Below, one piece after another: positions 1 through 64,000 of a stretch of DNA of 64,000 bases (within the stretch, counting starts at the first letter, position 1; every line of letters begins with the position of its first letter). Both the position numbers and the translations under genes were made by a program. The notes below the pieces were generated by a model. That model did no database searches and was not told where the DNA came from. It saw nothing but the letters and a program-made list of their open reading frames with translations. Origin of the DNA: Chloroflexaceae bacterium (GTDB taxonomy: Bacteria; Chloroflexota; Chloroflexia; Chloroflexales; Chloroflexaceae). Location of the stretch: assembly GCA_012033195.1 (NCBI GenBank), contig JAAUSQ010000001.1:5565-69564 (forward strand), written 5' to 3'.

Positions 1-1666
1 TCACCACGGCAATCACTTTGCCGCCACGTGCATGCACCTGCTCGATATTGCTGAGCATCTTTTCGTACACGCCATCGCGGGGTGCAATGCAGATTACTGG
101 CATCTGCTCATCAATCAGCGCCACCGGACCGTGCTTCATCTCGCCTGCCGGGTAGCCCTCGGCATGAATATAGCTAATCTCTTTCAGCTTCAGCGCCCCT
201 TCCAGGGCTATCGGGTAGCTCACCTGCCGCCCCAGGTACAGTGTGCTATTGGCAGTGTAATAGCGCTCGGCCAGCATCCGCGCCTGTGCTGCCGTCTTTT
301 CGAGCGTCTGGGCCGCTTTCCCCGGCAGCGTGCCCAGTTCGCGTATGTGCGCCGCAAGCTCTGCCGCCGATAACGTGCCGCGTACTTCTGCCAGACGCAG
401 CGCCAGCAGATAGGCGGTTGCCAGCATGCTGGTAAAGCACTTGGTGGAGGCAACCCCAATTTCGGGGCCAGCGTGCAGATACAGCGCTCCCCCATCGGCG
501 AGGCGGGCCGCCTGACTGCCAACCACATTGACAATCGCCACACTCGGCGCACCCTGGCGGCGGGCCTCTTCCATCGCTGCCAGCGTGTCCACTGTTTCCC
601 CACTCTGGCTGAAGGCGAGCACCATCGCCCCGGCACCGATCACCGGGTCGCGGTAGCGGAACTCGCTGCCATAGTCTACCTCGACCCGCACCCGCGCCAG
701 CTTTTCAATCATAAACTTGCTGACAAGCGCCGCGTGCCACGCCGTTCCACACGCCACCGCATAGATCCGGTCGATGCCGCGCAACTGCGCCTCGTCCAGC
801 AGCAGGTCGTCGAGGCGCAGCGTGCCCGCTTCCAGATCGACGCGTCCGCGCAGTACATCCATCAGGGCACGGGGTTGCTCATACATCTCTTTCTGCATAA
901 AGTGGTCGAAGTCACCCTTCGCAGCGCTCTCGGTGTCCCAGGTTACCAGCGTGGGCAGACGCTCAATGCTGGCCCCCTCGCGGTTGCGAAGCACAACGCC
1001 CTCGGCGCTCACAACAGCCATATCGCCATCTTCCAGAAAGATAAGCTGGTGCGTGTAGCCCAAGACTGCCGGAATATCGGAGGCGATCAGCGTTTCGCCT
1101 GCGCCAAGCCCGATCACCACGCCGCCCGCATTGCCAAGCCGTGCGGCCACCAGTTTATCTGGCTCGTGGATACTGAAGGCGACCACCGCATTGCCGCCGT
1201 GCAGGTCGTGCAGGGTACGCTGCACAGCGTCGGTCAGGTCGTGGGTGTCGCGGTAATATGCGCCAACCAAGTGCGCGATGACCTCGGTATCGGTCTGAGA
1301 GTGGAAGGTGTGGCCCGCCGCGATCAGGCGCTCTTTCAATTCTTGATAGTTTTCGACAATGCCATTCTGCACCACAACAATGGTACCGCTCTCGTCGCGG
1401 TGGGGGTGCGCATTCGCTTCGGTGACCGCGCCGTGGGTGGCCCAGCGCGTGTGGCCTAGCCCGATCTGACCGGCCAAGGTGCGCCCGTTCAGGCGGTCGG
1501 TGAGGAAGTGCAGCTTGCCCACGCTACGCTCGATCTGTAGGCCGGCTGTGGCATCGTAGACGGCAATGCCCGCCGAGTCGTAGCCCCGATATTCCAGCCG
1601 TTGCAAGCCCTGCAATACCACCTGCTGCGCCTGCCGTGTGCCAACATAGCCAACAATACCACACAT
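1..1666 (-). CDS. glmS: glutamine--fructose-6-phosphate aminotransferase GlmS (C-terminal end lies beyond window start)
   Basis: Minus-strand frame is open from ATG 1666-1664 to the window edge. It is absent from the ORF track because there is no in-window stop. Translation starts MCGIVGYVGTRQAQQVVLQGLQRLEYRGYDSAGIAV, the Cys1 class-II amidotransferase N-terminus typical of GlmS. GGAGG lies 9 nt upstream. Confidence 0.9.
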   Translation of the reverse strand, partial: MCGIVGYVGTRQAQQVVLQGLQRLEYRGYDSAGIAVYDATAGLQIERSVGKLHFLTDRLNGRTLAGQIGLGHTRWATHGAVTEANAHPHRDESGTIVVVQNGIVENYQELKERLIAAGHTFHSQTDTEVIAHLVGAYYRDTHDLTDAVQRTLHDLHGGNAVVAFSIHEPDKLVAARLGNAGGVVIGLGAGETLIASDIPAVLGYTHQLIFLEDGDMAVVSAEGVVLRNREGASIERLPTLVTWDTESAAKGDFDHFMQKEMYEQPRALMDVLRGRVDLEAGTLRLDDLLLDEAQLRGIDRIYAVACGTAWHAALVSKFMIEKLARVRVEVDYGSEFRYRDPVIGAGAMVLAFSQSGETVDTLAAMEEARRQGAPSVAIVNVVGSQAARLADGGALYLHAGPEIGVASTKCFTSMLATAYLLALRLAEVRGTLSAAELAAHIRELGTLPGKAAQTLEKTAAQARMLAERYYTANSTLYLGRQVSYPIALEGALKLKEISYIHAEGYPAGEMKHGPVALIDEQMPVICIAPRDGVYEKMLSNIEQVHARGGKVIAVV

Positions 1667-1889
1667 AGTTTATTGTCCTCCATAGGATAAAAAGGCTTAC
1701 CAATAGAACACACCGAGTCGGAACCAGATGGCAGGCACGGGTATACAACGTTGCACCCTGTACTGTGCATGCACAGCTCAGGGTTGGCGGCAGACCGCAC
1801 CCGGCTCTGGTTCATCCAGATACTATGAAAACTATGTGGGGAGAAGTGACACAATTAAACTGTGTCGGAATGGTGGCGCACTGTGTTTT

Positions 1890-2088
1890 GCTTTGTCCTG
1901 GCCCGTCACCGGGAGGCGTTGTCGAAACACGCAACAGGATGTGGCCTGATCCTGGGAGGCATCCGCTGAACCTTCGATTTTCCGGGTGCTCGTCTGGCGA
2001 CCCGTTACCCCCACCATGCGGCGGGGAACCTCCACCTCGTCAACTTCGGCCCATCAGCAAATGGCTGGCGGACGAAGTCCATGCGCTT
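1890..2088 (-). ncRNA. glmS ribozyme (GlcN6P-activated self-cleaving riboswitch) in the glmS leader
   Basis: Minus strand reads AA/AGCGCAUGGACUUCGUCCGCC...CCGAAGUUGACGAGGUGGAGGUU...AAUCGAAGGUUCAGCGGAUGCCUCCCAGG. This matches the conserved glmS ribozyme blocks recalled from memory: the A/GCGCC cleavage site, UUGACGAGGAUGGAGGUU and UUCGGCGGAUGCCUCCCGGC. It is upstream of and co-oriented with glmS. Boundaries are approximate. Confidence 0.8.
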
Positions 2089-2257
2089 TATGTGTCCTGG
2101 TCGGTAGGTGTTTATCCCTCCTGGCAGTGCTCCCCCGCACTACCCGCTTGATTGAATGCGCTCTGTGAAGACTATAACACACCCATGCGCTGCCGTCCAA
2201 TCTTGGAAACGTGCTACCATGCCTGCATTGTTTATCTGTACATGGAGGTTGACGACA

Positions 2258-4060
2258 ATGACACTCACACTGCCCCATCGCGCCGATGTTGCGCCGGAAT
2301 ATACCTGGAGCCTGACCGATCTGTATGCCACGCCCACCGATTGGGAAACGGCCTACACTGCAATGCAGCACGATATCCAGCAGATCGAGCCGTTCCGAGG
2401 GCGGCTCGGTGAGTCGCCTGCCGTGTTGCTGAATATGTTCCAGACTTGGGAGCGGCTTGGTATGTTGATGTATCGCTTGGTTATCTATGCCCGCCTCGAC
2501 TCGGATACCGACACCACCAACCAGACGCGCACCGAACGGCTGAACCGGGTGCTTGGTTTAGCCACGCGCTACTTTGCGGCCACCTCGTTCATCGAGCCAG
2601 AATTGCTGGAGTTGGAACCAGCCACGCTCACCAGCATGGTTGCGGCAGCGCCGGGCCTTCAGACGTATACCCACTTCCTCGACGATGTGCAGCGCCGCCG
2701 CGAGCATGTGCGCTCTGCCGAGATTGAGGCGATTGTGGCGCAGGCGGGGCAGCCACTCGGCACGCCCTGGAATGCGTATCAGGTGCTGACCGACGGAGAG
2801 ATTATCTTCCGTCCGGCCCACGACAGCAGCGGGCAAGCGCACGAGGTCGCGCAGGGCACGATTGACGCGCTCTTGCTGGATGCCGACCGCACCCTTCGCA
2901 AGAGTGCATGGGAGGCGTACGCTGATGGCTTCTTGCAGGTGAAGAACACCCAGGCGGCACTGCTGGCGGGCAATGTGCAGTCGAATATCTTTTATGCACG
3001 GGTGCACAACTTTGCCACGGCACGCCAGGCGGCACTGTTTGCCAACAATATTCCAGTCGCCGTGTTCGACAATCTGATTGACGCGTGTAATCGGCACCTC
3101 CCGATCTGGCACCGCTACTGGCACATTCGGCGGCGGGCGCTTGGCCTGGAAAAGCTAGAGGTGTGTGATATCTTCGCACCACTGGCCAGTGCGGAAACGC
3201 CCGTACCTTATCAGCAGGCGGTGGACTGGATCTGTGCAGGGTTGCAGCCGCTTGGTGATGCATATGTGCAGGTGTCGCGGGCAGGTATGACAAGCGGGCG
3301 TTGGGTGGATATCTACCCCAACCGGGGCAAGCGCAACGGGGCCTACTCGAATGGGGCGTATGGCGTGCATCCCTATATTCTGATGAGCTATACCGATAAT
3401 CTGGAAAGTATGAGCACGCTAGCGCACGAACTGGGCCACGCGCTGCACTCGTACCTCTCGAATGAGCATCAGACCTTCCTCAATGCGGGGTATACCATTT
3501 TTGCTGCCGAGGTTGCATCAAACTTTAATCAGGCAATGGTGCGGGCCTACCTGCTGCGCGAGAACGATGACCCGGCTTTTCAGATTGGTGTGATCGAAGA
3601 GGCGATGCGAAACTTCCACCGCTATCTCTTCCTGATGCCGATCCTGGCGCAGTTTGAGCGCACCATTCACGAGCGGGTAGAGCATGGCGAGGCGCTCACC
3701 GCCGATGGGTTGGGGGCGCTGCTGGTGGGATTGTTCAACCGTAGTTATGGTGATGCCTTCGCGATTGATGCAGAACGGGTTGGTATCACGTGGGCGCAGT
3801 TTGTCCATATGTATATGAACTTCTATGTGTATCAGTATGCATCGGGCATTGCTGCCGCCAATGCACTCGCCGACCGGGTGCTGGCAGGCGAGGAAGGCAT
3901 TGTCGAGCGCTACCTGACCTTTTTGCAGGCGGGCGGCTCACGTTACCCGCTGGATGCGCTGGCCGCCGCCGGTATTGATATGACCAGCCCGGAGCCGATA
4001 GATCGGGCGTTTGCGGTGCTGGAAGGCTTCGTCAATCGGCTGGATGAGCTAACCCGGTGA
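2258..4060 (+). CDS. pepF: oligoendopeptidase F (M3B metallopeptidase)
   Basis: ORF 2156..4060 trimmed to ATG 2258, which has GGAGG 10 nt upstream. HELGHALH zinc motif. About 600 aa with PepF-like sequence throughout. Confidence 0.85.
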   Translation: MTLTLPHRADVAPEYTWSLTDLYATPTDWETAYTAMQHDIQQIEPFRGRLGESPAVLLNMFQTWERLGMLMYRLVIYARLDSDTDTTNQTRTERLNRVLGLATRYFAATSFIEPELLELEPATLTSMVAAAPGLQTYTHFLDDVQRRREHVRSAEIEAIVAQAGQPLGTPWNAYQVLTDGEIIFRPAHDSSGQAHEVAQGTIDALLLDADRTLRKSAWEAYADGFLQVKNTQAALLAGNVQSNIFYARVHNFATARQAALFANNIPVAVFDNLIDACNRHLPIWHRYWHIRRRALGLEKLEVCDIFAPLASAETPVPYQQAVDWICAGLQPLGDAYVQVSRAGMTSGRWVDIYPNRGKRNGAYSNGAYGVHPYILMSYTDNLESMSTLAHELGHALHSYLSNEHQTFLNAGYTIFAAEVASNFNQAMVRAYLLRENDDPAFQIGVIEEAMRNFHRYLFLMPILAQFERTIHERVEHGEALTADGLGALLVGLFNRSYGDAFAIDAERVGITWAQFVHMYMNFYVYQYASGIAAANALADRVLAGEEGIVERYLTFLQAGGSRYPLDALAAAGIDMTSPEPIDRAFAVLEGFVNRLDELTR

Positions 4061-4073
4061 TAGTCGGGGGTAG

Positions 4074-4138
4074 GAAAGCGCAAAGCGCAGCACACCTGCT
4101 CTCCGCGCCGCTTGCCCAGGTTGTGCGCCTTGCGCTTC
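4074..4138. repeat. inverted pair of the dispersed GAAGCGCAA(A/G)GCGC element
   Basis: GAAAGCGCAAAGCGCAGCACACC (4074-4096) and its imperfect reverse complement GGTTGTGCGCCTTGCGCTTC (4119-4138). They sit in the convergent gap after pepF, next to the G/C-tract sequence CCCCCTCACCCCCGGCCCCCTCTC...GGGGCAAGGGGG. Confidence 0.6.
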
Positions 4139-4198
4139 TATCCCCCTCACCCCCGGCCCCCTCTCTCACTGCGGGGCAAGGGGGTAACCGTGTGACCC

Positions 4199-5230
4199 CT
4201 ATGCCCCTTCGCCGTCTGCCGCGTGGCTCCCGTCCCGCGCCCCTTGTCCTGCGACGGCTGCGGAGGTGAGGGGGGTATAGGTCGCCAGGGCAAGCTGTAA
4301 CCCGTTCTGTCCGGTGCGCCAGCGCACCCATCCGACCGTGAGCGCACTACCAAGCGCAATGGTGAGCAGGCCCATCAGTCCGGCTTCTGGCCCGAATGCG
4401 CCGCCTGTCCAGAGCGGCGGGCCACCCTGCTCGATGCTAAAAACACCAACCCGTGTGAAGTCCTGCCCACTGACCGGAAAGCCAAACACGGTGCCCTGAA
4501 AAAAGTTCCAGGTGATGTGTAAGCCAATCGAGATAGCAAGCTGTCCGGTCAGGACATAACCAAGCCCCAGGAACAACCCGGCAATGATCAAATTCAGCGT
4601 ACTGATTGGGGTTGCGTTCGGGTTGAATGCATGCAGGATGCCGAAGATGCTAGATGAGATTAGCCAGGCGACGACGATTGCCGGACGTGCCCCGAAGCGC
4701 CCCAATCCTTCGGCAAGGTTCCGTAGCAGGTAGCCCCGTGTCAGCAGTTCTTCGTAGATGCCCACACTGAGAAAGAGCACTACCGGCGACAGCAGCGCCA
4801 GCACAAACGACTGCCCCGGCTGTGTGGTCTGGAAGGTGCCCGTAATGGTGATCCAGCCGAGTGCCAGTTCGACTACAAAAATCAGTGCCATCAGCAGCGC
4901 CCCCAGCAACAGCCCGAAGCCGAGATCAAGCCACCAGCCGCGATCCAGATGCAAGCCGTAGCCACTGAGCGGGCGACGGTCGAGCAGCACGCCGCCCAGC
5001 CACAGCGCCAAAATGGTAGCCAGACAGGAAACCAGCGCAAACAGGCTGATGCTGGCATGCTGGCCGAGGGCGGCCTGCTCCACGCCTGCCAGACCAAGCA
5101 GCGGTACCAGCACCACCGTGAGGCCTGTGATACTGGTTAACATGATGATGCCGTACAGGGTAATAAACAGCAGCAACCGCCAGATCATTCGCAGGCGGCG
5201 CTCGTGGGGGTTCCAGAAGACGGTTATCAT
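4199..5230 (-). CDS. CPBP family intramembrane glutamic endopeptidase (CAAX protease-like)
   Basis: ORF 4199..5356 trimmed to ATG 5230, which has AGGAG upstream. Multiple hydrophobic helices. CPBP motifs EELLTRGY, FGILH and HITWNF. Confidence 0.8.
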   Translation of the reverse strand: MITVFWNPHERRLRMIWRLLLFITLYGIIMLTSITGLTVVLVPLLGLAGVEQAALGQHASISLFALVSCLATILALWLGGVLLDRRPLSGYGLHLDRGWWLDLGFGLLLGALLMALIFVVELALGWITITGTFQTTQPGQSFVLALLSPVVLFLSVGIYEELLTRGYLLRNLAEGLGRFGARPAIVVAWLISSSIFGILHAFNPNATPISTLNLIIAGLFLGLGYVLTGQLAISIGLHITWNFFQGTVFGFPVSGQDFTRVGVFSIEQGGPPLWTGGAFGPEAGLMGLLTIALGSALTVGWVRWRTGQNGLQLALATYTPLTSAAVAGQGARDGSHAADGEGA

Positions 5231-5240
5231 ACAAACTCCT

Positions 5241-6742
5241 TTATGTCTGTGTAGTGCCGTCCTCCGGCATCGTTTCGGCAGCAGGCGCGGCAGGTGTGGC
5301 TGGTTGTACTTCGGCGATGTACCGCGCCACACGCGGCAGCACCAGCCTGTCGCCATCGGTGATGCCTACTTCGGCCAAGGCCCGTGCCACGTCTGCTACC
5401 AACGGCAGAGCGGGGGATGGGTCGGCGGCAGCGCTCCTCCTGCGACGCTCGGTGATGCCCACAGGTTGCGCGGGTGGCGCGGCAGGGGCAGCGCTTGTTA
5501 GTTCCCACAATGGTGCACTGCGAATACGTTGCACAGCAGGCCAGCCATACAGCCGCGCCAGAAAGCGCACATAACCCAGGGCCGCACCATCGAGGCTGTG
5601 CTGCTCGGCAACATAGGCGCGGGCATGGTCGCCAATCGCGGCGGCAAGAGCGGGTTGCTCGGCAAGGAGCCGCAGCACCGCGAGCATAAGATCGCCTTCG
5701 TGGGCATCGGTGTCGATCTGGATGGCGACGTGTGGCGGCAGTTCGGCAAAGGCTCCTGTGCGGCTAACCAGCGTGGGCCGCCCCGCACCAAGCAGCCGCA
5801 GCAGGCTCGCGCTTGTTTCGCCGGCGGTAGGGTGGCGCAGGTTGACACATACATCGGCGGCGGCGACATAGGCTTCAAAGTCGGCACGTGGCACATAGCC
5901 AGTAATGCTCACCACGTCGGCGAGGCCGAGCGCTCGACCAACCCTGCAACATCGTAGTGTGGCGAGACACTGCCCACCAGCACATAGCAAATATTGGGGC
6001 GCTCAGCTCGCAGCGCCACCAGTGCCCGCAGCGTTGGCTCCAGCCGCTTGTAGGCATTGATGTGCCCAAAGCTCGCTAGGACAAATGCATCGGTGGGCAG
6101 ACCGAGCCGCACCCGTGCCGCATGTTGTGAATTTACTTGCGGTAATGGCACTCCCATTGGTACAATAGTAGTTCGTAGATCGGGGCGCAGTGCCAGCACC
6201 CGCTCCCGCACATACTGGCTATGGGCAATCAGGCCATGTGCTGCGGCAATCACATCCTCGTTACAGGGATACTCAAAGGCTGCCTCGGTGAAGCGACTGC
6301 GAATCATTAACTGGGCGATATGGTCGCCTGCCGCGCCATAGCGCTGGTGCATTGCAGCCACGTACCGCTGAATATCGTGCTGCCGATTGGCGGCATACCA
6401 GAGCATAAAATGGTGCAGCACATAGTCGTGCAGCACCACCACACCCGGCACACGTTGTGCTATATCCCAGATACGCGCATGGGCGGGGCTGTTGCCAATG
6501 TGGTACAGGATAGCATCATATGGGCGGCGGCGGTGGTCGCGTTCGAGGCGGCGCAGCGGCAACACAGCGAGGTGTTGCGAAAGCTGTGGATTGGTGGGCC
6601 GCAGGTGCTCATCAAGATAGAGCGTTACATCGGCATAACGGGCGAGATAGGGCAGCAGTTCTTCTGAATAATCGGCGATGCCCGACGGGGCCGGATTGAC
6701 AGGCGAACAGTAGGCGATGCGTGCCGGGAACAATTGTGTCAT
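5241..6742 (-). pseudogene. GT4-family glycosyltransferase interrupted by one single-base frameshift (likely assembly error)
   Basis: ORFs 5909..6811 (N-terminal domain, start ATG 6742, MTQLFPARIAYCSPVNPAPSGIADYSEELL) and 5241..5990 (C-terminal domain, ...ITGYVPRADFEAYVAAADVCVNLRHPTAGETSASLLRLLGAGRPTLV) are two halves of one GT-B enzyme. The frames join near 5925-5936 (...YDVAGLVER|LGLADVVSITGYV...). The span is 1502 nt, one base short of a multiple of three. Confidence 0.8.
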
Positions 6743-7471
6743 ATATGTTGTATCCGTGTGATGTGCATCATTTGTACCAGAAGCACAAATTCTTGACAAG
6801 TTTTGTTGCACATTGTATACTCATGAAGATACTTCATTTTAACCTACTCTAGGAATCTATTCGGCAGGCCAGTACACCAGACACCTGCGCATAGTCGGGG
6901 TACAGCGCTGCTGGCAGAGGCTCGCCTGGCATAGTATTTATCTACGGTAAGAGCCTCGACACCTGACTGATACAACAACTTGCTTGTAATGCATCGTTGC
7001 ATCCACATCATCGGTGATGTCCCTACAGCATCCCTGTCCGGTACGGAATCTCCTTCGTACTACATATCAGGAGGCGGTAGCTGAGATGAACAACGGCGTT
7101 CGCCTGTTCTGTGCCTGCACAGAACGCTGTTAATGCCTTGCCCTTTGCATCTCGATACCACGGCACGCCGGTTTGCTAAGATCCGTTTCACGCCCGCTGC
7201 CCACAGTATCATTCTAGTGTAGTTTGCCTGGAAACACGGTCAGCTCTATACGACGATCCAGAACGTGATGTGCACTGGCACACCTGGCTCTGTTGTTATA
7301 CCTTTTTTGCACCGCTTCGCTGATGAGCGTGCCGTATCCCAGGTATTGGAATGGGCTTTGTGCTTGCAGTACAGATGCTAGTAAAGAGATAATGATTCAT
7401 TCTTTTTTGTTTCGATTTGTTTCCTTCTTGGTGGGATCGTCTGTTTTTGAACTGTGTAGGAGCAGGATACA

Positions 7472-10400
7472 ATGAACAAAACCGCACCCGGCATCTATGA
7501 GCAAACGCTCTATGACCCACGGTACGAGCACGATGCTTGCGGCATCGGCTTTGTGGCTCGTATCAATGGTCAGCCCGATCACGCCCTTCTCACGAAGGCG
7601 TTGACCGCACTGGCGAACCAGAAACATCGCGGCGCAGTAGCAGCCGATGCCAAAACCGGCGATGGTTCGGGCATTCTGACGCAGCTTCCGAAAACATTGT
7701 TGCTGCGCGAGTTAAAACGCCAGGGTGTGGAGGCCGATGCTGCGGATCTTGCGGTGGGGATGCTGTTCCTACCGCAGGATGCAGCCGGTGTGGAAGCAAG
7801 CCAGCAAATTATTGAAGCCGAGTTGACGCAGCGCGGCCTGACGGTGCTGGCGTGGCGCACTGTGCCCGCCGACGACGAGGCGCTGGGGCAGCGGGCACTG
7901 GAGATGAAGCCGACGATCAAGCAGGTGCTTATCACGCGGCCTGCTGGCTTGAACGACGAAAACTACGAACGCACGCTGTATGTAGCACGCAAGGCGATGG
8001 AACGCACCTTCACTGAGCAGCAGCTTTCAACCTATATTCCGTCGCTATCGTCGCGTACCATCGTTTACAAAGGCCTGTTAATGGGGCCGTATCTGGCAGA
8101 TTTTTATTACGACTTGCGCGACCCTGACTATACCACCGCGCTGGCTGTCTACCACGAGCGCTATTCAACCAACACGTTCCCAACCTGGGAGCGTGCACAG
8201 CCATTCCGAATGCTCTCGCATAACGGCGAGATTAACACCTTGCAGGGTAATGTCAACTGGATGCGTGCCCGCGAGAGCCGCCTGTACTTCCCGCAGATTT
8301 CCGGTCTGGCCCGTGAGTTGCCCACCGATGTTACGCCGGTGATCGCCCCACGCGGCAGCGACTCGGCGGCCCTCGATAACGCGCTGGAACTGATGGTACA
8401 GGGTGGGCGCGATATTCGCCACGCGATGGCTATGCTGGTGCCCGAAGCGTGGGAGCACGTGCCCGATATGGATGCCAACCTGCGTGCCTTTTATCAGTAT
8501 CACGCATGCCTCAGCGAGCCGTGGGACGGCCCGGCTGGTCTATCGTTCTCGGATGGACGCATTGTCGGCTCCACGCTCGACCGCAATGGCCTGCGTCCGG
8601 CACGCTTCCTGGTCACCCGCGATGGTTTGGTGGTCAGCGGCAGCGAGGCGGGGGTGGTTGAGGTGGACGATGCCGAAGTGATGCTGCGGGGACGGCTTGG
8701 CCCTGGGCAGATGCTGGCGGTTGACACACAGGCGGGGCGTGTCTATACCAATGCCGATATCAAGGCCGAACTTGCCAACCGTCAGCCGTATGCGGAATGG
8801 ATCGCGCAGCATATGCGACGGCTGGAAGATTGCCCCCTGCCAACCGATTACACGGTGGAACACAACGATGCCGAGCGCCGCACCGCGTTGCAGATGGCCT
8901 TCGGGTATACCAGCGAAGAGCTAAACGTTATTCTCAAGCCGATGCAGCGCGATGGCAAAGAGCCGGTCGGTTCGATGGGCGACGATACGCCGCTCACGGT
9001 GTTCTCGCAGGTCGATCCGGGTCGCCCGATTTACCAGTTCTTCAAGCAACGGTTTGCCGAAGTGACCAACCCGCCGATGGACCCGCTGCGCGAAGAAATG
9101 GTGATGTCGCTCAGCATTGGCCTGGGTAAGCGCGGCGACCTGCTGGACGAAACGCCAGAGCACGCGCATTTGCTGCAACTCACCTCGCCATTCCTGACCA
9201 ATGTGCAACTTGAGGCAATCCGCGCTGTTGACGACCCGCTCTTCAAGACAGCAACAATTTATGCGCTTCAGCCGGTTGGTGCGGATGAGGACGACGAAGC
9301 CGCCGAGCGTGTGATGCGTCGGGAGCTTGACCGCCTGCGCCGCGAGGCTGTGCAGGCCGTGCGCGATGGAGCCGCGATCATTATCATCAGTGACCGGGGC
9401 GTAGACGAGCAGCACGCCCCGATCCAGACGATGATTGCACTCGGTGCCGTCCACCATCACCTGATCCGGTCGGGACTGCGAACCAATGTCAGCCTGGTGG
9501 TGGAAAGCGGCGAACCGCGTGAAGTGCATCATATGGCCTGTCTGATCGGGTATGGAGCCGAGGCAATCAATCCGTATCTGGCACTTGAAACGGTCCGGGC
9601 AATGGCCTTCGGGTTGAGCCGGGGCAGGGGGGCAACCAACGGCACCAACGGCAACGGGGTGCACAGTAATGGCAACGGCTCACACAGCGCCGATCTGCTT
9701 GGGGACGATCTGGTGCGAACGGAAGAGGCCGAGGCCGAGCGCAACTATATTGAGGCGCTTGAAAAGGGCGTACTCAAGATTATGTCGAAGATGGGCATTT
9801 CGCCGCTCGATAGCTACTGTGGGGCGCAGATCTTCGAGATCATCGGACTGGATGATGCGATCATCAACGCGTGTTTTGCAGGCACCCCTCGCCTGTTGGT
9901 GGCATCGGCTACCGCGAACTGGCGCACAAAGTGCGCTCACGCCATGCGCGGGCCTTCAACCTGCCCGAAGGCGAAAAGGTTGATCTGCCGCACCCTGGCT
10001 TCTACAAGTTCAAGAAGAACGGCGAAGTGCACAGCTATAGCCCGCAGGTCATCCACGCAGCACACAAGGCGGCTCGCCACGCGATGGACGTAACAGGCGG
10101 CTTGTACCCGTCGATGGACACGGCCCTGCCGCAGTTCCAGGAGGGCTACGGCCACTACCGCGAGTACTCGGCCCTGATTGACCAGCGCCCGCCAACCGAA
10201 CTGCGCGACCTGCTGGAGATGCTGCCGGCTGGCCCACCGGTGCCGCTCGAAGCAGTGGAGCCAATAGAGGCCATTCTGAAGCGCTTCAGCACGGCAGCGA
10301 TGAGCCTGGGCGCAACCAGCACCGAGGCCCACGAAACACTGGCGATTGCGATGAACCGGCTGGGGGGGATGAGCAACAGCGGCGAAGGCGGCGAGGACGA

Positions 10401-12204
10401 GGCCCGCTTCCGTGACGAGCGCAACAGCAAGATCAAGCAGGTGGCATCGGGGCGCTTCGGTGTCACTCCGGCCTACCTTGCCAATGCTGCCGAGCTTCAG
10501 ATCAAGATGGCGCAGGGCAGCAAGCCGGGTGAGGGCGGTCAGCTTCCGGGGCACAAGGTTAGCGCCGAGATTGCCCGCATTCGCCATACCACGCCGGGGG
10601 TATCGCTGATTAGCCCGCCGCCGCACCACGATATCTATAGCATCGAAGACCTGGCACAACTGATTTACGACTTGAAGCAGGTCAATGCCGGGGCGCTGGT
10701 GTCGGTCAAGCTGGTGGCGACGGCAGGCGTGGGCACGATTGCAGCGGGGGTAGCGAAGGGCTACGCCGACTTGATCCTGATCAGCGGGCACAACGGCGGC
10801 ACGGGTGCTTCCCCGCTCAGCAGCATCAAGAATGCCGGCGTATCGTGGGAACTGGGCCTTGCCGAAACCCAGCAGACCCTGATCATCAACGGGTTGCGTG
10901 GGCGGGTACGTTTGCGTGCCGACGGTGGCTTGCAGAACGGGCGCGACGTGCTGATCGCGGCGCTGCTTGGTGCCGATGAATATTCATTTGGCACTACCGC
11001 CCTGATTGCCGAAGGGTGTTTGATGGCGCGGGCCTGCCACAACAATACCTGTCCAGTGGGCATCGCCACCCAGCGCCTCGACCTGCGCGCCAAGTTTCCT
11101 GGTACACCCGAAATGGTCATGGCCTTCTTCCGCTATGTCGCGCACGAAATCCGCGAACTGCTGGCAAGCCTGGGCCTGCGCTCGCTGGAAGAGGCGGTCG
11201 GGCGCACCGACCTGCTGCGACAGCGCACCACGGGCGTTGCCGAGGCCGATGCGCTGCGGCTGCACAAGTTGCTGGCGCTGCCGGCCAACTTTGCACAGCA
11301 GGAAATCCGGCACGCGGGCGAGCGCAACCCGCTTCCGGTCGGTGAGACGTTGAACGACCGTCTGTTGCAGGATGCACAGCCTGCCCTGGAGGGGCGCGGC
11401 TCGGTTGAACTGAATTACACCATCCGCAACTGTGAGCGGACGGTTGGGGCGCGGCTGTCGGGTGTGATCGGGCAGATGTATGGCGACCATGGCCTACCAT
11501 CTGACACCATCCGCATCAACCTGCGGGGGAGTGCAGGCCAGAGCTTCGGCGCATTTAATGCACCGGGCGTTAGCTTCCATCTGATTGGTGAAGCCAACGA
11601 CTATGTTGGTAAGGGTATGGCAGGTGGCACGATTGCTATTCACCCGTCGCGTGAGGCCGCCTATGCATGGCACGAGAATGTCATTGCAGGTAACACCATT
11701 CTGTATGGGGCGACGGGTGGCGAACTCTACCTTGCTGGACGGGTTGGCGAGCGCTTTGCCGTCCGCAACAGCGGTGCTACTGTGGTGGTCGAAGGCGTGG
11801 GCGACCACGGCTGCGAGTATATGACGGGTGGCACAGCGGTCATTTTAGGATCGACGGGCTACAACTTTGGCGCAGGTATGACCGGCGGCGTGGCCTTTGT
11901 GCTCGATGTTGAAGAGCGGCTGCCCATCCGCTACAACCGTCAGCTAGTGCAGCTTGATCGGCTAAACCAGCAGGATCAGGAGCGACTGCGCGAACTGGTG
12001 CAGCGCCACGCCGACCTGACCGGAAGCCCGCGTGCTGCCGAGATCCTGGCAAACTGGGCCGCCTATGTCCCGCTGTTCTGGCGTGTGATGCCACGAGAAA
12101 TGGTGGCCCGCATCGAGGCGCAGAACGCAGGCACCCAGGAGGGCGGCACGGCGACCTATGACGATGCCACCCACCCCGCACCGAAGGCAGCGGCAGTAGT
12201 GTAA
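7472..12204 (+). pseudogene. gltB: glutamate synthase large subunit (GltB / Fd-GOGAT-like) interrupted by one single-base frameshift (likely assembly error)
   Basis: ORFs 7472..10093 and 9871..12204. Ntn-amidotransferase start ...YEHDACGIGFV. FMN domain motifs SKPGEGGQLPG and ISGHNGGTGASP. C-terminal GXGXG domain VVEGVGDHGCEYMTGG. The frames join at the CCCC run 9885-9888 (...INACFAGTP|SPVGGIGYRELAHK...). The span is 4733 nt, one base short. No gltD follows. Confidence 0.9.
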
Positions 12205-12251
12205 AGCACAGAACAGTTGCTAGCGCCGCAAGGTTATATACTTTCCCCTGG

Positions 12252-12284
12252 CCCCCGCTCCATCATTGGAGTGGGGGGCTTTTT
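12252..12284 (+). terminator. rho-independent terminator after gltB
   Basis: 11-bp stem CCCCCGCTCCA / TGGAGTGGGGG (one G-U pair), loop TCAT, then GC and TTTTT (12280-12284). Confidence 0.75.
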
Positions 12285-12444
12285 GTATGGTGCCCGCGAA
12301 TGAGAGTATCGTTAGATCTTGTGCAAAATGCCACCGAAAGATGCCCTGATGCGTTTATAGTAGTACATACGGCATAGTTCTGGTATAGTACACGCACGGC
12401 GTTTTTGTGCAATGTGGCAATTGGTCGCAGGAAGTGAGGCGACA

Positions 12445-13632
12445 ATGGGAGACGATTTTTATGCACAACTTGAGCCAGTCGGCAATTTTCGTGACATCAC
12501 CCGGCTTGATGTGTATACCCCTGCGCCTCGCGATTGGTATGTGGTGGTGACGGACATTCGCGGCTCAACGCGTGCTATCAACGAAGGGCGCTACAAAGAG
12601 GTCAATCTGGTGGGCGCTACGCCAATTGTGGCGATCCTGAATATTGACCGCTCCATCGAACTGCCCTATATCTTTGGTGGCGATGGCGCAACGATCCTGA
12701 TTCCACCGAGCTTTGTTGAGCGGGCAAAAGGGGTGCTGGCAGCACTGATTGAAATTGCCGCCGTCGAATTTGGCTTTGATCTACGGGCCGCCATTGTGCC
12801 GATGACAGCGCTCGATGACAGCGCGTATGCTATTCTGGTGGCCAAAATCCGCACCTCCGAAAACCTGGAGCAGGCGGCATTTACGGGCGGTGGCCTAGCC
12901 TACATCGAAAAGTTGGTGAAAGATCCGTTGCAGGGGCGTGAGCTGTTGATCGAACGGGCTGCCACCGCCGCCGCAGACATGGGCGGGCTTGAATGTCGCT
13001 GGCAGGATATTCCAAGCCGCCACGGGGAAACGGTGACGCTGCTGGTGATGGCGACCGACGAGATGCCCAACCGCAGTAGCAACATCTATCGCGATGTGAT
13101 TGAGCAGATCGAGGCGGTGTATGGCATGCCCGATCAGTTCCGCCCGATTGATATTTCAACGCTGCGGCCTTCGTTCAACTTCGGCAAGCTCAGCCTGGAA
13201 ACGCGCCTGCGTGTGTCGGGGCGCTGGCTGGGACGGCTGCTCTATCTATGGAAGATCTGGATACAGAACTGGATGCTCCTGTTTCTGTGGCGCAACCGGG
13301 TTGAACTGGGCGGGGTGCAATGGGATGAGTACCTCGATCTGCTGGTTGAAACATCCGATTATCGTAAGTACGATGATACGCTGCGGATGGTACTGACAGG
13401 CAACGCAGTGCAACGGGAGGCACTGGTAGCCTATCTGGAGCAGCGCCACCAGTGCGGCGATCTGGTGTATGGCTTCTCGGTGTCCGAGAGTGCGGTGATG
13501 ACATGTGTTGTGTTTGAGCGGATGGGCCGACAGGTGCATTTTGTGGATGGTGCGGGCGGCGGGTATGCGCTGGCGGCGCGGATGCTGAAGCAGCAACTGC
13601 GCGAACTCAGCACGGCTGAGGTACTGGTATAA
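12445..13632 (+). CDS. DUF3095-like protein (family assignment from memory; predicted nucleotidyl-cyclase-like fold)
   Basis: ORF 12412..13632 trimmed to ATG 12445, which follows GGAAGTGAGG. The N-terminus FYAQLEPVGNFRDITRLDVYTPAPRDWYVVVTDIRGSTRAINEGRYKEVNLVGA resembles DUF3095 proteins. No search was possible. Confidence 0.6.
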   Translation: MGDDFYAQLEPVGNFRDITRLDVYTPAPRDWYVVVTDIRGSTRAINEGRYKEVNLVGATPIVAILNIDRSIELPYIFGGDGATILIPPSFVERAKGVLAALIEIAAVEFGFDLRAAIVPMTALDDSAYAILVAKIRTSENLEQAAFTGGGLAYIEKLVKDPLQGRELLIERAATAAADMGGLECRWQDIPSRHGETVTLLVMATDEMPNRSSNIYRDVIEQIEAVYGMPDQFRPIDISTLRPSFNFGKLSLETRLRVSGRWLGRLLYLWKIWIQNWMLLFLWRNRVELGGVQWDEYLDLLVETSDYRKYDDTLRMVLTGNAVQREALVAYLEQRHQCGDLVYGFSVSESAVMTCVVFERMGRQVHFVDGAGGGYALAARMLKQQLRELSTAEVLV

Positions 13633-13698
13633 CACAGCTTGACACCCGCTGCTAGCTCTCGTGAGATGCATTGACCTGACTATAGACCGAATGAACCC

Positions 13699-13727
13699 TT
13701 GACAACTGTACAGGGCCATGCTATAGT
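13699..13727 (+). promoter_or_regulatory. sigma70-type promoter for the HTH gene
   Basis: TTGACA (13699-13704), 17-nt spacer, TATAGT (13722-13727). The ATG follows 26 nt later. Confidence 0.6.
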
Positions 13728-13752
13728 GCCTATCAGAAAGGATAGGGAGTCT

Positions 13753-13962
13753 ATGCTACAGCGAGAACCTGTGCATCCAGGTGCCATCTATTCACGTGAA
13801 GAGGCCGCCGAAGTGCTCGGCATCAGCCTCAGTACATTAAAGCGATTGATTGTCGCAGGGCAGCTTGAAGTCAGCCGCCCCTCTAGTATTCGACGAATCT
13901 TTATCAAGGGTTCCAGCATCCTGAAAATGCTGGAAGAAACCAGATTGGAAGTTATGCGATGA
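13753..13962 (+). CDS. excisionase/MerR-type helix-turn-helix DNA-binding protein (69 aa)
   Basis: ORF 13699..13962 trimmed to ATG 13753, which has AGGGAG upstream. IYSREEAAEVLGISLSTLKRLIVAGQLEV is a typical excisionase-family HTH. Confidence 0.65.
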   Translation: MLQREPVHPGAIYSREEAAEVLGISLSTLKRLIVAGQLEVSRPSSIRRIFIKGSSILKMLEETRLEVMR

Positions 13963-14149
13963 ACCCCGGAACGGCATCTTTTTATGACGTGCTCGATACC
14001 ACAGGGCGCTGCGTTGTCTGTACCGTGCGTGGTATAGATAGCGACCCGTGCACCGCCCGTTGCTGGGATCTAGCGCCCAATAGCCAGATTCACGCCGCAG
14101 GAGGTGCTTCTGTGTAAGGGTATGCACAGAACACGGTTATTTGCCTCTG

Positions 14150-14183
14150 GCGTGAAGTGTGGGCACTTCACGCTTTTTGTTTT
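14150..14183 (+). terminator. rho-independent terminator-like hairpin plus T-tract
   Basis: Perfect 10-bp stem GCGTGAAGTG / CACTTCACGC, loop TGGG, followed by TTTTTGTTTT. Confidence 0.6.
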
Positions 14184-14207
14184 CGCTACACATAGAATGA
14201 GGTCAGC

Positions 14208-14438
14208 ATGAACAAGCTTGAGCTTGTCCTGAAGGAAGAAACACACAGCATCTACGACACAGCGACTATGGAAGCACTCTTTGCATGCATCGACCGCCTG
14301 CACGACTATGCAGCGGCAGGTCGGCTGCACGAAGTAACCACGCTGAGTACCGAGGAGCTTCAGGGCTGGCTCGAAGACTTGATTTACACGGCCCGCGAGA
14401 CACTGCACGAGATGGGCACGACACGGCGCGGACAGTAG
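14208..14438 (+). CDS. hypothetical small protein (76 aa)
   Basis: ORF with TGAGG 6 nt before the ATG. No recognisable motif. Confidence 0.4.
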   Translation: MNKLELVLKEETHSIYDTATMEALFACIDRLHDYAAAGRLHEVTTLSTEELQGWLEDLIYTARETLHEMGTTRRGQ

Positions 14439-14579
14439 GCTGCCAACAATATTGCACCATGCTCGACCGTTTCCCATACGGCCCGAGGAGTTCGGACAGT
14501 CCGTGCGATTCGGCTGTCGCGGAACTGACCAGCACCGAATCAGAACGGGGATACCAGTACGGTATCCCCCTTGTTGTAG

Positions 14580-15875
14580 CTACTCCTGCTCTGGCGCGGG
14601 CTGTGGTCGGTGGTGGTTGGCAAAGCCGAAGTTCTGCCCATTCTCGCGGTGGGTACCCGTAAAGCCGATGGGGGCCTTGCTCTCCATATGTTCGCGCAGT
14701 GCTTCAACCTGGGCCAGCATCACCTGCTCCATCGCGCTGGCCTTCCCCTGGTTGACCCAGGCCATCATTGAGGAGAGGAACAGTTCCTTCAGATAGGCAA
14801 ACGAAAAGCCGTGTGTCTGCTCTGCTACTGCTAGCAAACCCTGCTCAGGAAGCTGTAGCTCGCGCTGGAGCCGCCCATTCCACAGCGCAGTATAGGCGTG
14901 CCGCTCTGGGGTAGCAGGCAGGTCGAAGTGGTACTTGCGATCAAAACGGCTGGGTCGGTCGATAATTGCAACGTCGAGCCGCTCCGGGTGGTTGGTGGTT
15001 GCCAGCGTCACAACACCTTCGTTGCTGGCGAAGCCGTCCAGTTCATTCAGAAAGAACGAGCGGTTGTCATCGTTAATCAGCGCGTCCAAGTCTTCGAGCA
15101 CCAGCAAGCAGGGGGCCTGGTCGCGGGCACGCTGGAAGATGCGGTGAATGTTGTGATGATCGGTGCCGTACTCGGCCTTGAAACTCCGCACATACAGACA
15201 TGGCTGGTTGAGATGGTTGATCAGCGCCTTGACTGCGTGGGTCTTGCCGTTTCCTGGTGGGCCGATAAACAGAATGCCCCGCTTCCAGGGAATACCATAG
15301 TGATGGTAGGTGTCACGTGCCGCAAAAAAGCTCTCAAGGTCGGTGCGGATGTCGTGCTTGAGCGCCCCCTTAAGAATCAGGTTCTCGAAGGTAATACCCT
15401 TCAGTTCGCGGTACAACTCTTCGCTCTTACTCCAGTGCCCGTTTTCAAAGACGAGTACCTCGCCGCGCACTTCGGTGTGCCACTTGCAGACTGCCGTAAA
15501 AAAGTTGTCTGCAATCTGCTGGGTATCGGCAACAATCCAGTGATACTCGGTATTGCATCCCTCGTGGCTCCACGCGAGGCGCAACACCTTGAGCGTGTGG
15601 CCCTGCCATGTAATATTAATCCAGGCGGTATCCACCGCACGCTCAATGCGCTCGTAGGTGCTTTGCCATTCAGTGCGTACAATGCTATGTGCTTGCAGAT
15701 CGATATTGGCAGTGCAGTGCTGTGCTCCGGTATATCCCTCCAGGTAGAAGGCGTGGTCGGTGGTGGTCAGGATCGCCTTGCCTGCAAAGTGTTTGGTGAG
15801 TTGCTGTCCAACGTGATAGGCGATCAGGTTTACTGGCAGCGCCAGCGTCTCGCGGATAAATGCTGTATCTACCAT
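14580..15875 (-). CDS. AAA+ family ATPase (classic AAA clade) with an uncharacterised about 190-aa N-terminal domain
   Basis: Walker A GPPGNGKT, Walker B LLVLEDLD, second region of homology TTNHPERLDVAIIDRPSRFD. Co-oriented with and immediately downstream of the tRNA array. Confidence 0.85.
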   Translation of the reverse strand: MVDTAFIRETLALPVNLIAYHVGQQLTKHFAGKAILTTTDHAFYLEGYTGAQHCTANIDLQAHSIVRTEWQSTYERIERAVDTAWINITWQGHTLKVLRLAWSHEGCNTEYHWIVADTQQIADNFFTAVCKWHTEVRGEVLVFENGHWSKSEELYRELKGITFENLILKGALKHDIRTDLESFFAARDTYHHYGIPWKRGILFIGPPGNGKTHAVKALINHLNQPCLYVRSFKAEYGTDHHNIHRIFQRARDQAPCLLVLEDLDALINDDNRSFFLNELDGFASNEGVVTLATTNHPERLDVAIIDRPSRFDRKYHFDLPATPERHAYTALWNGRLQRELQLPEQGLLAVAEQTHGFSFAYLKELFLSSMMAWVNQGKASAMEQVMLAQVEALREHMESKAPIGFTGTHRENGQNFGFANHHRPQPAPEQE

Positions 15876-16113
15876 CTGGTTGTGTGTCCTTGCTAGGTGG
15901 TGGAAGGGGCCATGTTGCGGGCAAGCGGCAAGAGGTGGTCCCGCGCCCGCAACGGTAAGGTACCGCTTACCCGTAAAACGTTACTGCACAAACGATACTG
16001 ATGCACGCCCGCTGTGTATTCGCGCTATTGGGACTGGTTACTGGTGCAGGCATCGCATCACCTCCTCACGCTCTGATCGATTGTTTCTTCAGCTACTACT
16101 ATAACAGGAAAAC

Positions 16114-16207
16114 TGGTCAGGCCGGTCGGATTTGAACCGACACCTCCGACATGGCACGTCGGCAGGCTGCCCTTGACGCCACGACCGCTCGAACACCCTC
16201 GCGCCTG
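16114..16207 (-). tRNA. tRNA-Gly(GCC)-like, aberrant 5' half (possible pseudogene)
   Basis: The 3' part is canonical: anticodon arm CCGAC-GUGCCAU-GUCGG, T arm GUCGG-UUCAAAU-CCGAC, 3' acceptor CGGCCUG-A73-CCA. The best 5' acceptor strand (CAGGCGC) pairs only 5/7. About 38 nt occupy the place of a roughly 20-nt D region. Confidence 0.45.
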
Positions 16208-16211
16208 TCTA

Positions 16212-16286
16212 TGGTCCATCCGGCAGGTTTCGATCCTGCGACCCCCGGTGTTTCAGACCAGTGCTCTGCCGCTGAGCTACGGATGG
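16212..16286 (-). tRNA. tRNA-Phe(GAA), CCA encoded, variant T-loop
   Basis: Acceptor CCAUCCG/CGGAUGG, A73. Anticodon loop CUGAAAC. D arm GCUC-AGCGGCA-GAGC. T loop AUCGAAA (A54 instead of U54). Confidence 0.8.
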
Positions 16287-16287
16287 C

Positions 16288-16364
16288 TGGTACCCCCGGC
16301 ACGACTCGAACGTGCAACCCTCGCTGTGTAAGAGCGATGCTCTGACCAATTGAGCTACGTGGGC
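16288..16364 (-). tRNA. tRNA-Val(UAC), CCA encoded
   Basis: Acceptor GCCCACG/CGGGGGU (one A-G mismatch, one G-U), A73. Anticodon arm UCGCU-CUUACAC-AGCGA. T loop UUCGAGU. Confidence 0.8.
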
Positions 16365-16365
16365 A

Positions 16366-16442
16366 TGGTCGGACTGGCTGGACTTGAACCAGCAACCCCC
16401 TGTGTATCAGACAGATGCGCTGTCCTATTGCGCCACAGTCCG
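16366..16442 (-). tRNA. tRNA-Ile(GAU), CCA encoded
   Basis: Acceptor CGGACUG/CAGUCCG perfect (C1-G72), A73. Anticodon loop CUGAUAC. D arm GCGC-AAUAGGACA-GCGC. T loop UUCAAGU. Confidence 0.85.
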
Positions 16443-16446
16443 GCAA

Positions 16447-16523
16447 TGGTGCGCGGGAGGGGATTCGAACCCCTACTGTACGGTGTTTGAAACCGTTGCC
16501 TCTCCCAGTTGGGCTACCCTTGC
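16447..16523 (-). tRNA. class-I tRNA with Leu anticodon CAA (short 5-nt variable region), weak acceptor stem
   Basis: Anticodon arm ACGGU-UUCAAAC-ACCGU. T arm AGGGG-UUCGAAU-CCCCU. A73-CCA. Acceptor GCAAGGG/CCCGCGC has two mismatches. No long variable arm. Confidence 0.55.
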
Positions 16524-16526
16524 ACA

Positions 16527-16598
16527 TCGGTCCGGCGAGACTCGAACCCGCAACCCGTTGTATATAAGACAACCGCTCTGCCATTGAGCTACAGGCCA
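16527..16598 (-). tRNA. tRNA-Ile(UAU), the only array member without encoded CCA
   Basis: Anticodon arm GUUGU-CUUAUAU-ACAAC (perfect). D arm GCUC-AAUGGCA-GAGC. T loop UUCGAGU. Acceptor UGGCCUG/CGGACCG (one mismatch, two G-U), A73 followed by UGU. Confidence 0.65.
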
Positions 16599-16600
16599 TC

Positions 16601-16679
16601 TGGCTGGCCCGGCGGGACTCGAACCCGCACGTGGGTGACTTAGAAGGCACCTGCTCTCCTTCCATTGAGCTACGAGCCA
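16601..16679 (-). tRNA. tRNA-Arg(UCU)-like with one extra base in the anticodon stem
   Basis: Acceptor UGGCUCG/CGGGCCA, G73-CCA. D arm GCUC-AAUGGAAGGA-GAGC. Anticodon region GGUGC-CUUCUAA-G(U)CACC has a bulged U. T loop UUCGAGU. Confidence 0.6.
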
Positions 16680-16691
16680 TATTCTGGTGTG

Positions 16692-16767
16692 TGGTGCTCC
16701 CGGCGGGACTCGAACCCGCACCACACGGTGTTTAAGACCGTTGCCTCTGCCATTGGGCTACCGGAGC
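16692..16767 (-). tRNA. class-I tRNA with Leu anticodon UAA (short 5-nt variable region)
   Basis: Anticodon arm ACGGU-CUUAAAC-ACCGU (perfect). T arm GCGGG-UUCGAGU-CCCGC. A73-CCA. Acceptor GCUCCGG/CGGGAGC (one G-G mismatch). 3-bp D stem. Confidence 0.65.
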
Positions 16768-16771
16768 ACAG

Positions 16772-16858
16772 TGGTGTGTCAGGTCGGATTCGAACCGACT
16801 CAGCCAAACGGCGACGATATTACAGACCGCTGAGGCTCTCCCGCGCCCGTGCTGACAC
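16772..16858 (-). tRNA. tRNA-Tyr(GUA), class II, CCA encoded
   Basis: Acceptor GUGUCAG/CUGACAC perfect, A73. Anticodon loop CUGUAAU. 14-nt variable arm CGCCGUUUGGCUGA. T loop UUCGAAU. The D region is somewhat irregular. Confidence 0.75.
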
Positions 16859-16899
16859 ATACAATATCAATGATTCTTATTTGAACACATCTTTGCCAA

Positions 16900-16977
16900 T
16901 GGTGCCCCCGGCAGGACTCGAACCTGCACTGCACGGTGTCTGAGGCCGCTACCTCTGCCGGATTGGGTTACAGGGGC
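16900..16977 (-). tRNA. class-I tRNA with Leu anticodon CAG (short 5-nt variable region)
   Basis: Acceptor GCCCCUG/CGGGGGC, A73-CCA. Anticodon arm GCGGC-CUCAGAC-ACCGU (31-39 C-A mismatch). T arm GCAGG-UUCGAGU-CCUGC. The D arm is paralogous to those of 16447 and 16692. Confidence 0.65.
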
Positions 16978-16979
16978 AC

Positions 16980-17055
16980 TGGAACAGGAGCCTGGATTCG
17001 AACCAGGATCAGCGATATTCAGCGCATCGTGTCCTCCCATTGAGCCGACTCCTGT
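16980..17055 (-). tRNA. tRNA-like gene, anticodon probably CUG (Gln) but with a non-canonical loop (G33) and U73
   Basis: Perfect acceptor ACAGGAG/CUCCUGU and perfect T arm CCUGG-UUCGAAU-CCAGG plus CCA. Anticodon arm CGAUG-CGCUGAA-UAUCG has G at position 33. The D stem has one mismatch. Confidence 0.45.
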
Positions 17056-17056
17056 G

Positions 17057-17131
17057 TGGCTGGGGGCGAAGGACTCGAACCCTCATCAGCCGGGTCAAAG
17101 CCGGGTATCCTGCCGTTAGACGACCCCCCCA
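17057..17131 (-). tRNA. tRNA-Gln(UUG), one extra G in the 5' acceptor run
   Basis: U1-A72 and G73 as in bacterial tRNA-Gln. 3' acceptor GCCCCCA-G-CCA. The 5' strand is U followed by G7 (C7 run 17124-17130), one base too many. Anticodon loop CUUUGAC. T loop UUCGAGU. Confidence 0.7.
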
Positions 17132-17138
17132 GTATGTG

Positions 17139-17213
17139 TGGTCCCCCTGGAAGGATTTGAACCTCCAACCCTGCGGGTAAGAGCCGCCTGCGCTGCCGTT
17201 GCGCCACAGAGGG
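17139..17213 (-). tRNA. tRNA-Lys(CUU), CCA encoded
   Basis: Acceptor CCCUCUG/CAGGGGG, A73. Anticodon loop CUCUUAC. D arm GCGC-AACGGCA-GCGC. T loop UUCAAAU. Confidence 0.8.
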
Positions 17214-17216
17214 AAC

Positions 17217-17291
17217 TGGTACCGCCAGAGGGACTCGAACCCCCACCTCATCGCTTAAAAGGCGCGTGCTCTTGCCTTGAGCTACAGCGGT
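17217..17291 (-). tRNA. tRNA-Lys(UUU), weak anticodon stem
   Basis: Acceptor ACCGCUG/UGGCGGU, A73-CCA. Anticodon loop CUUUUAA on a stem with only 3 Watson-Crick pairs (CGCGC/GCGAU). D arm GCUC-AAGGCAA-GAGC. T loop UUCGAGU. Confidence 0.65.
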
Positions 17292-17292
17292 G

Positions 17293-17367
17293 TGGAGCCT
17301 CGCGCAGGAATTGAACCCGCAACCATCGCCTTACAAGAGCGTTGCTCTACCATTGAGCTAGCGAGGC
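17293..17367 (-). tRNA. tRNA-Thr(UGU), CCA encoded
   Basis: Acceptor GCCUCGC/GCGAGGC perfect, U73. Anticodon loop CUUGUAA. D arm GCUC-AAUGGUA-GAGC. T loop UUCAAUU. Confidence 0.8.
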
Positions 17368-17371
17368 ATTG

Positions 17372-17446
17372 TGGTAACGGAGGGTGGACTTGAACCACCG
17401 GCCTCCAGGATATGAACCTGTTGCGCTGCCGCTGCGCCACTCCGTC
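17372..17446 (-). tRNA. tRNA-Met(CAU), elongator type (or Ile2/lysidine substrate)
   Basis: Acceptor GACGGAG/CUCCGUU, A73-CCA. Anticodon loop UUCAUAU. Lacks the initiator GGG/CCC anticodon-stem signature and the C1-A72 mismatch. T loop UUCAAGU. Confidence 0.75.
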
Positions 17447-17455
17447 ACAGAAGGT

Positions 17456-17483
17456 GTGGCCCGCTGGAGGCGGTGCGGGCCAC
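17456..17483 (-). other. GC-rich 9-bp hairpin inside the longest intra-array spacer
   Basis: GTGGCCCGC / GCGGGCCAC perfect inverted repeat with a 10-nt loop. It lies in the 48-nt gap between tRNA-Glu and tRNA-Met. There is no U-tract. Confidence 0.5.
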
Positions 17484-17494
17484 GCGAAAGATTG

Positions 17495-17569
17495 TGGCAA
17501 CCCCGGCGGGAATTGAACCCGCGCTGCTCGCTTGAAAGACGAGCGTCCTGACCATTAGACGACGGGGCC
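17495..17569 (-). tRNA. tRNA-Glu(UUC), CCA encoded
   Basis: Acceptor GGCCCCG/CGGGGUU, G73. Anticodon loop CUUUCAA. D arm GUCU-AAUGGUCA-GGAC (Glu-like). T loop UUCAAUU. Confidence 0.8.
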
Positions 17570-17571
17570 AC

Positions 17572-17645
17572 TGGTGGATCGGCGGGGAGTTGCACCCCGA
17601 TCTCTGCGGTGCAAGCGCAGTATCCTCCGATTAGACGACCAACCC
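17572..17645 (-). tRNA. tRNA-Ala(UGC) with G3:U70, variant T-loop UGCAACU
   Basis: Acceptor GGGUUGG/CCGAUCC contains the G3:U70 alanine identity pair, A73-CCA. Anticodon arm CUGCG-CUUGCAC-CGCAG. T arm CGGGG-UGCAACU-CCCCG (G at position 55). Confidence 0.8.
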
Positions 17646-17649
17646 ACAT

Positions 17650-17724
17650 TGGCGCTCCAGAAGGGTTCCGACCCCTCTACTCCTGTTCGACAGACAGGGA
17701 TGATAGCCACTTCACCACTGGAGC
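17650..17724 (-). tRNA. tRNA-Asp(GUC), variant T-loop GUCGGAA
   Basis: Acceptor GCUCCAG/CUGGAGC perfect, G73-CCA. Anticodon arm CCUGU-CUGUCGA-ACAGG. T loop GUCGGAA (G54, G58). Confidence 0.75.
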
Positions 17725-17728
17725 ATAC

Positions 17729-17805
17729 TGGCCTCGCCAGAAGGACTCGAACCTTCAGCCTCCACCTTCGCACGGTGGCACCCTTTCCGCTTGGGCGATG
17801 GCGAG
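17729..17805 (-). tRNA. tRNA-Arg(GCG), CCA encoded
   Basis: Acceptor CUCGCCA/UGGCGAG perfect, G73. Anticodon arm CCACC-GUGCGAA-GGUGG (perfect stem; G34 rather than the usual A34/I34). T loop UUCGAGU. Confidence 0.75.
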
Positions 17806-17808
17806 GAA

Positions 17809-17881
17809 TGGCTGCCGCACCCTCGAACCGGGCACCGCTGCCTTCGGATGGCAGCGCCCTTTCCTGCTGGGCGCTACGGCA
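17809..17881 (-). tRNA. tRNA-Arg(CCG) with a truncated T arm
   Basis: Acceptor UGCCGUA/UGCGGCA, G73-CCA. Anticodon arm CUGCC-AUCCGAA-GGCAG. D arm GCCC-AGCAGGAAA-GGGC. Only 18 nt lie between the anticodon stem and the acceptor, giving a 3-bp CCC/GGG stem around GGUUCGA. Confidence 0.55.
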
Positions 17882-17885
17882 ACAT

Positions 17886-17959
17886 TGGCAGCGAGGAAGG
17901 GACTCGAACCCCTACCACGTGAGTAACAATCACGCGCCCTACCGTTAGACGACCTCGCT
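17886..17959 (-). tRNA. tRNA-Asn(GUU), CCA encoded
   Basis: Acceptor AGCGAGG/CCUCGCU perfect, G73. Anticodon arm CGUGA-UUGUUAC-UCACG. T loop UUCGAGU. Confidence 0.8.
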
Positions 17960-17963
17960 CCAC

Positions 17964-18040
17964 TGGCAGATGGGAGTGGACTCGAACCACTACGACGCAG
18001 TGTTGGAGACTGCTGCTCTGCCCCATTGAGCTACCCATCT
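17964..18040 (-). tRNA. tRNA-Trp(CCA), CCA encoded
   Basis: Acceptor AGAUGGG/CCCAUCU perfect, G73. Anticodon arm GCAGU-CUCCAAC-ACUGC. D arm GCUC-AAUGGGGCA-GAGC. T loop UUCGAGU. Confidence 0.9.
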
Positions 18041-18043
18041 GTA

Positions 18044-18121
18044 TGGTCGAGGCGACTGGATTCGAACCAGTGATCACTGCGCTCCAAACGCAGGATGTTG
18101 ACCAAGCTACACCACACCTCG
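18044..18121 (-). tRNA. tRNA-Pro(UGG), CCA encoded
   Basis: C1-G72 and A73 as in bacterial tRNA-Pro. Acceptor CGAGGUG/CGCCUCG. Anticodon arm CUGCG-UUUGGAG-CGCAG. T loop UUCGAAU. Confidence 0.85.
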
Positions 18122-18125
18122 GCAA

Positions 18126-18213
18126 TGGCGGGAGAAGCAGGAGTTGCACCTGCAAGGCATAAGCTCGCCCGTTTTCAAAGCGGGTGCCGTCGCCTGCCCT
18201 CGGCTAGACCTTT
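18126..18213 (-). tRNA. tRNA-Ser(UGA)-like, class II, with unpaired 5' acceptor strand and variant T-loop (possible pseudogene)
   Basis: Ser-like D arm UA-GCC-GAGGGCAGGCGAC-GGC. Anticodon loop UUUGAAA. 14-nt variable arm. T arm GCAGG-UGCAACU-CCUGC. 3' strand UUCUCCC-G73-CCA. The 5' strand reads AAAGGUC instead of the expected GGGAGAA. Confidence 0.45.
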
Positions 18214-18220
18214 CATCTTG

Positions 18221-18311
18221 TGGCGGAGGATGGGCGGATCGAACACCCGCGCCAGTCTGCCCGGCGGCCTTCTCTTAGCAGGAGAGCACATTGCCCCTCT
18301 GTCAATCCTCC
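18221..18311 (-). tRNA. tRNA-Ser(GCU), class II, CCA encoded
   Basis: Acceptor GGAGGAU/AUCCUCC perfect, G73. Anticodon loop CUGCUAA. 21-nt variable arm. 3-bp D stem. T loop UUCGAUC. Confidence 0.8.
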
Positions 18312-18315
18312 GCAA

Positions 18316-18390
18316 TGGACACCCCGACTGGATTTGCACCAGCGTCTGGCGGGTTGCAACCGCCTGCCTGTTCTGCTCGGCAACGGGGTG
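18316..18390 (-). tRNA. tRNA-Cys(GCA), variant T-loop UGCAAAU
   Basis: Acceptor CACCCCG/CGGGGUG perfect, U73 (the Cys discriminator), CCA. Anticodon arm GGCGG-UUGCAAC-CCGCC. T arm GCUGG-UGCAAAU-CCAGU (G at position 55). Confidence 0.75.
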
Positions 18391-18424
18391 CCAGAAATGG
18401 CGATGCAGTTGTTAAGGTTCCGGG

Positions 18425-18501
18425 TGGGGTGACGGACGAGATTCGAACTCGTGTCCTCTGTGTTCACAGCACAGCGCTCTCGCCACTGAGCTAACGCCAC
18501 C
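18425..18501 (-). tRNA. tRNA-His(GUG) with encoded G-1 and C73, CCA encoded
   Basis: G-1 plus GUGGCGU / CCGUCAC-C73-CCA (one U-C mismatch at 7-66). Anticodon arm CUGUG-CUGUGAA-CACAG. D arm GCUC-AGUGGCGA-GAGC. T loop UUCGAAU. Confidence 0.85.
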
Positions 18502-18583
18502 ATCTCCGTTGAACATTGGGCGACCGTTATGGCGGTCGTTAGCTGGTGTCGAGTGTTGTCCAGCTCGTATTTGGTATGAATAG

Positions 18584-18612
18584 AGTGTAGCATAGCTCTT
18601 TATAGTTGTCAA
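18584..18612 (-). promoter_or_regulatory. sigma70-type promoter of the tRNA array
   Basis: Minus strand has TTGACA (18612-18607), a 17-nt spacer and TACACT (18589-18584). It lies about 75-80 nt upstream of the tRNA-His 5' end. The leader contains the hairpin CGACCG-N6-CGGTCG (18521-18538). Confidence 0.65.
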
Positions 18613-18696
18613 CGGTTCAATATGGGCCTTAAGATGTATTCTCTCTACGTTAAAGGTCTGAGAAGTGCAAGCTGGGGCGCGGGGCACGGGGCACGG

Positions 18697-18724
18697 GAAG
18701 CGCAAAGCGCCCGCGCAGGCGGGC
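18697..18724. repeat. GAAGCGCAAAGCGC element fused to a GCCCGC-GCAG-GCGGGC hairpin
   Basis: Exact 14-mer GAAGCGCAAAGCGC (18697-18710), preceded by GGGGCACGGGGCACGG and overlapping the 6-bp hairpin 18709-18724. Located between the ruvB stop and the tRNA-array promoter. Confidence 0.6.
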
Positions 18725-18791
18725 TATTCCATAGATAGTCGTTTCAGGTGATGAACGGTTGCTAGTATCAGTTAGAAAGTTCGAGGGCTTG

Positions 18792-19844
18792 TCAGAACAG
18801 CGATCCTTGCTGTGGCGCGTCCGGGTCGGGGTGGTCGGATGGGGCGGTGTAGGGCAGGCCTAGGTGGGCATACGCACGGGCCGTGGCGATACGCCCGCGT
18901 GGGGTACGCTGCAAAAAGCCCAGTTGCAGCAGGAACGGCTCGTAGACATCTTCAATTGCATCAACCTCTTCCGCCATCGCTGCCGCCAGCGTCGAAAGAC
19001 CTACCGGCCCACCATTGAACAACTCGACGATGGTACGCAGCAGGCGGCGGTCGTTCTCGTCCAGTCCAAGCTCATCCACCTCTAGCGTGGCAAGCGCGGC
19101 CCGTGCCACTTCCAGCGTAATGATGCCATCTGCCACGACTTGGGCATAGTCGCGCACCCGCCGCAGCAGACGGTTGCCAATACGCGGCGTACCACGCGCA
19201 CGGCGGCCTATCTCGAACGCGCCCTCGGTAGTGGTGGGGACATTGAGAATACGCGCCGCCCGCTCGATAATATCTTGCATCGCTTCGTCGCTGTAAAACA
19301 CCAGCCGATGAATCGAGCCGAAGCGGTCGCGCAGGGGCGAGGTGAGCAGCGCCAGCCGGGTAGTCGCCCCGATAGTGGTGAAGCGTGGCAGCTTCAAGCG
19401 CAGGTTGCGGGCGCTCGGCCCTTTGCCGACCATTAGGTCAAGGGCGAAGTCTTCCATTGCCGGGTAGAGCACTTCTTCGATGGCACGGTTCAGGCGGTGG
19501 ACTTCATCAATAAAGAGCACATCATCTTTTTGCAGGTTGGTGAGGATCGCCGCCAGATCGCCCGCTCGTTCGATAGCGGGGCCGCTGGTAATCTTTAGAT
19601 TGACCCCCATCTCGTTGGCGATGACGCCTGCCAGCGATGTTTTGCCCAGACCGGGCGGGCCATAAAACAGGGTATGATCAAGCGGCTCCTCACGGGCACG
19701 GGCAGCGGCTATGGCGATGCGAAGCTGCGACACCACCTTTTCCTGCCCGATAAACTCGGACAGGACACGCGGGCGCAGGCTCTTTTCAGTCTGCTGGTCA
19801 TCGGCGCGGGCCGCCGGGTTGACCAGACGCTCATCTTCGCTCAT
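18792..19844 (-). CDS. ruvB: Holliday junction branch migration DNA helicase RuvB
   Basis: 350-aa ORF. ...[22 protein letters not shown]..., Walker A GPPGLGKT, Walker B DEVHRL. RuvB-like along its full length. Confidence 0.93.
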
Positions 19845-20138
19845 AAAAATCAGGTCTATCTGTCTTGCTAACGCAGCACAGGTGTGCCAGCTTTGGGGGC
19901 ATTATAGCACACCCGCTGGCAGTACTGCCGCACGGCATGGTATCGTGGTTCAGAGCAACCCATACACGCAAGAGCACGCCGATGCCTTCGCCTACGACCT
20001 GGCCCGATGTGGCAATCACGCAGCAAGTATCACAAAAGATAGATGGAGTGGCTCCGTACCGACAAGGATAGCACAGCCCCCTCTGCCCGTGGATGGGAGC
20101 GGGGGCCGCGTGTTCTACCTGTATCTGTTCGTTTGCGA

Positions 20139-23100
20139 CTACCGCCGCTCAAGCACAAAGTCTCTGCGCGGCAGGGTGTTGAATTCAAAGGGTATAAGAC
20201 CACTATAGCTGATAGTGTCCTGCGGTTCCTGGTACGAGGACGAACTGTGGTCAATCCGATACCAGATGGTGCCGTCGGGTAGCTCACCAGGGTAGATCGG
20301 CATATAGACACCATACTCGCCGGTGGTCAGGTCAATCTGGTCGCCAGTACGATAACTCGATTGTGGCTTGTACATGTTCACATCAACCCGGAATGTCGGC
20401 GGTGTACCCGTGTCGGCGCGTGTGACCGTTCCGGTAAAGCCCAGCGTGGTTGGTCGCACCAAGATATCACGCGCGAACTCGTAATCATCATTGATGTAGC
20501 GTAATTGCGCCGGGTCAACCACGTCGGTGGTGACATAGTAGACCGTCTCTTGGTTATCCAGCGCCGTGATGTAGGTCACGGCATATGGTGCGGTGTCGGT
20601 GCGCTCACGTTCGAACTCACAGAAGCGCACGAACGTGCGGAGGGTGGTTGAACAGAGCCGCGTGCCAGTCGTATCAAAGACATCGATAAACTCGGCGGTA
20701 ATGGCATTGGTATTGGCATCGGGGTTGTAGATGTTGCGAACCGTGCCGGTGATCTTCTCGCCGCGCCGTGAGAAGACCAGATCACGCTCAAACTCGTTGA
20801 TGGTACCGGGAACGATGCCGTCAATCTGGGCGGTCACGTTTTCGCTCACATAGACATCAGTGCGGTTGGCAATCTGGAAGGTAAGCTCAACATTTTCACC
20901 CACCCCGTCATTCAGGATGACATACATATCACGATACTCGCCCTGCCGGTTGACATCATCCTGGGAACCGGTGCCATAGCGCACACGATCAACCACATCG
21001 TTAGCATCAAGCCAGGTTGGGATAGTGACATCGCCAGTATCGAAGTTGCCCCGGTTCGGGTCGGCGTAGGTAACCCGCCCCGACAGCTTAAGCATGGTTG
21101 GGGCTACTTCGAAGTCGCGGTAGAAGTACCGATTACCATTACCATCGTCAATCGCCGTCGGGTCAACCGTCTCGGTATAGGTAGCCTCGTCCGATTGGCC
21201 CGCATTGATGATATAGGTAGCCACAAACGGATCGAGCGAGGTAACCGTCAATGGACAGTAGTAGGTATCGGTAGCGTCTTCGTTGGTACAGCTTCCATAC
21301 GGCCAACGAATATCGACGCGGGTTGTTGGCGCAAAGTCGGCCAGCAGCGTATTGTTGATATTCCCTTCGAAGTAGATATCAATCGGATTGACCCGGATAT
21401 CAAAGGTGAGCGCATTGAGCGTGTTGGCTTGCAGGTTCTCAAATGGCACGTCGAGGTAGACTGATTCCGAGTTGTTGCCATCATTCACAGACGCATAAAT
21501 ATCATTCAGCACGCCCGATGTCTTGCCATCTTCCAGCACAAAGAGCAGGCTGTAGATACTTGTAGCATCAACATCGTTGTTATTGCTAATTTCTAAGATG
21601 CCATCCCCGTACCCCCAATAGCTTACATAACCAGTCACACCGTTATCCGGGTCAATCGGGTTGTTGTTCTGGTCGGTGAGCCTTCCGGTCAGGCGCACCA
21701 ACGTTGGCAGCGGTATGTCCAGTTCGCCCAGGTCAATGGTGAAGGTTGTGCCGTTCAGCGTCGCCGTCGATGGGTCGATGGTTACATTGGTGACGGCACT
21801 GCTCCAGTAGGTTGAAATCTCGATCTCGGCACTGTACGATGGCTGCTGGTTGAACGGTAGTGTATCGGCGGGGTAGATGCTGCAATCGAAGGTGCCATCG
21901 TACGAACTGGTGCTACAAGTCAGGTTCGGGTCGAGCACGCGAATGTCTATATCAATACCGCTATAATCGAGAATTTTCTGCTGTTCTTCTGCCGTGAGGC
22001 CCGTGCCATCTGGGAAGGCGACCGTGCCGACATAGCGAGCATCGTAGTTGATGACCGGCTGTGCCGTAAAGGTAAAGTTGCGGGTTGCCGTGGTGAGCGT
22101 GCCCACAACCACATTGACATTCCGGGTGAATGTCTGCTCGGCGTTGTTATAGCTGATTTCAAAGGTCAGGTTTGCCGGTGACTGGTTGAGCACGGTAAAG
22201 GTGGCATTATACGCGCCCGTTGCATCGGTACTGGTTCCGCCGATGTAGGTGCCGTTCTGAAAGATAGCTATCGAGGCTGATGCCAGCGGTGTGGCTGCGC
22301 CATCAGAAACGGTGCCCTGCAACTGGAGCCGCGTATGGGTGATGGCGAAAGCTTCGTCAAAGCGGTTCAGTTGCCCCGGTGTGACATTGAGCGTCCGCTC
22401 GAAGTTGGTGACGATGTTGCCAACAGATACCTCGTAGCGAATGCCAATGACTGTGTCGCTGGTGTTGCGGGCGATTGTTGTATCATAGCGGCCCGTAGCA
22501 TCGGGGTAGATCCATGCAATATTAGTTGTACCCTGATACACCCGTATATAGCTTCCGGCAATCGGGTTGCCCGCCGTGTCTTGGAGGGTGCCCACGAATT
22601 GCAGGCGGGTCAGGTTGATACTGAAATCCTGCTCGTACGTTGTCAGGGTTCCCGGCGTGACCGTCGTTGATCGATTGAAGGTGTAGGATGTGCCACCAGA
22701 GGAGATCACATATTCGAGCGCCGCCGTGTTCACGTGGCCCACCGGAATATCGCCACTGTAATTGCCCTGTGCATCCGTACTAAAGTTGTAGAAGAGGTTG
22801 TTATAGCGTACTCGCACCGATGCATTATTGACAGGTGCGCTGCTCAGGTCGGTAATGGTGCCGCGCACCCGCACCTGCGTAAGTGATGGTGGCTCAACAA
22901 TGGTATTAACCGTGGCAGGCTGCCCCGATGTCAGGTTGGTAAAGGTTGCGTAGCCGTAGTTCAACTGCCCATCATAGAAGCTATCCAGGCGGAAGCGGCC
23001 CGTGAGCGCACCGGAGAACGCATTGCCATTGAGATCGACCACGAACGAGAATTGTCCCTGCGCATTGGTCGTGACACTGCTGCCCGGCGGAGTGATGCGC

Positions 23101-23465
23101 TGGAAGAAGAAGCTCGATGGTACCTCGCCCGATAGCGAAACGCTGGTACTGGCAACCGGTGTGCCATCGGCCCGCCGCGCCACACCCGCAATGGTCAGGC
23201 GGGTGGTCGGTCGGAGTTGCAAGGTCTGGTTGTCCAGCGTGAGCAGGCTGCCCGGCTCCACATTGGTAAAGGTTGGTTCCAGGGTCACGTTTTGCCCCGA
23301 TATGAATGTACTGATACGGAACTTGCCACTCAGGGTGCCGTTCGGGAACGCACTGGGTAGCAGGTAGAGCCGATAGCTAAAGCGGCCCTGTGCGTCGGTT
23401 CGGGTGTAGCGATTGTTGAACGGCTCCACTGTGTTGAAGAACGTGCTGAACGGTTCGAGGCCCAC
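20139..23465 (-). CDS. giant secreted repeat protein, segment 5 of 5 (C-terminal CarboxypepD_reg/Cna-B-like repeats)
   Basis: 1108-aa ORF made of roughly 100-aa repeats of the type L.L.G.V.D..G.P.A.A.V...........TDA.G.Y. Its frame is open upstream to about 23505 and joins segment 4 there (...GTVLDG|AGTPVANNQVELVGLEPF...). Confidence 0.8.
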   Translation of the reverse strand: MGLEPFSTFFNTVEPFNNRYTRTDAQGRFSYRLYLLPSAFPNGTLSGKFRISTFISGQNVTLEPTFTNVEPGSLLTLDNQTLQLRPTTRLTIAGVARRADGTPVASTSVSLSGEVPSSFFFQRITPPGSSVTTNAQGQFSFVVDLNGNAFSGALTGRFRLDSFYDGQLNYGYATFTNLTSGQPATVNTIVEPPSLTQVRVRGTITDLSSAPVNNASVRVRYNNLFYNFSTDAQGNYSGDIPVGHVNTAALEYVISSGGTSYTFNRSTTVTPGTLTTYEQDFSINLTRLQFVGTLQDTAGNPIAGSYIRVYQGTTNIAWIYPDATGRYDTTIARNTSDTVIGIRYEVSVGNIVTNFERTLNVTPGQLNRFDEAFAITHTRLQLQGTVSDGAATPLASASIAIFQNGTYIGGTSTDATGAYNATFTVLNQSPANLTFEISYNNAEQTFTRNVNVVVGTLTTATRNFTFTAQPVINYDARYVGTVAFPDGTGLTAEEQQKILDYSGIDIDIRVLDPNLTCSTSSYDGTFDCSIYPADTLPFNQQPSYSAEIEISTYWSSAVTNVTIDPSTATLNGTTFTIDLGELDIPLPTLVRLTGRLTDQNNNPIDPDNGVTGYVSYWGYGDGILEISNNNDVDATSIYSLLFVLEDGKTSGVLNDIYASVNDGNNSESVYLDVPFENLQANTLNALTFDIRVNPIDIYFEGNINNTLLADFAPTTRVDIRWPYGSCTNEDATDTYYCPLTVTSLDPFVATYIINAGQSDEATYTETVDPTAIDDGNGNRYFYRDFEVAPTMLKLSGRVTYADPNRGNFDTGDVTIPTWLDANDVVDRVRYGTGSQDDVNRQGEYRDMYVILNDGVGENVELTFQIANRTDVYVSENVTAQIDGIVPGTINEFERDLVFSRRGEKITGTVRNIYNPDANTNAITAEFIDVFDTTGTRLCSTTLRTFVRFCEFERERTDTAPYAVTYITALDNQETVYYVTTDVVDPAQLRYINDDYEFARDILVRPTTLGFTGTVTRADTGTPPTFRVDVNMYKPQSSYRTGDQIDLTTGEYGVYMPIYPGELPDGTIWYRIDHSSSSYQEPQDTISYSGLIPFEFNTLPRRDFVLERR

Positions 23466-26400
23466 GAGTTCGACCTGATTGTTGGCGACCGGGGTACCGG
23501 CCCATCCAGGACGGTGCCCGATACCAGCACACTGGTGAGATCTGGCTCAATGCTGATGGTGCGCTTGACTTCGCCCGACCCGCTGCCGGGGTCAATCGTG
23601 ATGGTACGGGTATCGGTGCCCCATTCGCCGTTGACCGTTACGGTGACATCAAACGGTGCATCAAGCGGCAGCATGCGGTCACAGATCAGCGTTTCAAAGC
23701 CCTGGCGACCGCTCGACGTCCAGATCTGGCACAGGTTGCCCAGTTGCGGCGATGTGACGGTGGCGTAGTTGCCAAACAGCGGCTTGCTGGTGTTCGGGTC
23801 GGTGATATTGGTAATCAGCACCAGGCTGCGTTCGCTCAGGGCGAAGTCGTTGGTTACCTCGTGATACTGGTAATCGGCCAGCGTCGGCAGATCGCGGCTA
23901 AAGCGTTCGGTCGCATTGTTGGCCATAATTTCAAACACAATCAATGGATCGGTCTGGTTGGAACGCAGAATGACATCCATCTCATACGCACCGGTGGCAT
24001 CGGTCGTCGCCACGCCGGGAGTATTGTCAGCATCGATAAAGAGATGTGGCCCCGTCGCACGCACCGTTGCATTCGGCACCGGGTTGCCTTCGTCATCGCG
24101 CACCACGCCACTCAGCCGCAGGGTGGTTGCGCGGGCGGTCAGGTTCAGGGTCACATTGGCCGATTGACCAACCGGCGGCAAGCCGTTGGGCGGCGGTGCA
24201 CTGTCATCGATGCGGTAGGTGAGGACGGTCTCCCCCCAATCGTCGGAGATGGTGCCGATCACATCGAACGGGTTGCTGATGATCGTCACCTGGTTGCACG
24301 AGTAGCGGTTGGTCTGAGTATCGGTGTCGTACCAGATGGTGCCGCTACACCACCCTTCCAGACCAGGTGCAGAAAGCTCGTAGCGCATCCCCTGCAAGTT
24401 CATCGTCGGCCCAAACTCGTTCACGATAGCACCGGAGATCCAGAGCTGCCGCTCTTCCAGCACCACCGATTGCTCATACTCGTTCAGGTTATCTGGCCCA
24501 CCCGGAGCCAGTGGGTCAATTGTAAACTCACGATAGAAGCTCGGTGCAGAGATGCCCGATTGCACTTGCAGCCGCAGGTCGGCGCTGCTGGCATCGGTTG
24601 GCAGCATCACCAGCATCTCGTACGTGCCGCTCGCATCGGTTGTGGCATAGCCGGTCGCATCGCCACTCAGTTGCACGGTCGCATTCGCAAACGGTGTGCT
24701 ATCCGGGGCGGTCACTGTGCCGTACAGCCGCAAGATAGTTGTACGGATGGTCAGGTCATCGGTAAAGGTAGCCTGCTCGCCATCACCTGGCATCTCGGCG
24801 CTGCCGATCTCACGCTCGAACACACGGCTGCCCCACTCGCCCCGCACGGTAATGGAGTACGGGAAGGTGTCGCGGGTGGTATCAACCGGCGGACAGGTGT
24901 AGGTGGAGGGCGAATTGTTCGAACGGTAGGAATAGGTACAGAACAGACCGATTCCTGGCGCACGCAGTTCGACGCGGGTGCCCTGCCGCCAGAACGTGAG
25001 CGCATTGCTCAGTTCGTGGGTCACGCTGCCGTTCATATTCAGGCGGCGCAAGGCAAAGACAATATCTTCCTGCCGCTCGTTAAGCTGGTCAGTCTGCAAC
25101 GGCACGGTGAGATTAACTTCTTGCTGGGTGCTATTGCCCAGACTGACCGAGCCGTAGCTGAAGCGCAGGCTGAGGTTGGCGCTGGTTGTGTCGGGCGCAA
25201 AGACCAGCCACGCCTCGTAATTGCCCGCTGCATTGCTGGTGACGCGGGCGTAGCCGTCGCCGCTCACCTCGATGATTGCACCATTCAGCGCTGTGCCGTT
25301 CTGGTTGGTAATCTTGCCATACAGCCGTAACGTGTTGGCCTGCACCACGGTATTGTTGCTGACCGTGCCCGCTGCGCCCGCATCCGGCATGGCCGCCCCG
25401 CTGACGGTGTAGCTTTCTTCGGTGCTGCCCCACACGCCCGCCACAGCAACCGTGTAGGCAAATGTGTCACCCGTCACATCGATGGCGGGGCAGGTATACT
25501 CGCCGTTGGTGTTGGTCCAGGTCGCACACCACTCGCCAATGCCGTCGGCCCGTACAATCACGCGCTGACTCGGAATGCCCACGTTTGTATTGTAGGCATT
25601 GACCACGCGGCCCTGAATAGTCAGGCGGCGCACCGTGAAGGCGATATCGACCGTGCGCTGGTTGAACTGGGTCGGCTGAATAGGCATACTGATCGGCTGC
25701 ACCACGGTGAGGCCGTTGTTCTCTACGCGCACCGTAAAGGTAGCTGTGGTGGTGCCCGTCGAGAAGAGCACCGTGCTGCCATAGGTGCCATCGCTGGCGG
25801 TCGTGGTCTGCGCGTTGGCGGCCCCACTGAGGCGTACGGTTGCGCCTGATAGCGGGTCTGCACCATTGGTGACAGTGCCAAGCACGCGCAGCGCCGGGAA
25901 GATCACCTGCTCTTCATACTCTGTCAGGTCGCCCGGCGTGAGCGGTACCACGATTTGATCGGTCAGCGAGTTGGACGGATGGCTCACGCGCAGGGCCAGC
26001 GTTGCGGTGTCGGCATCCGCGCCGAAGAGCAGATAGGTTGAGAAGTCGCCGCCTGCATCGCTGGTCAGTTCGGCACTGGCATCGCCGCCAATAGTGACCC
26101 ACCGATTAGCCAGCGGTGTGCCGTCGGTGCCCGTCAGCCCCACATCAAGCTTCAGGGTGGTTGGTGCCACAAAGAGCGTCAGCGGATAATCGATGCTGGT
26201 ACCCGCTGGCGGTACATAATTAACATAGCCATCAATCTCGAAGGTGCCCCAATCGCCGCTCATCCGGTAGATAATCGGGAAGGGGTCGTCCCAGGTGATA
26301 CGTGCCTTACAGGTGTAGGTGGCATCGTTGCGGGTTGTAGTGGTGCAGAGTGTCCCCACGTCCGGATTGATGACTTCCACCTGTAGCCTGCTCATCGGCA

Positions 26401-28516
26401 GCGCTGGCACCAGTTCGTGAATGACCTGCCCGGTAAAGACCAGCTCGCGTCCAGTCAGGGTGAGGTCACGCTCAATCAGGGTGATGGTGTCGGCACTCAC
26501 GCTGTAGTCGCCCGTTTCGATGACGGTATCGCTGCCAGATCTGACCCGGTAGGTGATCGTGCCGCCAGTGGTGCCGTTGTCCTCAAACAGGTAGATGCTG
26601 TAGGTGCCGTTGTTCCTAGTGGTGGTGCTGCCCCGGTCGTTGACGGTAACGGTTGCATTGGCTAGCGGCGTTTCACCATCGCCTGTGACCTTGCCAAAGA
26701 AGTACAGCAGCGTTGGCTCAACGGTGAAGTTCCGCACCAAGCTTGCCACCCCGCCCGCTGGCGGAATGCTGGTGATGTCGGTGACAAAGCTGGCATTGCC
26801 GCGTTGGGTCACATCGATCTGCACGGCGAACGGGTCGGCACTGGTGACCTGGACCGGACAGGTGTAGTAGCCCTGCGCGTTGGTTGTTGTCTCACACCAT
26901 GCCGTGTCGGGATCGTCCGGTGTCCGCACCACTACCTGCGCCCCATCAACGGGCAGCGTAGTGCCTGCCACCTGATTGCTGGTGACGCGGCCCTGGAAGT
27001 AGAGCGTGCGGGCCGTTGGTGGGGCCGTGCCGTCGCCCGGTGGTGGCTGAAGTGTCAGGTTCTGGCTGAACTCGTTGATCGCACGGGCCGTCAGGTTGGC
27101 GGGCACGGTTGCCACACCAGAGCGATTGCCAAAGCTGCCCTGGAGTTGCAATTCGCCGCTGAGCGTGTCGGTGGCGGCAATGCTCACAATCGTATAGGTG
27201 CCGTTGGCATCGGTGGTGGCGGTGGCTTCGCTCAGCCCGCTGAGGGTGATGGTGGCGTTTTGCAGCAGGGTGCCCTGCTCATTCTGCACCACGCCCGTTA
27301 GCCGTACCACGGTCGGCGATGCGGTGAAGTCGTAATCAAAGACACGCTCACCGCCGGCCTGCGGCAGTTGCAGGTTAATGTCGGCGTTGTCGATGGTCAG
27401 GGCCAGCACAAACGGCTGTCCATTGACCAGCGCGGGTTCGCCTGCCACCCGATAGGATGCTGTGAAGGGGGCATCGTTTTCGAGATTGACAGTACAGCGA
27501 TAGATGCCCTGGCTATTGGTGAGCACATCACAGACCGTGCCCCGCTCTGCTGTGCTGATTTGCACCCGGATACCGGCACGCAGTTCGGGCAGCACAGCAT
27601 TGGTAATGGTGCCTTGCAGCACAATGCTGCGTGCTGTGAAGGGGAGGGCCGTGTTGACAGCAGGCAGGATGTTCAGTGCGCCTGCCGTCAGGTTGCTCAA
27701 GTCCTGGGTGCCCGTCTGCTGCACGTTGCCGTAGCTCACCCGATAGTTCACTGTGCCATTGCTGATGCCAGGGGGCAGTGCAAAGAAGAGTTCGTAATCG
27801 CCCTGATCGTCGGTCTGCACCGTCGCTGCAACCGGACTCAGTACCTCGAAGGTGGCCCGGTTCAGCGGTCGGCTGGTCAGTTCGGTGACCTTGCCATGCA
27901 GCCGCACGGTGGTTGGTGCCACGGTAATATCGCGCAGGTAGCTATTGGCAAACTCGGTGCCCGGCAGCAGGCGGTATGTCGCACTGATCGGGTCGGTGAG
28001 CGGCGTATTCGCCAGACTGACCACGTATTCAACGGTCAGCGGTGCTTCCGTTTGGAAGGAGCTACCACATGTGTATTCGCCTGCGTCATTGGTGGTGGTG
28101 GTGCAGAGCGTACCAAGGTCAGCATCGTCGTCAACGCCCCGGATGACAAGCGTTGCACCGGGCAGACCATAGCCGCTGTTGCTGTTGCGGACGGTGCCGG
28201 AGAACGCGGCACGACTGGCCGTGCTCTGGTCGAGCGTGGCGGCGCTGGCATCCAGCACAAGCTCCACCGATAGCTCGTTCAGTACGTTGACAGTGGCATT
28301 AAAGCGCTGCCGCAACGTGGTTGTTGCCTTGCCTGTCTTTGTTTCATACACCACGTTGAAGTTGAGATCGCCCGCAACCAGGCCGTTGTTCAGGGTCAGG
28401 AAGGCGTTATACCGTCCCTGGCTGTCGGTGGTGGTGTTGGCTCCGATAGTGGTGCCTACCACATTGAGGCCGACCTGGGCATTTGCCAGCACGTTGCCGT
28501 TGGTATCGCGCACCAC
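23330..28516 (-). CDS. giant secreted repeat protein, segment 4 of 5 (CarboxypepD_reg/Cna-B-like repeats)
   Basis: 1728-aa ORF of the same repeat family, for example RLYGKITNQNGTALNGAIIEVSGDGYARVTSNAAGNYEAWLVF. The listed GTG start is internal. The frame is open upstream and joins segment 3 near 28545-28555 (...ERLPVIRT|IVVSPTTLYISGVVRDTNG...). Confidence 0.8.
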   Translation of the reverse strand: MVRDTNGNVLANAQVGLNVVGTTIGANTTTDSQGRYNAFLTLNNGLVAGDLNFNVVYETKTGKATTTLRQRFNATVNVLNELSVELVLDASAATLDQSTASRAAFSGTVRNSNSGYGLPGATLVIRGVDDDADLGTLCTTTTNDAGEYTCGSSFQTEAPLTVEYVVSLANTPLTDPISATYRLLPGTEFANSYLRDITVAPTTVRLHGKVTELTSRPLNRATFEVLSPVAATVQTDDQGDYELFFALPPGISNGTVNYRVSYGNVQQTGTQDLSNLTAGALNILPAVNTALPFTARSIVLQGTITNAVLPELRAGIRVQISTAERGTVCDVLTNSQGIYRCTVNLENDAPFTASYRVAGEPALVNGQPFVLALTIDNADINLQLPQAGGERVFDYDFTASPTVVRLTGVVQNEQGTLLQNATITLSGLSEATATTDANGTYTIVSIAATDTLSGELQLQGSFGNRSGVATVPANLTARAINEFSQNLTLQPPPGDGTAPPTARTLYFQGRVTSNQVAGTTLPVDGAQVVVRTPDDPDTAWCETTTNAQGYYTCPVQVTSADPFAVQIDVTQRGNASFVTDITSIPPAGGVASLVRNFTVEPTLLYFFGKVTGDGETPLANATVTVNDRGSTTTRNNGTYSIYLFEDNGTTGGTITYRVRSGSDTVIETGDYSVSADTITLIERDLTLTGRELVFTGQVIHELVPALPMSRLQVEVINPDVGTLCTTTTRNDATYTCKARITWDDPFPIIYRMSGDWGTFEIDGYVNYVPPAGTSIDYPLTLFVAPTTLKLDVGLTGTDGTPLANRWVTIGGDASAELTSDAGGDFSTYLLFGADADTATLALRVSHPSNSLTDQIVVPLTPGDLTEYEEQVIFPALRVLGTVTNGADPLSGATVRLSGAANAQTTTASDGTYGSTVLFSTGTTTATFTVRVENNGLTVVQPISMPIQPTQFNQRTVDIAFTVRRLTIQGRVVNAYNTNVGIPSQRVIVRADGIGEWCATWTNTNGEYTCPAIDVTGDTFAYTVAVAGVWGSTEESYTVSGAAMPDAGAAGTVSNNTVVQANTLRLYGKITNQNGTALNGAIIEVSGDGYARVTSNAAGNYEAWLVFAPDTTSANLSLRFSYGSVSLGNSTQQEVNLTVPLQTDQLNERQEDIVFALRRLNMNGSVTHELSNALTFWRQGTRVELRAPGIGLFCTYSYRSNNSPSTYTCPPVDTTRDTFPYSITVRGEWGSRVFEREIGSAEMPGDGEQATFTDDLTIRTTILRLYGTVTAPDSTPFANATVQLSGDATGYATTDASGTYEMLVMLPTDASSADLRLQVQSGISAPSFYREFTIDPLAPGGPDNLNEYEQSVVLEERQLWISGAIVNEFGPTMNLQGMRYELSAPGLEGWCSGTIWYDTDTQTNRYSCNQVTIISNPFDVIGTISDDWGETVLTYRIDDSAPPPNGLPPVGQSANVTLNLTARATTLRLSGVVRDDEGNPVPNATVRATGPHLFIDADNTPGVATTDATGAYEMDVILRSNQTDPLIVFEIMANNATERFSRDLPTLADYQYHEVTNDFALSERSLVLITNITDPNTSKPLFGNYATVTSPQLGNLCQIWTSSGRQGFETLICDRMLPLDAPFDVTVTVNGEWGTDTRTITIDPGSGSGEVKRTISIEPDLTSVLVSGTVLDGPVPRSPTIRSNSWASNRSARSSTQWSRSTIATPEPTHRAALAIGSTCYPVRSRTAP

Positions 28517-31203
28517 GCCGCTGATATACAGCGTGGTCGGTGAGACAACAATGTGCGGATGACCGGCAGGCGCTCGCCCACGCCAGCAGCACTCGGATCG
28601 ACCGGGTAGACGGCACTGGTGGTGCCGCGCCCGCTGACGATGTATTCCACGTTGAAGGTATCACTGCTGTTGATGAAGTAGTCACAGGTATAGAAGCCCT
28701 GGGCGTCGGTCTTCGTTTCGCAGATCACGCCCCCATTCTGGCGCACCAGTTGCACAGTTGCTCCGGCGACACCATAGTTCGTAACTAGCGCATTGCGTAC
28801 GCGCCCGGAGAAGGCCAACGTGCGCCCGGTCAGGGCAATGTCTTGGTCGATGGTGGTGAGGGTGTTGATCTGCGGCGCACCACCCGGCAGGGTTGCCAGG
28901 TCGAGGCGCTGCTCGTGGAGGCTGCGTCCGGCGCGGGTGCTGTATTCAACCCGGTAGCGCAGTTCGCCCAGTACATCGGTGCCGCCACCCAGCACGGTGC
29001 TGTTTGGTATCGCCAAGTACAGATCGTAGTTGCCGGCGTTATCGGTGGTACCCTCGACCTGCAAACTTGTCTCGCCAAAGGTCGGGCTAGTCACGATGAC
29101 CGTGGCTCCCGCAATCGGGGTATCCAGATGATCGGCAACCTGTCCGGTCAGACGGAAAGTGGTGGGGGTCAGGGTAAAGTCGGTAGTTTTCACCAGCGAA
29201 CTGCCCGGCGCGGGGATCTCACTCGCCGCCACATCGACCGTCTGTTCGGCGCTACCAACCCCTTCCACGATGACCCGTGCTGCAAATGCCGTGGTGGTGA
29301 CCACACTGGTCACACAGGTGTACTCGCCGCTGTTGTTGGAGGTGGTGACACAGCGCCCGCCATCGATGCCCGCTGCTTCGATGATGACCCGTGCGCCTGC
29401 GACGGCTTGGGCATCCTCGTCATCGGGATTGGACGGAATGAGGCTGTTGGTCAGTTGCCCACTGAAGATCAGGGTGCGGTTCTGGTCAACGGCGTCATTT
29501 TCCCAGGGGCGCGGTGGCTGCGGGGCAGGCTGCGACTCGGTCGTGAGGTCGGTGGTAATGAGGTGCACGCCGCCGCCCGTCACCGCAAACGGCTTCACCA
29601 GTTTGACATAACTACTGCCGTCGCTCTGGGCGGCTTCGTAGATGATTTCACCCGACGTGATGCCATCGGGCAGTGACAGGTACTCGCTATAGTAGCCGTC
29701 TTCGTCTGCCGCCACAAAGAGTGTTGCAAGTCCGGTAATCCGCATCACGCCGCTGGTCAGGGGCAGCCCATCGGGGCCATACAGCCGCCCAACGAGGTGC
29801 AGGGTGTTCTGCGGCGCGGCGGTGAGATCCTGCACATATTCGGCCATATCGCCTTCGGGGGGCAACGCTGCGGCGATGGTGGTAATGGCCGGAGCGCCAC
29901 GCCCGCGCACTTCGTAGCGCAGATTCAGGGCCGATTGTTCGGCGTATGGCTCGGCGTAGTCGGTCAGCCCACACCCATACCCGCCTTCGGTATCGGTGGT
30001 GGTGTCACACAGAATCTTGTTGCTCAGGTCGGTAGCGCGGATAATCACCCGTGCGCCCTTGATCGGCACCTCCGGGTAGCCTTCCAGCGATACCTGCCCG
30101 CTGAACTCCATGCCGACCAGTTGCGGATCTGGCTCGCCTGCGCCATCGACGTGCTCATCCAAACAGAGGCCGCTGGCCTTCAGGTTGCTGGCGCTGCGTC
30201 CGGCGGCGAGTTCAATCGCAAGCGCTTGGATGAAGTCTTCATCAATATAATCAAGGTTTGCTGCACAGTCGCCGCTGAGCAATTGCCGTGCTTCGGCGAA
30301 GTAGTCGCGGTTCTGCGCATTGTTGCCGCGCAGTTCGGAGAGGCGCGGTACCTGGGCATCCTGGGGCTTGTTGTAGGTTTCCGGGCCTTCGCCCGGTTTG
30401 TAGGTAAAGAGCGACTCGCTGCGGGTGGTGACACGCCATGCATCGGCAAAGGCCGTGTAGGAAGTCAGGATGTTCCCGTTGCGGTCGGCGATATCGTTGG
30501 CGGGGATGCCATCCGACGAGCCAAGCATGCCCCGGTAGCGTCCACGCGGCGCAACCGAGAACGAGACATCAATCGACTCGGCGGGGCCAGTGCCCAGCAA
30601 CTGCTCGGCGGTTTTGGCGATCCGTACCCGGATCGCGCCGCCGTCGGCGTAGTCTTCGGGGTTGGTGATGCTGGGATCAAGCACCCAGACCGTTACCGAG
30701 TTGCCTGGCTCAACGCGCAGCACGGCATCGCCCACGGTGTAGAGACCGGGCGCGAAGTCGGCGATCTCGCCATTCAGCAGCAGGATCAGTGAGTCATCCA
30801 CGGATGGGCCAGTCGGGAGTTGTACTTCAAGCACATTGTCCGGATCAACCCGCAAAGCCACGGCAGTATTCCACGAGGCCCAATCGGGGTAGCCGGGAAT
30901 ACGGGCCTGTCGCGTTTGCAGTTCGAGGCCGTTGGTGCCGCTGAGCACATCGCGGGCCATAATAAATTCACCCAGATGCAGGCTGGTATAAGGCACACCG
31001 TCGAAGGTGGTGTAGTGCGGGTCGCCCCACGAGCGCGAGGCAGGCAGCGTCAGCAGCGAGGCAATATAGCCCCACCCGCCACCGCTCCACCAGCCAGAGC
31101 CACCGCCCCACCCCGACCAGCCGCCACAGAAGACGGCAAAGGGGCAGTTGCCATTGGATGACCAGTTCGAAGGACGGGGCCGGATGCGCGGGCGGAACTG
31201 CAT
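28456..31203 (-). CDS. giant secreted repeat protein, segment 3 of 5 (W/G-rich linker, vWD domain with GDPH motif, first CarboxypepD_reg-like repeats)
   Basis: 915-aa ORF. GGWSGWGGGSGWWSGGGWG is followed by SWGDPHYTTFDGVPYTSLHLGEF (von Willebrand factor type D signature, GDPH at 31015-31026), then repeats. The frame is open upstream through 31204-31320, so the listed ATG is internal. Confidence 0.8.
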   Translation of the reverse strand: MQFRPRIRPRPSNWSSNGNCPFAVFCGGWSGWGGGSGWWSGGGWGYIASLLTLPASRSWGDPHYTTFDGVPYTSLHLGEFIMARDVLSGTNGLELQTRQARIPGYPDWASWNTAVALRVDPDNVLEVQLPTGPSVDDSLILLLNGEIADFAPGLYTVGDAVLRVEPGNSVTVWVLDPSITNPEDYADGGAIRVRIAKTAEQLLGTGPAESIDVSFSVAPRGRYRGMLGSSDGIPANDIADRNGNILTSYTAFADAWRVTTRSESLFTYKPGEGPETYNKPQDAQVPRLSELRGNNAQNRDYFAEARQLLSGDCAANLDYIDEDFIQALAIELAAGRSASNLKASGLCLDEHVDGAGEPDPQLVGMEFSGQVSLEGYPEVPIKGARVIIRATDLSNKILCDTTTDTEGGYGCGLTDYAEPYAEQSALNLRYEVRGRGAPAITTIAAALPPEGDMAEYVQDLTAAPQNTLHLVGRLYGPDGLPLTSGVMRITGLATLFVAADEDGYYSEYLSLPDGITSGEIIYEAAQSDGSSYVKLVKPFAVTGGGVHLITTDLTTESQPAPQPPRPWENDAVDQNRTLIFSGQLTNSLIPSNPDDEDAQAVAGARVIIEAAGIDGGRCVTTSNNSGEYTCVTSVVTTTAFAARVIVEGVGSAEQTVDVAASEIPAPGSSLVKTTDFTLTPTTFRLTGQVADHLDTPIAGATVIVTSPTFGETSLQVEGTTDNAGNYDLYLAIPNSTVLGGGTDVLGELRYRVEYSTRAGRSLHEQRLDLATLPGGAPQINTLTTIDQDIALTGRTLAFSGRVRNALVTNYGVAGATVQLVRQNGGVICETKTDAQGFYTCDYFINSSDTFNVEYIVSGRGTTSAVYPVDPSAAGVGERLPVIRTLLSHRPRCISAAWCAIPTATCWQMPRSASMW

Positions 31204-31220
31204 CGGGTCGACCTTGAAAT

Positions 31221-34200
31221 TCAGCGGGTCATCGCCATCGCCGGGGTCGCCGGGGTCGTCGGGGTCGTTGGGGTCGTCGGGGTCGCCGCCACCGCCAGGG
31301 CCACCACCGCCAGGCCGCCGGGGGGGTCGAAGTCGTCGCCGCAGTCGCCAACCGTATCAACATACTCGCGCTCTGGCTCTTCTTCGTCGCCACACGCATA
31401 TGAGAACTCGATGATGTCGGCAGTTTGCTTCCAGTCTTCCAGCGATATATTGCCCACATTGTACAGGCGCAGTGGCATGAAGATGGGGTGCATAAAGCCG
31501 GCCAGCCGATAGCGCCCCGGCTCCCAGCCAGAGCCGGAGTCCCACGTCCAGTAATCACCATCGCGGGTGAAGGTGCCGAGCGCCTGGGGCGGCAAGAAAG
31601 GATCTTCGGGTAGTTCTTCGTCACACGCTGCCCGCGTGATAATCGAGACATACGGGTTGAGGCCCAACGCAGAAATCTGCCAATCGGCAAAACTGCGGCC
31701 CGCTGCGGTCGGATCGGTAAGCCCTAGTACGCGCCGAATAGCACCGAAGGCATCATATTCATAGAACCGCTCAAGTTTGCCGGTCTCGCTGATCTGCTGT
31801 TCGTAGTCTACAACGCGGTAGTAATCGGTACACGTCTGCCCGATGAGGGGGCCTTGGCGTTCCTCTTGTTCGCAGCTCACCCCGTTGATTGTTTCATCGA
31901 TGCGCGGGTCGCCAGGTGTACAATGGCCTGATGCGCCCATACTCACAATCGATTCGGGGAAGCCTGCATTGCGCTCGATGCGTATCTTCCAATCGTCCGG
32001 GTTCAGGCTGGTTGCCAGTTCAAACACGGTCCTGATCCACGGATTATCAAAGATGCCGATATCCAGCCCGATTTCGAGCACAACGCCAAGCCCGTAGCGC
32101 CCGTAGCCCGTAATAAAGCCGCTGACCGGGTTGCCGCCACCGGAGTAGCGGGTATCGGTTTCGAACTCGCCAAAGAAGCGCGGGAAGTCGAGTTGTGCCT
32201 GTGGGGTCAGGGTCAGGTCGGGCACATAGTCGACAATGGCGTTCAGCCCGATGCGGCGCAAGAAGGCACCGAAGCGGCGCGTGTCGGGAATGCCGATCAC
32301 TATGCCGACACGGGTACGTGGGCTGATGTCGATGCTGATCTTGCCCGTGAGTTCATATTTCACTTCGGGCCGATACTCTTTATAAATAGCTTCCTGAAGC
32401 CGATCTTGGTAGGTATCGGCGGGGCTTTCGTCTACCTGCGGCTTAGTCAGTTGTGGCCCGTCCTCGGTGTTAAAGGTAAACTCGGCATGAACATCCCAAT
32501 TAAATTCAAGTGTTAGTTTTGCCGAGATTTCCAGATAGCTATGGAAGATAACATTCAACGAGAAATCGAGGCCAAACGGTGTGGGCAGGAAGCGGGCAAT
32601 AGGCAGGTTGAGGCTGAAAAGCTCCACATCCGACTCGTACTTGACACTGGCGCTCAGTTCGGCTTTGGCGGTAATAAAGGGCTTGACCCACGCCTTGGCT
32701 TCGGCATCGGCGGTGAAATCGTTCGGGCTGATCGACATCGAGACCGATACTTCTGCACCGATCTCAAAGCCAATTGAACCCTGGAAGGCAGCCTGTGCCG
32801 AAAGCACACTGCGGCCCCCGCCATCGCTCAGCACGCCACGCTTGATTTCCCGGCTACACTTCAGTGTGCCGCCCAGTTCGCCCGCAATGCCCCGGCTATC
32901 AAATATTTGCGGTGTGACACCGACATTGGCCGTAACGGTACAAGCGGCGGGCGGCTGATCGATTTTCAGTTCGGCCTCGTGCTTGTCAAGTTCCTTTGCA
33001 TCCAGGTCGGTGTTGAAGAGCTTCGCGGTAACTTTGTGCTTGCCCTCCTTGGTGACTTTGGCCTGGAAGGTATAGGTATGTTGCTGCCCCGCTGCGAGGG
33101 TTTTGTTGCGGAAGACCCACTTGTACGTGTCGCGGGTGCTCATCACCGGCAGCAGGCCATCTTCGCCCGATACATCGATCAGTTCGGGCGGCATCGTTAG
33201 TATAATCTGATCGTATTCGAGCGGCCCACGGGTCGGGTTGCTCACGACAACCTGGAACTCGGCAAGCTGGCCCGGCTCGATGCGACCATTGGTCTGGGTG
33301 GGCGGCACCACCTTGATATCAAGCGTGTCGGACTGAATAGTGATGCGGACATCCTGACGGAGCGCACCCGAAATAGCTCGCACGACCGGGGTGCCGTCGT
33401 CTTTGGCTTTGGTCTTGAACTTAAAGGTATAGGTGGTATCGGGTGGAAGTGAGCCGCCAACCCAAGAAAAGTCGGTGGCGTTGCCTGTTGCGTTCAACCC
33501 ACTGTCCGGGTTGCCGCTGCCGCCGACGTAGGTAAGTTGTCCGCTGCCGAGGCTAATCTGAAGGTCGCGGTAGGGCACCGGGTCACCAGAACGGCGGGTG
33601 TTTTTGATCTCAACCGTAAACTCAACTTCATCACCCACCCGTACATCAGTCTTGTTGGCATTGAGCGTCAGGGTGACTGATTCATCCTGGATGGTAATGG
33701 CTTTCTCGGCAGTTACCTCACCAGAGCGGACCTTCACCGTGACACTCCCGGCACTGACGGCTTTTGCACGCAAGGTGAACTGTTTTTCGGTGCCGGGGGC
33801 TATGTCGCCACCGAGCACCCACGCAACGCTATTGCCAGAGGGTTGTGCGCCACGCAGCGGCAGGGCACTCCCGCCGATATAGCTGAGTTTGCCATCACCC
33901 AGGTCGACCCGCAGGTTTTCATAGCTGATCGGTTCGCCGGCGGTGTTCGGGTTCCGCAGGGTAACAACCAGATCAACTTCCTCGCCCACGCGCAGATCGG
34001 TCTTGCTGGCGCTGACGGTGGCCTGCAACGGTGCGGCACGCGGCTTCAGTTCAATATAGACATCCTTTGATGCTTTTTTGCTGCCCGATTTTAGCTCGGC
34101 AGTGACTTTAACACAGACCGTTTGATTAGCTTTCCAGGCATCGCTGCGAAGCTCGAAACCACCTGCAATGAGCAGCGCGGTGTTGTTGGCCCCCGATGTA

Positions 34201-36461
34201 ATGATCTGGCCTGAAGGGTCGCTATTCACATCTATCGGGCCGATGTTGCCGCTCCACGAATATGCATTGTTTGAAACGTCGGTACTCCCCGCCGTAATAG
34301 TTGGCTCACCACTTGCGGTGTAGGTGGCATTGACCACTTCGGCATAGGGGATGGTGCGGGCCTTGCCCTGATACGCCCCATCAAGCGACAGCGAGAATTC
34401 AATCGGTTGGGTGATCGCGCTGTTATTAAACAGGGTAATCGCATATCCGACCGGGTTACTGTACTGCCCATCGGCAGGCTGGTTGGGCGAAGCATTGGGC
34501 GGCACCGCCACGACAGCGGCGCGAATCACCTGCCCATCATCCGCTGCAACCGTAAAGGTAGTTTGCCGTGCCGCACACCCACCGCTTACCTGCATCAATC
34601 CGGGGGCACGGTAGGCCGCGAGTGGAACAGGCATGCCTGCGTCGGCAGGTTCGCTAGCGGCGGCGGGGACCGCTGGTGTTTCGATGGTTTCGCTCGCCTG
34701 TGGCGGGAGGGCATCGGGCTGTGCTGCGGCCTCAATCGCCTGCCGATGGGCAGCGCGTCGGAAGGTGGCTTCCTGGTCGGGGGTGCGTTGCTGCGCCAAC
34801 CCTGCAAGGCCACTGGTCAGGGCGGGCAGGCTGGCAGCGCTGTCATCGTCGTCTGTCGCTTCGCCGAGCGGCGCGAAGTCGTTCAAAAAGAATGCTTCTG
34901 TTTCGGCACTGTCGAGCATAAAGTCAACCGCACCAAAGTCAGCCGCCATCTCCATCCGGCGCACTACGTCGGTAATCGGTGTCATCGCATAGATGATTTC
35001 GGTGCCGGCGTCGGTCGGAAGGGTATCAATAATGCGTCCGAAGATGGTCTGATCGGAGTCGGTCGCGATAAGCATGCCGGGTGCAAGGGTGGTGCCAAGC
35101 GTTAGTTCGTCTACCACGGTGCGGTAGTGGGGCATCACCTCGCCGCCGTTGGCAGCAATCCAGGCATCCCACTGATTTTCGGGCAGCGTGAGCAAGGCAG
35201 GCGGTATAGCAAAGTCTACCTCGTCAACCACCGCGTCGGCAGGTATCAGGGTGACACCCGGCTCGAATTCTACTGCTGTGACCATGGCCGAGGCGGAGAT
35301 CAGGCCATCAGAGATAGCGCGGAGTTGCATATAGCCCGGAATGCCACTGGTACGCACCAGTACCTGCGCCGGGTCGGTCGGGTCAACGCGATACTGTACC
35401 TGCCCGGCGGCATCCTGGTTGCCCACTACCCAGTCAATTAGCTGGTTGGTAAACGGTACTTCCTCACCGAGCGCGTTGTAGCCAATTACCCGGATTGGTT
35501 TTTCTTCTGCGGTGCTGGTCAGAATAACGTTGCGCGGCTCAAGATCCAGGCGCACAATCTGGTTCAGGTTGGTGAGTTGTTGCAGACGCGTGGGCCACGG
35601 GTCAACGATGAAGAGCACCAGTCCAGTCGTGGTTAGCCCCTGTGTGTCAGTGACAAGGTAGTTGACCTCTACCCACCCTGTCGCAGCGGGGGTGTAGCGC
35701 AGGGTCGAGTCTGTCAGGGCGATGGTGCCATTGTCGGGCGTTGATTGCAGCACAAATTGCAGGGCGGCTTCGGGGCCGTCGGGGTCGTTCACCAGGGTAA
35801 GCAGATCAAGGTCAAACGTCTGGCTGACATACATCGTGACGGTGCGCTCGTCGGCGAGCGGTGGGAAGGTGGGGCCGTCGCCGGGGTCGGTGCGTGCAAA
35901 GATGATGAGACCCTCGGCAACCTGGCGGCGCTCCTGCATAACAACATAACTAATGCGGTCGGTGTCAGTCAGGGTCGCGGTGGGGGTGTAGGTCAGGGTG
36001 CTGCCTGCTATCGCAACGGCCCCGTGATCGGGCGGGTTGCCAATGCGATACGAAGATACAGGGCCGCCATCCGGGTCGCGCACGAGGCTAGCGAGATCAA
36101 CCGAACGGGGGCGGAGATCAGTTAGCAGCACGGTGCGGCTATCGGCCAACGGCGGCTGATCGTTGGATTCGACCACCACCTCAACGCGCCCGATAGTGCT
36201 GGCGCTGCCCGTGGCGCGGTTGTCGGTGGCGATGAACGTCATATCGTCGGCACCAACGAAGCCATTGTCAGGCAGGTAAATCAGCATGTTCTCATCGACA
36301 AAAAACTGACCCTGCAAGGGGGGCTGTCCGGTCGCAAAGGTCACACCGTCGCCGTCGGGGTCTTCGGTAATGTTGGGTAGCCAGATCACCCCGGCCTGTC
36401 CTTCGGGAATCGTCAGGCGGGCAGTTTGGACAACGGGCGGCTGGTTGGCGGGTTCGGTCAC
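31221..36461 (-). CDS. giant secreted repeat protein, segment 2 of 5 (cadherin/Big_9-like, Big_2-like and DUF11-like repeats, plus an uncharacterised beta-rich module)
   Basis: 1746-aa ORF. Three DPDGD...L.Y.P..GF.G.D.F.Y cadherin-like repeats. A Big_2-like Ig domain. Three DUF11/CARDB-like repeats (for example NKTDVRVGDEVEFTVEIKNT). Then about 540 aa with no recognisable motif. The apparent C-terminus follows a C7 run where a +1C correction continues the frame into segment 3. Confidence 0.8.
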   Translation of the reverse strand: MTEPANQPPVVQTARLTIPEGQAGVIWLPNITEDPDGDGVTFATGQPPLQGQFFVDENMLIYLPDNGFVGADDMTFIATDNRATGSASTIGRVEVVVESNDQPPLADSRTVLLTDLRPRSVDLASLVRDPDGGPVSSYRIGNPPDHGAVAIAGSTLTYTPTATLTDTDRISYVVMQERRQVAEGLIIFARTDPGDGPTFPPLADERTVTMYVSQTFDLDLLTLVNDPDGPEAALQFVLQSTPDNGTIALTDSTLRYTPAATGWVEVNYLVTDTQGLTTTGLVLFIVDPWPTRLQQLTNLNQIVRLDLEPRNVILTSTAEEKPIRVIGYNALGEEVPFTNQLIDWVVGNQDAAGQVQYRVDPTDPAQVLVRTSGIPGYMQLRAISDGLISASAMVTAVEFEPGVTLIPADAVVDEVDFAIPPALLTLPENQWDAWIAANGGEVMPHYRTVVDELTLGTTLAPGMLIATDSDQTIFGRIIDTLPTDAGTEIIYAMTPITDVVRRMEMAADFGAVDFMLDSAETEAFFLNDFAPLGEATDDDDSAASLPALTSGLAGLAQQRTPDQEATFRRAAHRQAIEAAAQPDALPPQASETIETPAVPAAASEPADAGMPVPLAAYRAPGLMQVSGGCAARQTTFTVAADDGQVIRAAVVAVPPNASPNQPADGQYSNPVGYAITLFNNSAITQPIEFSLSLDGAYQGKARTIPYAEVVNATYTASGEPTITAGSTDVSNNAYSWSGNIGPIDVNSDPSGQIITSGANNTALLIAGGFELRSDAWKANQTVCVKVTAELKSGSKKASKDVYIELKPRAAPLQATVSASKTDLRVGEEVDLVVTLRNPNTAGEPISYENLRVDLGDGKLSYIGGSALPLRGAQPSGNSVAWVLGGDIAPGTEKQFTLRAKAVSAGSVTVKVRSGEVTAEKAITIQDESVTLTLNANKTDVRVGDEVEFTVEIKNTRRSGDPVPYRDLQISLGSGQLTYVGGSGNPDSGLNATGNATDFSWVGGSLPPDTTYTFKFKTKAKDDGTPVVRAISGALRQDVRITIQSDTLDIKVVPPTQTNGRIEPGQLAEFQVVVSNPTRGPLEYDQIILTMPPELIDVSGEDGLLPVMSTRDTYKWVFRNKTLAAGQQHTYTFQAKVTKEGKHKVTAKLFNTDLDAKELDKHEAELKIDQPPAACTVTANVGVTPQIFDSRGIAGELGGTLKCSREIKRGVLSDGGGRSVLSAQAAFQGSIGFEIGAEVSVSMSISPNDFTADAEAKAWVKPFITAKAELSASVKYESDVELFSLNLPIARFLPTPFGLDFSLNVIFHSYLEISAKLTLEFNWDVHAEFTFNTEDGPQLTKPQVDESPADTYQDRLQEAIYKEYRPEVKYELTGKISIDISPRTRVGIVIGIPDTRRFGAFLRRIGLNAIVDYVPDLTLTPQAQLDFPRFFGEFETDTRYSGGGNPVSGFITGYGRYGLGVVLEIGLDIGIFDNPWIRTVFELATSLNPDDWKIRIERNAGFPESIVSMGASGHCTPGDPRIDETINGVSCEQEERQGPLIGQTCTDYYRVVDYEQQISETGKLERFYEYDAFGAIRRVLGLTDPTAAGRSFADWQISALGLNPYVSIITRAACDEELPEDPFLPPQALGTFTRDGDYWTWDSGSGWEPGRYRLAGFMHPIFMPLRLYNVGNISLEDWKQTADIIEFSYACGDEEEPEREYVDTVGDCGDDFDPPGGLAVVALAVAATPTTPTTPTTPATPAMAMTR

Positions 36462-36571
36462 GGTGATAGTCGTGACGCGGGCCGGGTCGCTCTTGTCCTG
36501 CGCATAATAGGTTCCAACCTGATCAAACTGATATGCAACCTCGGCACCAGCAGGTACCGTCAGTTCGTCAC

Positions 36572-37201
36572 TCAGGGCCAGCAGATGGTATGTGCATCGG
36601 CGGCGGCAGTGCTGGCGGCCCGATTGACTAGCGGCAGGTAAATTGTGAACGGATCTTCAACAAGGTCGGGTTGGTCGGAAGGAGTCGGAGATGGTGAACT
36701 GCCCGGTATTGTGGTATCGGTTGGCGTAGTCGTGGGGGTGAGGGTCGCGCCGCCCGCTGTGGCGGTGAGTTCGGGGGCGTTGGGGGTGCTGGTCGCGGTG
36801 GCAGTGTCAGCCGTTGCGGTGCTGGTTGGTGTTGGAGCACATGGGTCAGGTTGATCGGAGAGACAGACCTGTCGCGCTACAGTGCCCGTGTTACGGAAGA
36901 TAACCTGCGAACCAGTGCTGATTGTTACTACATTGGGCAGCATGCTGGCATCAGTCAGGGTGATGACAACTGTACTGGTCAGTGCCGCCGATTGTTGCAG
37001 CGATGATTGGTGTGGTTGATCGTTGAACAGTTCCTCAGCATGGGTTGCTTGCGAGGAATCGATGTTATGCGAGGGTGCAGCAAAGGCAGGTGTTCCAGCC
37101 GGGGAAGGAATCGCCATACCTGGAGCGAGTGACGAAAAGATGACCGCGTAAATCAACACCAGATACACCGGACGTGCCCAACGTTTTTGCCACCAGTACA
37201 T
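36572..37201 (-). CDS. giant secreted repeat protein, segment 1 of 5 (signal peptide, small beta domain, Thr/Pro-rich linker)
   Basis: 209-aa ORF with AAGAAGAGG RBS. N-terminal signal peptide MYWWQKRWARPVYLVLIYAVIFSSLAPGMA. T/P-rich linker. The frame of segment 2 is open from about 36630, so one indel between 36575 and 36630 fuses the two. Confidence 0.7.
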   Translation of the reverse strand: MYWWQKRWARPVYLVLIYAVIFSSLAPGMAIPSPAGTPAFAAPSHNIDSSQATHAEELFNDQPHQSSLQQSAALTSTVVITLTDASMLPNVVTISTGSQVIFRNTGTVARQVCLSDQPDPCAPTPTSTATADTATATSTPNAPELTATAGGATLTPTTTPTDTTIPGSSPSPTPSDQPDLVEDPFTIYLPLVNRAASTAAADAHTICWP

Positions 37202-37822
37202 GACAACCTCTTCTTGGAGTTAAGATGTTTTTGCTGATCAGATCAATGAGCGTTGTGGGACGTATGCTGCACACAGCGCGACATGGCGAACCGGGCTTAA
37301 ACAGCATAAAGCTGCTGGACTAAAGACTCCGTTTAAGGGGTGTTCTCGATAAATAAGCGATGTATTCTACATCTGGTACAAGATAACTATCTATAACCAG
37401 TGAGAACAGGATGGTATTCAGAGGATATATCTATAAAGCTGACTACTTTATAGATTTGGCAGTACACAAATTGTACTAATACGCTTGACTAGAATATTGT
37501 CAAGGATTGCATTGATGTTATATGGATTTGAAGGTTCAGTATACTTCTTGCACAATCATACACTGTCTCTCTGGATTAGTCAAATAAATGTAAATTATTC
37601 TCATAATAGACTTTTAGAGGGTTGTAAAGCGGTACAGGCCAGAAAGTTGGTAGCAAAAACAAACTTTTTCTGATAAGTACCTAAGTCCTATTTTTGAATA
37701 AGAAGGGACCTGCAACCCATGTAGAAAGGTTATAAGGGGTAAATATGAATGCAAGATAATATCTGATTCTGTAGAAGACACGAGCAAAAAAGAATATTAG
37801 TTTATAGATTAACGTAGTTTTG

Positions 37823-37862
37823 TCAGCGCCAGACCGTGAACGACCCTGGTCTGGTGCTGACA
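37823..37862 (-). terminator. 14-bp hairpin immediately downstream of copA (terminator-like, no U-tract)
   Basis: GTCAGCGCCAGACC / GGTCTGGTGCTGAC (one G-U) with a 12-nt loop, 22 nt after the copA stop. Confidence 0.4.
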
Positions 37863-37883
37863 AGCGTGCTATTACTCAACCCT

Positions 37884-40415
37884 TCACCCCGTGGCTGGCG
37901 CAGTGAGCCGCACACCCCGTAACCGCAGCGAGTTGCTCACCACAAACACCGAGCTAAAGGCCATCGCTGCCGCCGCGTAGATCGGGCTGAGTTGCCAGCC
38001 GAAGAACGGATACAGCAGCCCTGCCGCCAGCGGTATGCCAATGATATTGTAGATAAAGGCCCAGAACAGGTTCCAGCGAATAGTCGAGAGCGTGCGCTTG
38101 CTCAGCGTGATAGCCTGCGGCACACTCAGCAGGTCGCCGCGCATCAGGGTCACATCGGCGGCTTCCATTGCAACATCGGTGCCTGTACCGATAGCAATGC
38201 CCACATCGGCCTGTGCCAGCGCAGGCGCATCGTTAATACCATCACCGACCATGGCCACAATCCGGCCCTGTTCCTGTAAGCGCTGTACTTCAGCAACCTT
38301 ACCCTGCGGCAATACCTCGGCCCGCACTTCGTCGATGCCGACCTGCTGCGCGATAGCGGCGGCAGTGCGCTGGTTGTCGCCGGTCAGCATTACAACCGCA
38401 ATGCCCATCTGGTGCAGTGCTGCGACTGCTGTCTGCGATGTTGGCTTAACGGTATCGGCAACCGCCACCACGCCAAGCGCCACCCCATCGGCGGCAACGG
38501 CCATGGCAGTTTTCCCCTCGGCCTGAAGCTGTGCAACTGTATCGGCAATTGGTACGGTGTCGATCTGGCGCTCGTGCAGCAACCGCAGCGTGCCAAGTAC
38601 CACCTGCTGCCCTTCCACGTCGGCGGCGATACCGTGGCCCGCAATCGCTTCGAAGGCAAGCGGCTGCGCCAGCGTTAGCCCGCGTTCCTGGGCGGCCCGC
38701 ACAATCGCTTCGCCGAGCGGGTGCTCGCTGCCGCGTTCGGCACTGGCAGCCAGTCGCAGCAAGGTGCTATCGTTCAGCGGTGCGGCCTCGCCTGTGCCCG
38801 CAAGCACGGGCGCACTCCGCGCAACCAGTACATCGGTTACGACCGGTCGGCCCTGGGTAATGGTGCCGGTCTTATCGAGCACAACAGTCTGTATAGCATT
38901 GGCCCGTTCGAGGCTCTCGGCATTTTTGATCAGGATGCCGTACGCTGCACCCGTGCCCGTACCAACCATAATAGCGGTAGGGGTTGCCAGTCCCAGCGCA
39001 CAGGGGCAGGCTATCACCAGCACAGCGACGGCAAAGATCATGGCTTGTGTGAAGCCAACCCCGCCGACGAAGAACCAGACCAGAAACGTGACCGCCGCAA
39101 TCGCAATCACGATAGGCACAAACACCGCCGCCACCTGATCAACCAGGCGCTGCACCGGGGCGCGGCTGCCCTGCGCCTCCTGCACCAGCCGGATAATCTG
39201 GGCCAGTGCGGTTTCTTTGCCCACACGGGTAGCCCGAAACTGGAAGCTGCCCGTTTTGTTCATCGTCGCACCAATCACGCTGTCGCCGGTGTGCTTCTCA
39301 ACTGGCAGGCTCTCACCTGTGATCATACTCTCGTCCAGGCTTGAGCCACCACTGACGATAACACCATCCACGGGCACCTTTTCGCCGGGGCGCACCAGCA
39401 CCACATCGCCGCGCCGCACCTCGGCAACCGGAATATCAACCTCTTCGCCGCCACGCATCACCCGTGCGGTACGCGGTTGCAGCCCCATCAGCGCCCGAAT
39501 AGCGGTGCTGGTCTGGCTCTTGGCGCGTGCCTCCAGGAACTTGCCCACCAGAATCAGGGTGATGATCACGGCAGCCGTTTCAAAATAGACGTGCCCGCTC
39601 AGTCCCGCGACCAGCAGCACAATGCTATAGAAGTAGGCCGCTGACGAACCCATGGCAATCAGTGTATCCATATTGGCGGTACGGGCCTTCAGCGCTTTCC
39701 ATGCATGTACATAAAAGTCCCACCCGCTATAAAACTGCACGGGCGTTGCCAGCGCCAGAAATAGCCAGTTGAGCAGGTCGGCGGCGGCGGGGTAGCTATG
39801 GCCTGCCATCCCTGCCATCCCCGCTGCCGACCCCACCAGCCATGGGCTTATCAGACCAAAGTCACGCGCCATCGATATGACAAACAGCGGCAAGCTGAAG
39901 ACAATACCTACAATCAGTTTGCGGCGCTTGCGGGCAACTTCGGCAGCACGGGCCAGTTCTTCGGCGTCGCGGGCGCTCTCGGCATCTGCGCCAACCGTTT
40001 CGACCACACCATACCCGGCCTGCTCCACTGCCGCCTTAATTTCAGGCCAGCCAACCGTCGCCGGAACGTACGTTACACTGGCCTGCTCGCTGGCAAGGTT
40101 GACACTGGCTTCAAGTATGCCGGGGAGCTTCTGCAATGCCTTCTCGACGCGCCGCGAGCAGGTGGCACAGGTCATACCAGTTACGGGAAATTCTATCTGG
40201 TCGGTGATAACACCATAGCCCGCCTGTTCTACCGTTTCGAGCAGGGCCGCAGGCTGTACCTGCAAGGGGTTGAAGCAGATTGTCGCCTGTTCGTTGGCAA
40301 GGTTGACGCTGGCACTGCTAATGCCGTTGACCTTGCCGAGTGCCTTCTCGACGCGCCGCGAACAGGTGGCACAGGTCATGCCTGTCACCGATAAGGTAAT
40401 CTGTTGTTCCGCCAT
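37884..40415 (-). CDS. copA: copper-translocating P1B-type ATPase CopA
   Basis: ORF 37884..40475 trimmed to ATG 40415, which has GAGGAG upstream. Two N-terminal HMA domains ([15 protein letters not shown] twice). CPC motif ([12 protein letters not shown]), DKTGT and GDGINDAP. Confidence 0.92.
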
Positions 40416-40463
40416 TGCTGGCTTCTCCTCTCTATTACCGCGTACATACCCCTTCATCCCTGG

Positions 40464-40512
40464 CCCCGCTCCCACGGCGCGGGGAGCGGGGAACAGCCCA
40501 TGCAGGCGGGCT
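40464..40512. repeat. two GC hairpins in the copZ-copA spacer, the second of the AGCCC(A/G)-TGCAGG-CGGGCT family
   Basis: CCCCGCTCCC / GGGAGCGGGG (10 bp, 40464-40491) and AGCCCA-TGCAGG-CGGGCT (40495-40512). The second is nearly identical to 48724-48741. Confidence 0.6.
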
Positions 40513-40523
40513 TTGCAAGTGGC

Positions 40524-40742
40524 TTACTTGCCTACTACTGCTACTTGCTGGTAGCCGGCCTCATTGATAGCAGCGATAATCGCTTCGGTCGGTACGGCTT
40601 CGTCGTGCTCCACCATCACATGCTTGCTGCTGAGTTCGGCCTTGACCGACTGTACACCTGCCAGGGCGGTTACTTCTTTGGTGATAGCGTTGATGCAGTG
40701 GTGGCACAACATTTCGGGCACCATAAACGTCTCGGTTGTCAT
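40524..40742 (-). CDS. copZ: copper chaperone CopZ-like HMA-domain protein (72 aa)
   Basis: ORF trimmed to ATG 40742, which has AAGGAG upstream. MxCxxC metal site present as EMLCHHC. Ferredoxin-like HMA length. Confidence 0.8.
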   Translation of the reverse strand: MTTETFMVPEMLCHHCINAITKEVTALAGVQSVKAELSSKHVMVEHDEAVPTEAIIAAINEAGYQQVAVVGK

Positions 40743-40796
40743 AAACAGCTCCTTCTTCTCTAGTATAAAGATACGATCCAGAAACCACAAGCTACG

Positions 40797-41372
40797 TTAT
40801 CCCAGCGTAGTGCTGGCGGTAAAGACCTGCAACAGTTCGCGCACCACCCGCTCGCGTTCGGCTGGCTGGTCGCTGCGAATTGCCGTGGTGACACAGCCAT
40901 TGAGGTGGTCGGCGAGCACCCGCCCCTGAAAGGCATTGAGCATACGTTGTACCTGTTGCACTCCGGCAATTGTCTGTACCGGGGCGCTATCGGTTTCGAG
41001 CAGGTCTTGCAGGGCGCGTACCTGCTCCTCAAGCTGTTGCAGCCATGCCGTCCGGTCGTTCACGTCAGTCAGACTCGGCGCAGAGGGTGCGCTGCCAGCG
41101 GCCAGATGAAACACCGCAAGCAGTTGGTTGACAATCCGCGCCCGCTCATCCTGATCGGCGGTACGCAGCACGCCTGTGACTTCGCCATTCAGATGGGCTT
41201 CGAGCAGCAGGCTACTGACTTTGTCGAGTGCCCGCTGTACCGCCTGCGTTTGCTTGATAATATCAATACAGTAGGCCTGTGTCTCGACCATCCGCTGCAC
41301 CCCACGCAGATGCCCTGCTACAGTCTTCAGGCGGTTGAGAAGCTGGTAGGTGGTTGGTTGCTCAATGCTCAT
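40797..41372 (-). CDS. csoR: tandem-fused CsoR/RcnR-family (DUF156) metal-sensing repressor (191 aa, two repeats)
   Basis: ORF 40797..41543 trimmed to ATG 41372. Repeat 1 LNRLKTVAGHLRGVQRMVETQAYCIDIIKQTQAVQRALDKVSSLLLEAHLNGE. Repeat 2 LQQLEEQVRALQDLLETDSAPVQTIAGVQQVQRMLNAFQGRVLADHLNGC. Both align to the CsoR helix bundle. Confidence 0.8.
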   Translation of the reverse strand: MSIEQPTTYQLLNRLKTVAGHLRGVQRMVETQAYCIDIIKQTQAVQRALDKVSSLLLEAHLNGEVTGVLRTADQDERARIVNQLLAVFHLAAGSAPSAPSLTDVNDRTAWLQQLEEQVRALQDLLETDSAPVQTIAGVQQVQRMLNAFQGRVLADHLNGCVTTAIRSDQPAERERVVRELLQVFTASTTLG

Positions 41373-41410
41373 AGTGCTATGTTTGTATGAAGATGTTACT
41401 ATCGTATTTA

Positions 41411-41467
41411 TGGCCCCCTCCCCAGGGGGAATGGGGTAAGTATACCAAACGGCCTGCCCCATGTCAA
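41411..41467 (-). promoter_or_regulatory. cop operon promoter with overlapping CsoR-type G/C-tract operator
   Basis: Minus strand has TTGACA (41467-41462), a 17-nt spacer and TATACT (41444-41439). It is followed immediately by TACCCCATTCCCCCTGGGGAGGGGGCC, which contains the inverted repeat CCCCCT-GGGG-AGGGGG and resembles known CsoR boxes (C-tract/G-tract palindromes). Confidence 0.6.
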
Positions 41468-41542
41468 GCAGATAACGGCTTGGCTTGCCTTGTAAACCGG
41501 TATACAATAGAACGACCAAAGCTGGGCAAGAAGGAGCGTGCA

Positions 41543-42472
41543 TTGCAAATACTGGTGACAGGGGGAGCAGGGTTTGTCGGGTCGCATCTGGTGCGCTGGC
41601 TGGTGGAGCAGGGCCATCGGGTGCGGGTGCTCGATAATTTCAGCATGGGCAGGCGCTCGTCGTTGCAGCCGGTTGGCGCTGCGGTCGAACTGGTGGAGGG
41701 CGATATTCGCAACAGCAGCACCGTGCAGCAAGCTGTCGCGGGGTGCGAACTGGTGCTGCACCTGGCAGCAATGGTATCGGTGGTACAGTCGATGGAACAA
41801 CCGCTGGAAGCACAGGCCATCAACGCCACGGGGAGCATTAATATATTTGAGGCAGCGCGACAGGCCGGGGTGCGGCGTGTGGTCAATATGTCATCGAGTG
41901 CGGTGTATGGCGACAGCGACCGCCTGCCCCTGCGTGAGCACGAACCACCCTGCCCCCTCTCGCCGTATGCGCTCACCAAACTCGCCGCCGAGCATGCCGG
42001 AACGCTATACACCCGTTCGTATGGTCTCGAAGTTGTTTCGCTGCGCTGCTTCAATATTTACGGCCCCCGTCAAGATCCTTCCTCGCCGTATGCAGCGGTG
42101 GTGCCGCGCTTCATCGAATGGCTGCGGGCCGGACAACCGCCGATCATTTTTGGCGATGGGCTGCAATCACGCGACTTTGTGTATGTGGGTGATGTGGTGC
42201 AGGCGTTGTGGCGGGCCGCAACCGCGCCTGCTATTGCGGGCCATGTCTTTAATGTGGCACGTGGCGAGGCGCTGGTTCTGCGTGATCTGGCGGCACTGCT
42301 AGCCGAGATTATCGGGGTAGCGGTGGCTCCAGTCTATGCCCCGCCGCGCCCTGGCGAGATCATCCATTCGTATGCCGATGTGCGCCTGTTTGCAGAACTG
42401 GCAGGCTTCCGGGCGCAGGTCGGCCTGCGCGAGGGGCTGGCGCAGACGGTAGCGCAGTGGGAGGCGCTGTGA
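41543..42472 (+). CDS. NAD-dependent epimerase/dehydratase (UDP-glucose 4-epimerase-like SDR)
   Basis: ORF 41387..42472 with a probable TTG start at 41543, 6 nt after AAGGAG. Rossmann motif VTGGAGFVGSHL. Catalytic YALTK (YxxxK). Confidence 0.8.
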   Translation: MQILVTGGAGFVGSHLVRWLVEQGHRVRVLDNFSMGRRSSLQPVGAAVELVEGDIRNSSTVQQAVAGCELVLHLAAMVSVVQSMEQPLEAQAINATGSINIFEAARQAGVRRVVNMSSSAVYGDSDRLPLREHEPPCPLSPYALTKLAAEHAGTLYTRSYGLEVVSLRCFNIYGPRQDPSSPYAAVVPRFIEWLRAGQPPIIFGDGLQSRDFVYVGDVVQALWRAATAPAIAGHVFNVARGEALVLRDLAALLAEIIGVAVAPVYAPPRPGEIIHSYADVRLFAELAGFRAQVGLREGLAQTVAQWEAL

Positions 42473-43359
42473 TGTATCTGGCGCTTGACATTGGTGGGAG
42501 CCATGTTACAGCCGGTATCGTTGATAGCACACGGCGCACGCTGCTACCAGACAGCCTTGCACGACGTGTTATCAACCCGGACGCACCCGCCGATAGGTTG
42601 CTGGCGGCGTGGGCGAGCGCGGCGCTCGCTGCCTATTGGCAGGCGGGTGGCGTGGCGGTAGCGGGTGTGGGGGTGGCGATGCCGGGGCCGTTTGAGTATA
42701 CAAGCGGCATTTCCCGCCTGACGCACAAGTTCGCGGCGCTGTACGGGCAGGATGTTGGAGCCGGCTTGCGGCAGCAGTGGGCCACCACGCCCCTGCACAT
42801 CGCCGCGTTGTCTATCCGTTCTGGCAACGACGGAGCACTGTTCACGCTTGGTGAATGGTGGGCAGGCGCGGCGCAGGGGCACGACCGCGTGATCGGGGTG
42901 ACGCTTGGCACTGGCTTGGGCAGTGGCTTTGTGGCAGGCGGCGTACCGCTCTACAGTGGGGCACACGTGCCACAGGATGGGCAACTCTGGCATACCCCCT
43001 ACACGGGCGGCATTGCGGAGGATGCTGTATCAACCCGCGCCCTGAGCAGCGCCTATGCCGAGCGTACCGGTCAGCAGCGCACCCCTGTTGAGTTGGCATT
43101 GCTGGCGCAGACGGGCGATGCGGACGCGCTGGCGGTGTATGCCGATTTTGGCACCCATCTAGCACGCATCCTGGCACCCTGGCTGCGGTCATTCCAGCCG
43201 ACGGCGCTGGTGTTTGGTGGCAACATTGCCCGCTCATGGCCCCTCTTCGAGCCGACCCTCAGCGCCGCGCTGCCCGCTGAAACATCAATCAAGCTGGCAG
43301 TCACAACCCGGTTTGAAACTGCCAACCTGCTTGGCGCGGCGGCGCTTGCGGCTAGCTAG
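42472..43359 (+). CDS. ROK family sugar kinase
   Basis: ATG 42472 overlaps the upstream stop codon (TGATG). MYLALDIGGSHVTAGIV ATP-binding start. No N-terminal HTH, so a kinase rather than a repressor. Confidence 0.75.
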   Translation: MYLALDIGGSHVTAGIVDSTRRTLLPDSLARRVINPDAPADRLLAAWASAALAAYWQAGGVAVAGVGVAMPGPFEYTSGISRLTHKFAALYGQDVGAGLRQQWATTPLHIAALSIRSGNDGALFTLGEWWAGAAQGHDRVIGVTLGTGLGSGFVAGGVPLYSGAHVPQDGQLWHTPYTGGIAEDAVSTRALSSAYAERTGQQRTPVELALLAQTGDADALAVYADFGTHLARILAPWLRSFQPTALVFGGNIARSWPLFEPTLSAALPAETSIKLAVTTRFETANLLGAAALAAS

Positions 43360-43380
43360 CATGCAGGCAAGGGGCAAGGG

Positions 43381-43394
43381 GAAGCGCAAAGCGC
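43381..43394. repeat. GAAGCGCAAAGCGC element copy
   Basis: Exact 14-mer preceded by GCAAGGGGCAAGGG, just after the ROK gene stop codon. Confidence 0.6.
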
Positions 43395-43499
43395 AAAACG
43401 AAAACACAGCCTCGGCGGGGCTTCGTGTGTGATGCCGGTCACGCATGGCCCCTCGCTCCTCGCCCACATTCTCAACCCAACTTTGCAACAACACTCCCC

Positions 43500-43528
43500 T
43501 TGACAACTGCCCTCCGACCGTATATCAT
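43500..43528 (+). promoter_or_regulatory. sigma70-type promoter of the metY-metX leader
   Basis: TTGACA (43500-43505), 17-nt spacer, TATCAT (43523-43528). Confidence 0.55.
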
Positions 43529-43563
43529 ACGCACAGCACAAACACAACTCAATACCGTGCGCA

Positions 43564-43676
<113 letters not shown>

Positions 43677-43792
43677 AGTGTGCCACCGTCGCGGTTTCCG
43701 GGCATATTGTAATATCCAGGAATCGCAGATTGAAAGGTAGCTGGCTCTCATCCGACAGGTGGGGGCTTTTTTGATGCCCTAATCTGAGATAA

Positions 43793-45112
<1,320 letters not shown>

Positions 45113-45293
45113 CACGGAGAGGAGCGCAATCTATGGCATTGTTTCGTGTTTGTCAGCAGCGCGGGGCCAGCACGCAACGGAGCGTGTACAGCCCCCATTC
45201 TGCGACGCCGGTTCGTTTTGCACCGGCTGCCCTTGCCTCTCACGTATCCCGGCAGCGTCCGATGCTGTGCCTGCCGGGGAGGGGGTTGGATTG

Positions 45294-46400
45294 GTGCAGA
45301 CACAGTATGCTACCTGGGACGAGCCGCTGCTGCTGGAAAGTGGCGCAGTGCTGGCTCCGGTCACGCTCGCATACGAAACTTATGGTACGCTCAATGCGGC
45401 ACGCGACAATGCCATTCTGCTCTTGCATGCGCTCTCTGGCGATGCCCACGCCGCTGGCACCCACCACCCTACCGAACGCAAGCGTGGCTGGTGGGATGCG
45501 ATGGTGGGGCCAGGGCGTCCGTTTGATACCAACTGCTACTTTATTATTTGCTCCAATGTGATTGGTGGGTGTCAGGGCAGCACTGGCCCCGGCAGCCTCA
45601 ACCCGCAGACCGGACGGCCCTATGGGACACGGTTTCCGGTTATTACGATTGGGGATATGGTGAGCGCCCAAGCCCACCTGATTGAGCGGCTGGGCATTAC
45701 AACCCTGTATGCGGTGGCGGGTGGCTCGATGGGTGGCTTTCAGGCGCTGGAATGGGCCACCGCCTACCCAGAGCGGGTACGCAATGTGGTCTTGCTGGCA
45801 ACCGCTGCCCGCTCGTCAACCCAGACAATTGCCTGGAATAGCATCGGGCGCAGGGCGATTATGAGCGACCCACACTGGCGCGGCGGCGATTACTACGGGC
45901 ACGCGCCGCCGATAGATGGCCTGTCGGTGGCGCGGATGATCGGGCACATTACCTACCTGAGCGAGCCAGCCCTTGAGCAGAAGTTTGCGCGACGGCTCCA
46001 GGATACGCCACAGGTGCAGTTTACGCTCGAACGCGAGTTTGCAATTGAGAGCTACCTCGATTATCAGGGCCAGAACTTCAACGAGCGTTTTGATGCAAAC
46101 TCGTATCTGTATATTACAAAGGCCATGGACTACTGGGATTTGCCGGGGCGCTATGGTTCGCTTGAGGCAGCCCTGCGCCGCAGCACGGCCCGCTTTTTAA
46201 TCCTGTCGTTCGATAGCGACTGGCTGTATCCGCCTTCCGAGTCGGCAACAATTGCGGCGGCACTACGACATACGGGGGCAGAAGTATTCTATACGAATTT
46301 GTCATCGTCAGCAGGCCACGATGCTTTTCTAGTAGATACGGCTTTGCAATCACCAATGCTTGTAGATTTCCTTGCCGCTGGAAATGGGGAATGTAAATAA
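45294..46400 (+). CDS. metX: homoserine O-acetyltransferase MetX
   Basis: ORF 45030..46400. The N-terminal 88 codons overlap metY or are low-complexity. Probable GTG 45294 (or TTG 45291) after GGGGAGGGGG. ...[31 protein letters not shown]... and the GGSMGG nucleophile elbow. The start is uncertain. Confidence 0.8.
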
Positions 46401-46511
46401 GAACAGGCACTTTAGCGCTTGTTGATGGCAAAAGGGTCTTGACAAGTACAGTATACTGCTCTCTAAAGGCATGTTTACCAATTTCATACCATTTCTGGAG
46501 GTTAAAAAACC

Positions 46512-46808
46512 GTGACTACTGAAAAAGTTGCATCGATGCAGAAGACCGATTTCATCAAGGCCGTGTCGATCAAGACAGGTATGTCGCAGAAGGATACCAA
46601 GGTAATCATTGATGCCGCGCTCGATATGATTGCCGACTCGTTGGCAAGCGGCAAGCGCGTCACCCTGACCGGCTTTGGCACGTTCGAAGTACGTGAGCGT
46701 CGCGAGCGCGAGGGGGTCAATCCGCAGACTGGATCGAAGATTACGATTGCTGCAACCCGCACCCCTGGCTTTACGGCGAGCAGCACGCTCAAAGAACGGG
46801 TGCGCTAG
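46512..46808 (+). CDS. hup: HU/IHF-family nucleoid-associated DNA-binding protein
   Basis: ...DFIKAVSIKTGMSQKDTKVIIDAALDMIADSLASGKRVTLTGFGTFEVRERREREGVNPQTGSKITI.... The start is either GTG 46512 (GGAGG 10 nt upstream) or ATG 46536. Confidence 0.85.
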   Translation: MTTEKVASMQKTDFIKAVSIKTGMSQKDTKVIIDAALDMIADSLASGKRVTLTGFGTFEVRERREREGVNPQTGSKITIAATRTPGFTASSTLKERVR

Positions 46809-46839
46809 GACGTTTCGAGCGGGCCATCATCGATAGAGC

Positions 46840-46882
46840 ACGCAGGGCACCGCGTGTGTTCCTGCGTTCTTTATTGTTGTTT
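46840..46882 (+). terminator. rho-independent terminator after the HU gene
   Basis: Stem ACGCAGG / CCTGCGT (7 bp, 14-nt loop) followed by the T-rich tract TCTTTATTGTTGTTT. Confidence 0.5.
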
Positions 46883-46978
46883 GTAATGATCGGGGTAGCT
46901 GGGAAACGCGGCGACACGCCACAGCTCCGCCCGCATTGTCCCGGAATGGATGCAAAAGGAACCGTTCATACGTCCTTG

Positions 46979-48622
46979 TTATGGCACATCCACCGCAACG
47001 GCCCGCGCGATCCAGTCGGTGTAGAACTGCTGCAAATCGCAGCTACAGGTTTCTTCGGCTACTCGCAGCACATCGGCTCCGGTCGCCTCCTCGTAACGAT
47101 AGGTGGCGTAGTAGGTCTGCAAAAATGCGAAGAAGCGTTCGTCGCCGAGCCGTTGCCGTAACGCCTGATAAAAAAGTGCCCCTTTTGCATACACCATCGC
47201 AACATAGTTGCCATTAAACGAACCTGCCGGCCCGCTCACAATGCCATCGCGCCCGGTGTTGCGTGCGCCGATATACTGCTGCCGGAAAAAGTCCACCTCG
47301 GCGGTTGCCGCCTGCGGGTTGCCTATTCCTTCGTAATAGACCACCTGAAGATAGCTTGCCAGCGACTCATCAAGCCACGGTTCGCCCTGGGGGTCGCTGC
47401 CCACCTGACTATACCACCACTGATGCGCGACCTCGTGCACGACGGTTGTTTCGAAGACACGCCCGCCGCGTGGGTAGAGCCGCTGCTCAATCAGCACCAC
47501 ACCGGGAAACTCCATACCCAGAAATTTGGTAAGCGCCGCCTGGATCACGTCCAGTTCGGCCAGGGGGTAGCGCCCGAAGCGTGCGTTAAAGATCCGCACC
47601 GAGTCGGCGGCGATTTGCAGACTCGCCTGTCCTGCTGCCGGGTTGCCGCGCTGATAGTACGAAACAACCCGTGTGCCATCAACCACCGTGCTGGCCTGAT
47701 CGAGGTCGCGCAGGGCGGCTATGAAGAATTCGCGCTGTGGCCCGCTAACATAATACTCACGGCGTGGCCCGTGGTCGAGCGGGGTCTGGTCGGTGCGTAC
47801 CCCGGTAGCAACAACCGTCCATTCGGGGGGGGTGTCAATAGTCACGGCATACAGCGCCGTTTCGGTGGCAGGCAAGTCGCCTTGGTCTTCGAGGGGCCGG
47901 GTATCCCAGCTACCATTGAAGCGCCGCGCCAGGGTCGGATAAAAGTTCGCCAGTGCCCATACGCCCGCCTCCTGATTAAATGCGCCGAACGTTGAGCCGC
48001 TTGCGTTGCGGGGGGTGCGTGTCTCAAAGCGAATGCTGACAATGGCTTCGGCGGCGGGGGGCAGTGGTTCGGTCAGGTCAACCCGTAGCAACATAGTGTC
48101 TTGCTCGGTAGCGAAGGTGGCAGGCTGATCGTTCACCAGCACCTCGGACACACTAAGGCTGCCGCCATAAATTGGCTCGTTGGGGTAGAGCTTGAAATAC
48201 AGTTCGGTGTAGGGGACCTCCTCGCGGTTGCGGAGTGCAAGGTCAAGCTCGCCGTAGAGTGTCAGCGCCGCCGGGTCGAGCACCACATACAGGGCATACT
48301 GATCCCATGCCTCGGCCTGTGCGAGATCGCTAGCATATTCTGGTACCAGAGCCGCCGCCTGTGCTGCCACGTCGATCAGGGTCGGGGTTGGGGTGGCGGT
48401 AGGAGGCAGGGTACTGGTAGGTGGTGGCATGGTGGGCGGCGGTGCGGTTGGGGTGGGTTCCGGCTGGAATGCTGGTGCTGGCGAGGGGGTGTCCATAGCT
48501 ATATCGGCGGCGCGGCCCGGTTGCTCTGCGACGGGCACCGGGGGTGCGGTGGGCTGTGCAACGGGTGCAGCACAGGCGGCGAGCAGCAGGACGAACAGTA
48601 GATATCGCGTAGCTCTATGCAT
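46979..48622 (-). CDS. M1-family zinc metallopeptidase (aminopeptidase N-like) lipoprotein
   Basis: 547-aa ORF. HEVAHQWWY...WLDESLASY (HExxH-18-E). N-terminal lipoprotein-type signal LLFVLLLAAC followed by a Pro/Thr-rich linker. Confidence 0.85.
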   Translation of the reverse strand: MHRATRYLLFVLLLAACAAPVAQPTAPPVPVAEQPGRAADIAMDTPSPAPAFQPEPTPTAPPPTMPPPTSTLPPTATPTPTLIDVAAQAAALVPEYASDLAQAEAWDQYALYVVLDPAALTLYGELDLALRNREEVPYTELYFKLYPNEPIYGGSLSVSEVLVNDQPATFATEQDTMLLRVDLTEPLPPAAEAIVSIRFETRTPRNASGSTFGAFNQEAGVWALANFYPTLARRFNGSWDTRPLEDQGDLPATETALYAVTIDTPPEWTVVATGVRTDQTPLDHGPRREYYVSGPQREFFIAALRDLDQASTVVDGTRVVSYYQRGNPAAGQASLQIAADSVRIFNARFGRYPLAELDVIQAALTKFLGMEFPGVVLIEQRLYPRGGRVFETTVVHEVAHQWWYSQVGSDPQGEPWLDESLASYLQVVYYEGIGNPQAATAEVDFFRQQYIGARNTGRDGIVSGPAGSFNGNYVAMVYAKGALFYQALRQRLGDERFFAFLQTYYATYRYEEATGADVLRVAEETCSCDLQQFYTDWIARAVAVDVP

Positions 48623-48723
48623 AGGTTGGAAACTCCCGATGTAGAAAGTCGTTGGTTGTTACCGTAGTGGTGCCCGACGCTTTGGCATCGGGCTTATATA
48701 CAAAGCCCCGCCGGAGCTAACAC

Positions 48724-48741
48724 AGCCCGTGCAGGCGGGCT
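48724..48741. repeat. AGCCCG-TGCAGG-CGGGCT hairpin copy
   Basis: 6-bp stem with a 6-nt loop, downstream of the 2-hydroxyacid dehydrogenase stop. ACAGCCCGTGCAGGCGGGCTTCGT is near-identical to ACAGCCCATGCAGGCGGGCTTTGC at 40493. Confidence 0.6.
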
Positions 48742-48766
48742 TCGTACCGTGTAAAATCCTATTTAA

Positions 48767-49748
48767 TTACCCCCATACCTCACCATTCACCGGCGTGGGC
48801 ACAGGCTGCCCGGTCAGCGCGGCGACCAGGTTTTCGGCGGCAAGCGTCGCCATGCGTAGCCGGGTATTGACCGATGCGCTGCCGATGTGCGGCACGGCGA
48901 CGACATTGGGCAGCGTGAGCAGCGGGTGGGCGGCCCCAATTGGCTCCTGCTCAAACACATCAAGCCCCGCCGCCCACGGTCGCCCCTGCTGAAGGGCGGT
49001 GTACAGGTCGGCCTCATTGACGACCGGGCCGCGTGATACATTCACAAACACGGCAGTTGGCTTCATCAGTGCAAACTCACGCGCCGCGAACATGCCCCGC
49101 GTCTCGTCGGTGAGCGGTACGGTAACCACCACAAAATCGGCCTGCTGAAGCAGGTCATCAAGGGGAGCGGTACTGTGCGCCCGTCTGCGCTTCAAGCTCT
49201 GGCGATGCAGTGCGATTATGATAGAGGATCGGCATATCAAAGCCCTGCGCCCGCCGTGCGATGGTTGCGCCGATGCGCCCCGCCCCGATAATACCAAGCG
49301 TTGCGCCGCTGATATCCTGCCCCACCATAAACATGGGGTACCAGCTTTTCCACTCGCCCGCCTCGATCAGCTTCTGCCCCTCCACAATGCGCCGCGCCGC
49401 CGCCATCAGCAGCGCCCAGGCAAGGTCGGCGGTGGTGTCGGTCAGCACGCCAGGGGTATTGGTGAGCAACACCTTGCGCACCGTGAGGGTCGGCACATCC
49501 ACATTGTCATATCCAGCCGCCATATTTGCCACCACCCGGCAACGTGGCGCGGTATCCAGAAATTCGCCATCAACCCGGTCACTCAGCATGGTGAGCACAC
49601 CATCAACGCTGGCTATCTCGCGCAGCAGCACATCACGCGGCACCGCAGGCGACTCGTGATCCCACAGCGTGTACGCGCAGGCGGCAGCAACAATATCAAG
49701 CGCCTGTTGGGGCAAGCGGCGGGTGATGTATACAACCGGACGGCTCAT
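48767..49748 (-). pseudogene. D-2-hydroxyacid dehydrogenase (glyoxylate/hydroxypyruvate reductase-like) interrupted by one single-base frameshift (likely assembly error)
   Basis: ORFs 49158..49748 (catalytic and NAD domains, GIIGAGRIG) and 48767..49297 (...DFVVVTVPLTDETRGMF..., VPHIGSAS). The frames join near the C/G run about 49160-49190 (...GAQYRS|LDDLLQQADFVVV...). The span is 982 nt, one base more than a multiple of three. Confidence 0.8.
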
Positions 49749-50473
49749 GCGGCTTCCTCCTCGTTCAGCACAATAATATGCAGTTCGCCCGGCCCGTGGA
49801 CGCCCGTCGTCAGCGTCATTTCAATATCACCCGTGCGACTCGGCCCGGTGATCAGCGTCAGGTTGGCGTGCTCGGCAAAGATATCGCTGCCGTACTGGTG
49901 CCGCAGCGCATCGAAGGCCGCACCCAACCCGCGTACAAGCCGGGATGCTGGCAGCACTGCAATATGCAGCGGCGCAAAGAGCGTGGTGAGCCGCCCGCGC
50001 CCCGGCCCGGTCATCACGGCGAGCGTGCCACTCTCGGCAATGCCCAGATCGGCCCCGCTGATACCAACGCTAGCATGCTCGATGGCGTGCAGATGAGCAA
50101 CCCGCTGCGCCTGGGTTTCGCCGCATACCGTCACGGTGGTATCAAGCCGGGTGATCTGCATCTGGTTGAGCAGCGCTTCCAGACCGGGCAGGTCAATCTG
50201 TGCAAAGTCCCACGTCAGCGCCGAGTTTGCGCCGTGTTCGCTCAAGATCTTCTGAATGGCATCGAGCGCTGCTTCGGCATCGGCGCAGATGTACGGGAAC
50301 GCGCCCGCCCGTTGTGCCTCCTCCACAAACTGAGCCTGGAGATCGTCGGCGGGCGGGTGGACATGTGGCGGCGGCGTGTGCGGCGCTTTCTGCATCTCCG
50401 CTTCCAGAAAGGCCCGGTTGGTGTTGATGCCAGCGCGGATGGCGGCAAGCATGCGTTCACGAGGTGTGGTCAT
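49745..50473 (-). CDS. lutC: lactate utilization protein C (LUD/YkgG family)
   Basis: 242-aa ORF directly after lutB with a 4-nt overlap. Size and position fit LutC. Confidence 0.7.
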   Translation of the reverse strand: MTTPRERMLAAIRAGINTNRAFLEAEMQKAPHTPPPHVHPPADDLQAQFVEEAQRAGAFPYICADAEAALDAIQKILSEHGANSALTWDFAQIDLPGLEALLNQMQITRLDTTVTVCGETQAQRVAHLHAIEHASVGISGADLGIAESGTLAVMTGPGRGRLTTLFAPLHIAVLPASRLVRGLGAAFDALRHQYGSDIFAEHANLTLITGPSRTGDIEMTLTTGVHGPGELHIIVLNEEEAA

Positions 50474-51897
50474 TGCGGTTCCTCATCTGTTCCATGCTGC
50501 GCGGCCCACCGTTCGCTGAACGACTGCTTTGCAAAGGTCGGGAAGTCGCGGTGCTGTGTCCAGCCTGCCAGCGGCGGCGGCAACTGCTTCAGGACGCCTT
50601 CGCGCCCGCCCACTAGCCGGGTGATGATCGAGGCCATCGTGCCACCCGCCCGGTACAGCGCCGGATTGTTCATTGTGGCTTGCCAGGCCGTCATTGCCGC
50701 CTGTTCGCCAGGGGCAACTTTGCCCGCCTGCACTGCATCGCCACGCAGCCGCAGCAACATATCGGGCAGTGCAATGCGTACCGGACAGGCTTCCTGGCAC
50801 GCACCGCAGAGCGTGCTGGCATACGGAAGCTGATGCACATCGGGCACATCGGGCTGGAGCAGCGGCGAAATAACCGAACCAATAGGGCCAGAGTACACGC
50901 CACCATAGGCATGCCCGCCAATGCTCTGGTAGACCGGACAGGCGTTCAGGCACGCGCCGCAGCGAATACACATCAGTGCCTCGGCATATGCGCTGCCCAG
51001 AATACGCGAGCGCCCGTTATCGAGCAGAATCAGGTGGAACTCTTCGGGGCCATCTGGTTCGCCGGGGCGGGTCGGCCCACTGAGGAAGGTGGTGTATACC
51101 GAGAGCTTCTGTCCGGTGGCAGAACGGGCCAATACCTGCAACATCACCGCCAGATCGTCCAGCGACTCAACCACCCGCTCAATGCCCATGATGGCAACGT
51201 GAATACGCGGTACACTGGTGGTCAGGTCGGCGTTGCCCTCATTGGTGACCAGCACCATACCGCCACTCTCGGCAATGCCAAAGTTCACCCCGCTGATACC
51301 CATATCGGCCTGTACAAAGCGCTGCCGCAGCACGCGCCGTGCCGTTCGGGTCATGGTGGGGATGTCCTCGGTTGGCTCCATTCCCAGCTTTTCCTGGAAC
51401 AATTGCCCGATCTCCTGGCGTGTCATGTGGATGGCAGGCGCGATGATATGCGAAGGCGTTTCGCCCGAAAGCTGAATAATGTACTCGCCGAGGTCGGTTT
51501 CAATCACTTCGAGGCTGTGCGCTTCAAGCTGTGCGTTCAGGTGGATCTCTTCCGAAGCCATCGACTTCGACTTGACAATGCTTTTAACGGCCTGGCGCTG
51601 GGCAAGCTCGGCAATATACTGTCCAGCGGCTTTGCCATCCGTGGCCCAGCAGACGTGCCCGCCGCGTGCCTCCACGGTATCCGCCAGCCGGGTGAGCAGT
51701 TCGTCCAATCGGGCCAGCGACTTCGCCCGAATTGCGCGGGCCTGATCGCGCAGGGCCGCCTCGTCAATCAGCTTGTTGAGGGCTTGCGCCCGCAGCGCCA
51801 CAAAACGCGGCATGTTGCGTTCCAGTGCGTGCTGCAATGTCGAGTTCTGCAAGGCATCCTCGACCCGGTCGTAAAACGGTAGCATTTGTGTTGCCAT
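50470..51897 (-). CDS. lutB: lactate utilization iron-sulfur protein LutB
   Basis: 475-aa ORF with two 4Fe-4S ferredoxin motifs (CIRCGACLNACPVY and CGACQEACPV) and a DUF162/LUD domain. Confidence 0.85.
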   Translation of the reverse strand: MATQMLPFYDRVEDALQNSTLQHALERNMPRFVALRAQALNKLIDEAALRDQARAIRAKSLARLDELLTRLADTVEARGGHVCWATDGKAAGQYIAELAQRQAVKSIVKSKSMASEEIHLNAQLEAHSLEVIETDLGEYIIQLSGETPSHIIAPAIHMTRQEIGQLFQEKLGMEPTEDIPTMTRTARRVLRQRFVQADMGISGVNFGIAESGGMVLVTNEGNADLTTSVPRIHVAIMGIERVVESLDDLAVMLQVLARSATGQKLSVYTTFLSGPTRPGEPDGPEEFHLILLDNGRSRILGSAYAEALMCIRCGACLNACPVYQSIGGHAYGGVYSGPIGSVISPLLQPDVPDVHQLPYASTLCGACQEACPVRIALPDMLLRLRGDAVQAGKVAPGEQAAMTAWQATMNNPALYRAGGTMASIITRLVGGREGVLKQLPPPLAGWTQHRDFPTFAKQSFSERWAAQHGTDEEPQ

Positions 51898-51986
51898 TGG
51901 TGGTATCTCCCTGCGAGTGTCACAAAAACGTATCCCTCACCCCGGCCCTGCGGCCACGGTGCAGAGCGTGCCCCCTGGCCGCTTGT

Positions 51987-52721
51987 TTATCTGCCCACCA
52001 GCACCTCGGCGATGTGGCGTACCTGCACGGGTGCGGCGTTGCGCTTTAGCCCGCCTGCTATCTGCGTCATACAACTGGCATCGCCTGTGATGAGCAGGTC
52101 GGCGCTGGTACTAGTGATGTTTGCCAGTTTGCGCTGCAACATTGCGCCCGAAATAGCAGCCTGCTTGACCGCAAACAGCCCACCGAAGCCGCAGCATTCG
52201 GTGCAGGCGGGCAGCGGCACCAGTTCCAGCCCACGCACATGGGCCAGCAGCGTGCGCGCCTGCCGGCTGAGGTCCAGGTAACGCAAGCCGTGGCAAGCGT
52301 CGTGGTAGGTGGCGCGGGCCGCGTAGTGTGCGCCGACATCCTGCACGCCCAGCACATCTACCAGATATTCGGTCAGTTCGTAAGTGCGCCCGATCAACGC
52401 TTCGGCGGCCTGCTGATGGGGCGTGCCATGGAAGAGTTCGTGGTAAAGATGGCGGATCATCGCAGTACACGAGCCAGACGGCAGTACTATATCGCCCTGC
52501 CCGCGTAGCACCTCTATCGTGCGCCCCGCCACAGCATACGCTTCGTCACGAAAGCCGGCATTCAGCGCCATCTGACCGCAGCAGGTCAGGCCGCGTGGTA
52601 CCCGCACCGCCACGCCCTGCGCCTGCAAAAGCACGGCGGTGGCCTCGCCAATTTCGGGGTACATCTGGTCTACGATACAGGTAACAAATAACGTCGCCCG
52701 TCGCGTCGGTTGCATCATCAC
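51987..52721 (-). CDS. lutA: (Fe-S)-binding oxidoreductase LutA (CCG-domain protein)
   Basis: 244-aa ORF. ...ATLFVTCIVDQMYPEIG... and CCGFGG cysteine-rich (CCG) motifs. Confidence 0.85.
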   Translation of the reverse strand: MMMQPTRRATLFVTCIVDQMYPEIGEATAVLLQAQGVAVRVPRGLTCCGQMALNAGFRDEAYAVAGRTIEVLRGQGDIVLPSGSCTAMIRHLYHELFHGTPHQQAAEALIGRTYELTEYLVDVLGVQDVGAHYAARATYHDACHGLRYLDLSRQARTLLAHVRGLELVPLPACTECCGFGGLFAVKQAAISGAMLQRKLANITSTSADLLITGDASCMTQIAGGLKRNAAPVQVRHIAEVLVGR

Positions 52722-52789
52722 GGGGAATATCCTTTGCTCGTATCATCTGTCGGGAAGCCGATTCTTCTAGCAGTGTAGCATAAGTCGGG

Positions 52790-54043
52790 CTATGATAGCA
52801 CATATTCGGGGTGGGCCGTCAATGCAGCGTGTTCGGCGGCGCAGATCGCCTGCTCTATCGCATCCACCTCGTGCGGGCGCGTGCTCCCGCCCGGCTCAAT
52901 AATCAGCACAAACTCCACATTGAGCGGCTTCTCCGAGAAGCGCTGGCTGCTCACGCGGTAGCGCTTGTAGGCGTTCTGCACGCACGACAGCCGCCCGCGT
53001 GCTGCCGCCGCTTCGAGCAGCGTTCGCAGGTCGATATTACCATCGGTGCTGTAGCTAGTCAGAATATAGTCGGCCTCAATCGTTTCGAGCAGGGTGGCAT
53101 AGGCGGCGGCGGCGGTGGCGTAGTTGTAAGCCGAACGGCGGGCAGTGCGCCAGTCGGTGCGGATAGCAGACTTGCCGCCACCTGCGCTGCGTGGGGGCAA
53201 CGGTGGCTTGTCCCACAGCGCCACCGTGTTCAGTACATGGTAGTTGCTGCCATACGGATGCTGATTGTAGGGCGGGTCGAGGTAGGCGATGGCGACGTGC
53301 TGCCCACGGTCGCGCAACTGCTCCGCGAGGGTCTGGGCATCAAGTTGATAGGCGCGGTTGGCTTGCTGGTTGTCGTAAAAGACGGGTGGGCGCAGTTCGA
53401 AGCGGCTGAGGATGCGATACAGGGCTGTGCTGGTCTGCCCGCCCCACCCGCGATGAAAGCCCTTGAACACACCGCTGGTATTGCTGACATAACTGACCGC
53501 ATACATCATACTGCCCAGCAGCACGGCCCGCTCATCGGCAGCCAGCAACCCGGCAGCATCCCAGGCGGCGATCTGCTCGCGCAGCGCATCAATCCGCATA
53601 CCATTGGCACGGGTAAAAAAGAGCCGCTCGGTGTCGGGGTCGGGGTGGGCATCGTCGGCGGGGCACAGGTTAGCGGTAATATAGCCGGCCTGCGGTGCGA
53701 TGCTGTTGAGCAGTCGGAAGACCATCCCCGCCCCACCAAACGCGGCGAAGGCTGGCATGGTGTTGCAGGTAATGGCGCAATGGTTGATGATGGCGGCGTA
53801 TGGCTCCCAATCGTTGGCAAACACCCGGAAGCCGCGCAGCTTGGCGAGGCGGGCTACCACGCTGCTGCCCGCAAAGTAATCGACAAATAGCCCGCCGCGT
53901 GTGTCGGTGCGCTGGATCGCCGTGTCAATCAGCGGAAGCAGCTTGCGCTTGTTGCCAATATACGGAATAAGTTGGCTATACAGATAGTCGCGGGTGTGCG
54001 CTGCGGCGTGGCGACGGGCGGTGTAATCGAGTTCGGGTTCCAT
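52790..54043 (-). CDS. D12-class (alpha-type) N6-adenine DNA methyltransferase, no cognate endonuclease visible
   Basis: ORF 52790..54556 trimmed to ATG 54043, which overlaps the upstream stop as ATGA. The first 171 listed codons are an out-of-frame read of the FGE gene. IPYIGNKRKLL, motif I DYFAGSSVV, motif IV DPPY. Confidence 0.85.
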   Translation of the reverse strand: MEPELDYTARRHAAAHTRDYLYSQLIPYIGNKRKLLPLIDTAIQRTDTRGGLFVDYFAGSSVVARLAKLRGFRVFANDWEPYAAIINHCAITCNTMPAFAAFGGAGMVFRLLNSIAPQAGYITANLCPADDAHPDPDTERLFFTRANGMRIDALREQIAAWDAAGLLAADERAVLLGSMMYAVSYVSNTSGVFKGFHRGWGGQTSTALYRILSRFELRPPVFYDNQQANRAYQLDAQTLAEQLRDRGQHVAIAYLDPPYNQHPYGSNYHVLNTVALWDKPPLPPRSAGGGKSAIRTDWRTARRSAYNYATAAAAYATLLETIEADYILTSYSTDGNIDLRTLLEAAAARGRLSCVQNAYKRYRVSSQRFSEKPLNVEFVLIIEPGGSTRPHEVDAIEQAICAAEHAALTAHPEYVLS

Positions 54044-54885
54044 CAGCACGGCCTGCTTGCAAGCGAAAAGGCCAGTCGAAAGCCCATAAAGCCATTCCGC
54101 ACAGTTGGCAGAAACCGAAACCGGGTGGCACAGCGGGCATAGCCCTGCGGATTCATATAACAACCGCCACGCGCAATGTAACGGTTGGGGGCTGTGTTCG
54201 GGTTGGCATCTTCGCGCTCGGCGTGCGGGTCGTAGGGGTAGAGCCGGTCGAGGGTGCTGGTGAGTTCCCACACATTGCCCGCCATATCCAGCACACCATA
54301 GGGGCTGGCTCCTTGCGGATAGTGCCCAACAGGTGTGGTTTGCCCCAGGCCATGCTCGCGAGTGTTGGCATAGTCGGTGCTGAAAGTGTTCCCCCACGGG
54401 AAGGTGCGCCCGTCGGTGCCGCGTGCGGCGTGCTCCCATTCGGCTTCGGTCGGCAGGCGAAAGGTGATATTTGGCAACAGTACCGGATGGGCCGCCTCGT
54501 CTGGTTCGGCCAGCAAGAGCACAGTGTTGCTCTGCCGCCATGTCTCCGTCAACCACATGCAGAACGCGCCAGCATCGTGCCAGCTTACATCAACCACAGG
54601 ATGCGTCAGCAAATCGGCGACAGGTTGCGACCCATGCCAGATTAGCGGCGGCGCGGTTCCGGTGGCGGCGATGTATGCAGCATAGAGTGCATTGGTGACG
54701 GGTACGCGTGCGATGGCATACTCTGCAAGCGTCAGGCTGTGCTGTGGCGATTCTTCGCGATAGCTCTCGCGGGTACCACCATACTGGCGGGCAAGGTCGC
54801 TCAGGTCGCGCTCAGGGGTGCCCATCAGAAACTCAAGCGCCGGAATATGGATAAATATTGGCAGCATGCTAGCTACGATGCTCAT
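54043..54885 (-). CDS. formylglycine-generating enzyme (SUMF1/FGE-sulfatase) domain protein
   Basis: 280-aa ORF. HPVVDVSWHDAGAFCMWL, RLPTEAEWEHAARG, GNVWELT, RGGCY.... The ATG overlaps the stop of the upstream TPR gene (ATGA). Confidence 0.85.
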   Translation of the reverse strand: MSIVASMLPIFIHIPALEFLMGTPERDLSDLARQYGGTRESYREESPQHSLTLAEYAIARVPVTNALYAAYIAATGTAPPLIWHGSQPVADLLTHPVVDVSWHDAGAFCMWLTETWRQSNTVLLLAEPDEAAHPVLLPNITFRLPTEAEWEHAARGTDGRTFPWGNTFSTDYANTREHGLGQTTPVGHYPQGASPYGVLDMAGNVWELTSTLDRLYPYDPHAEREDANPNTAPNRYIARGGCYMNPQGYARCATRFRFLPTVRNGFMGFRLAFSLASRPC

Positions 54886-57800
54886 TGTTCAAACTCTACT
54901 GGTGCGCCCATCTCGATGTCCTGGCGGAAGCGTTCGAGTTCGGTGCGTGCCCGGTCTGCGACCAGCGGGTCGCGACTGGTCTGGATGACGGTCTCATACG
55001 ATGCCTCAGCCTCGGTGGTGCGTCCCAGCCGCTCTTCGGCAATGCCCTGATACAGCCGCGCCACCGCCAGATTGCCACCACTCAGTGTAACAGACCGCTC
55101 GAAGTTGAGTAGCGCTGGCTGTGTACGCTCAAGCGCCAGATTCGCCCGCCCCAGCCAGTAGAACGCCTCGGCATTCTGGGGTTCCAGCAACGTCGCCCGT
55201 TCAAGGTCGTTCTGGGCCTGGCCGTAGTCGTTGCGGCTCATCGCAATCAGACCGCGTTGATAGTAGGCGGCGGCAAAGCGGCGGTTACCTTCGATGGCGC
55301 GGTTATATGCATCATAGGCGGCATCCAGTTCGCCCTGGGCTTGCAGCAGGCGCGCCCTGAAGAACCAGGCATCGGCATAGGTGCTGCGCTGTTCCAGTGC
55401 GCGATCAACGGCCTCCTCAGCCGCCGCTGCATTGCCCATATACAGGTAAGTCTGGGCAACGCCGAGCCACGCTTCGGGGAAGGGCCGATTTTCGCGCAGG
55501 GCCAGCGCCAGTTCATACTCTTGCATCGCACGGCCCAAGTTGTTCTGGCGCAGCAGCGCTTCGGCCAGCCAGAAATGGGCCGGGGCGTGGGTGCTGCTAT
55601 CCGGTTGGCTGGCGGCACGCTCAAACTGGTTGAGGGCCGCGACCAGTTATCCTGGGCAATGGCAACCTGCCCAAGTCCGAGATAAGCATCAATGTTGGTG
55701 GGCATCAGTTCGAGCGCCTGCGTGTAGAAGTCGGCGGCTGTATTGATGTTGCCGCGCTTCCGTTCGACATCGCCCAGCACCACCAGCGCATCGCTGCGGA
55801 GCATTGCATCTGTGCCACCAAGCAGGTTCAGGGCGCGGCGGGCTTCCAGTTCGGCAGCATCCAGATTATCGAGCCGATCCTGGATGCGGGCCAGCGGCAC
55901 CAGCACAGCGGGGTTGTCGGGTTGCAGGGCGCGGGCCTGTTGCAGTGCTTCCTGCGCCAGTTCATACTGCCCCAGCGTTTCGGCACGGTCGCTCATCTCA
56001 ATCAAAATACCCGGCTCCTGTGGCTCTTCGCTCAGGATACGGGAATACATCTCGGCGGCGGCGGCGGGTTGTTCCAGCGGGCCAGCATATAGATCGGCAA
56101 GTGCCAGCGCCGCATAGATCGCCGTGCGTCCTGCGCCGCGCTCGGTGGCATACACCAGTTGCTCGGTGGCGGCGGTCAGTTCGTCGCGCTCAATCAGGAG
56201 CAGGCCAAGCTCGAAGGCGGCTTCGGCAGTTGCGGGATTATTGCCCCGTGTGCGGGCATTCCGCAGCGTTGCAATTGCCTGATCTACCTGTCCTGCGTCG
56301 CGCTGAATGCGCCCCAGTTCGGTGAGCGCTGCCGGGTCGTTCTGGTCGATCAAGGGCTGCAATACCTGCTGTGCCTCGTTGTACGCCACCGGGCCGCCCT
56401 GCCGCAGCAGCGAAGCGAGCCGGAGGGTTGTCTCGCGGCGCGGGTATTGCTGCGCCAGCACCCGCAAATGTTGCAGGGCCATCTGCCAGTTGCCTTGCTC
56501 TTCGGCAATGCGGGCCAGTGTTGCGTGGGCCGGGTAGAACGCAGGGTCACGTGCAAGCGCCTGCTCGTTCCATTGGCGGGCCGCGTCGAGGTCGCCCCGC
56601 AGCAGGGCCACCTGCCCCTTTCCATAGGGGCCTTCGGGCCGCGCTGGAGCCAGTGCAATGATGCGGTCGTAGTATTGATCGGCCTCGATGCGGTCGGTTT
56701 CCGAATCGTTGCGGGTCAGTCGCGCACTGGCATGGGCCAGCAGCAGCGCAGGACTTTCGGGGTTGCTCTGTTCGAGTGTTTCGAGCAGCGCCAGTGCATC
56801 CGCGATGGGGGCTTCGTTGCGGAGGGTGCCGCCGAGAATGCTGGCGAACAGGTTTTGCTCGCTGGGGCCGAGTGCCTGCCGTAGCTCAATCTTGTGCAGT
56901 GCAAGATAATATTGCTGGCGCTGCAAATCTGCCAGGGCAAGCTCGGCCTGGGCGCTTGCTACCACCACCACGGCATCCAGATCGTTGATCGTATTTTCGA
57001 GATCAACAATCTCGTTGCTGGCGGCGCTGGCGGTGGCGATGCGCTGCCACCCCTCCACGCGCTGTCGGCTGAGTTCGACGGCCTGCCGCAGCCGTTCGCC
57101 GCTTGGCTCAAGCTGATCGGTTGTAAACGGTTCGCTGGCTTCGAGCGCCCAGAGCAACGAGCCGGATGCATTGGTCAGTTCGGCCAACCCCAGCAGCCCT
57201 TTCTGCTCCATCACTGCTGCGCCATACTGCCACTGGACCAGTTGTTGCAGGTCGGGTGGCGCGTAGGTGCTAGACTCGGAGTTGCGGCGCTGTTCGGCCT
57301 GCTGAAGCACTGCCGCCGCCGCTGCCAGATTTGCCCGCCTCGCGGTGGGCCTGCGCCAGTGTGACCAGCAGCGGCACACGGGGCGCGTTATCGGGCAGCA
57401 TGGCGCGGGCGCGTTCCAGTTCGGTGATGGCCTCGGCGGTGCGCCCATCTTCCAGGGCGACCATGCCCATATTGTAGTGCAGGGCCGCCATGTTACCATC
57501 TTCTACCAGGGCAAGCGTTTGCTGGAGCATCTGCGATGCGGCAGGGTCGCTGCCATCTTGCAAGATGACCCAGAGATTGTTGGCAAGTCTGCCCCGTTCA
57601 TTCAATGGCTGCACCAGCGCCAGTTCATATTCTTCGGCGGCCTCGGTATACAATCCACGTGCCCACAGAATATTGCCACGCAGCGCACGCGGCAGGGCCG
57701 GCTCAAGCGGGTAGCTGGCAAGCAGATCACCAAGGAGCGTATAAGCAACGTCGGCATCGCCGACATGGTAACGGGCCAGTGCTTCGAGCACAGGCGGCAC

Positions 57801-58568
57801 TATCACCTGCCCATTGAGCGGGTAGGGGGCAAGGTCGAAGGTGCGCGGCATTGCAAAGCGAGTGCTATAGCCTTCCCAGGCATACGGCCCATAATGCCCC
57901 TGTGGGAGGTAGGTCAGGCGGGGCAGCAGGGCCGGACGGTTCAGCGTTTCACCCGCCTGCACCGTGCCCCAGATCAGCACGTCGGCGGCGTGTTGTTCGG
58001 CAAGCCGAATAGCTTCGGCGGAGTCGGCGGGGCGCTGCTCAGTCTGGCGCACTACCATCGCACCATTGTTCTGCTCGTTCAGCAGGTCGGCCAGTTCATT
58101 CGCAACCGCTACGCCCGTCTGCCCGCCGCCGCTATCATCGAAAGGGGCAACCAGCACCACAAACTCGTTATTGGTACGCCACGCCTCGAACGTCGGCCAC
58201 AGGCGCGCCCCGCCCAGGATCACAACCAGCGTCACCAGCGTGGCACCGAGGACAATCCGGGCCAGTGCGCCACCGGGCAGCTTCAGCGGAATACGGAGCT
58301 TGCGCGAAGGGCGACTGTGTTTGAGCAGCATGGGCAAATGGGGGATGCGGCGGCGGGGTTGGTTGGCCTGCCGTGCCACCAGTGCGCCCTGTTCTTCGTG
58401 CATCTCCATATCAATGACGGTGTTATGCTGGCTGGCATCACCGCGCATGGGGTCGTTGATGCGGCGCTGTTGCCACAGATACCAGATCACCGACATCGCC
58501 CCTGTCGCGAAGATGAGCACGATGATCACCACAAGCACCTGAATTGTCCACTGATCGAACTGTTCCAT
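54882..58568 (-). pseudogene. membrane-anchored TPR-repeat protein (about 1,228 aa) interrupted by two single-base frameshifts (likely assembly errors)
   Basis: ORFs 57270..58568 (two TM helices plus a TolB-N-like FVVLVAPFDD... domain), 55247..57499 and 54882..55538 (TPR repeats). The frames join near 57325-57340 (...AQAHREAG|NLAAAAAVLQQAEQ...) and near 55640-55650 (...AIAQDN|LVAALNQFERAAS...). The total span of 3687 nt is a multiple of three, consistent with one insertion plus one deletion. Confidence 0.8.
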
Positions 58569-58575
58569 GCCAATC

Positions 58576-59538
58576 CTACTTCTGATCGGGCGATACTTGA
58601 AGCATCACTTTAAGCTGTCCGCGTGCAGCGGCGAAGGCGGCCACGGCATCGCGCAACGGATAGACCGCACTGATAAGCGGCTCCACTTCGACCAACCCGC
58701 GTTCGAGCAGGCGCAGCGCGGGCGCAAATGGCCCGCAACGCGAACCTATCACCTCGATTTCGTCCACTACCAGCGCACTCAAGTTGAGCGTCACATTATG
58801 ATGAAACGTACTTTTCAGCACCAGCCGACCACGCGGGCGCACCAGTTGCCGCGCTGTATCGAGGCCGCCGACTTGTCCGGTGCAGTCAATCACCACATCG
58901 TACCCGGTGGGGGGCAGGTCGCTGCTGTGGCGGCACGCGATGCCCTGACGCTGGAACAGTGCCCACCGTTCGGGGTGCCGTCCGATCAGGGTGACGCTGC
59001 AACCGGGCAGGCGCACTACCTGCACAATCAGTGCGCCGAGCTTGCCATCGCCCACTACCGCCACCCGGTCGGTGGGCCGAATGTGGACAGCTTGCAAGAT
59101 TTCCAGGGCAGCGGCGAGCGGCTCTACAAATACGGCAGCCGTATCGGGGACGCTAGCGGGCACCTCGTGCAGGCAGGCGATAGGCAGGGCAAAGGCTTCG
59201 GCCATTGCGCCATCACGCCCTTTAATGCCGAGCGTGGTGCGTTTGGGGCAGTGCTCCACCCCACCGAGCGCACAGCTCGTCGCACAGTCGGCACAGTAGG
59301 CGTTGATTTCGCCCACCACGCGCCGCCCGATCCAGGCCCGGTCGGTAGCTGCTTCGACCGTACCAACAAACTCGTGACCGAGCACCCCTCGAAAGCCCTT
59401 GTATCCATGCGTGATTTCTATATCAGTATTGCAAATACCAAGCAGATGAGGCCGGATAATTGCTTCGTTGGCCCGCAGAGTCGGGCGGGGATAGGCGGTA
59501 TCTATATATAATTGTTCGTTAAAGACCAGCGCGTCCAT
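58576..59538 (-). CDS. zinc-dependent medium-chain alcohol dehydrogenase/reductase family protein
   Basis: ORF 58576..59673 trimmed to ATG 59538 (MDALVFNEQLY...). GHEFVG catalytic-zinc region, Cys cluster CADCATSCALGGVEHC, NAD-binding VAVVGDGKLG. Confidence 0.85.
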   Translation of the reverse strand: MDALVFNEQLYIDTAYPRPTLRANEAIIRPHLLGICNTDIEITHGYKGFRGVLGHEFVGTVEAATDRAWIGRRVVGEINAYCADCATSCALGGVEHCPKRTTLGIKGRDGAMAEAFALPIACLHEVPASVPDTAAVFVEPLAAALEILQAVHIRPTDRVAVVGDGKLGALIVQVVRLPGCSVTLIGRHPERWALFQRQGIACRHSSDLPPTGYDVVIDCTGQVGGLDTARQLVRPRGRLVLKSTFHHNVTLNLSALVVDEIEVIGSRCGPFAPALRLLERGLVEVEPLISAVYPLRDAVAAFAAARGQLKVMLQVSPDQK

Positions 59539-59712
59539 CGTGCAACCCTGTATTTCAAAGGAATCTGCACTCTTCTGATGCGTATTGTACGATAGAAAAA
59601 CGTTTCTGAACAGCAGAAAATAGCAGAAAACAACGAGGGATTGCAGCAATAGGTCCCAGCGGCGACGGTGCATTGCAGCGTTGCCATCAGATCAGCCGTT
59701 GCTGCTGAGCGA

Positions 59713-60015
59713 CTAGCTAAATTTTTCAGGCCGTAACACTTCGACAGTGCTGCGGTAGGCCACTACCGCATAATGTTCAAAGTAGTGTTCTGCCACCCGC
59801 GCCAGAATAATATCGGAGATGGGCACCGATACGAGCGTTTCAATTTTGATATTGTGGCCCTGCCATGTGCTGGCGCGGATGCCACGCGAGCCTTCGCCCT
59901 GTACTTCGGTCAGCGTGTAGCCCTTGATCCCCGCCGCCCGCAGATCTTCAAGAATGCGCTCTTGCAAAATAGCCTCGGCAACAATCGTTACCAGCGTCAA
60001 TGGTGCCATGTCCAT
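59713..60015 (-). CDS. PII-like (GlnB-fold) small protein, about 100 aa
   Basis: ORF 59713..60207 trimmed to ATG 60015, which has AAGGGGGA upstream. LVTIVAEAILQERILEDLRAAGIKGYTLTEVQGEGSRG resembles the PII/DUF3240-type beta-alpha-beta fold. Family assignment is tentative. Confidence 0.55.
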   Translation of the reverse strand: MDMAPLTLVTIVAEAILQERILEDLRAAGIKGYTLTEVQGEGSRGIRASTWQGHNIKIETLVSVPISDIILARVAEHYFEHYAVVAYRSTVEVLRPEKFS

Positions 60016-60396
60016 AGATAGCTTCCCCCTTCGCAAGCAATATGCCATGTCCAGTTGTGATAGACAGTTCCTGGTACTCCAGATTATACCAGTATTATAC
60101 CTACTCTCGGAGATGGGCGGTACACCAGCAGGGCGCAACCGGGACGCGGCACCCCCTAACACTAGATGTAGTGGTGTACCGCTGATTATTCCACATACTT
60201 TCCACAATATGTGGATGATGTATTGTACGTGGCTTTGTAGTGCTCAATACGACAATATCAAATATGTATATAATACATACGATACCCCCTTACCAACAGT
60301 AGTAAAGTACTATACATGCCTGTACAAGTGACAATCTCAGGTACAATATGCAGAGTAAGACGAACATTTAGCGATACTGTGAAGGAGTGTGAAACC

Positions 60397-60864
60397 GTGA
60401 GTGAACCAACGACCCTGCAAGCGGGTGCCTCTGCCCCCGACTTTATGCTCCCCTCCGATACAGGCGAGATGGTGCGGCTGTCCGATTTTCGTGGGCGGCG
60501 GGTTATTCTGTATTTTTATCCCAAAGATGATACCAGCGGTTGCACCACCCAGGCCTGCGGCTTCCGCGATGCCTACCCGCAGATTGAAGAGAAAAACGCC
60601 GTGGTGCTTGGCATCAGCCCCGATGGGCAGGCATCCCACCAGAAGTTTAAAACCAGATACGACCTGCCCTTCATCCTGCTCTCGGACGAAGCGCATAAGG
60701 TTGCGGAAATGTATGGCGTGTGGGGCGAAAAGAAGATGTATGGCAAGACATATATGGGCATTGTCCGCAGCCATTTTGTGATTGACGAGGCGGGCAACCT
60801 GCTTGATGTGCAGGTGAAGGTTAGCCCGAAAGACAGCGTTACCAGGGCATTGGAGATGGTGTAA
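60397..60864 (+). CDS. bcp: thioredoxin-dependent thiol peroxidase (peroxiredoxin Bcp)
   Basis: ORF 60316..60864 with a probable GTG start at 60397, 9 nt after GAAGGAG. APDFMLPSDTGEMVRLSDFRGRRVILYFYPKDDTSGCTTQAC carries the peroxidatic Cys motif. Confidence 0.88.
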   Translation: MSEPTTLQAGASAPDFMLPSDTGEMVRLSDFRGRRVILYFYPKDDTSGCTTQACGFRDAYPQIEEKNAVVLGISPDGQASHQKFKTRYDLPFILLSDEAHKVAEMYGVWGEKKMYGKTYMGIVRSHFVIDEAGNLLDVQVKVSPKDSVTRALEMV

Positions 60865-60935
60865 AGCGGCAAGCGGCCAGGGGAACAGGCAGCGCACAGC
60901 GCACGCGAGCGGCGTGGGTGCGGGGCGTTGCGCCC

Positions 60936-61705
60936 CTACTGCATCTCGTGTCGTCGCCAGCCAAGCGCCTGCTGCACCACCAGCAGCACAAAAAGCGGGT
61001 TGTTGATCAGGTAGCGCCGCCACAATCGGCGCGGCTCCTGTGACAGCCGGAACAGCCATTCTAGCCCGCTGCGCTGTATCCAGCGCGGAGCCTGCGCTTT
61101 CAGGCCAGCGTGGAAGTCGAACGCAGCCCCCACCCCAATCAGCACGGGCGCACGCACCTGTCCGACGTGCGCCGCCATCCAGCGCTCCTGTTTGGGCGTG
61201 CTCAGCCCGACCCACACAATATCGGGATTGGTTGCATTGATCTTCTGCATCAGCGCCGCGTCTTCTTCGGCAGACAGCGGGCGAAACGGCGGCGAGTAGG
61301 TGCCCGCCACCACCAGGCCGGGGAAGCGCTCTTGCAGGCGGGCCGCCAGCTTTTCGGGTACACCGGCGCACCACCATAGAAGTAGTGGCGGTAGTGGTGG
61401 GCCACGCTATGCTCAGCGACGGCCAGCAGCAGATCGGGGCCATATACTCGGTCAACGCCGTGCAACCCGCGCAGGTGGCTCAGCCACACCAGCGGCATGC
61501 CATCGGGTGTCACCAGACCAGCCGCATTGTGAATCCGCAGCAGGGCCGGGTCGCGCTGGCTTTCCATCACACCATGCACGCCCGTCACACAGATATAGTT
61601 GGGGGTTTGCTGGGCAATCCAGCTATCGATGGTTGCAAGGGCCTGCGTCATATTGATCGCGCTGACCCCCACCCCCAGCACATTGATTCGTTGATCTGCT
61701 GTCAT
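60936..61705 (-). pseudogene. WecB/TagA/CpsF-family glycosyltransferase interrupted by one single-base frameshift (likely assembly error)
   Basis: ORFs 61250..61705 (...VTPDGMPLVWLSHL...) and 60936..61313 (...VWVGLSTPKQERWM...). The frames join near 61363-61366 (...YGGAP|GVPEKLAARLQERFPGLVVAGTYSPP...). The span is 770 nt, one base short. Confidence 0.8.
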
Positions 61706-62906
61706 TGTTTTGTTACTGCGTGTGCTCGTGCTGCTGCTATTTCATAAATCGACCGCAACCGCCGATAGTTCTGGTGGGCGGTGTAGTGTGTTTCGTAGGC
61801 AGTGCGGGCACCCTGCCCCAGGCGGGCCAGCCGTTCGGGTTGCTGCCAGAGCACGGCCAGTTTTGCCGCAAGGTCGGCAGCATCGCCCGGTGCAAAATGC
61901 ATGCCAGTCTGCTCATCAGCCACAATAGTAGCGGTGCTGCCAAGCCGTGCCGCCACCACGGGCACCCCACACGCAAACGCTTCAACCAGTGCCACCGAGA
62001 AATTCTCGTAGCATTCCGATGGAAAGACCAGCACCCGCGCCTGCTTGAGCAGCGCCACTATTTCATTATGCGGACGCGCCCCAGGATGTCAACGTGGCGC
62101 AACCCGTGGGCCTGTACCATTTGTTGCACATCGGGCATCAGCGGGCCGTCTCCGGCAATCTTCAGCGGAATACCGAGCGCATCCAGCCGCAGCGCCCACG
62201 CTTCGAGCATGGTGCTCAGGCCTTTTTCTGGCGAGAGCCGCCCCATAAAGAGCGCATAGTCTCCGATGCCTGTGCGTGGGCCAGGGTCGGGGTGCAGAAA
62301 ATTGGGCTTGACCACAATCTTTTCGGCGGGCAACCCGCCCGCAATAAACTGCTGCCGCGAGAAGGCCGACAGCGCAATAAACACATCCACCTGCTGCTGA
62401 TAGGTGCCACGCAGCCGATGCAAGGCTAGCATCGCAGCGATGGCGGCAGTCTGTGGGCGCGAGTTGTGGTAGCAGGCGTGCAGCACACCGGGCCACGGTA
62501 CCCGCTTGCCAACACAATCGCTGCACAGATGTTGATCACGCAGCAGCAGCGCATCGGGGCAGATCAGGCGGTAGTTGTGCAACGTCTGCACGACAGGCAA
62601 CCCCGCCGCCTGAGCAGTGTAGTAGGCAGCGGGCGAAATCAGGATAAACGTATTGTGGAAGTGGACAAGGTCGGGCCGTTCGCGGCGGATAACCTCGCGC
62701 AATTCCTCCTGTATAGTGCGGTTCCAGACAGTTGCCGCCGCCAGTTCGAGCTTGCCCATTTGCTCAATAGCATCGTTGTGGGCCGTGAAGCGAATCACGT
62801 GATGCCCGTATGCTTCGAGCAGGCGCGTTTCAGCCGCAAACACTTGGTCTTCGCCGCCGGGTTGCTGGTAGTGGTTGTGGACACACAGAATACGCTCAAG
62901 TGACAT
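61702..62906 (-). pseudogene. GT4-family glycosyltransferase interrupted by one single-base frameshift (likely assembly error)
   Basis: ORFs 62058..62906 (MSLERILCVHNHYQQPGGEDQV...) and 61702..62058 (...VLVFPSECYENFSVALVEAFACGVPVV..., the EX7E region). The frames join near 62071-62076 (...HVDILGRV|PHNEIVALLKQA...). The span is 1205 nt, one base short. Confidence 0.8.
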
Positions 62907-64000
62907 ACCGCACGGCCTCCATCATTCCCGCTGCGACTGCCTCCGGTGTAACGCTGCGGATATAAGCGCGAGCCGCCGCACGCATGCGGTCAAGCTCAGC
63001 GGGTGTGGTGGTCAGCGCTGTGTGCAGGGCGGCATCCAGTTCGCCCGCGTGATCGGTGCGGAATGTCCAGCCGGTTTCGCCCGCGCTAATCAGTTCTTCC
63101 ACCGCCTGACTGTAGCGGCTGCCCAGCACGGGCAACCCCGCCGCTAGCGCCTCGTTCACCACCAACCCCCACGTATCCGATAGGGTGGGGAAGGCCAGGA
63201 TGCCCGCCTGCCCGTAGACCTGCGGCAGCAGTGTGTAGGGTACATTGCCCAGGAAGCGTATCTGCACATTCGGGGCCAGCGGGAGCCGTTCCAGGTCGGC
63301 GCGTAGCGGCCCATCGCCCGCCAGCCAGCATTGTACCGTACGGTCGGGGTGCAGGCGTGCCCATGCATTGAGCCGATCAAGGAAGGTAGTCAGCCCCTTG
63401 AGTTGCACCAACCGCCCGACATACAGCAGCCGATGCGCTTGTTCGGCGGTGCGTTCGAGCGGCAGTGCCAGCCACGGCGATACATCAACTGGGTTGGGTA
63501 CACAGAAGATGCGCTCAGCGGGCACACCATAACGCGCAATGTAGCGCACCCCACTCGACCCGTTGACAATCACCGCATCGACCTGCCTGAGTAGCACCCG
63601 CCGCAGGATGCTGCGTGCCCTGCCGCGTCCCTGCTCGGTGTGCTCCGAAAGCGTCACCCACGCGATAATACGGGTGTGGGGCCGCAGCCTGCGATAAAGT
63701 ACCGCCTGCAAGGTGCGTGGTCCCAGTTCCCCAGAGATAATCACATCGGGTTGATAGCGGGCCAGGGCGGGCAGGGTGTCGTAGGGCAGATGGATAAAAA
63801 GCTGTTCCTGAAAGCCCTGCGGGTGTCGCCACATCGGTTGAAAGGTCAGGCTGCGCTGCATCTGTACGTGCAGGTCGGCCCATGCAAACGGGCCAGGGGC
63901 GGTTTGGCTCCATTGGCGTCGAGAGTAGCACCAGCAGATCGCTAGTGTGGGTGGCAAGCGCCCGATAGAGCGGCACCCGGTAGGGCGGTATAAAGTTGGT
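62896..64000 (-). pseudogene. GT4-family glycosyltransferase, 5' end outside the window, one frameshift near 63885-63905
   Basis: ORF 62896..63957 (...LYVGRLVQLKGL..., ...FPTLSDTWGLVVNEALAAGLPVL...). A second frame is open to the window edge (TNFIPPYRVPLYRALATHTSDLLVLLSTPMEPNRPW) and supplies the missing N-terminus. Confidence 0.75.

Follow-up and report, generated by a model that had tools for sequence, protein, structure and literature searches.

A long tRNA array of probable horizontal origin downstream of ruvB in a Chloroflexaceae genome

Immediately downstream of ruvB, the chromosome of a Chloroflexaceae MAG lineage carries 28 tRNA-like genes arranged head to tail on the minus strand, and the locus raises the question whether these constitute a housekeeping tRNA operon, the remnant of a past transfer or an acquired pool that supplements the tRNAs of the host. 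The array occupies 2388 nt (positions 16114-18501 of the window, i.e., the whole 64-kb stretch of DNA analysed) at a density of 11.7 genes per kb and is bordered by ruvB on one side and by a gene for an AAA ATPase on the other, in agreement with the first-pass annotation of this DNA. Each anticodon is used only once, all are as previously read by hand, and no rRNA gene is found in or adjoining the array. Other genes in the neighborhood encode a DUF3095 protein, a small HTH_17 protein and GltB.

ARAGORN at default settings called 25 tRNAs between 16114 and 18500, all on the minus strand, and none outside the array in the 64-kb window. A relaxed threshold added tRNA-Tyr GUA (16772-16858), Arg CCG (approximately 17809-17883) and a tRNA-like element at 18126-18218, earlier read by hand as Ser UGA, so that all 28 back-to-back slots proposed earlier are indeed tRNA-like. 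The cloverleaves are further supported by the Rfam covariance model RF00005 (gathering score 29), which was passed by 22 of the 28 genes. Gln CUG, Gly GCC and, with a partial match, "Ser UGA" score below this threshold, and Ser GCU, Tyr GUA and Arg CCG gave no match to the model. Ser GCU and Tyr GUA nevertheless form clean class II cloverleafs in ARAGORN; altogether, the six genes without an Rfam pass comprise three clean or near-threshold cloverleafs and three degenerate genes, namely Gly GCC, "Ser UGA" and Arg CCG. The initial claim that all 20 amino acids are represented thus holds nominally, by anticodon, and is weakened by the degeneration of the sole Gly gene and the poor state of "Ser UGA" and Arg CCG. 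An encoded CCA end is found in 27 of the 28 genes, just as noted before, and the identity elements in the Ala, His, Cys, Gln UUG, Pro and Trp genes were all found intact on checking. Non-canonical T-loops are present in five members. Spacers of 7 nt or less account for 22 of the 27 with ARAGORN boundaries and for 23, the number originally given, when the Gly gene is taken in an alternative 94-nt version reaching to approximately 16207; the long spacers measure 12, 34, 41 and 48 nt, to which ARAGORN boundaries add one of 23 nt ahead of Gly. In the order of the minus strand, the features of the locus are:

18584..18612, minus strand: sigma-70-type promoter TTGACA-17-TACACT with extended -10 TG; 10/12 matches; about 80 nt upstream of the array
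18502..18583, minus strand: leader, about 76-82 nt; two hairpins, AGCUGG/CCAGCU and CGACCG/CGGUCG; MFE -17.4 kcal/mol, z = -2.5
18425..18501, minus strand: tRNA-His GUG; encoded G-1 at 18501 opposite C73; CCA encoded; ARAGORN, Rfam 58.7 bits
18316..18390, minus strand: tRNA-Cys GCA; U73; T-loop GUGCAAAU (G55); ARAGORN, Rfam 45.2 bits
18221..18311, minus strand: tRNA-Ser GCU; class II, 91 nt; ARAGORN, clean cloverleaf; no Rfam match
18126..18218, minus strand: Ser-UGA-like, degenerate; acceptor pairs 4/7; T-loop GUGCAACU; relaxed ARAGORN; Rfam 17.9 bits, model positions 8-63 only
18044..18121, minus strand: tRNA-Pro UGG; C1-G72, A73; ARAGORN, Rfam 55.6 bits
17964..18040, minus strand: tRNA-Trp CCA; G73; ARAGORN, Rfam 58.7 bits
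17886..17959, minus strand: tRNA-Asn GUU; ARAGORN, Rfam 59.7 bits
17809..17883, minus strand: Arg-CCG-like, degenerate; poor acceptor and T arms; relaxed ARAGORN; no Rfam match
17729..17805, minus strand: tRNA-Arg GCG; G34; ARAGORN, Rfam 53.0 bits
17650..17724, minus strand: tRNA-Asp GUC; T-loop GGUCGGAA; ARAGORN, Rfam 45.7 bits
17572..17645, minus strand: tRNA-Ala UGC; G3:U70; T-loop GUGCAACU (G55); ARAGORN, Rfam 53.9 bits
17495..17569, minus strand: tRNA-Glu UUC; ARAGORN, Rfam 62.1 bits
17447..17494, minus strand: spacer, 48 nt; 9-bp GC hairpin GUGGCCCGC...GCGGGCCAC; -19.9 kcal/mol, z = -3.7
17372..17446, minus strand: tRNA-Met CAU; elongator type (G1.U72, C11:G24, two G-C pairs only at the anticodon-stem foot); ARAGORN, Rfam 61.1 bits
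17293..17367, minus strand: tRNA-Thr UGU; ARAGORN, Rfam 64.5 bits
17217..17291, minus strand: tRNA-Lys UUU; ARAGORN, Rfam 52.5 bits
17139..17213, minus strand: tRNA-Lys CUU; ARAGORN, Rfam 56.4 bits
17057..17131, minus strand: tRNA-Gln UUG; U1-A72, G73; ARAGORN, Rfam 40.6 bits
16980..17055, minus strand: tRNA-Gln CUG, atypical; A1-U72, U73; ARAGORN; Rfam borderline, 28.9 bits
16900..16977, minus strand: tRNA-Leu CAG; class I, 78 nt, no long variable arm, A73; ARAGORN, Rfam 45.5 bits
16859..16899, minus strand: spacer, 41 nt, AT-rich; weak promoter-like site TTGGCA-18-AATCAT; no structure on folding
16772..16858, minus strand: tRNA-Tyr GUA; class II, 87 nt, A73; relaxed ARAGORN only, clean cloverleaf; no Rfam match
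16692..16767, minus strand: tRNA-Leu UAA; class I, 76 nt, A73; ARAGORN, Rfam 56.6 bits
16601..16679, minus strand: tRNA-Arg UCU; 8-nt anticodon loop (UCUA) or bulged U in the anticodon stem; ARAGORN, Rfam 46.6 bits
16527..16598, minus strand: tRNA-Ile UAU; sole member without encoded CCA; ARAGORN, Rfam 54.9 bits
16447..16523, minus strand: tRNA-Leu CAA; class I, 77 nt, A73; ARAGORN, Rfam 47.4 bits
16366..16442, minus strand: tRNA-Ile GAU; ARAGORN, Rfam 65.0 bits
16288..16364, minus strand: tRNA-Val UAC; ARAGORN, Rfam 63.3 bits
16212..16286, minus strand: tRNA-Phe GAA; T-loop GAUCGAAA (A54); ARAGORN, Rfam 61.7 bits
16114..16188, minus strand: Gly-GCC, degenerate, sole Gly member; top two acceptor pairs mismatched; ARAGORN; Rfam 26.9 bits (threshold 29)
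14580..15875, minus strand: YjoB/Bcs1-like AAA ATPase; same strand as the array, 238 nt downstream

With regard to decoding capacity, none of the 28 array genes is an initiator-type Met gene, and readers are missing for GGA/GGG, CUU/CUC/CUA and CGA. In the genes of the window, these account for 29% of all Gly codons, 37% of those for Leu and 7% of those for Arg, respectively. The array therefore cannot be the whole tRNA complement, an outcome that the first-pass annotation had named as a refutation of its own reading and that is excluded by logic; by the same token, its description as a near-minimal decoding set has to be given up, as the array cannot decode the genome alone. U34 readers stand alone in boxes dominated by C-ending codons (e.g., ACC constitutes 52% of Thr codons), and readers are present for the host-rare codons AGA/AGG, UUA and AUA. 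Bacteria usually employ an Arg tRNA with A34 modified to inosine (ACG) and, for Ile, a lysidine-modified CAU tRNA. Their places are taken here by Arg GCG and Ile UAU, so that the set could function without TilS and TadA of the host recognizing foreign tRNAs, an independence that would suit a portable decoder set.

Comparison with other tRNA genes gives the array a foreign character. Its Leu CAG, UAA and CAA genes are of class I (76-78 nt, no long variable arm), whereas Chloroflexota Leu CAA, UAA and CAG genes from ruvB loci are of class II (83-87 nt) and share 45-63% identity with the array copies. A pattern built from the array Leu genes matched three viral contigs only, in each case a short Leu CAA within a phage cluster of 7, 17 or 33 tRNAs. 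The top plasmid matches are arrays themselves, located on a Nonomuraea plasmid (35 tRNAs), on Mycobacterium avium pS2b (25) and, as the trn operon, on Anabaena pCC7120delta (24 found), and all three also contain Leu genes of class I length. Thr UGU is 82% identical to its counterpart in the Anabaena trn operon and Lys UUU 85% identical to that of the Nonomuraea plasmid array, the anticodon order Leu UAA-Arg UCU-Ile UAU recurs in M. avium, and the odd T-loops GUGCAACU and GAUCGAAA are shared with the Anabaena and M. avium arrays. An array resembling the one studied here in both gene order and sequence was not found among the sequences searched. "Long tRNA arrays" are acquired by bacteria via gene transfer, and the known carriers of plasmid- or phage-borne arrays include actinobacteria and cyanobacteria. 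The Chloroflexaceae array is a real long tRNA array and not a new kind of system; apparently, it is the first one noted in the Chloroflexota, a phylum that a survey from 2021 listed among those with short, accretive arrays only (PMC8421152).

Taken together, we assign a probability of about three in four to the reading that the locus is a horizontally acquired long accessory array ("L-array" or "tRNA array unit"), transcribed into one precursor and providing a supplementary tRNA pool. The earlier assignment to accessory arrays of the plasmid, phage or ICE type rather than to housekeeping operons is thereby upheld: the array lacks rRNA genes and duplicates, has its own promoter, and consists of members that resemble plasmid and phage array tRNAs, including class I Leu. 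No array was found beside ruvB in any of 20 related Chloroflexota loci, a comparison confined to the ruvB loci of these relatives. As synteny with the nearest relatives is missing on either side of ruvB, the insertion point cannot be defined. Also counting against a horizontal origin, the array is flanked by neither an integrase nor a transposase, an HNH endonuclease or any phage gene.

It appears highly improbable that the array is instead a housekeeping operon of the Firmicutes type, supplying most tRNAs of the cell and complemented by a handful of scattered genes. The chromosomal housekeeping context with ruvB and gltB nearby, the strong near-consensus promoter, the 22 members above the Rfam threshold and the encoded CCA, a feature shared by both tRNA-Ala genes of the nearest relative, would fit such an operon. 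However, an adjacent rRNA operon, duplicated genes and an initiator tRNA are all lacking, roughly a third of the Gly and Leu codons is left without a reader, lone U34 readers serve boxes where C-ending codons dominate, and the class I Leu genes are unlike the housekeeping Leu genes of Chloroflexota. Five non-canonical T-loops, three degenerate members and the absence of such an array beside ruvB in relatives point in the same direction, as does the report that Chloroflexi tRNA genes mostly stand alone (PMC8421152). The degenerate members, the sole Gly gene among them, could on the other hand mean that the array, transferred in the past (e.g., from a phage or plasmid), is now a silent relic in decay that contributes nothing to the cell. 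In the same vein, Ile UAU lacks CCA and carries two pair-breaking transitions in this strain, both stem pairs being restored in a second strain, and Gly GCC differs between the two by substitutions and indels. The array part also appears about 10 times more diverged between the strains than the flanks (17 differences in 481 nt vs. 39 in 11,533 nt; Fisher p = 3e-11), a signal that is unreliable because this part forms the end of a MAG contig in which gltB is also frameshifted, and comparable clusters of differences are also seen at 9847-9930 and 11334-11362. A relic is nonetheless unlikely: 22 members pass the covariance model, identity elements, CCA ends and promoter are intact, Ile GAU and Phe are identical between the two strains, and other arrays are known to remain functional despite a small number of pseudogenes, e.g., 3 of 26 genes in Anabaena (PMC8421152).

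Conceivable, if still doubtful, is a role as a defense or counter-defense reserve that replaces resident tRNAs cut by anticodon nucleases (toxin-antitoxin systems, colicins, abortive infection) or does so for the benefit of a mobile element, resident or visiting. The 20 isotypes by anticodon, sequences unlike the host type and membership in families common to phage clusters are consistent with this idea, and one study discusses mycobacterial array units as putative anti-defense systems (PMC12803027). It is opposed by the lack of a nuclease or defense gene adjoining the array, the lack of a phage context and the canonical anticodon loops of classic targets, e.g., CUUUUAA in Lys UUU. PADLOC matches to IetA span no more than the generic AAA domain.

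Returning to the supplementary accessory array, its probable source would be the arrays carried by plasmids and phages. In Anabaena, once translation inhibitors had induced the operon, 23 of the 26 tRNAs of the array could be detected and were aminoacylated (PMC8421152), and by analogy with this trn operon the most likely role would be that of a reserve pool, conditionally useful when translation or resident tRNAs are compromised. The promoter noticed before the first gene was located at 18612..18584; only nine sites in the whole window, both strands included, are as good, one of which, 66 nt upstream of a SAM riboswitch, serves as a positive control. Since this near-consensus promoter shows no evident repressor site, and its resemblance to the Anabaena TrcR box does not exceed what chance would give, conditional expression is an analogy only. 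Transcription from here would yield a single polycistronic precursor that spans the 28 genes. As established for bacterial tRNA maturation in general, RNase P would cleave each 5' end, and exonucleases would trim the 3' trailers, which are short given the encoded CCA and spacers of 1-7 nt. Approximately 24-25 products are predicted to be chargeable tRNAs that would supplement, not substitute, a scattered housekeeping set, with Gly GCC, "Ser UGA" and Arg CCG probably decaying. The hairpin in the 48-nt spacer is a possible processing or pause site. Homologues of the AAA ATPase gene elsewhere are not adjacent to tRNA arrays. Neither a promoter nor a terminator is predicted in the 238-nt gap between array and ATPase gene; judged from this arrangement, the two may be co-transcribed, the precursor possibly continuing into the ATPase gene, past which a terminator-like hairpin is located at 14569..14547.

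With regard to gene content, ARAGORN at default settings located 25 tRNA genes at 16114-18500, all on the minus strand, and no further tRNA in the rest of the 64-kb window. Relaxed settings added Tyr GUA (16772-16858), Arg CCG (approximately 17809-17883) and a tRNA-like gene at 18126-18218, and taken together the two runs yielded tRNA-like calls for all 28 slots of the first-pass annotation. Covariance models, too, support most of the proposed cloverleaves, as 22 of the 28 genes reach or exceed the gathering score of the Rfam tRNA model (29 bits). Gln CUG (28.9 bits) and Gly GCC (26.9 bits) score below this value, the gene labeled 'Ser UGA' gave a partial match of 17.9 bits in which the acceptor stem is missing, and Ser GCU, Tyr GUA and Arg CCG had no match to the model; despite this, Ser GCU and Tyr are folded by ARAGORN into clean class II cloverleafs, i.e., tRNAs with a long variable arm. 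The anticodons previously read by hand were borne out, with none occurring twice among the 28 genes, CCA is indeed encoded in all of them except Ile UAU (27/28), and every identity element listed at that stage was found. The claim that all 20 amino acids are represented holds nominally only, because three members, Gly GCC, 'Ser UGA' and Arg CCG, are degenerate and the first of these is the sole Gly gene, which also shows indel differences between the two available assemblies. Direct-repeat families within the array reflect general tRNA similarity only, and the array is not periodic.

The promoter proposed for the array, TTGACA-17-TACACT, was recovered at 18612..18584 (minus strand) and carries an extended -10 TG. 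Across the two strands of the entire window, only nine sites are of equal quality, and one of them is located 66 nt upstream of a SAM riboswitch, which supports such sites as real promoters in this host. The riboswitch belongs to type SAM-I (43566-43677, plus strand, 81.2 bits; promoter TTGACA-17-TATCAT at 43500), and the window also harbors a glmS ribozyme (1873-2098, minus strand, 51.7 bits). Farther upstream, some 65-85 nt from the -35 box of the array, lie three heptamers in tandem (CCCGTGC CCCGTGC CCCGCGC; 18677-18697, minus strand), preceded by a terminator-like GC hairpin (GCCCGC...GCGGGC) situated 3' of ruvB. The leader (18502-18583) contains two hairpins (z = -2.5). By ARAGORN boundaries, 22 of the 27 spacers measure -1 to 7 nt and the others 12, 23, 34, 41 and 48 nt; the 48-nt spacer between Glu and Met forms a 9-bp GC hairpin (-19.9 kcal/mol, z = -3.7), and the 41-nt spacer preceding Tyr, rich in AT, shows no structure and contains a weak promoter-like site. 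No internal terminator was predicted within the array, and neither a promoter nor a terminator in the 238 nt separating the AAA ATPase gene from the last tRNA; the ATPase gene is itself followed by a terminator-like hairpin, an arrangement that would make read-through from the array into the AAA ATPase gene possible. Between array and ATPase gene lies a 28-codon ORF (MPAPVTSPNSANTQRACISIVCAVTFYG; 15967-16053, minus strand) with a strong GAGGAGG Shine-Dalgarno sequence upstream and a single non-synonymous difference to the other strain, at 16046.

As defined by Tran et al. (2016; PMC4758250), a tRNA array unit consists of at least 20 tRNA genes at a density of at least two per kb. In the window array, 25 genes are called by ARAGORN at default and 28 at relaxed settings, and 22 reach at least the Rfam gathering score; density amounts to 11.7 genes per kb (28 genes in 2388 nt) or to 10.5 per kb with the 25 default calls. 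Location on a single strand, spacers of -1 to 48 nt and one strong upstream promoter are the arrangement expected for co-transcription in L-arrays, as long accessory bacterial tRNA gene arrays are termed (Santamaria-Gomez et al. 2021), and length and non-periodicity agree as well, with 28 genes and no repeated anticodon. Judged by sequence, the array conforms both to the array unit definition and to the structural hallmarks of L-arrays, for which silence and induction by stress, known for Anabaena only, are not strictly defining. A survey published in 2021 (PMC8421152) placed the Chloroflexi among the phyla with short accretive arrays only, and our literature searches found no report of a long tRNA array in Chloroflexota. 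The range of long accessory tRNA arrays would extend to this phylum, with a chromosomal example devoid of a mobile-element backbone; the picture of what such arrays are is unchanged.

The array very probably does not constitute the main tRNA set of the cell. Its sole Met CAU gene belongs to the elongator type, so that initiator tRNA must be encoded elsewhere, and codon usage counted in 22 long ORFs of the window revealed that the array lacks readers for GGA/GGG (29% of Gly codons), CUU/CUC/CUA (37% of Leu codons) and CGA (7% of Arg codons). Since neither an initiator nor these Gly and Leu readers are part of the array, further tRNA genes must exist. Several codon boxes are served by a U34 reader alone although C-ending codons predominate, and readers of rare codons are included, namely for AGA/AGG (5% of Arg), UUA (2% of Leu) and AUA (9% of Ile). 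Housekeeping operons of the Firmicutes, e.g., the Bacillus trn clusters beside rRNA operons, share with the array a long tandem run of tRNA genes behind one promoter; however, they are linked to rRNA genes, contain duplicates as well as canonical tRNAs and are vertically inherited. The window array does not follow this pattern, as Rfam searches found no rRNA in the window, no anticodon is duplicated, five members have odd T-loops and three are degenerate. Vertical inheritance likewise finds no support, an array being present beside ruvB in 0 of 20 related Chloroflexota loci. A prophage or ICE tRNA cluster would be embedded among mobile-element genes. The ORFs flanking the array encode RuvB, a YjoB-like AAA ATPase, a DUF3095 protein, a small HTH_17 protein, glutamate synthase and large surface proteins, and phage, ICE or other mobile-element genes (integrase, structural, conjugation) are absent among them. 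The HTH_17 protein, an excisionase-like DNA-binding protein encoded between the DUF3095 and AAA genes (13699-13962, plus strand), is all that hints at a remnant of a mobile element in the vicinity of the array.

The HTH_17 gene has a near-consensus promoter of its own (TTGACA-17-TATAGT with TG, at 13699). Upstream of ruvB, two very long ORFs of 1108 and 1728 aa (20139-28516, minus strand) with repeated CarboxypepD_reg domains probably encode cell-surface proteins.

RuvB of the window shares 83% identity with its counterpart in a Chloroflexus MAG and 79% with the one in a Roseiflexus MAG. Exact look-ups of the RuvB and DUF3095 proteins returned no match; a 'Chloroflexaceae bacterium' MAG encodes a protein identical to the AAA ATPase, and the exact look-up of the latter led to a contig of the conspecific MAG GCA_012031155.1. 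Over 12 kb this contig agrees with the window at 99.5% identity; it stops inside the array at 16594, and part of the array is thus present in the second assembly. Among 80 ruvB loci none shares flanking genes with the window, and with flanks this dissimilar no insertion point can be defined. Differences within the 12-kb overlap are concentrated in the last 481 nt, i.e., in the array part, which holds 17 of 56 (Fisher p = 3e-11), and two stem pairs of Ile UAU are restored in the other strain. From the alignment, this divergence could reflect relaxed constraint; as evidence for relaxed selection it was downgraded, because the array part forms the contig end of a MAG with frameshifts in gltB and dense patches of differences also occur elsewhere, at 9847-9930 and 11334-11362. 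The gltB gene for glutamate synthase (7472-12204, plus strand) is split in the window into two overlapping ORFs (7472-10093 and 9871-12204), implying a frameshift, and has further frameshifts near 10815 and 11202 in the conspecific MAG; it may represent a pseudogene, a product of recombination or an assembly error.

The three tRNA-Leu genes of the array (16447-16523, 16692-16767 and 16900-16977) are 76-78 nt long, have A73 and lack the long variable arm, i.e., they are of class I. According to a 2023 review, this arm is present in tRNA-Leu everywhere save animal mitochondria. The tRNA-Leu genes in Chloroflexota ruvB loci, including those with anticodons CAA, UAA and CAG, measure 83-87 nt and reach only 45-63% identity with the array copies. 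Viral and metagenome contigs were scanned with a pattern derived from the three Leu genes of the array. Among viral contigs it matched only three, in each case a short tRNA-Leu CAA within a phage cluster of 7, 17 or 33 tRNAs, and among metagenomes at least 120 contigs. In a few of the latter, several class I Leu genes are part of an array (L096, L105, L099, L093 and L111), and one of these arrays, L096, comprises 25 tRNAs and adjoins RecT and DnaB; most matches are stand-alone genes on cellular contigs with conserved neighbors. Class I tRNA-Leu (74-78 nt, A73) is a conserved family found in phage clusters, in plasmid arrays and as stand-alone genes (loci L089-L208). Stand-alone tRNA-Leu CAA genes of this class, located on more than 100 metagenome contigs, have pyruvate kinase, an ANTAR response regulator and a periplasmic binding protein as neighbors, and our guess is that the clade owning them is the Actinomycetota. 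Given this stand-alone occurrence beside conserved housekeeping genes on many cellular contigs, class I tRNA-Leu was rejected as a marker exclusive to arrays.

Five array members deviate from the canonical T-loop:

17572-17645, minus strand: Ala, T-loop GUGCAACU
18126-18218, minus strand: 'Ser UGA', T-loop GUGCAACU
18316-18390, minus strand: Cys, T-loop GUGCAAAU
16212-16286, minus strand: Phe, T-loop GAUCGAAA
17650-17724, minus strand: Asp, T-loop GGUCGGAA

The T-loops of Ala, Cys and 'Ser UGA' (GUGCAAC/AU) have G55. They recall the staphylococcal cell-wall tRNA-Gly, which has GUGC where GTPsiC is expected.

In BLASTN searches against plasmids, the best matches were known arrays, namely those of a Nonomuraea plasmid (35 tRNAs), of M. 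avium pS2b (25 tRNAs) and the trn operon of Anabaena pCC7120delta, all of which also contain Leu genes of class I length, while most phage matches stemmed from Mycobacterium and Streptomyces phages. An orthologous array was not found in either set, as matches comprised single tRNAs only, often across isotypes, and never a collinear block; the arrays detected by the pattern scan of viral and metagenome contigs have only the class I Leu family in common with the window.

The trn operon on plasmid delta of Anabaena/Nostoc sp. PCC 7120 (Santamaria-Gomez et al. 2021, PMC8421152; the repressor TrcR, PMC10272220) resembles the window array in that both comprise about 26-28 tandem genes on one strand with very short spacers, are preceded by one promoter, cover a broad range of isotypes and include no rRNA. 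Further likenesses are a few pseudogenes, tRNA-Leu genes of class I length, a Glu CUC gene with a T-loop identical to GUGCAACU and a Thr UGU gene 82% identical to that of the window. On the other hand, the trn operon is plasmid-borne whereas the window array is chromosomal and has no adjoining HNH endonuclease, and gene order differs, with no collinear sequence similarity. Array units on mycobacterial and other actinobacterial plasmids and phages (Morgado and Vicente 2018, PMC5966550; giant linear plasmids of M. avium, PMC12803027) are similar in density and size. In M. avium pS2b, Leu UAA, Arg UCU and Ile UAU follow one another in the same order as in the window, and pairs of Lys and of Gln genes are likewise adjacent; its Leu UAA gene, too, is of class I, and the T-loop of its Lys CUU gene is identical to GAUCGAAA. 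The three consecutive anticodons read rare A-ending codons (window, 16527-16767; pS2b, approximately 4810-5160). Similarity to pS2b is nevertheless confined to single tRNAs; at 82-83% identity, the window Leu UAA gene matches M. avium Arg UCU, a sign that anticodons may have been switched within arrays. Actinobacterial arrays also differ by having Arg ACG in place of the Arg GCG of the window, which lacks a plasmid or phage backbone. Acidithiobacillus ICE arrays (Tran et al. 2016; PMC4758250) likewise comprise at least 20 genes at two or more per kb, and horizontal transfer followed by rearrangement would apply to them and to the window array alike; however, no integrative-element genes flank the latter. 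The tRNA cluster on a 152-kb viral contig (L088; 33 tRNAs and a tmRNA) is similarly compact and tandem and includes class I Leu CAA and Arg GCG, but phage genes are absent from the window and the remaining members are not orthologous.

Class I Leu genes, odd T-loops and the order Leu UAA-Arg UCU-Ile UAU, held in common with cyanobacterial, actinobacterial and phage arrays, point to wide exchange of array tRNAs within one common pool. The window array appears to belong to the same broad pool as plasmid and phage arrays, and both its affinities to these arrays and its Leu genes of class I suggest a foreign origin.

The AAA ATPase (15875-14580, minus strand) is similar in sequence to B. subtilis YjoB and Bcs1 (PDB 7w42, E = 8e-60), and its fold likewise resembles YjoB and mitochondrial Bcs1; neither comparison gave a tRNA-related match. 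Outside its own MAG lineage, the nearest homologues show 55-59% identity and stem mostly from Nostocales, suggesting horizontal acquisition of the gene, and the homologues reside in varied contexts without an adjoining tRNA array. In Anabaena, the AAA ATPase all0263 belongs to the TrcR regulon and is co-regulated with the tRNA array; comparison did not establish it as the orthologue of the window protein. The ATPase is treated here as a neighbor of the array and not as a proven member of the system.

The sequence shows a dense array on one strand in which most cloverleafs are sound, identity elements are intact, CCA is encoded and a strong promoter stands in front. On the basis of established tRNA biology, one precursor transcript would probably be synthesized, RNase P would cut it at every 5' end, exonucleases would trim the 1-7-nt trailers, as encoded CCA disfavors RNase Z, and host synthetases would charge the products. 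Charging of the class I Leu tRNAs is plausible, because E. coli LeuRS requires A73 and tertiary contacts between D- and T-loop but not the variable arm (PMC9976931) and A73 is present in all three genes. Ile UAU and Arg GCG stand in for the usual TilS-dependent (CAU) and TadA-dependent (ACG) tRNAs, respectively, and would thereby render a transferred set independent of recognition by these two host enzymes. A far-reaching joint reading makes of the array a self-sufficient, portable decoder module in active use: these two substitutions would suit it to any host by dispensing with two essential wobble-modifying enzymes, class I Leu tRNAs and G55 T-loops would have been selected for a role apart from ordinary elongation, and array and YjoB/Bcs1-like AAA ATPase would be co-transcribed as one stress operon. 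We consider this combination improbable. A functional tie between array and ATPase was rejected, as homologues occur without arrays and nothing tRNA-related emerged from sequence or fold. The accessory array seen here offers a natural test case for a stress reserve vs. a codon supplement vs. a counter-defence store.

By analogy with Anabaena, the array would most likely serve as a reserve pool. There, the array is silent until translation is inhibited, upon which 23 of 26 tRNAs were detected and charged (PMC8421152). An 18-nt motif of the TrcR type is absent from the promoter of the window array, and its 7/8 match to the TrcR 8-mer (ATGCTACA) is of a kind that occurs at chance level (29 in the window vs. 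21 expected); TrcR has been reported as restricted to cyanobacteria. In Nostoc punctiforme FACHB-252 (L084, 14536-14564), two perfect TGTAGTAT boxes, corresponding to the Anabaena TrcR-type site and spaced 21 nt apart, are located just upstream of a gene for RNA 2'-phosphotransferase (PTS_2-RNA, KptA); to judge from these boxes, this gene may belong to the TrcR regulon as a member so far unreported.

What the first reader, a model, noticed from the sequence alone, without database searches (positions are those of the whole stretch)
16447..16977. Three paralogous class-I tRNAs carrying leucine anticodons (CAA, UAA, CAG) with no long variable arm
The genes at 16447-16523, 16692-16767 and 16900-16977 share several features:
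- the anticodon stem ACGGU/ACCGU (degenerate, GCGGC/ACCGU, in the third);
- the loop context N-U-NNN-A-C;
- a 3-bp D stem;
- A73-CCA.

All three have only a 5-nt variable region (ACAGU, GUGGU, GCAGU). All known bacterial tRNA-Leu are class II, with a long variable arm. Within this array only Ser and Tyr are class II, and no class-II Leu gene is present.

Two explanations are possible. LeuRS of this organism may accept class-I tRNAs; in E. coli, A73 and tertiary contacts rather than the arm are the main determinants. Otherwise these molecules are charged with something else or act as decoys.
Basis: partly seen in the sequence, partly recalled or inferred. Interest (0 to 1): 0.75.

Follow-up and report, generated by a model that had tools for sequence, protein, structure and literature searches.

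The report
Short-arm leucine tRNAs in tRNA array
Three leucine tRNA genes that lack the usual long extra arm are real, but they belong to a large family already documented in actinobacteria, common in phages and mobile tRNA gene arrays, and most likely charged with leucine.

Summary
Three 76-78-nt tRNA genes with anticodons CAA, UAA and CAG lie on the minus strand at the stated coordinates. Each has a 5-nt variable region, a 3-bp D stem and A73-CCA. They sit in a 2.4-kb array of about 28 tRNA genes in a Chloroflexaceae chromosome.

The premise that all known bacterial tRNA-Leu are class II is wrong. Streptomyces coelicolor has an essential type I tRNA-Leu(CAA) that its LeuRS leucylates (Fan et al. 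2019).

The three genes belong to one large family:
- 251 non-redundant short tRNA-Leu were collected from phage contigs, actinobacterial chromosomes and tRNA arrays of several phyla.
- Of 203 non-redundant tRNAs that carry the family's D-arm motif, 202 have one of the six Leu anticodons.
- The family keeps the elements E. coli LeuRS reads: A73, U8-A14, A15-U48, G18G19 and A20a.
- Cloverleaf covariation is strong.

A model built without the window sequences scores the three genes at 74-83 bits, above every other gene in the array.

The most likely reading is that these are supernumerary, horizontally acquired tRNA-Leu charged by the host LeuRS. The CAG copy arose by an anticodon shift. The CAA copy has two acceptor-stem mismatches and may be impaired. 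This is a new member of a known kind, of modest interest.

The parts
16447..16523 (-). Type I (short-variable-loop) tRNA-Leu, anticodon CAA, 77 nt with encoded CCA. It has two acceptor-stem mismatches (A3.C70, A4.G69) and may be impaired.
   Evidence: ARAGORN; Rfam tRNA 47.4 bits; family model R1 74.3 bits. The same mismatches occur in the sister assembly L126.
16692..16767 (-). Type I tRNA-Leu, anticodon UAA, 76 nt with encoded CCA. It has one acceptor mismatch (G6.G67) and is the best-scoring copy.
   Evidence: ARAGORN; Rfam 56.6 bits; R1 82.8 bits. Five pairs show compensatory changes against the counterpart in L216.
16900..16977 (-). Type I tRNA-Leu, anticodon CAG, 78 nt with encoded CCA and a C31.A39 mismatch. 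It is the positional counterpart of a type I tRNA-Leu(CAA) in a related array, which implies an anticodon shift.
   Evidence: ARAGORN; Rfam 45.5 bits; R1 76.7 bits. Alignment with the L216 Gln(CUG)-Leu(CAA) pair.
16114..18500 (-). Long tRNA gene array: 25 ARAGORN genes plus Tyr(GUA) and two degenerate tRNA-like remnants. All 20 amino acids are covered, and all genes but one have an encoded CCA.
16772..16858 (-). Class II tRNA-Tyr(GUA), missed by ARAGORN.
   Evidence: Read from the sequence; R1 hit at 16775-16858, 24.1 bits.
18221..18311 (-). Class II tRNA-Ser(GCU), 91 nt.
   Evidence: ARAGORN.
18584..18612 (-). Promoter-like site, TTGACA-17-TACACT with an upstream TG, about 85 nt upstream of the first gene, tRNA-His. 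It is a candidate promoter for the whole array.
   Evidence: Consensus scan, 10 of 12 matches. This is a pattern match only.
16859..16899 (-). AT-rich spacer between Leu(CAG) and Tyr, holding a weaker promoter-like site (TTGGCA-18-AATCAT).

Best explanation
The three genes are genuine members of a widespread, conserved family of short-variable-loop (type I) tRNA-Leu. They lie in a horizontally acquired long tRNA gene array (L-array) in a Chloroflexaceae chromosome.

The family has lost only the long variable arm. That arm is not an identity element for the bacterial LeuRS enzymes studied. The family keeps A73, U8-A14, the A15-U48 Levitt pair, G18G19, A20a and the Leu-type 3-bp D arm.

The most likely mechanism has three steps. 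The array is transcribed as one unit, probably from the promoter-like site upstream of tRNA-His. The tRNAs are processed. The host LeuRS then leucylates the UAA and CAG copies, and perhaps the CAA copy, which read UUA/UUG and CUG as extra tRNA-Leu.

The CAG copy arose from a CAA-type type I gene by a change in the anticodon. Such a change is harmless because LeuRS does not read the anticodon. The CAA copy carries two acceptor-stem mismatches and is probably weakened or inactive.

Shown here: gene structure, family membership, family-wide covariation, conservation of identity elements, and near-exclusive association with Leu anticodons. Inferred: transcription, charging by this host's LeuRS, and use in translation.
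For: 1. Structure. ARAGORN and Rfam agree on three class I cloverleaves with Leu anticodons.

2. Family size and spread. The D-arm motif GCCCAA-N1-4-GGCAGAGGC hit at least 120 viral contigs. A stricter form hit at least 120 genome contigs.

3. Anticodons. Of 203 non-redundant motif-bearing tRNAs, 202 carry one of the six Leu anticodons, and all are 73-79 nt.

4. Identity elements among 251 non-redundant short tRNA-Leu:
- A14A15 in 250
- A15:U48 in 248
- A73 in 241
- a 3-bp D stem in 229
- a variable region of 5 nt in 192 and 4 nt in 46
The 49 members that lack the search motif show the same pattern. G18, G19 and A20a are invariant in alignments A2 and A3.

5. D loop. The Leu-type D loop occurs in 95% of short Leu and 59% of class II Leu, but in at most 7% of any other isotype in the same loci.

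6. Covariation. Across 113 sequences, 97.5% of cells are paired and 19 of 20 pairs show compensatory changes. The covariation score is 0.914, against 0.21 for shuffles and at most 0.16 for slid registers.

7. Family model. Model R1, built without the window sequences, scores the three at 82.8, 76.7 and 74.3 bits. The next best array tRNA scores 60.7.

8. Literature.
- S. coelicolor type I tRNA-Leu(CAA) has a 5-nt variable loop, could not be deleted, and is leucylated by its LeuRS (PMC6614811).
- E. coli Leu identity rests on A73, A15-U48, G18G19 and A20a, and the long arm is dispensable (PMC9976931).
- In Anabaena, 23 of 26 array tRNAs are aminoacylated in vivo (PMC8421152). All four Leu genes of that array are short, so at least one short Leu is charged there.

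9. Selection in this lineage. Compared with the Chloroflexaceae array L216, the UAA copy differs by compensatory double changes in four anticodon-stem pairs and one T-stem pair.
Against: - There are no expression or charging data for this organism.
- Acceptance of type I tRNA-Leu depends on the LeuRS. E. coli LeuRS and one Streptomyces LeuRS could not charge the S. coelicolor type I tRNA (PMC6614811). The Chloroflexaceae LeuRS was not available to examine.
- The CAA copy has two acceptor mismatches and the UAA copy has one. In the family, 238 of 251 members have none.
- The array holds several degenerate members. Gly, Gln(CUG), Cys and Ser fall below the Rfam threshold, and there are two tRNA-like remnants. 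Some decay is therefore under way.
- Between the two near-identical assemblies, the CAA copy differs at T31C, which breaks a pair.
Confidence: 0.7

Rival explanations
1. The three genes are decaying relics. The array was acquired horizontally and is silent, or this host's LeuRS cannot charge type I tRNA-Leu. The genes would then be neutral passengers on their way to becoming pseudogenes.
For: - Acceptor mismatches occur in the CAA copy (two) and the UAA copy (one). The CAG copy has a C31.A39 mismatch.
- Other array members are degenerate.
- The difference between the two assemblies in the CAA copy breaks a pair.
- Some LeuRS enzymes cannot charge type I tRNA-Leu (PMC6614811).
- In Anabaena, 3 of 26 array genes are pseudogenes (PMC8421152).
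Against: - All identity elements and the encoded CCA are intact in all three copies.
- R1 scores of 74-83 bits lie well above those of the other array tRNAs.
- Compensatory changes against L216 show structure was maintained in this lineage.
- A strong promoter-like site lies upstream of the array.
- The array persists in at least two Chloroflexaceae species and two assemblies.
Confidence: 0.2
2. The tRNAs are made but serve something other than ordinary Leu decoding. They could be charged with another amino acid (deliberate mistranslation), or act as uncharged decoys or replacements that resist tRNA-directed toxins or nucleases.
For: - Phage-encoded tRNAs have been proposed to evade tRNA-targeting defences (PMC10264068, title and abstract).
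- The family is abundant in phage contigs.
- The neighbouring AAA ATPase resembles the defence protein IetA (68 bits).
- Aberrant acid-gel mobility of some Anabaena array tRNAs (Phe, Ile) raised the question of misacylation (PMC8421152).
Against: - Of 203 non-redundant tRNAs with the family D-arm motif, 202 carry Leu anticodons, across both codon boxes. That is what an anticodon-blind LeuRS plus selection on the genetic code would produce.
- The same family is a syntenic, vertically inherited chromosomal gene in Corynebacterium and Micrococcaceae. In S. coelicolor a type I tRNA-Leu(CAA) could not be deleted (PMC6614811).
- No dedicated synthetase gene lies in the window.
- No mistranslation was found in Anabaena (PMC8421152).
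Confidence: 0.08
3. This is an artefact: a class II tRNA-Leu misread because of an assembly error or a wrong fold register.
For: None was found.
Against: [quoted passage not shown]
- An independent assembly (GCA_012031155.1) has the same CAA gene.
- Hundreds of homologues have the same geometry with covariation support.
Confidence: 0.01

Closest known systems
Type I tRNA-Leu(CAA) of Streptomyces coelicolor (Fan, Huang, Ji and Wang, NAR 2019, PMC6614811)
   Same: It is a bacterial tRNA-Leu with a 5-nt variable loop (ACAGC there; ACAGU, GUGGU and GCAGU here). It has the U8-A14 element and A73-CCA, and it coexists with class II tRNA-Leu. One bacterial LeuRS leucylates both types.
   Different: The Streptomyces gene is a single chromosomal gene that could not be deleted, and it has C48. 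Here there are three paralogues with U48, in a mobile tRNA array of a different phylum. They carry three different anticodons, including a CUN-box one. I could not obtain the S. coelicolor sequence to score it with my model.
[quoted passage not shown] PCC 7120 plasmid delta (PMC8421152; Tran et al. 2016, PMC4758250)
   Same: - There are more than 20 densely packed tRNA genes on one strand.
- The array includes non-canonical and degenerate members.
- Gene order is partly shared (Met-Thr; Gln-Gln-Leu).
- All four Leu genes of the Nostoc array are also short, 75-78 nt.
   Different: This array is chromosomal and in Chloroflexaceae, a phylum that the 2021 survey did not list among those with L-arrays. 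Regulation and induction are unknown here. None of the array papers I could read mentions the short-arm Leu feature.
Phage-encoded 75-nt tRNA-Leu of actinophages (e.g. Streptomyces phages Karimac, Starbow and Tomas, Gordonia phage Phendrix, Mycobacterium phage Kykar)
   Same: They are 74-82% identical to the window's UAA copy over most of the gene, and GenBank annotates them as tRNA-Leu. They have the same D arm and short variable region.
   Different: They are carried by phage genomes rather than a bacterial chromosome. Their charging has not been tested, as far as I could find.
Canonical bacterial class II tRNA-Leu
   Same: They share A73, U8-A14, A15-U48, G18G19, A20a and a 3-bp D stem. The D loop is nearly identical: GAAUGGCAGA in class II against CAAUGGCAGA here.
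   Different: They have a variable arm of 9-25 nt with a stem. Here the variable region is 5 unpaired nucleotides.
Animal mitochondrial tRNA-Leu (type I)
   Same: It has a short variable loop and A73.
   Different: It has a different, relaxed core. S. coelicolor LeuRS does not charge it (PMC6614811), so the resemblance is convergent.

Membership tests
Bacterial/phage type I (short-variable-loop) tRNA-Leu family | Variable region of 4-5 unpaired nucleotides ending in U48, with no variable stem | tested here: met
   ACAGU, GUGGU and GCAGU. In the family the region is 5 nt in 192 and 4 nt in 46 of 251 members.
Bacterial/phage type I (short-variable-loop) tRNA-Leu family | Leu anticodon (NAG or YAA) | tested here: met
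   CAA, UAA and CAG. Of 203 non-redundant motif-bearing tRNAs, 202 have Leu anticodons.
Bacterial/phage type I (short-variable-loop) tRNA-Leu family | Leu-type D arm: 3-bp stem and loop N13-A14-A15-(N)-G18-G19-N-A20a-R-A | tested here: met
   All three copies have it. It occurs in 95% of the family and at most 7% of any non-Leu isotype.
Bacterial/phage type I (short-variable-loop) tRNA-Leu family | High score against a family covariance model built without the query sequences | tested here: met
   R1 scores are 82.8, 76.7 and 74.3 bits. The best other array tRNA scores 60.7.
Bacterial/phage type I (short-variable-loop) tRNA-Leu family | Leucylation by the cognate LeuRS | not testable with these tools
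   Shown only for S. coelicolor (PMC6614811). For Anabaena I infer that at least one short Leu is charged in vivo (PMC8421152).
Canonical class II tRNA-Leu | Long variable arm (more than 10 nt, with a stem) | tested here: not met
Canonical class II tRNA-Leu | E. coli-type LeuRS identity set: A73, A15-U48, G18G19, A20a, U8-A14 | tested here: met
   All are present in the three genes. The identity set is taken from PMC9976931 and PMC6614811.
L-array / tRNA array unit (at least 20 tRNA genes at 2 or more per kb; Tran et al. 2016) | Gene number and density | tested here: met
   There are 25 ARAGORN genes, plus Tyr and two remnants, in 2,387 bp. That is about 10-12 per kb.
L-array / tRNA array unit | Horizontal spread: similar arrays in unrelated taxa and at non-homologous loci | tested here: met
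   The closest array, in the Chloroflexaceae MAG Prado088 (L216), has non-homologous flanks. Partial matches occur in arrays of Nostoc, Nonomuraea and M. avium plasmids.
L-array / tRNA array unit | Supernumerary to a dispersed housekeeping tRNA set, and conditionally expressed | not testable with these tools
   Only 64 kb of the genome is available, and there are no expression data.
Dedicated mistranslation pairs (tRNA with an anomalous anticodon plus its own synthetase) | A cognate extra aminoacyl-tRNA synthetase gene nearby | tested here: not met
   None of the 19 large window ORFs scanned against Pfam is a synthetase.

The most novel reading that the evidence does not exclude
Loss of the long arm may be an adaptive hallmark of a mobile tRNA-Leu lineage spread by phages and L-arrays. 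It could make these tRNAs insensitive to host or competitor factors that recognise class II tRNA-Leu, such as tRNA-directed nucleases or toxins, while LeuRS still charges them. In this Chloroflexaceae array the lineage would then have displaced the class II Leu genes altogether: a CAA-to-CAG anticodon shift lets armless tRNAs cover the CUG codon as well.
Probability: 0.15. Interest if true: 0.6.

Novelty: new member of a known kind. Interest (0 to 1): 0.3.

Why it matters
For this window the result is mainly a correction. The genes are real and look odd against the textbook rule, but they are not a new kind of molecule.

The wider point is that the rule itself is leaky. A 2023 identity review still states that tRNA-Leu carries a long arm everywhere except animal mitochondria (PMC9976931). 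The scans here show armless tRNA-Leu in three settings:
- as syntenic chromosomal genes in Corynebacterium and Micrococcaceae;
- in many phage contigs;
- in tRNA arrays of cyanobacteria, Chloroflexaceae, Planctomycetota and other phyla.

This matters for three reasons:
- Annotation: isotype models may flag such genes as mismatches.
- LeuRS-tRNA co-evolution: not every LeuRS accepts type I substrates.
- Assessing which genes of horizontally acquired arrays can work in a new host.

The apparent CAA-to-CAG switch is a clean natural example of isoacceptor replacement made possible by an anticodon-blind synthetase.

Tried and rejected
- Single-sequence folding gave energies no better than shuffles and non-cloverleaf minimum-energy structures for two genes. 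I set it aside in favour of comparative evidence.
- Exact-protein look-ups for RuvB and the DUF3095 protein found nothing. The neighbouring AAA ATPase did match, which identified the host as a Chloroflexaceae MAG.
- The 2012 paper on the Anabaena cluster is not held, and the 2021 paper has no text supplements. I therefore could not learn which Anabaena Leu genes are among the three pseudogenes.
- Home-made isotype HMMs on the 5' and 3' segments discriminated poorly overall. They did show that no non-Leu class I isotype matches the 5' halves: the short-Leu model scored 15-23 bits. The next-best isotype scored at most 3.9 bits for the CAA and CAG copies and 11.8 bits for the UAA copy. They are not a substitute for tRNAscan-SE isotype models.
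- A BLAST hit between the UAA copy and an M. avium plasmid tRNA-Arg(UCU) looked like a counter-example. That gene has an ordinary 4-bp D arm, so it is not a family member.
- One apparent 'Val' with the family motif was an error in my parsing of the ARAGORN header. Its anticodon is UAA.
- I checked whether a LeuRS or another synthetase is encoded in the window. None is.
- I considered a link to a defence system through the IetA-like AAA ATPase. No protease partner gene is adjacent, so I left this as a side note.
Full report
**What is in the sequence**

ARAGORN finds 25 tRNA genes in the window, all on the minus strand between 16114 and 18500. Three of them are tRNA-Leu(caa) at 16447-16523, tRNA-Leu(taa) at 16692-16767 and tRNA-Leu(cag) at 16900-16977. 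The Rfam tRNA model scores them 47.4, 56.6 and 45.5 bits against a threshold of 29.

- a 7-bp acceptor stem and U8-A9;
- a 3-bp D stem with loop CAA(N)GGNAGA;
- a 5-bp anticodon stem: ACGGU/ACCGU twice, and GCGGC/ACCGU with a C31.A39 mismatch once;
- the loop context YU-NNN-AC;
- a 5-nt variable region (ACAGU, GUGGU, GCAGU);
- a normal T arm, A73 and an encoded CCA.

There is no room for a long arm.

Two details were not reported. The CAA gene has two adjacent acceptor mismatches (A3.C70, A4.G69), and the UAA gene has one (G6.G67).

**Context**

The window is ordinary chromosomal DNA at about 60% G+C. It holds a glmS ribozyme, a SAM riboswitch, glutamate synthase, ruvB and large surface proteins.

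The AAA ATPase next to the array is identical to NCBI proteins from 'Chloroflexaceae bacterium' MAGs. A second assembly, GCA_012031155.1 (locus L126), is about 98% identical across the aligned stretch, and its contig ends inside the array.

The array is dense: 25 called genes, a class II tRNA-Tyr(GUA) that ARAGORN missed at about 16772-16858, and two degenerate tRNA-like remnants, all in 2.4 kb. It covers all 20 amino acids. This fits the published definition of a tRNA array unit or L-array (PMC4758250, PMC8421152). A good promoter-like site (TTGACA-17-TACACT with TG) lies about 85 nt upstream of the first gene.

**The genes are not unique**

A BLAST of the array against plasmids hit tRNA arrays in Nonomuraea, M. 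avium and Nostoc PCC 7120 plasmids. It also hit single tRNA genes on Tsukamurella and Arthrobacter plasmids. ARAGORN on four of these loci (all but M. avium) finds tRNA-Leu genes of 74-78 nt at or beside the match. All four Leu genes of the well-studied Nostoc/Anabaena trn operon are among them. In the M. avium locus the matched gene is a tRNA-Arg (see 'Dead ends'), and a 76-nt tRNA-Leu(taa) lies about 110 nt from it. These genes share the D arm UAGCCCAAUUGGCAGAGGC.

I then scanned two collections for that motif:
- Public viral contigs gave at least 120 loci.
- One genome per species gave at least 120 loci.

Of 203 non-redundant ARAGORN tRNAs that contain the motif, 202 carry one of the six Leu anticodons, and all are 73-79 nt. 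The single exception is an odd viral gene with anticodon GCC.

Named phages carry the same genes, annotated as tRNA-Leu. Examples are Streptomyces phages Karimac, Starbow and Tomas, Gordonia phage Phendrix and Mycobacterium phage Kykar.

Most genome hits are single chromosomal genes in Actinomycetota. In Micrococcaceae (UAA) and Corynebacterium (CAA) they sit in conserved synteny across species, so they are vertically inherited. Other hits are arrays in cyanobacteria, Planctomycetota, Elusimicrobia, Myxococcota and a second Chloroflexaceae MAG.

**The family is a constrained, functional-looking tRNA**

Among 251 non-redundant short tRNA-Leu:

| Feature | Members with it |
|---|---|
| A14A15 | 250 |
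| A15:U48 | 248 |
| A73 | 241 |
| 3-bp D stem | 229 |
| 5-nt variable region | 192 |
| 4-nt variable region | 46 |
| Perfectly paired acceptor stem | 238 |

The 49 members that lack the search motif were not selected by it, and they show the same features. U8, A14, G18, G19 and A20a are invariant in the alignments.

On 113 sequences the class I cloverleaf is paired in 97.5% of cells, and 19 of 20 pairs show compensatory changes. The covariation score is 0.914, against 0.21 for shuffles and at most 0.16 for slid registers.

I built a covariance model from 101 family members, excluding the window. It scores the three window genes at 82.8, 76.7 and 74.3 bits. These are the top three hits in the array, and the next tRNA scores 60.7.

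**Isotype**

The Leu-type D loop between a 3-bp stem is found in 95% of the short Leu and in 59% of the class II Leu from the same loci. It is found in at most 7% of any other isotype, and in 0% of most. The class II form GAAUGGCAGA and the type I form CAAUGGCAGA differ by one base.

The retained positions are the ones reported as E. coli LeuRS identity elements: A73, the A15-U48 Levitt pair, G18G19, A20a and U8-A14. The long arm and the anticodon are dispensable for that enzyme (PMC9976931; PMC6614811).

The body is tied to six anticodons from two codon boxes that share only A35. This is what an anticodon-blind LeuRS together with selection on the genetic code would produce. Crude isotype HMMs gave no competing class I isotype.

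**Precedent in the literature**

Fan et al. (NAR 2019, PMC6614811) showed the following:
- S. coelicolor has a type I tRNA-Leu(CAA) with a 5-nt variable loop (ACAGC).
- Attempts to delete the gene failed.
- The single LeuRS of the organism leucylates it.
- The number of variable-loop nucleotides matters, not their identity.
- E. coli LeuRS, and a Streptomyces LeuRS lacking the right leucine-specific domain, cannot charge it.

In Anabaena, 23 of the 26 array tRNAs are expressed and aminoacylated in vivo under translational stress (PMC8421152). All four Leu genes there are short, so at least one armless tRNA-Leu is charged in a cyanobacterium. This is my inference.

The statement that all known bacterial tRNA-Leu are class II is therefore wrong. 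It is, however, still repeated in a 2023 review, and none of the array papers I could read comments on the feature.

**History within the array**

The most similar array in the data is in the Chloroflexaceae MAG Prado088 (L216). Several of its tRNAs are 83-89% identical to window genes. Its flanks are not homologous to the window's, so the array is mobile.

L216 carries type I Leu(CAA) and Leu(UAA), and also class II Leu(GAG) and Leu(CAG). The window array has no class II Leu.

The window's Leu(CAG) lies immediately 3' of tRNA-Gln(CUG). That is the position of L216's type I Leu(CAA), and the two genes have the same acceptor 3' strand. The simplest reading is an anticodon change between CAA and CAG in a type I gene.

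Against its L216 counterpart, the window's Leu(UAA) shows compensatory double changes in four anticodon-stem pairs and one T-stem pair. Structure has therefore been maintained in this lineage.

The anticodon arm AACGGU-CUCAAAC-ACCGU also occurs in a chromosomal Nocardioidaceae tRNA-Leu(CAA), and a near-identical one in a viral contig.

**State of the three copies**

The UAA and CAG genes look serviceable, with one non-standard pair each. The CAA gene has two adjacent acceptor mismatches, which only 4 of 251 family members show. The sister assembly has the same mismatches, plus a T31C change that breaks a further pair. I regard this copy as probably weakened.

The array also contains other poor tRNAs. 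This matches the mixture of working genes and pseudogenes reported for Anabaena.

**Conclusion and rival readings**

Best-supported explanation (0.7): these are bona fide type I tRNA-Leu in a horizontally acquired L-array. They are transcribed with the array and leucylated by the host LeuRS. Transcription, charging and use in translation are inferred, not shown.

Rivals:
- They are silent or unchargeable relics in this host (0.2). LeuRS compatibility is not universal, and there are signs of decay.
- They are charged with something else, or act as decoys or toxin-resistant substitutes (about 0.08). The family-wide restriction to Leu anticodons and the vertically inherited chromosomal copies in actinobacteria argue against this. 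It is not testable here.
- They are an artefact (about 0.01). The sequence itself and an independent assembly exclude this.

**Novelty**

This is a new member of a known kind. The instance is new in that it has three paralogues, includes a CUG reader, and lies in a Chloroflexaceae array. The molecule type, its chargeability and the array type are already published. Interest is modest.

The breadth of the family seen in the scans, and the anticodon shift, are the most useful by-products.

**Dead ends**

- Single-sequence folding was uninformative.
- Two exact-protein look-ups failed.
- The 2012 Anabaena paper and the 2021 supplements are not held.
- An apparent Arg(UCU) relative proved to have an ordinary D arm.
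- One 'Val' call with the family motif was an error in my parsing.

Noticed in passing
window 16601-16679 (-): A tRNA with an 8-nt anticodon loop, CUUCUAAG (ARAGORN 'tcta'), on an Arg(UCU)-like body with G73-CCA. It scores 46.6 bits on Rfam tRNA. It could be a one-base insertion that disables an Arg tRNA, or a quadruplet or frameshift reader.
   Followed up: partly
window 16527-16598 (-): tRNA-Ile with anticodon UAU, which is rare in bacteria. It is the only array gene without an encoded CCA, and it has an acceptor mismatch. The M. avium plasmid array (L003) also has an Ile(UAU).
   Followed up: no
window 17812-17881 (-) and 18123-18214 (-): Two degenerate tRNA-like remnants that ARAGORN and Rfam missed. 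The first is Arg(CCG)-like with a 6-bp anticodon stem (R1 12 bits). The second is 77% identical to tRNA-Ser(cga) of the related array L216, but its 5' acceptor strand is broken.
   Followed up: partly
window about 17455-17482: A perfect 9-bp GC-rich hairpin (GTGGCCCGC ... GCGGGCCAC) in the 48-nt gap between tRNA-Glu and tRNA-Met. No T run follows it. Its role is unknown; it could be a processing signal or a repeat element.
   Followed up: no
window 16114-18500 (-): Many array tRNAs begin with a non-G base (C1-G72, A1-U72, U1-A72). Gly, Gln(CUG), Cys and Ser(GCU) score below the Rfam tRNA threshold. The array is a mix of good and poor genes.
   Followed up: partly
window 14580-15875 (-), 13699-13962 (+): The AAA ATPase directly downstream of the array resembles the defence-system ATPase IetA (68 bits) and phage ATPase families, with no protease partner next to it. 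A small excisionase/MerR-like HTH ORF lies nearby. Both hint at a mobile-element context.
   Followed up: partly
window 7472-10093 (+) and 9871-12204 (+): The glutamate synthase large subunit appears split into two overlapping ORFs: GATase_2 plus the central domain, then Glu_synthase plus GXGXG. This could be a frameshift, a sequencing error or a true split.
   Followed up: no
window 1873-2098 (-) and 43566-43677 (+): A glmS ribozyme whose downstream gene runs off the start of the window. A SAM riboswitch lies upstream of a Cys/Met-metabolism PLP enzyme (43826-45112).
   Followed up: no
L216 1494-1674 (-), with 56-131 and 308-381 (-): A second Chloroflexaceae MAG (Prado088) carries a 26-gene array at a non-homologous locus. 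It has both class II Leu(GAG, CAG) and type I Leu(CAA, UAA), so the two types coexist within one array.
   Followed up: yes
L164, L173, L176, L190, L199, L240, L159 (Micrococcaceae); L155, L183, L210, L221, L227, L238 (Corynebacterium): Type I tRNA-Leu(UAA) in Micrococcaceae and tRNA-Leu(CAA) in Corynebacterium sit in kilobases of conserved flanking synteny across species. They are vertically inherited chromosomal genes, not only phage cargo.
   Followed up: partly
L047 228-245 (-), L118 101-118 (-), also L008, L121, L038: In some viral contigs the Leu D arm and 5' anticodon stem are followed, after CUU, by non-tRNA sequence. These may be intron-containing tRNA-Leu(UAA) genes or half-tRNA attachment sites.
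   Followed up: no
L096 1421-1498 (+): The only motif-bearing tRNA without a Leu anticodon. It is a 78-nt viral gene with the Leu-type D arm, an irregular anticodon arm and anticodon GCC.
   Followed up: no
L003 4726-4799 (-), L005 5022-5092 (-): Short 'tRNA-Ser' calls (74 and 71 nt, with no long arm) in the M. avium and Nostoc plasmid arrays. Arm loss may not be confined to Leu, or these may be pseudogenes.
   Followed up: no

Follow-up and report, generated by a model that had tools for sequence, protein, structure and literature searches.

Must the corner of a transfer RNA always be built in the same way? G18, U55, U54 and A58 count as invariant in cytoplasmic tRNA, where they are substrates of TrmH, TruB, TrmA and TrmI, and yet the genome of a stromatolite Chloroflexaceae bacterium carries an accessory long tRNA array in which several genes break that rule. 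In the window (by which we mean the whole stretch of 64,000 nucleotides analysed here), five of about 28 array genes are variant, a modest instance. In other words, are these genes damaged copies that nobody needed, or do they tell us that there is a second way to make the elbow? Most of the elbow changes are matched in the partner base, and the variant genes therefore look like a working alternative tRNA design. We think it probable, if well short of certain, that the whole explanation is a co-varying alternative elbow that works in translation and brings resistance to T-loop nucleases as its benefit.

The array and the promoter-like element upstream of it are placed as follows.

16114..18500, minus strand: long tRNA array, 25 genes called by ARAGORN and about 3 further tRNA-like genes lying between them (about 28 in total), nearly all with encoded CCA
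18584..18612, minus strand: putative sigma-70-like promoter upstream of the array, TTGACA-17-TACACT with TG before the -10 element, identified by consensus match only

Twenty-five called genes and some three more within 2.4 kb is the size and density of an L-array or tRNA array unit (at least 20 tRNA genes, at least 2 per kb; Tran 2016). About 45 dispersed tRNAs elsewhere in the same genome form a separate housekeeping set, and the array is supernumerary to a full canonical complement. Of the 78 family genomes searched, only 7 yielded related arrays among the top BLAST candidates scored per genome, and the flanks of those arrays have one small ORF, and no other gene, in common with those of the window array. 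Supernumerary status, patchy distribution and signs of horizontal transfer are thus all seen here, as in L-arrays: the array is a horizontally moving, supernumerary L-array in a Chloroflexaceae genome. Its neighbours say little. An AAA+ ATPase gives generic matches only, every one under the curated cut-offs; a 135-aa ORF, a relative of which adjoins the array of genome G001, was assigned no family; and none of the neighbouring genes examined is an RNA-repair gene. Searches of the genome at large found neither Ro60 nor an Rnl-type ligase, and placed RtcB on another contig.

Which genes, then, depart from the canonical elbow (U54 U55 C56 A58 with G18 G19)? With tRNAs called by ARAGORN and scored against the Rfam tRNA covariance model (RF00005, gathering score 29 bits), there are five.

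18316..18390, minus strand: tRNA-Cys(GCA), T arm GCUGG-UGCAAAU-CCAGU, T loop at 18332-18338 with G55, Rfam score 45.2 bits
~18126..18214, minus strand: Ser(UGA)-like gene, T arm GCAGG-UGCAACU-CCUGC, T loop at 18142-18148 with G55
17650..17724, minus strand: tRNA-Asp(GUC), T arm GAGGG-GUCGGAA-CCCUU, T loop at 17666-17672 with G54 and G58, Rfam score 45.7 bits
17572..17645, minus strand: tRNA-Ala(UGC), T arm CGGGG-UGCAACU-CCCCG, T loop at 17588-17594 with G55, Rfam score 53.9 bits
16212..16286, minus strand: tRNA-Phe(GAA), T arm GCAGG-AUCGAAA-CCUGC, T loop at 16228-16234 with A54 and A58, Rfam score 61.7 bits

ARAGORN (for Ala and Cys) and the sequence itself (for the Ser(UGA)-like gene) agree with the T loops that the initial annotation had read, and its GUCGGAA in Asp and AUCGAAA in Phe are likewise as it had them; the T stems that it called perfect are indeed intact, although the word goes too far for Cys, which contains one G-U pair. 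All five genes retain G19:C56. Cys, Ala, Asp and Phe pass the gathering score, with stems and identity elements in place (for example, G3:U70 in Ala and the discriminator U73, followed by CCA, in Cys), whereas the Ser(UGA)-like gene, at 17.9 bits and with no ARAGORN call, does not. Its D loop includes CAGG (A18 G19), and its acceptor stem, aligned with the Ser-UGA orthologues of G003, G045 and G046, is broken by three mismatches, so it is probably a pseudogene, the decayed form of a former variant.

Among the three G55 genes of the window, only Cys is a clean case, with a D loop, GAGCAGAACA (18369-18378), that has A18 G19 replacing G18 G19. The D loop of Ala (AAUCGGA, near 17626-17632) retains G-G (or C-G-G), where the covariance model places G18 and G19 and deletes position 20; its G55 is therefore unmatched by A18, and Ala is possibly a recent or an impaired variant. 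The D loop of Asp, AGUGGCUA, is canonical. We infer from these features that Cys, Asp and Phe would be working variants. As for the shared UGCAA, we tried reading it as a closed GCAA tetraloop and rejected the idea: such a tetraloop would close on U-A in Cys, but on U-C in Ala.

Could the odd letters simply be mistakes of assembly or sequencing? The assembly does have indel problems (gltB and truB each run over two frames, and the read contigs differ from it by indels), but the T-loop changes are substitutions, as the initial annotation had maintained. Logan contigs from two stromatolite-metagenome DNA runs span the five genes and carry identical bases at every T-loop site, and the identical variants recur in independent assemblies of related genomes. 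Both runs come from a single study, possibly from the source sample itself, and no RNA run is listed among those that contain the stretch. We find error at these sites scarcely conceivable. Nor do the changes fall at random. Outside the array, each of the 45 tRNAs in the genome has a canonical UUCRA loop, so that changes at 54, 55 or 58 are found in 5 of 26 array genes versus none of the 45 (Fisher p = 0.005), and wherever position 55 is something other than U across the related array loci, it is G (30/30).

Further evidence comes from covariation, in a set made up of the window and eight related Chloroflexaceae array loci. There, 29 of 30 G55 tRNAs replace the usual GG by AG (by AC in the case of G56), and 134 of 136 U55-C56 tRNAs keep GG; among those with G55-C56, AG stands at 18-19 in 28/29, and 21/29 are without GG anywhere in the D loop. 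U56 is always accompanied by G-A, and G56 by G-C or A-C, in the D loop. When we pooled the tRNAs whose numbering is unambiguous (those with 7-nt D loops), we counted 134 G18:U55, 41 A18:G55 and 3 others, for a Fisher p of 2e-38 that, like our other covariation statistics, is uncorrected for shared ancestry; A18 is present in 41 of the 43 G55 tRNAs of this set. The initial annotation had pointed to the D loops as the place to seek compensation at G18/G19, and compensation is what the related arrays show, as do Cys and the Ser(UGA)-like gene in the window; Ala is the G55 member that lacks it.

What is seen at 18:55 is a switch, in related arrays, phage contigs and other genomes, from G18:U55 to A18:G55. 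At 19:56 the switch is from G19:C56 to A19:U56 or C19:G56, and at 54:58 from U54:A58 to A:U, G:G, C:A or A:A, with a single A:G and no other combination occurring and with U58 found solely alongside A54 (22/22). Other invariants hold (G53:C61 in 134/135, U8 in 121/121, U33 in 126/134).

The same story can be followed gene by gene. Gly-GCC and Arg-GCG are canonical in the window, whereas their counterparts in G001, at 86-87% identity, are A18:G55; the Ser-UGA orthologues occupy three co-varying elbow states, and this Chloroflexaceae series, one gene in three states, is unusually clean evidence. Across genera, Cys, Tyr, Thr and Met keep A18:G55, and Asp keeps G54:G58. The orthologues of the window Cys in G045 and G046 are A18:G55 too, on a different T stem; the Asp orthologue in G003 has an identical loop, again on a different T stem (GGCGG/CCGCU); and those of Phe in G001, G003, G045 and G046 read CUCGAAA (C54:A58) with the stem unchanged. 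Conservation in orthologous arrays, the check that the initial annotation had in mind, is thus found for Cys and Asp and breaks down for Ala, whose orthologue in G045/G046 has A19:U56 instead. Because orthologues switch state, or keep a variant while their stems change, we argue for selection on an alternative elbow and against decay. The earlier suggestion of a tolerated or selected variant elbow is in this way both strengthened and extended, and, as judged from the aligned orthologues, the elbow changes are shown to have arisen repeatedly within orthologous lineages and to have been kept while the stems drift.

Elbows of this class are also met well outside the family. In phage and genome samples that were themselves selected by T-loop pattern, such tRNAs are carried by 48 of the 118 phage contigs found by T-arm pattern, and some arrays are almost wholly converted (14/15 tRNAs in the phage contig L093, 10/10 in L226 and 13/15 in L245). 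They appear in Verrucomicrobiota and Planctomycetota arrays as well, and A18:G55 is present even in ordinary single-copy housekeeping tRNAs, namely, archaeal tRNA-Cys (the sole tRNA-Cys detected in a complete Thorarchaeota chromosome is of this class) and tRNAs of CPR bacteria. Beside some related arrays lie RNA-repair genes: a DraRnl-type RNA ligase (G003), Ro60 (L233 and L245) and RlaP (L190). The ORFs tested in L093 and L226 include no RNA-repair or other tRNA-related family; they encode a radical SAM protein, a Dam methylase, a cytidylyltransferase-like protein, an HNH nuclease and a cellulase. A blastn search of cultured phages with a phage A18:G55 tRNA-Met gave zero matches, T5 and Stenotrophomonas phage Moby are without a G55 tRNA, and full-text searches of open-access papers turned up no description of the A18:G55 swap.

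How might such an elbow hold together? T-loops consist of a UA handle and a UNR or GNR turn, and tRNA is the unusual U-clamp case; the G-clamp T-loops of rRNA, RNase P, riboswitches and the ATP/AMP aptamer share the signature U-G-N-R-A, in which a U:A trans Watson-Crick/Hoogsteen handle (C:A, A:A or G:G stand in for U:A in a few per cent of T-loop motifs) precedes the GNR turn, and a base or ligand, which in the aptamer is adenine, bonds to the G while stacked on the handle A (Jaeger et al., NAR 2009, PMC2615604). In Ala, Cys and the Ser(UGA)-like gene, UGCAA follows G53:C61, which gives precisely this U-G-N-R-A loop closed by a Watson-Crick pair. We propose that U-G-C-R-A in these tRNAs would be a G-type T-loop, with UA handle and GNR turn, and that the three tertiary pairs (18:55, 19:56 and 54:58), changing as pairs, would amount to an alternative build of the elbow. 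G55 would clamp the backbone as Ψ55 does, and A18 would stack on A58 and bond to G55, so that the L-shape would be kept and the tRNAs would function in translation. Known G-clamp motifs lie outside tRNA, whereas the A18:G55 contact of the array is one that covariation predicts.

And what would be gained? A18:G55 tRNAs would carry neither Ψ55 nor Gm18, those changed at 54 or 58 would carry no m5U54 or m1A58, and factors that read the standard GUUC corner would not recognise either kind; that is, going by their letters, the array variants should escape the standard corner-reading enzymes and immune nucleases. This supposed benefit is the least certain step. The main candidates for what is evaded would be T-loop-cleaving immune nucleases of the Schlafen/Cash type, with the array supplying back-up tRNAs that survive their attack. 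One such enzyme, CbCash, a CRISPR-associated Schlafen nuclease from a Chloroflexi bacterium, targets the T-loop UUC and cleaves tRNA immediately 5' of U55; a substitution of U54 or of U55 is by itself enough to prevent cleavage, and its authors leave open whether phage tRNAs are among its targets (Nat Commun 2026, PMC13462974). The array variants differ at those same positions, 54 and 55, in the same host phylum, which makes counter-defence by elbow rewiring a testable idea and CbCash a candidate selective agent (it is, of course, no relative of the array tRNAs).

Phage tRNAs do evade tRNA-targeting defences by loop changes (Azam et al., Nat Commun 2024, in the form in which PMC13462974 cites it; PARIS/AriB, PMC12409363). 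There, as in our array, tRNAs of mobile elements differ from those of the host at the nucleotides that a nuclease reads, but the published cases concern the anticodon loop of single isoacceptors, whereas the candidate resistance here concerns a corner, made by T loop and D loop, that every tRNA has. A variant elbow is present in just five of about 28 genes, so the array taken whole would not be immune to a T-loop nuclease. We looked at the two Schlafen-domain proteins of this genome (one PHP+AlbA_2, the other AlbA_2 followed by HATPase_c_4/HTH) as Cash orthologues; their architectures differ, and neither could be so assigned, and a search of one of them against solved structures gave no match. 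A bolder version of the idea, an "orthogonal corner" (A18:G55 along with the 19:56 and 54:58 swaps) by which mobile tRNA sets stay functional when the nuclease of a defence system or a competitor destroys canonical tRNAs through the universal GUΨC T loop, in the manner of Cash-type Schlafen enzymes, with the Chloroflexaceae arrays as partly converted back-ups maintained by an arms race, we offer tentatively, as a possibility on which we would not ourselves bet.

A skeptic might reply that no selecting factor is needed at all. If the pair swaps are structurally equivalent, redundant, rapidly evolving array and phage tRNAs could wander among them under relaxed constraint, as compensated, near-neutral drift. 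The genome has, after all, a full canonical set without the array; each Chloroflexaceae array locus contains 2-7 variants, scattered over isoacceptors that differ from genome to genome; the window Ala and an Asn tRNA with G18:G55 in L190 look like intermediates; and because A18:G55 is found in ordinary single-copy tRNAs, the swap does not depend on phages or defence and could be close to neutral. The near-total conversion of L093, L226 and L245 points instead to a shared cause, and in yeast SUP4 single changes in the elbow pairs abolish function (45/47 variants; PMC4117946), so crossing between elbow states would be costly. We hold drift to be unlikely, if far from negligible. Decay is a harsher version of the same complaint, with the variant genes as pseudogenes of a silent, redundant array, bearing damage that nothing selected. 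Such damage exists, in the Ser(UGA)-like gene, in an Arg(CCG)-like gene whose T arm is shortened and in a gene with an 8-nt anticodon loop, and L-arrays do hold pseudogenes (3/26 in Anabaena, for example; PMC8421152). It is improbable as an account of the elbows, however, given that the other four genes are sound (45-62 bits), that the changes are restricted to tertiary partners and co-vary and that the variant loops are conserved in orthologues with altered stems.

There is one further thought, that these tRNAs stay off the ribosome and serve as amino-acid donors in some other pathway, as the cell-wall tRNA-Gly of staphylococci does. The T loop of that non-proteinogenic tRNA-Gly reportedly reads UGC, a finding credited to Roberts in 1972. 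Natural tRNAs of this kind are likewise without G18 and U55, and they lose G19:C56 besides (U18 or C18, and U19), serve glycine only and are excluded from translation (PMC4574755). The array variants differ: their G19:C56 either persists or gives way to another Watson-Crick pair, and 18:55 co-varies, which preserves the elbow; at least 15 anticodon types are represented among the variants of the family arrays; and no aminoacyl-tRNA transferase gene lies beside the window array. They do not belong to the staphylococcal class, and we consider a non-translational role very improbable indeed.

If the co-varying, translation-competent elbow that we favour is real, the tRNA corner has a second workable design, one already used by other structured RNAs, and whole tRNA sets can dispense with the most conserved tRNA modifications. 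Standard tRNA finders would, moreover, be shown to give such genes low scores or to miss them. L-arrays, the long, horizontally transferred arrays typified by the trn operon of Anabaena sp. PCC 7120 (Santamaria-Gomez et al., NAR 2021, PMC8421152) and elsewhere called tRNA array units (Tran et al., GBE 2016, PMC4758250), are the known systems with which the window array can be compared, and it resembles them in its 25-28 closely packed genes covering nearly all amino acids, its addition to a dispersed housekeeping set and its patchy occurrence among relatives with differing flanks. Its sequence similarity to the Anabaena and Nonomuraea arrays is weak. The trn operon is expressed, with 3 of 26 tRNAs undetected (the text does not name which; PMC8421152), and induction under translational stress has been shown for the Anabaena array only. 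Neither of the two L-array papers (PMC8421152, PMC4758250) mentions T-loop or elbow variants like those of the window, and yet the Anabaena array itself contains one A18:G55 tRNA, Glu-CUC.

The tRNA genes considered here sit in an array that is supernumerary, because about 45 other tRNA genes lie dispersed over the rest of the genome. That genome is metagenome-assembled (4.8 Mb in 430 contigs), and the runs that contain the window sequence are stromatolite metagenomes only. CCA is encoded in nearly all of the array genes, and a sigma-70-like promoter is predicted from the sequence upstream. The initial annotation had read altered T loops in five of the genes, and in all five the reading was borne out:

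16114-18500, minus strand: tRNA array, 25 genes by ARAGORN plus three tRNA-like genes (Tyr-GUA-like, Arg-CCG-like, Ser-UGA-like) in larger gaps
16212-16286, minus strand: Phe, T arm GCAGG-AUCGAAA-CCUGC
17572-17645, minus strand: Ala, T arm CGGGG-UGCAACU-CCCCG
17650-17724, minus strand: Asp, T arm GAGGG-GUCGGAA-CCCUU
about 18126-18214, minus strand: Ser-like, T arm GCAGG-UGCAACU-CCUGC
18316-18390, minus strand: Cys, T arm GCUGG-UGCAAAU-CCAGU

Variant T loops thus occur in 5 of 26 array genes, whereas all 45 non-array tRNAs of the genome have UUCRA (Fisher p = 0.005). The variants are not assembly errors, because contigs assembled independently from two DNA runs span all five genes and match the window at every variant site; at other places these contigs do differ from the window, indels among the differences.

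What, then, becomes of the tRNA elbow, in which G18 meets U55, G19 meets C56 and U54 meets A58? The search for related arrays covered 40 relatives and then the entire family (78 genomes), and it found arrays in the related genomes G001, G003, G014, G007 (two loci), G045, G046 and G013, with flanking genes unrelated to one another, as expected for a mobile array. A T loop other than UUCRA is present in 51 of 172 parsed array tRNAs. Position 55 is not U in 30 of them, spread over 15 anticodon types, and it is G every time. The initial annotation had pointed to G18/G19 as the place to look for compensation, and there the D loop does change with the T loop: AG stands in place of G18 G19 in 28 of 29 G55-C56 tRNAs (21 of the 29 have no GG anywhere in the D loop), and GG is kept in 134 of 136 U55-C56 tRNAs. 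The rarer tRNAs with U56 (n = 4) have G-A at positions 18-19, and those with G56 (n = 3) have G-C or A-C. When all unique tRNAs fetched in the analysis are pooled and only those whose D stem has 4 bp and whose D loop has 7 nt are counted, so that positions 18 and 19 are unambiguous, the 18:55 pairs are 134 G:U, 41 A:G and single cases of U:U, U:G and G:G (Fisher p = 2e-38, uncorrected for relatedness). Positions 54:58 are likewise restricted to U:A, A:U, G:G, C:A, A:A and a single A:G, with U58 found only beside A54. The other invariants are intact in the family arrays (G53:C61 in 134/135, U8 in 121/121, a purine at 37 in 133/134).

The five window genes are not all of equal standing. In Cys the A18:G55 elbow is clean, U73 is present and the cloverleaf is intact, and Asp (G54:G58) and Phe (A54:A58; C54:A58 in its orthologues) are clean 54:58 variants. 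The three G55 genes, initially treated as one recurrent substitution, come apart: beside Cys, the Ser-like gene has a matched A18:G55 elbow and a diverged 5' acceptor strand (two A-C mismatches and one U-U), scores 17.9 bits and is missed by ARAGORN, and it is probably a pseudogene whose decay came later than the swap. In Ala, G3:U70 is retained and the stems are perfect, but the D loop (AAUCGGA) has no A ahead of its G's. The covariance model numbers these G18 G19 with position 20 missing, homology to the G045 orthologue makes them C18 G19 G20, and under either numbering G55 has no A18 partner. The one further unmatched G55 encountered is a G18:G55 in an Asn tRNA of a Verrucomicrobiaceae array (L190). 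The Ala variant may have arisen recently or be impaired.

Orthologues show the elbow switching state. Gly-GCC and Arg-GCG are canonical in the window and A18:G55 in G001 (86-87% identity), Ser-GCU and Met also vary among genomes, and Ser-UGA, its 3' half conserved throughout, takes three states: G18G19/U55C56 in G003, G18A19/U55U56 in G045 and G046, and A18G19/G55C56 in the window. The Cys A18:G55 elbow is common to the window and G045/G046 despite a changed T stem, the Asp loop GUCGGAA is the same in G003 as in the window, with differing stems, and variants are kept across genera in Tyr, Thr-GGU and Met. This pattern is what one would expect under selection for a paired alternative elbow. With the covariation, the retention of variants while stems change upholds the initial proposal of a tolerated or selected elbow rather than decay.

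The same elbow occurs elsewhere. Scanning phage contigs for GGUGCAAAUCC-N11-CCA gave at least 118 loci; ARAGORN tRNAs with G55 lie on 48 of the 118 listed, almost always with AG in a D loop that lacks GG, and the contigs cited as almost wholly converted are L093 (14/15 tRNAs) and L025 (9/20). In species genomes, the same pattern finds converted arrays in Verrucomicrobiota (L226, 10/10; L245, 13/15) and Planctomycetota, as well as lone A18:G55 tRNAs, in CPR bacteria and, as tRNA-Cys, in several archaea. The archaeal tRNA-Cys(GCA) genes (L157/L280, L171, L181, L252) combine D loop GAGCAGCUA or GAGUAGCUA with T loop UGCAAAU. One of them (about 943220-943294 of the complete Thorarchaeota chromosome CP070761.1; L157/L280) is the sole Cys among 34 detected tRNAs, an incomplete census in which all other parsed T loops are canonical, and this suggests that the design works in ordinary translation. 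Phage T5 tRNA-Ile1 (L139 8211-8287, minus strand; T loop UUUAAAU, D loop AGCGAUCUA) replaces G19:C56 with A19:U56, and it is functional in translation because its record annotates it as convertible into an amber suppressor. We found no description of A18:G55 covariation in tRNA in the open-access literature and no discussion of T loops in the tRNA-array papers PMC8421152 and PMC4758250; the class is apparently undescribed, and the window is another, partial member, with particular value in its Chloroflexaceae orthologue series and in a phylum shared with a T-loop nuclease. The Anabaena trn operon has one A18:G55 gene, Glu-CUC; TrcR represses that array, and the text on its regulon refers to cleaved 16S rRNA and tRNAs being repaired (PMC10272220).

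T-loop motifs combine a U:A trans Watson-Crick/Hoogsteen handle, occasionally replaced by C:A, A:A or G:G, with a UNR or GNR turn; tRNA is unusual among them in that its clamp is U, not G, and in G-clamp motifs, the ATP aptamer included, the base or ligand that intercalates bonds to G and stacks on the A of the handle (PMC2615604). From these features it would follow that UGCRA with A18 is a common RNA solution moved into tRNA, and we infer with fair confidence, from sequence and covariation, that this elbow is a G-clamp T-loop. Single changes in the elbow pairs abolish function of yeast SUP4 (PMC4117946), which fits a need for coupled changes.

Why swap an elbow at all? The G55/A18 variants could not receive Ψ55 or Gm18, nor the 54/58 variants m5U54 or m1A58; TruB and U5-methyltransferase-family proteins are encoded in the genome. 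The Schlafen nuclease CbCash, CRISPR-associated and from a Chloroflexi bacterium, cleaves most tRNAs immediately 5' of U55 and is stopped by single U54 or U55 substitutions; its authors left open whether phage tRNAs are targets (PMC13462974). The array tRNAs are changed at the positions that CbCash requires. Evasion of such a nuclease is the leading but unproven driver, and the main rival is compensated near-neutral drift. That some arrays are converted almost completely is difficult to account for unless a shared, trans-acting cause is at work. Also on the side of a selective benefit are the RNA-repair genes that adjoin related arrays: a DraRnl-type ligase (G003), Ro60 (L233 and L245) and RlaP (L190). 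Against evasion, only a minority of the window's array genes are variant, no RNA-repair gene flanks that array, A18:G55 is also found among ordinary cellular tRNAs, and neither of the two Schlafen-domain proteins of the genome can be assigned to Cash:

contig C165, L294 427-2769, minus strand: Schlafen (AlbA_2) and PHP fusion by domain match, 780 aa
contig C212, L295 1033-1974, minus strand: Schlafen (AlbA_2), 313 aa, then an ORF with HATPase_c_4 and HTH

Several further features of the array and its surroundings were seen:

14070-14477, minus strand: small ORF near the array, without family match
16601-16679, minus strand: tRNA with 8-nt anticodon loop CUUCUAAG, ARAGORN anticodon 'tcta'
16768-16860, minus strand: Tyr(GUA)-like gene missed by ARAGORN, canonical T arm GUCGG-UUCGAAU-CCGAC
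17806-17885, minus strand: Arg(CCG)-like gene missed by ARAGORN, T arm shortened

The 8-nt loop, where read contigs give poor coverage, may be a one-base insertion, real or an assembly indel; its counterparts in G001 and G003 have a 7-nt loop and are normal Arg(UCU) genes. An assembly indel may also be involved in the odd T arm of the Arg(CCG)-like gene, in which base 17839 is absent from one run's contig. Split gltB (7472-12204, plus strand) and truB (contig C97 4269-4702), each in two overlapping frames, fit the indel errors mentioned initially. A 40-nt AT-rich spacer lies 5' of the Tyr(GUA)-like gene; Tyr orthologues are A18:G55 in four related arrays. The Leu tRNAs CAA, UAA and CAG (16447-16977, minus strand; 76-78 nt) lack a long variable arm, a type shared with related arrays and many phage contigs. 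The small ORF has a relative near the G001 array (L011 6374-6898, plus strand; 38% identity over 78 aa) and is the sole flanking gene common to arrays. Downstream of the 33-gene array of G003 lies a DraRnl-family ATP-dependent RNA ligase (L012 1564-2586, minus strand; TIGR02306, 205 bits, above cut-off). Ro60/TROVE genes follow each of two A18:G55-rich Verrucomicrobiales arrays (L233 867-2447 and L245 2454-3893, both minus strand), and an RlaP RNA-repair-pathway gene follows a third array, the Verrucomicrobiaceae one (L190 3502-4323, plus strand).
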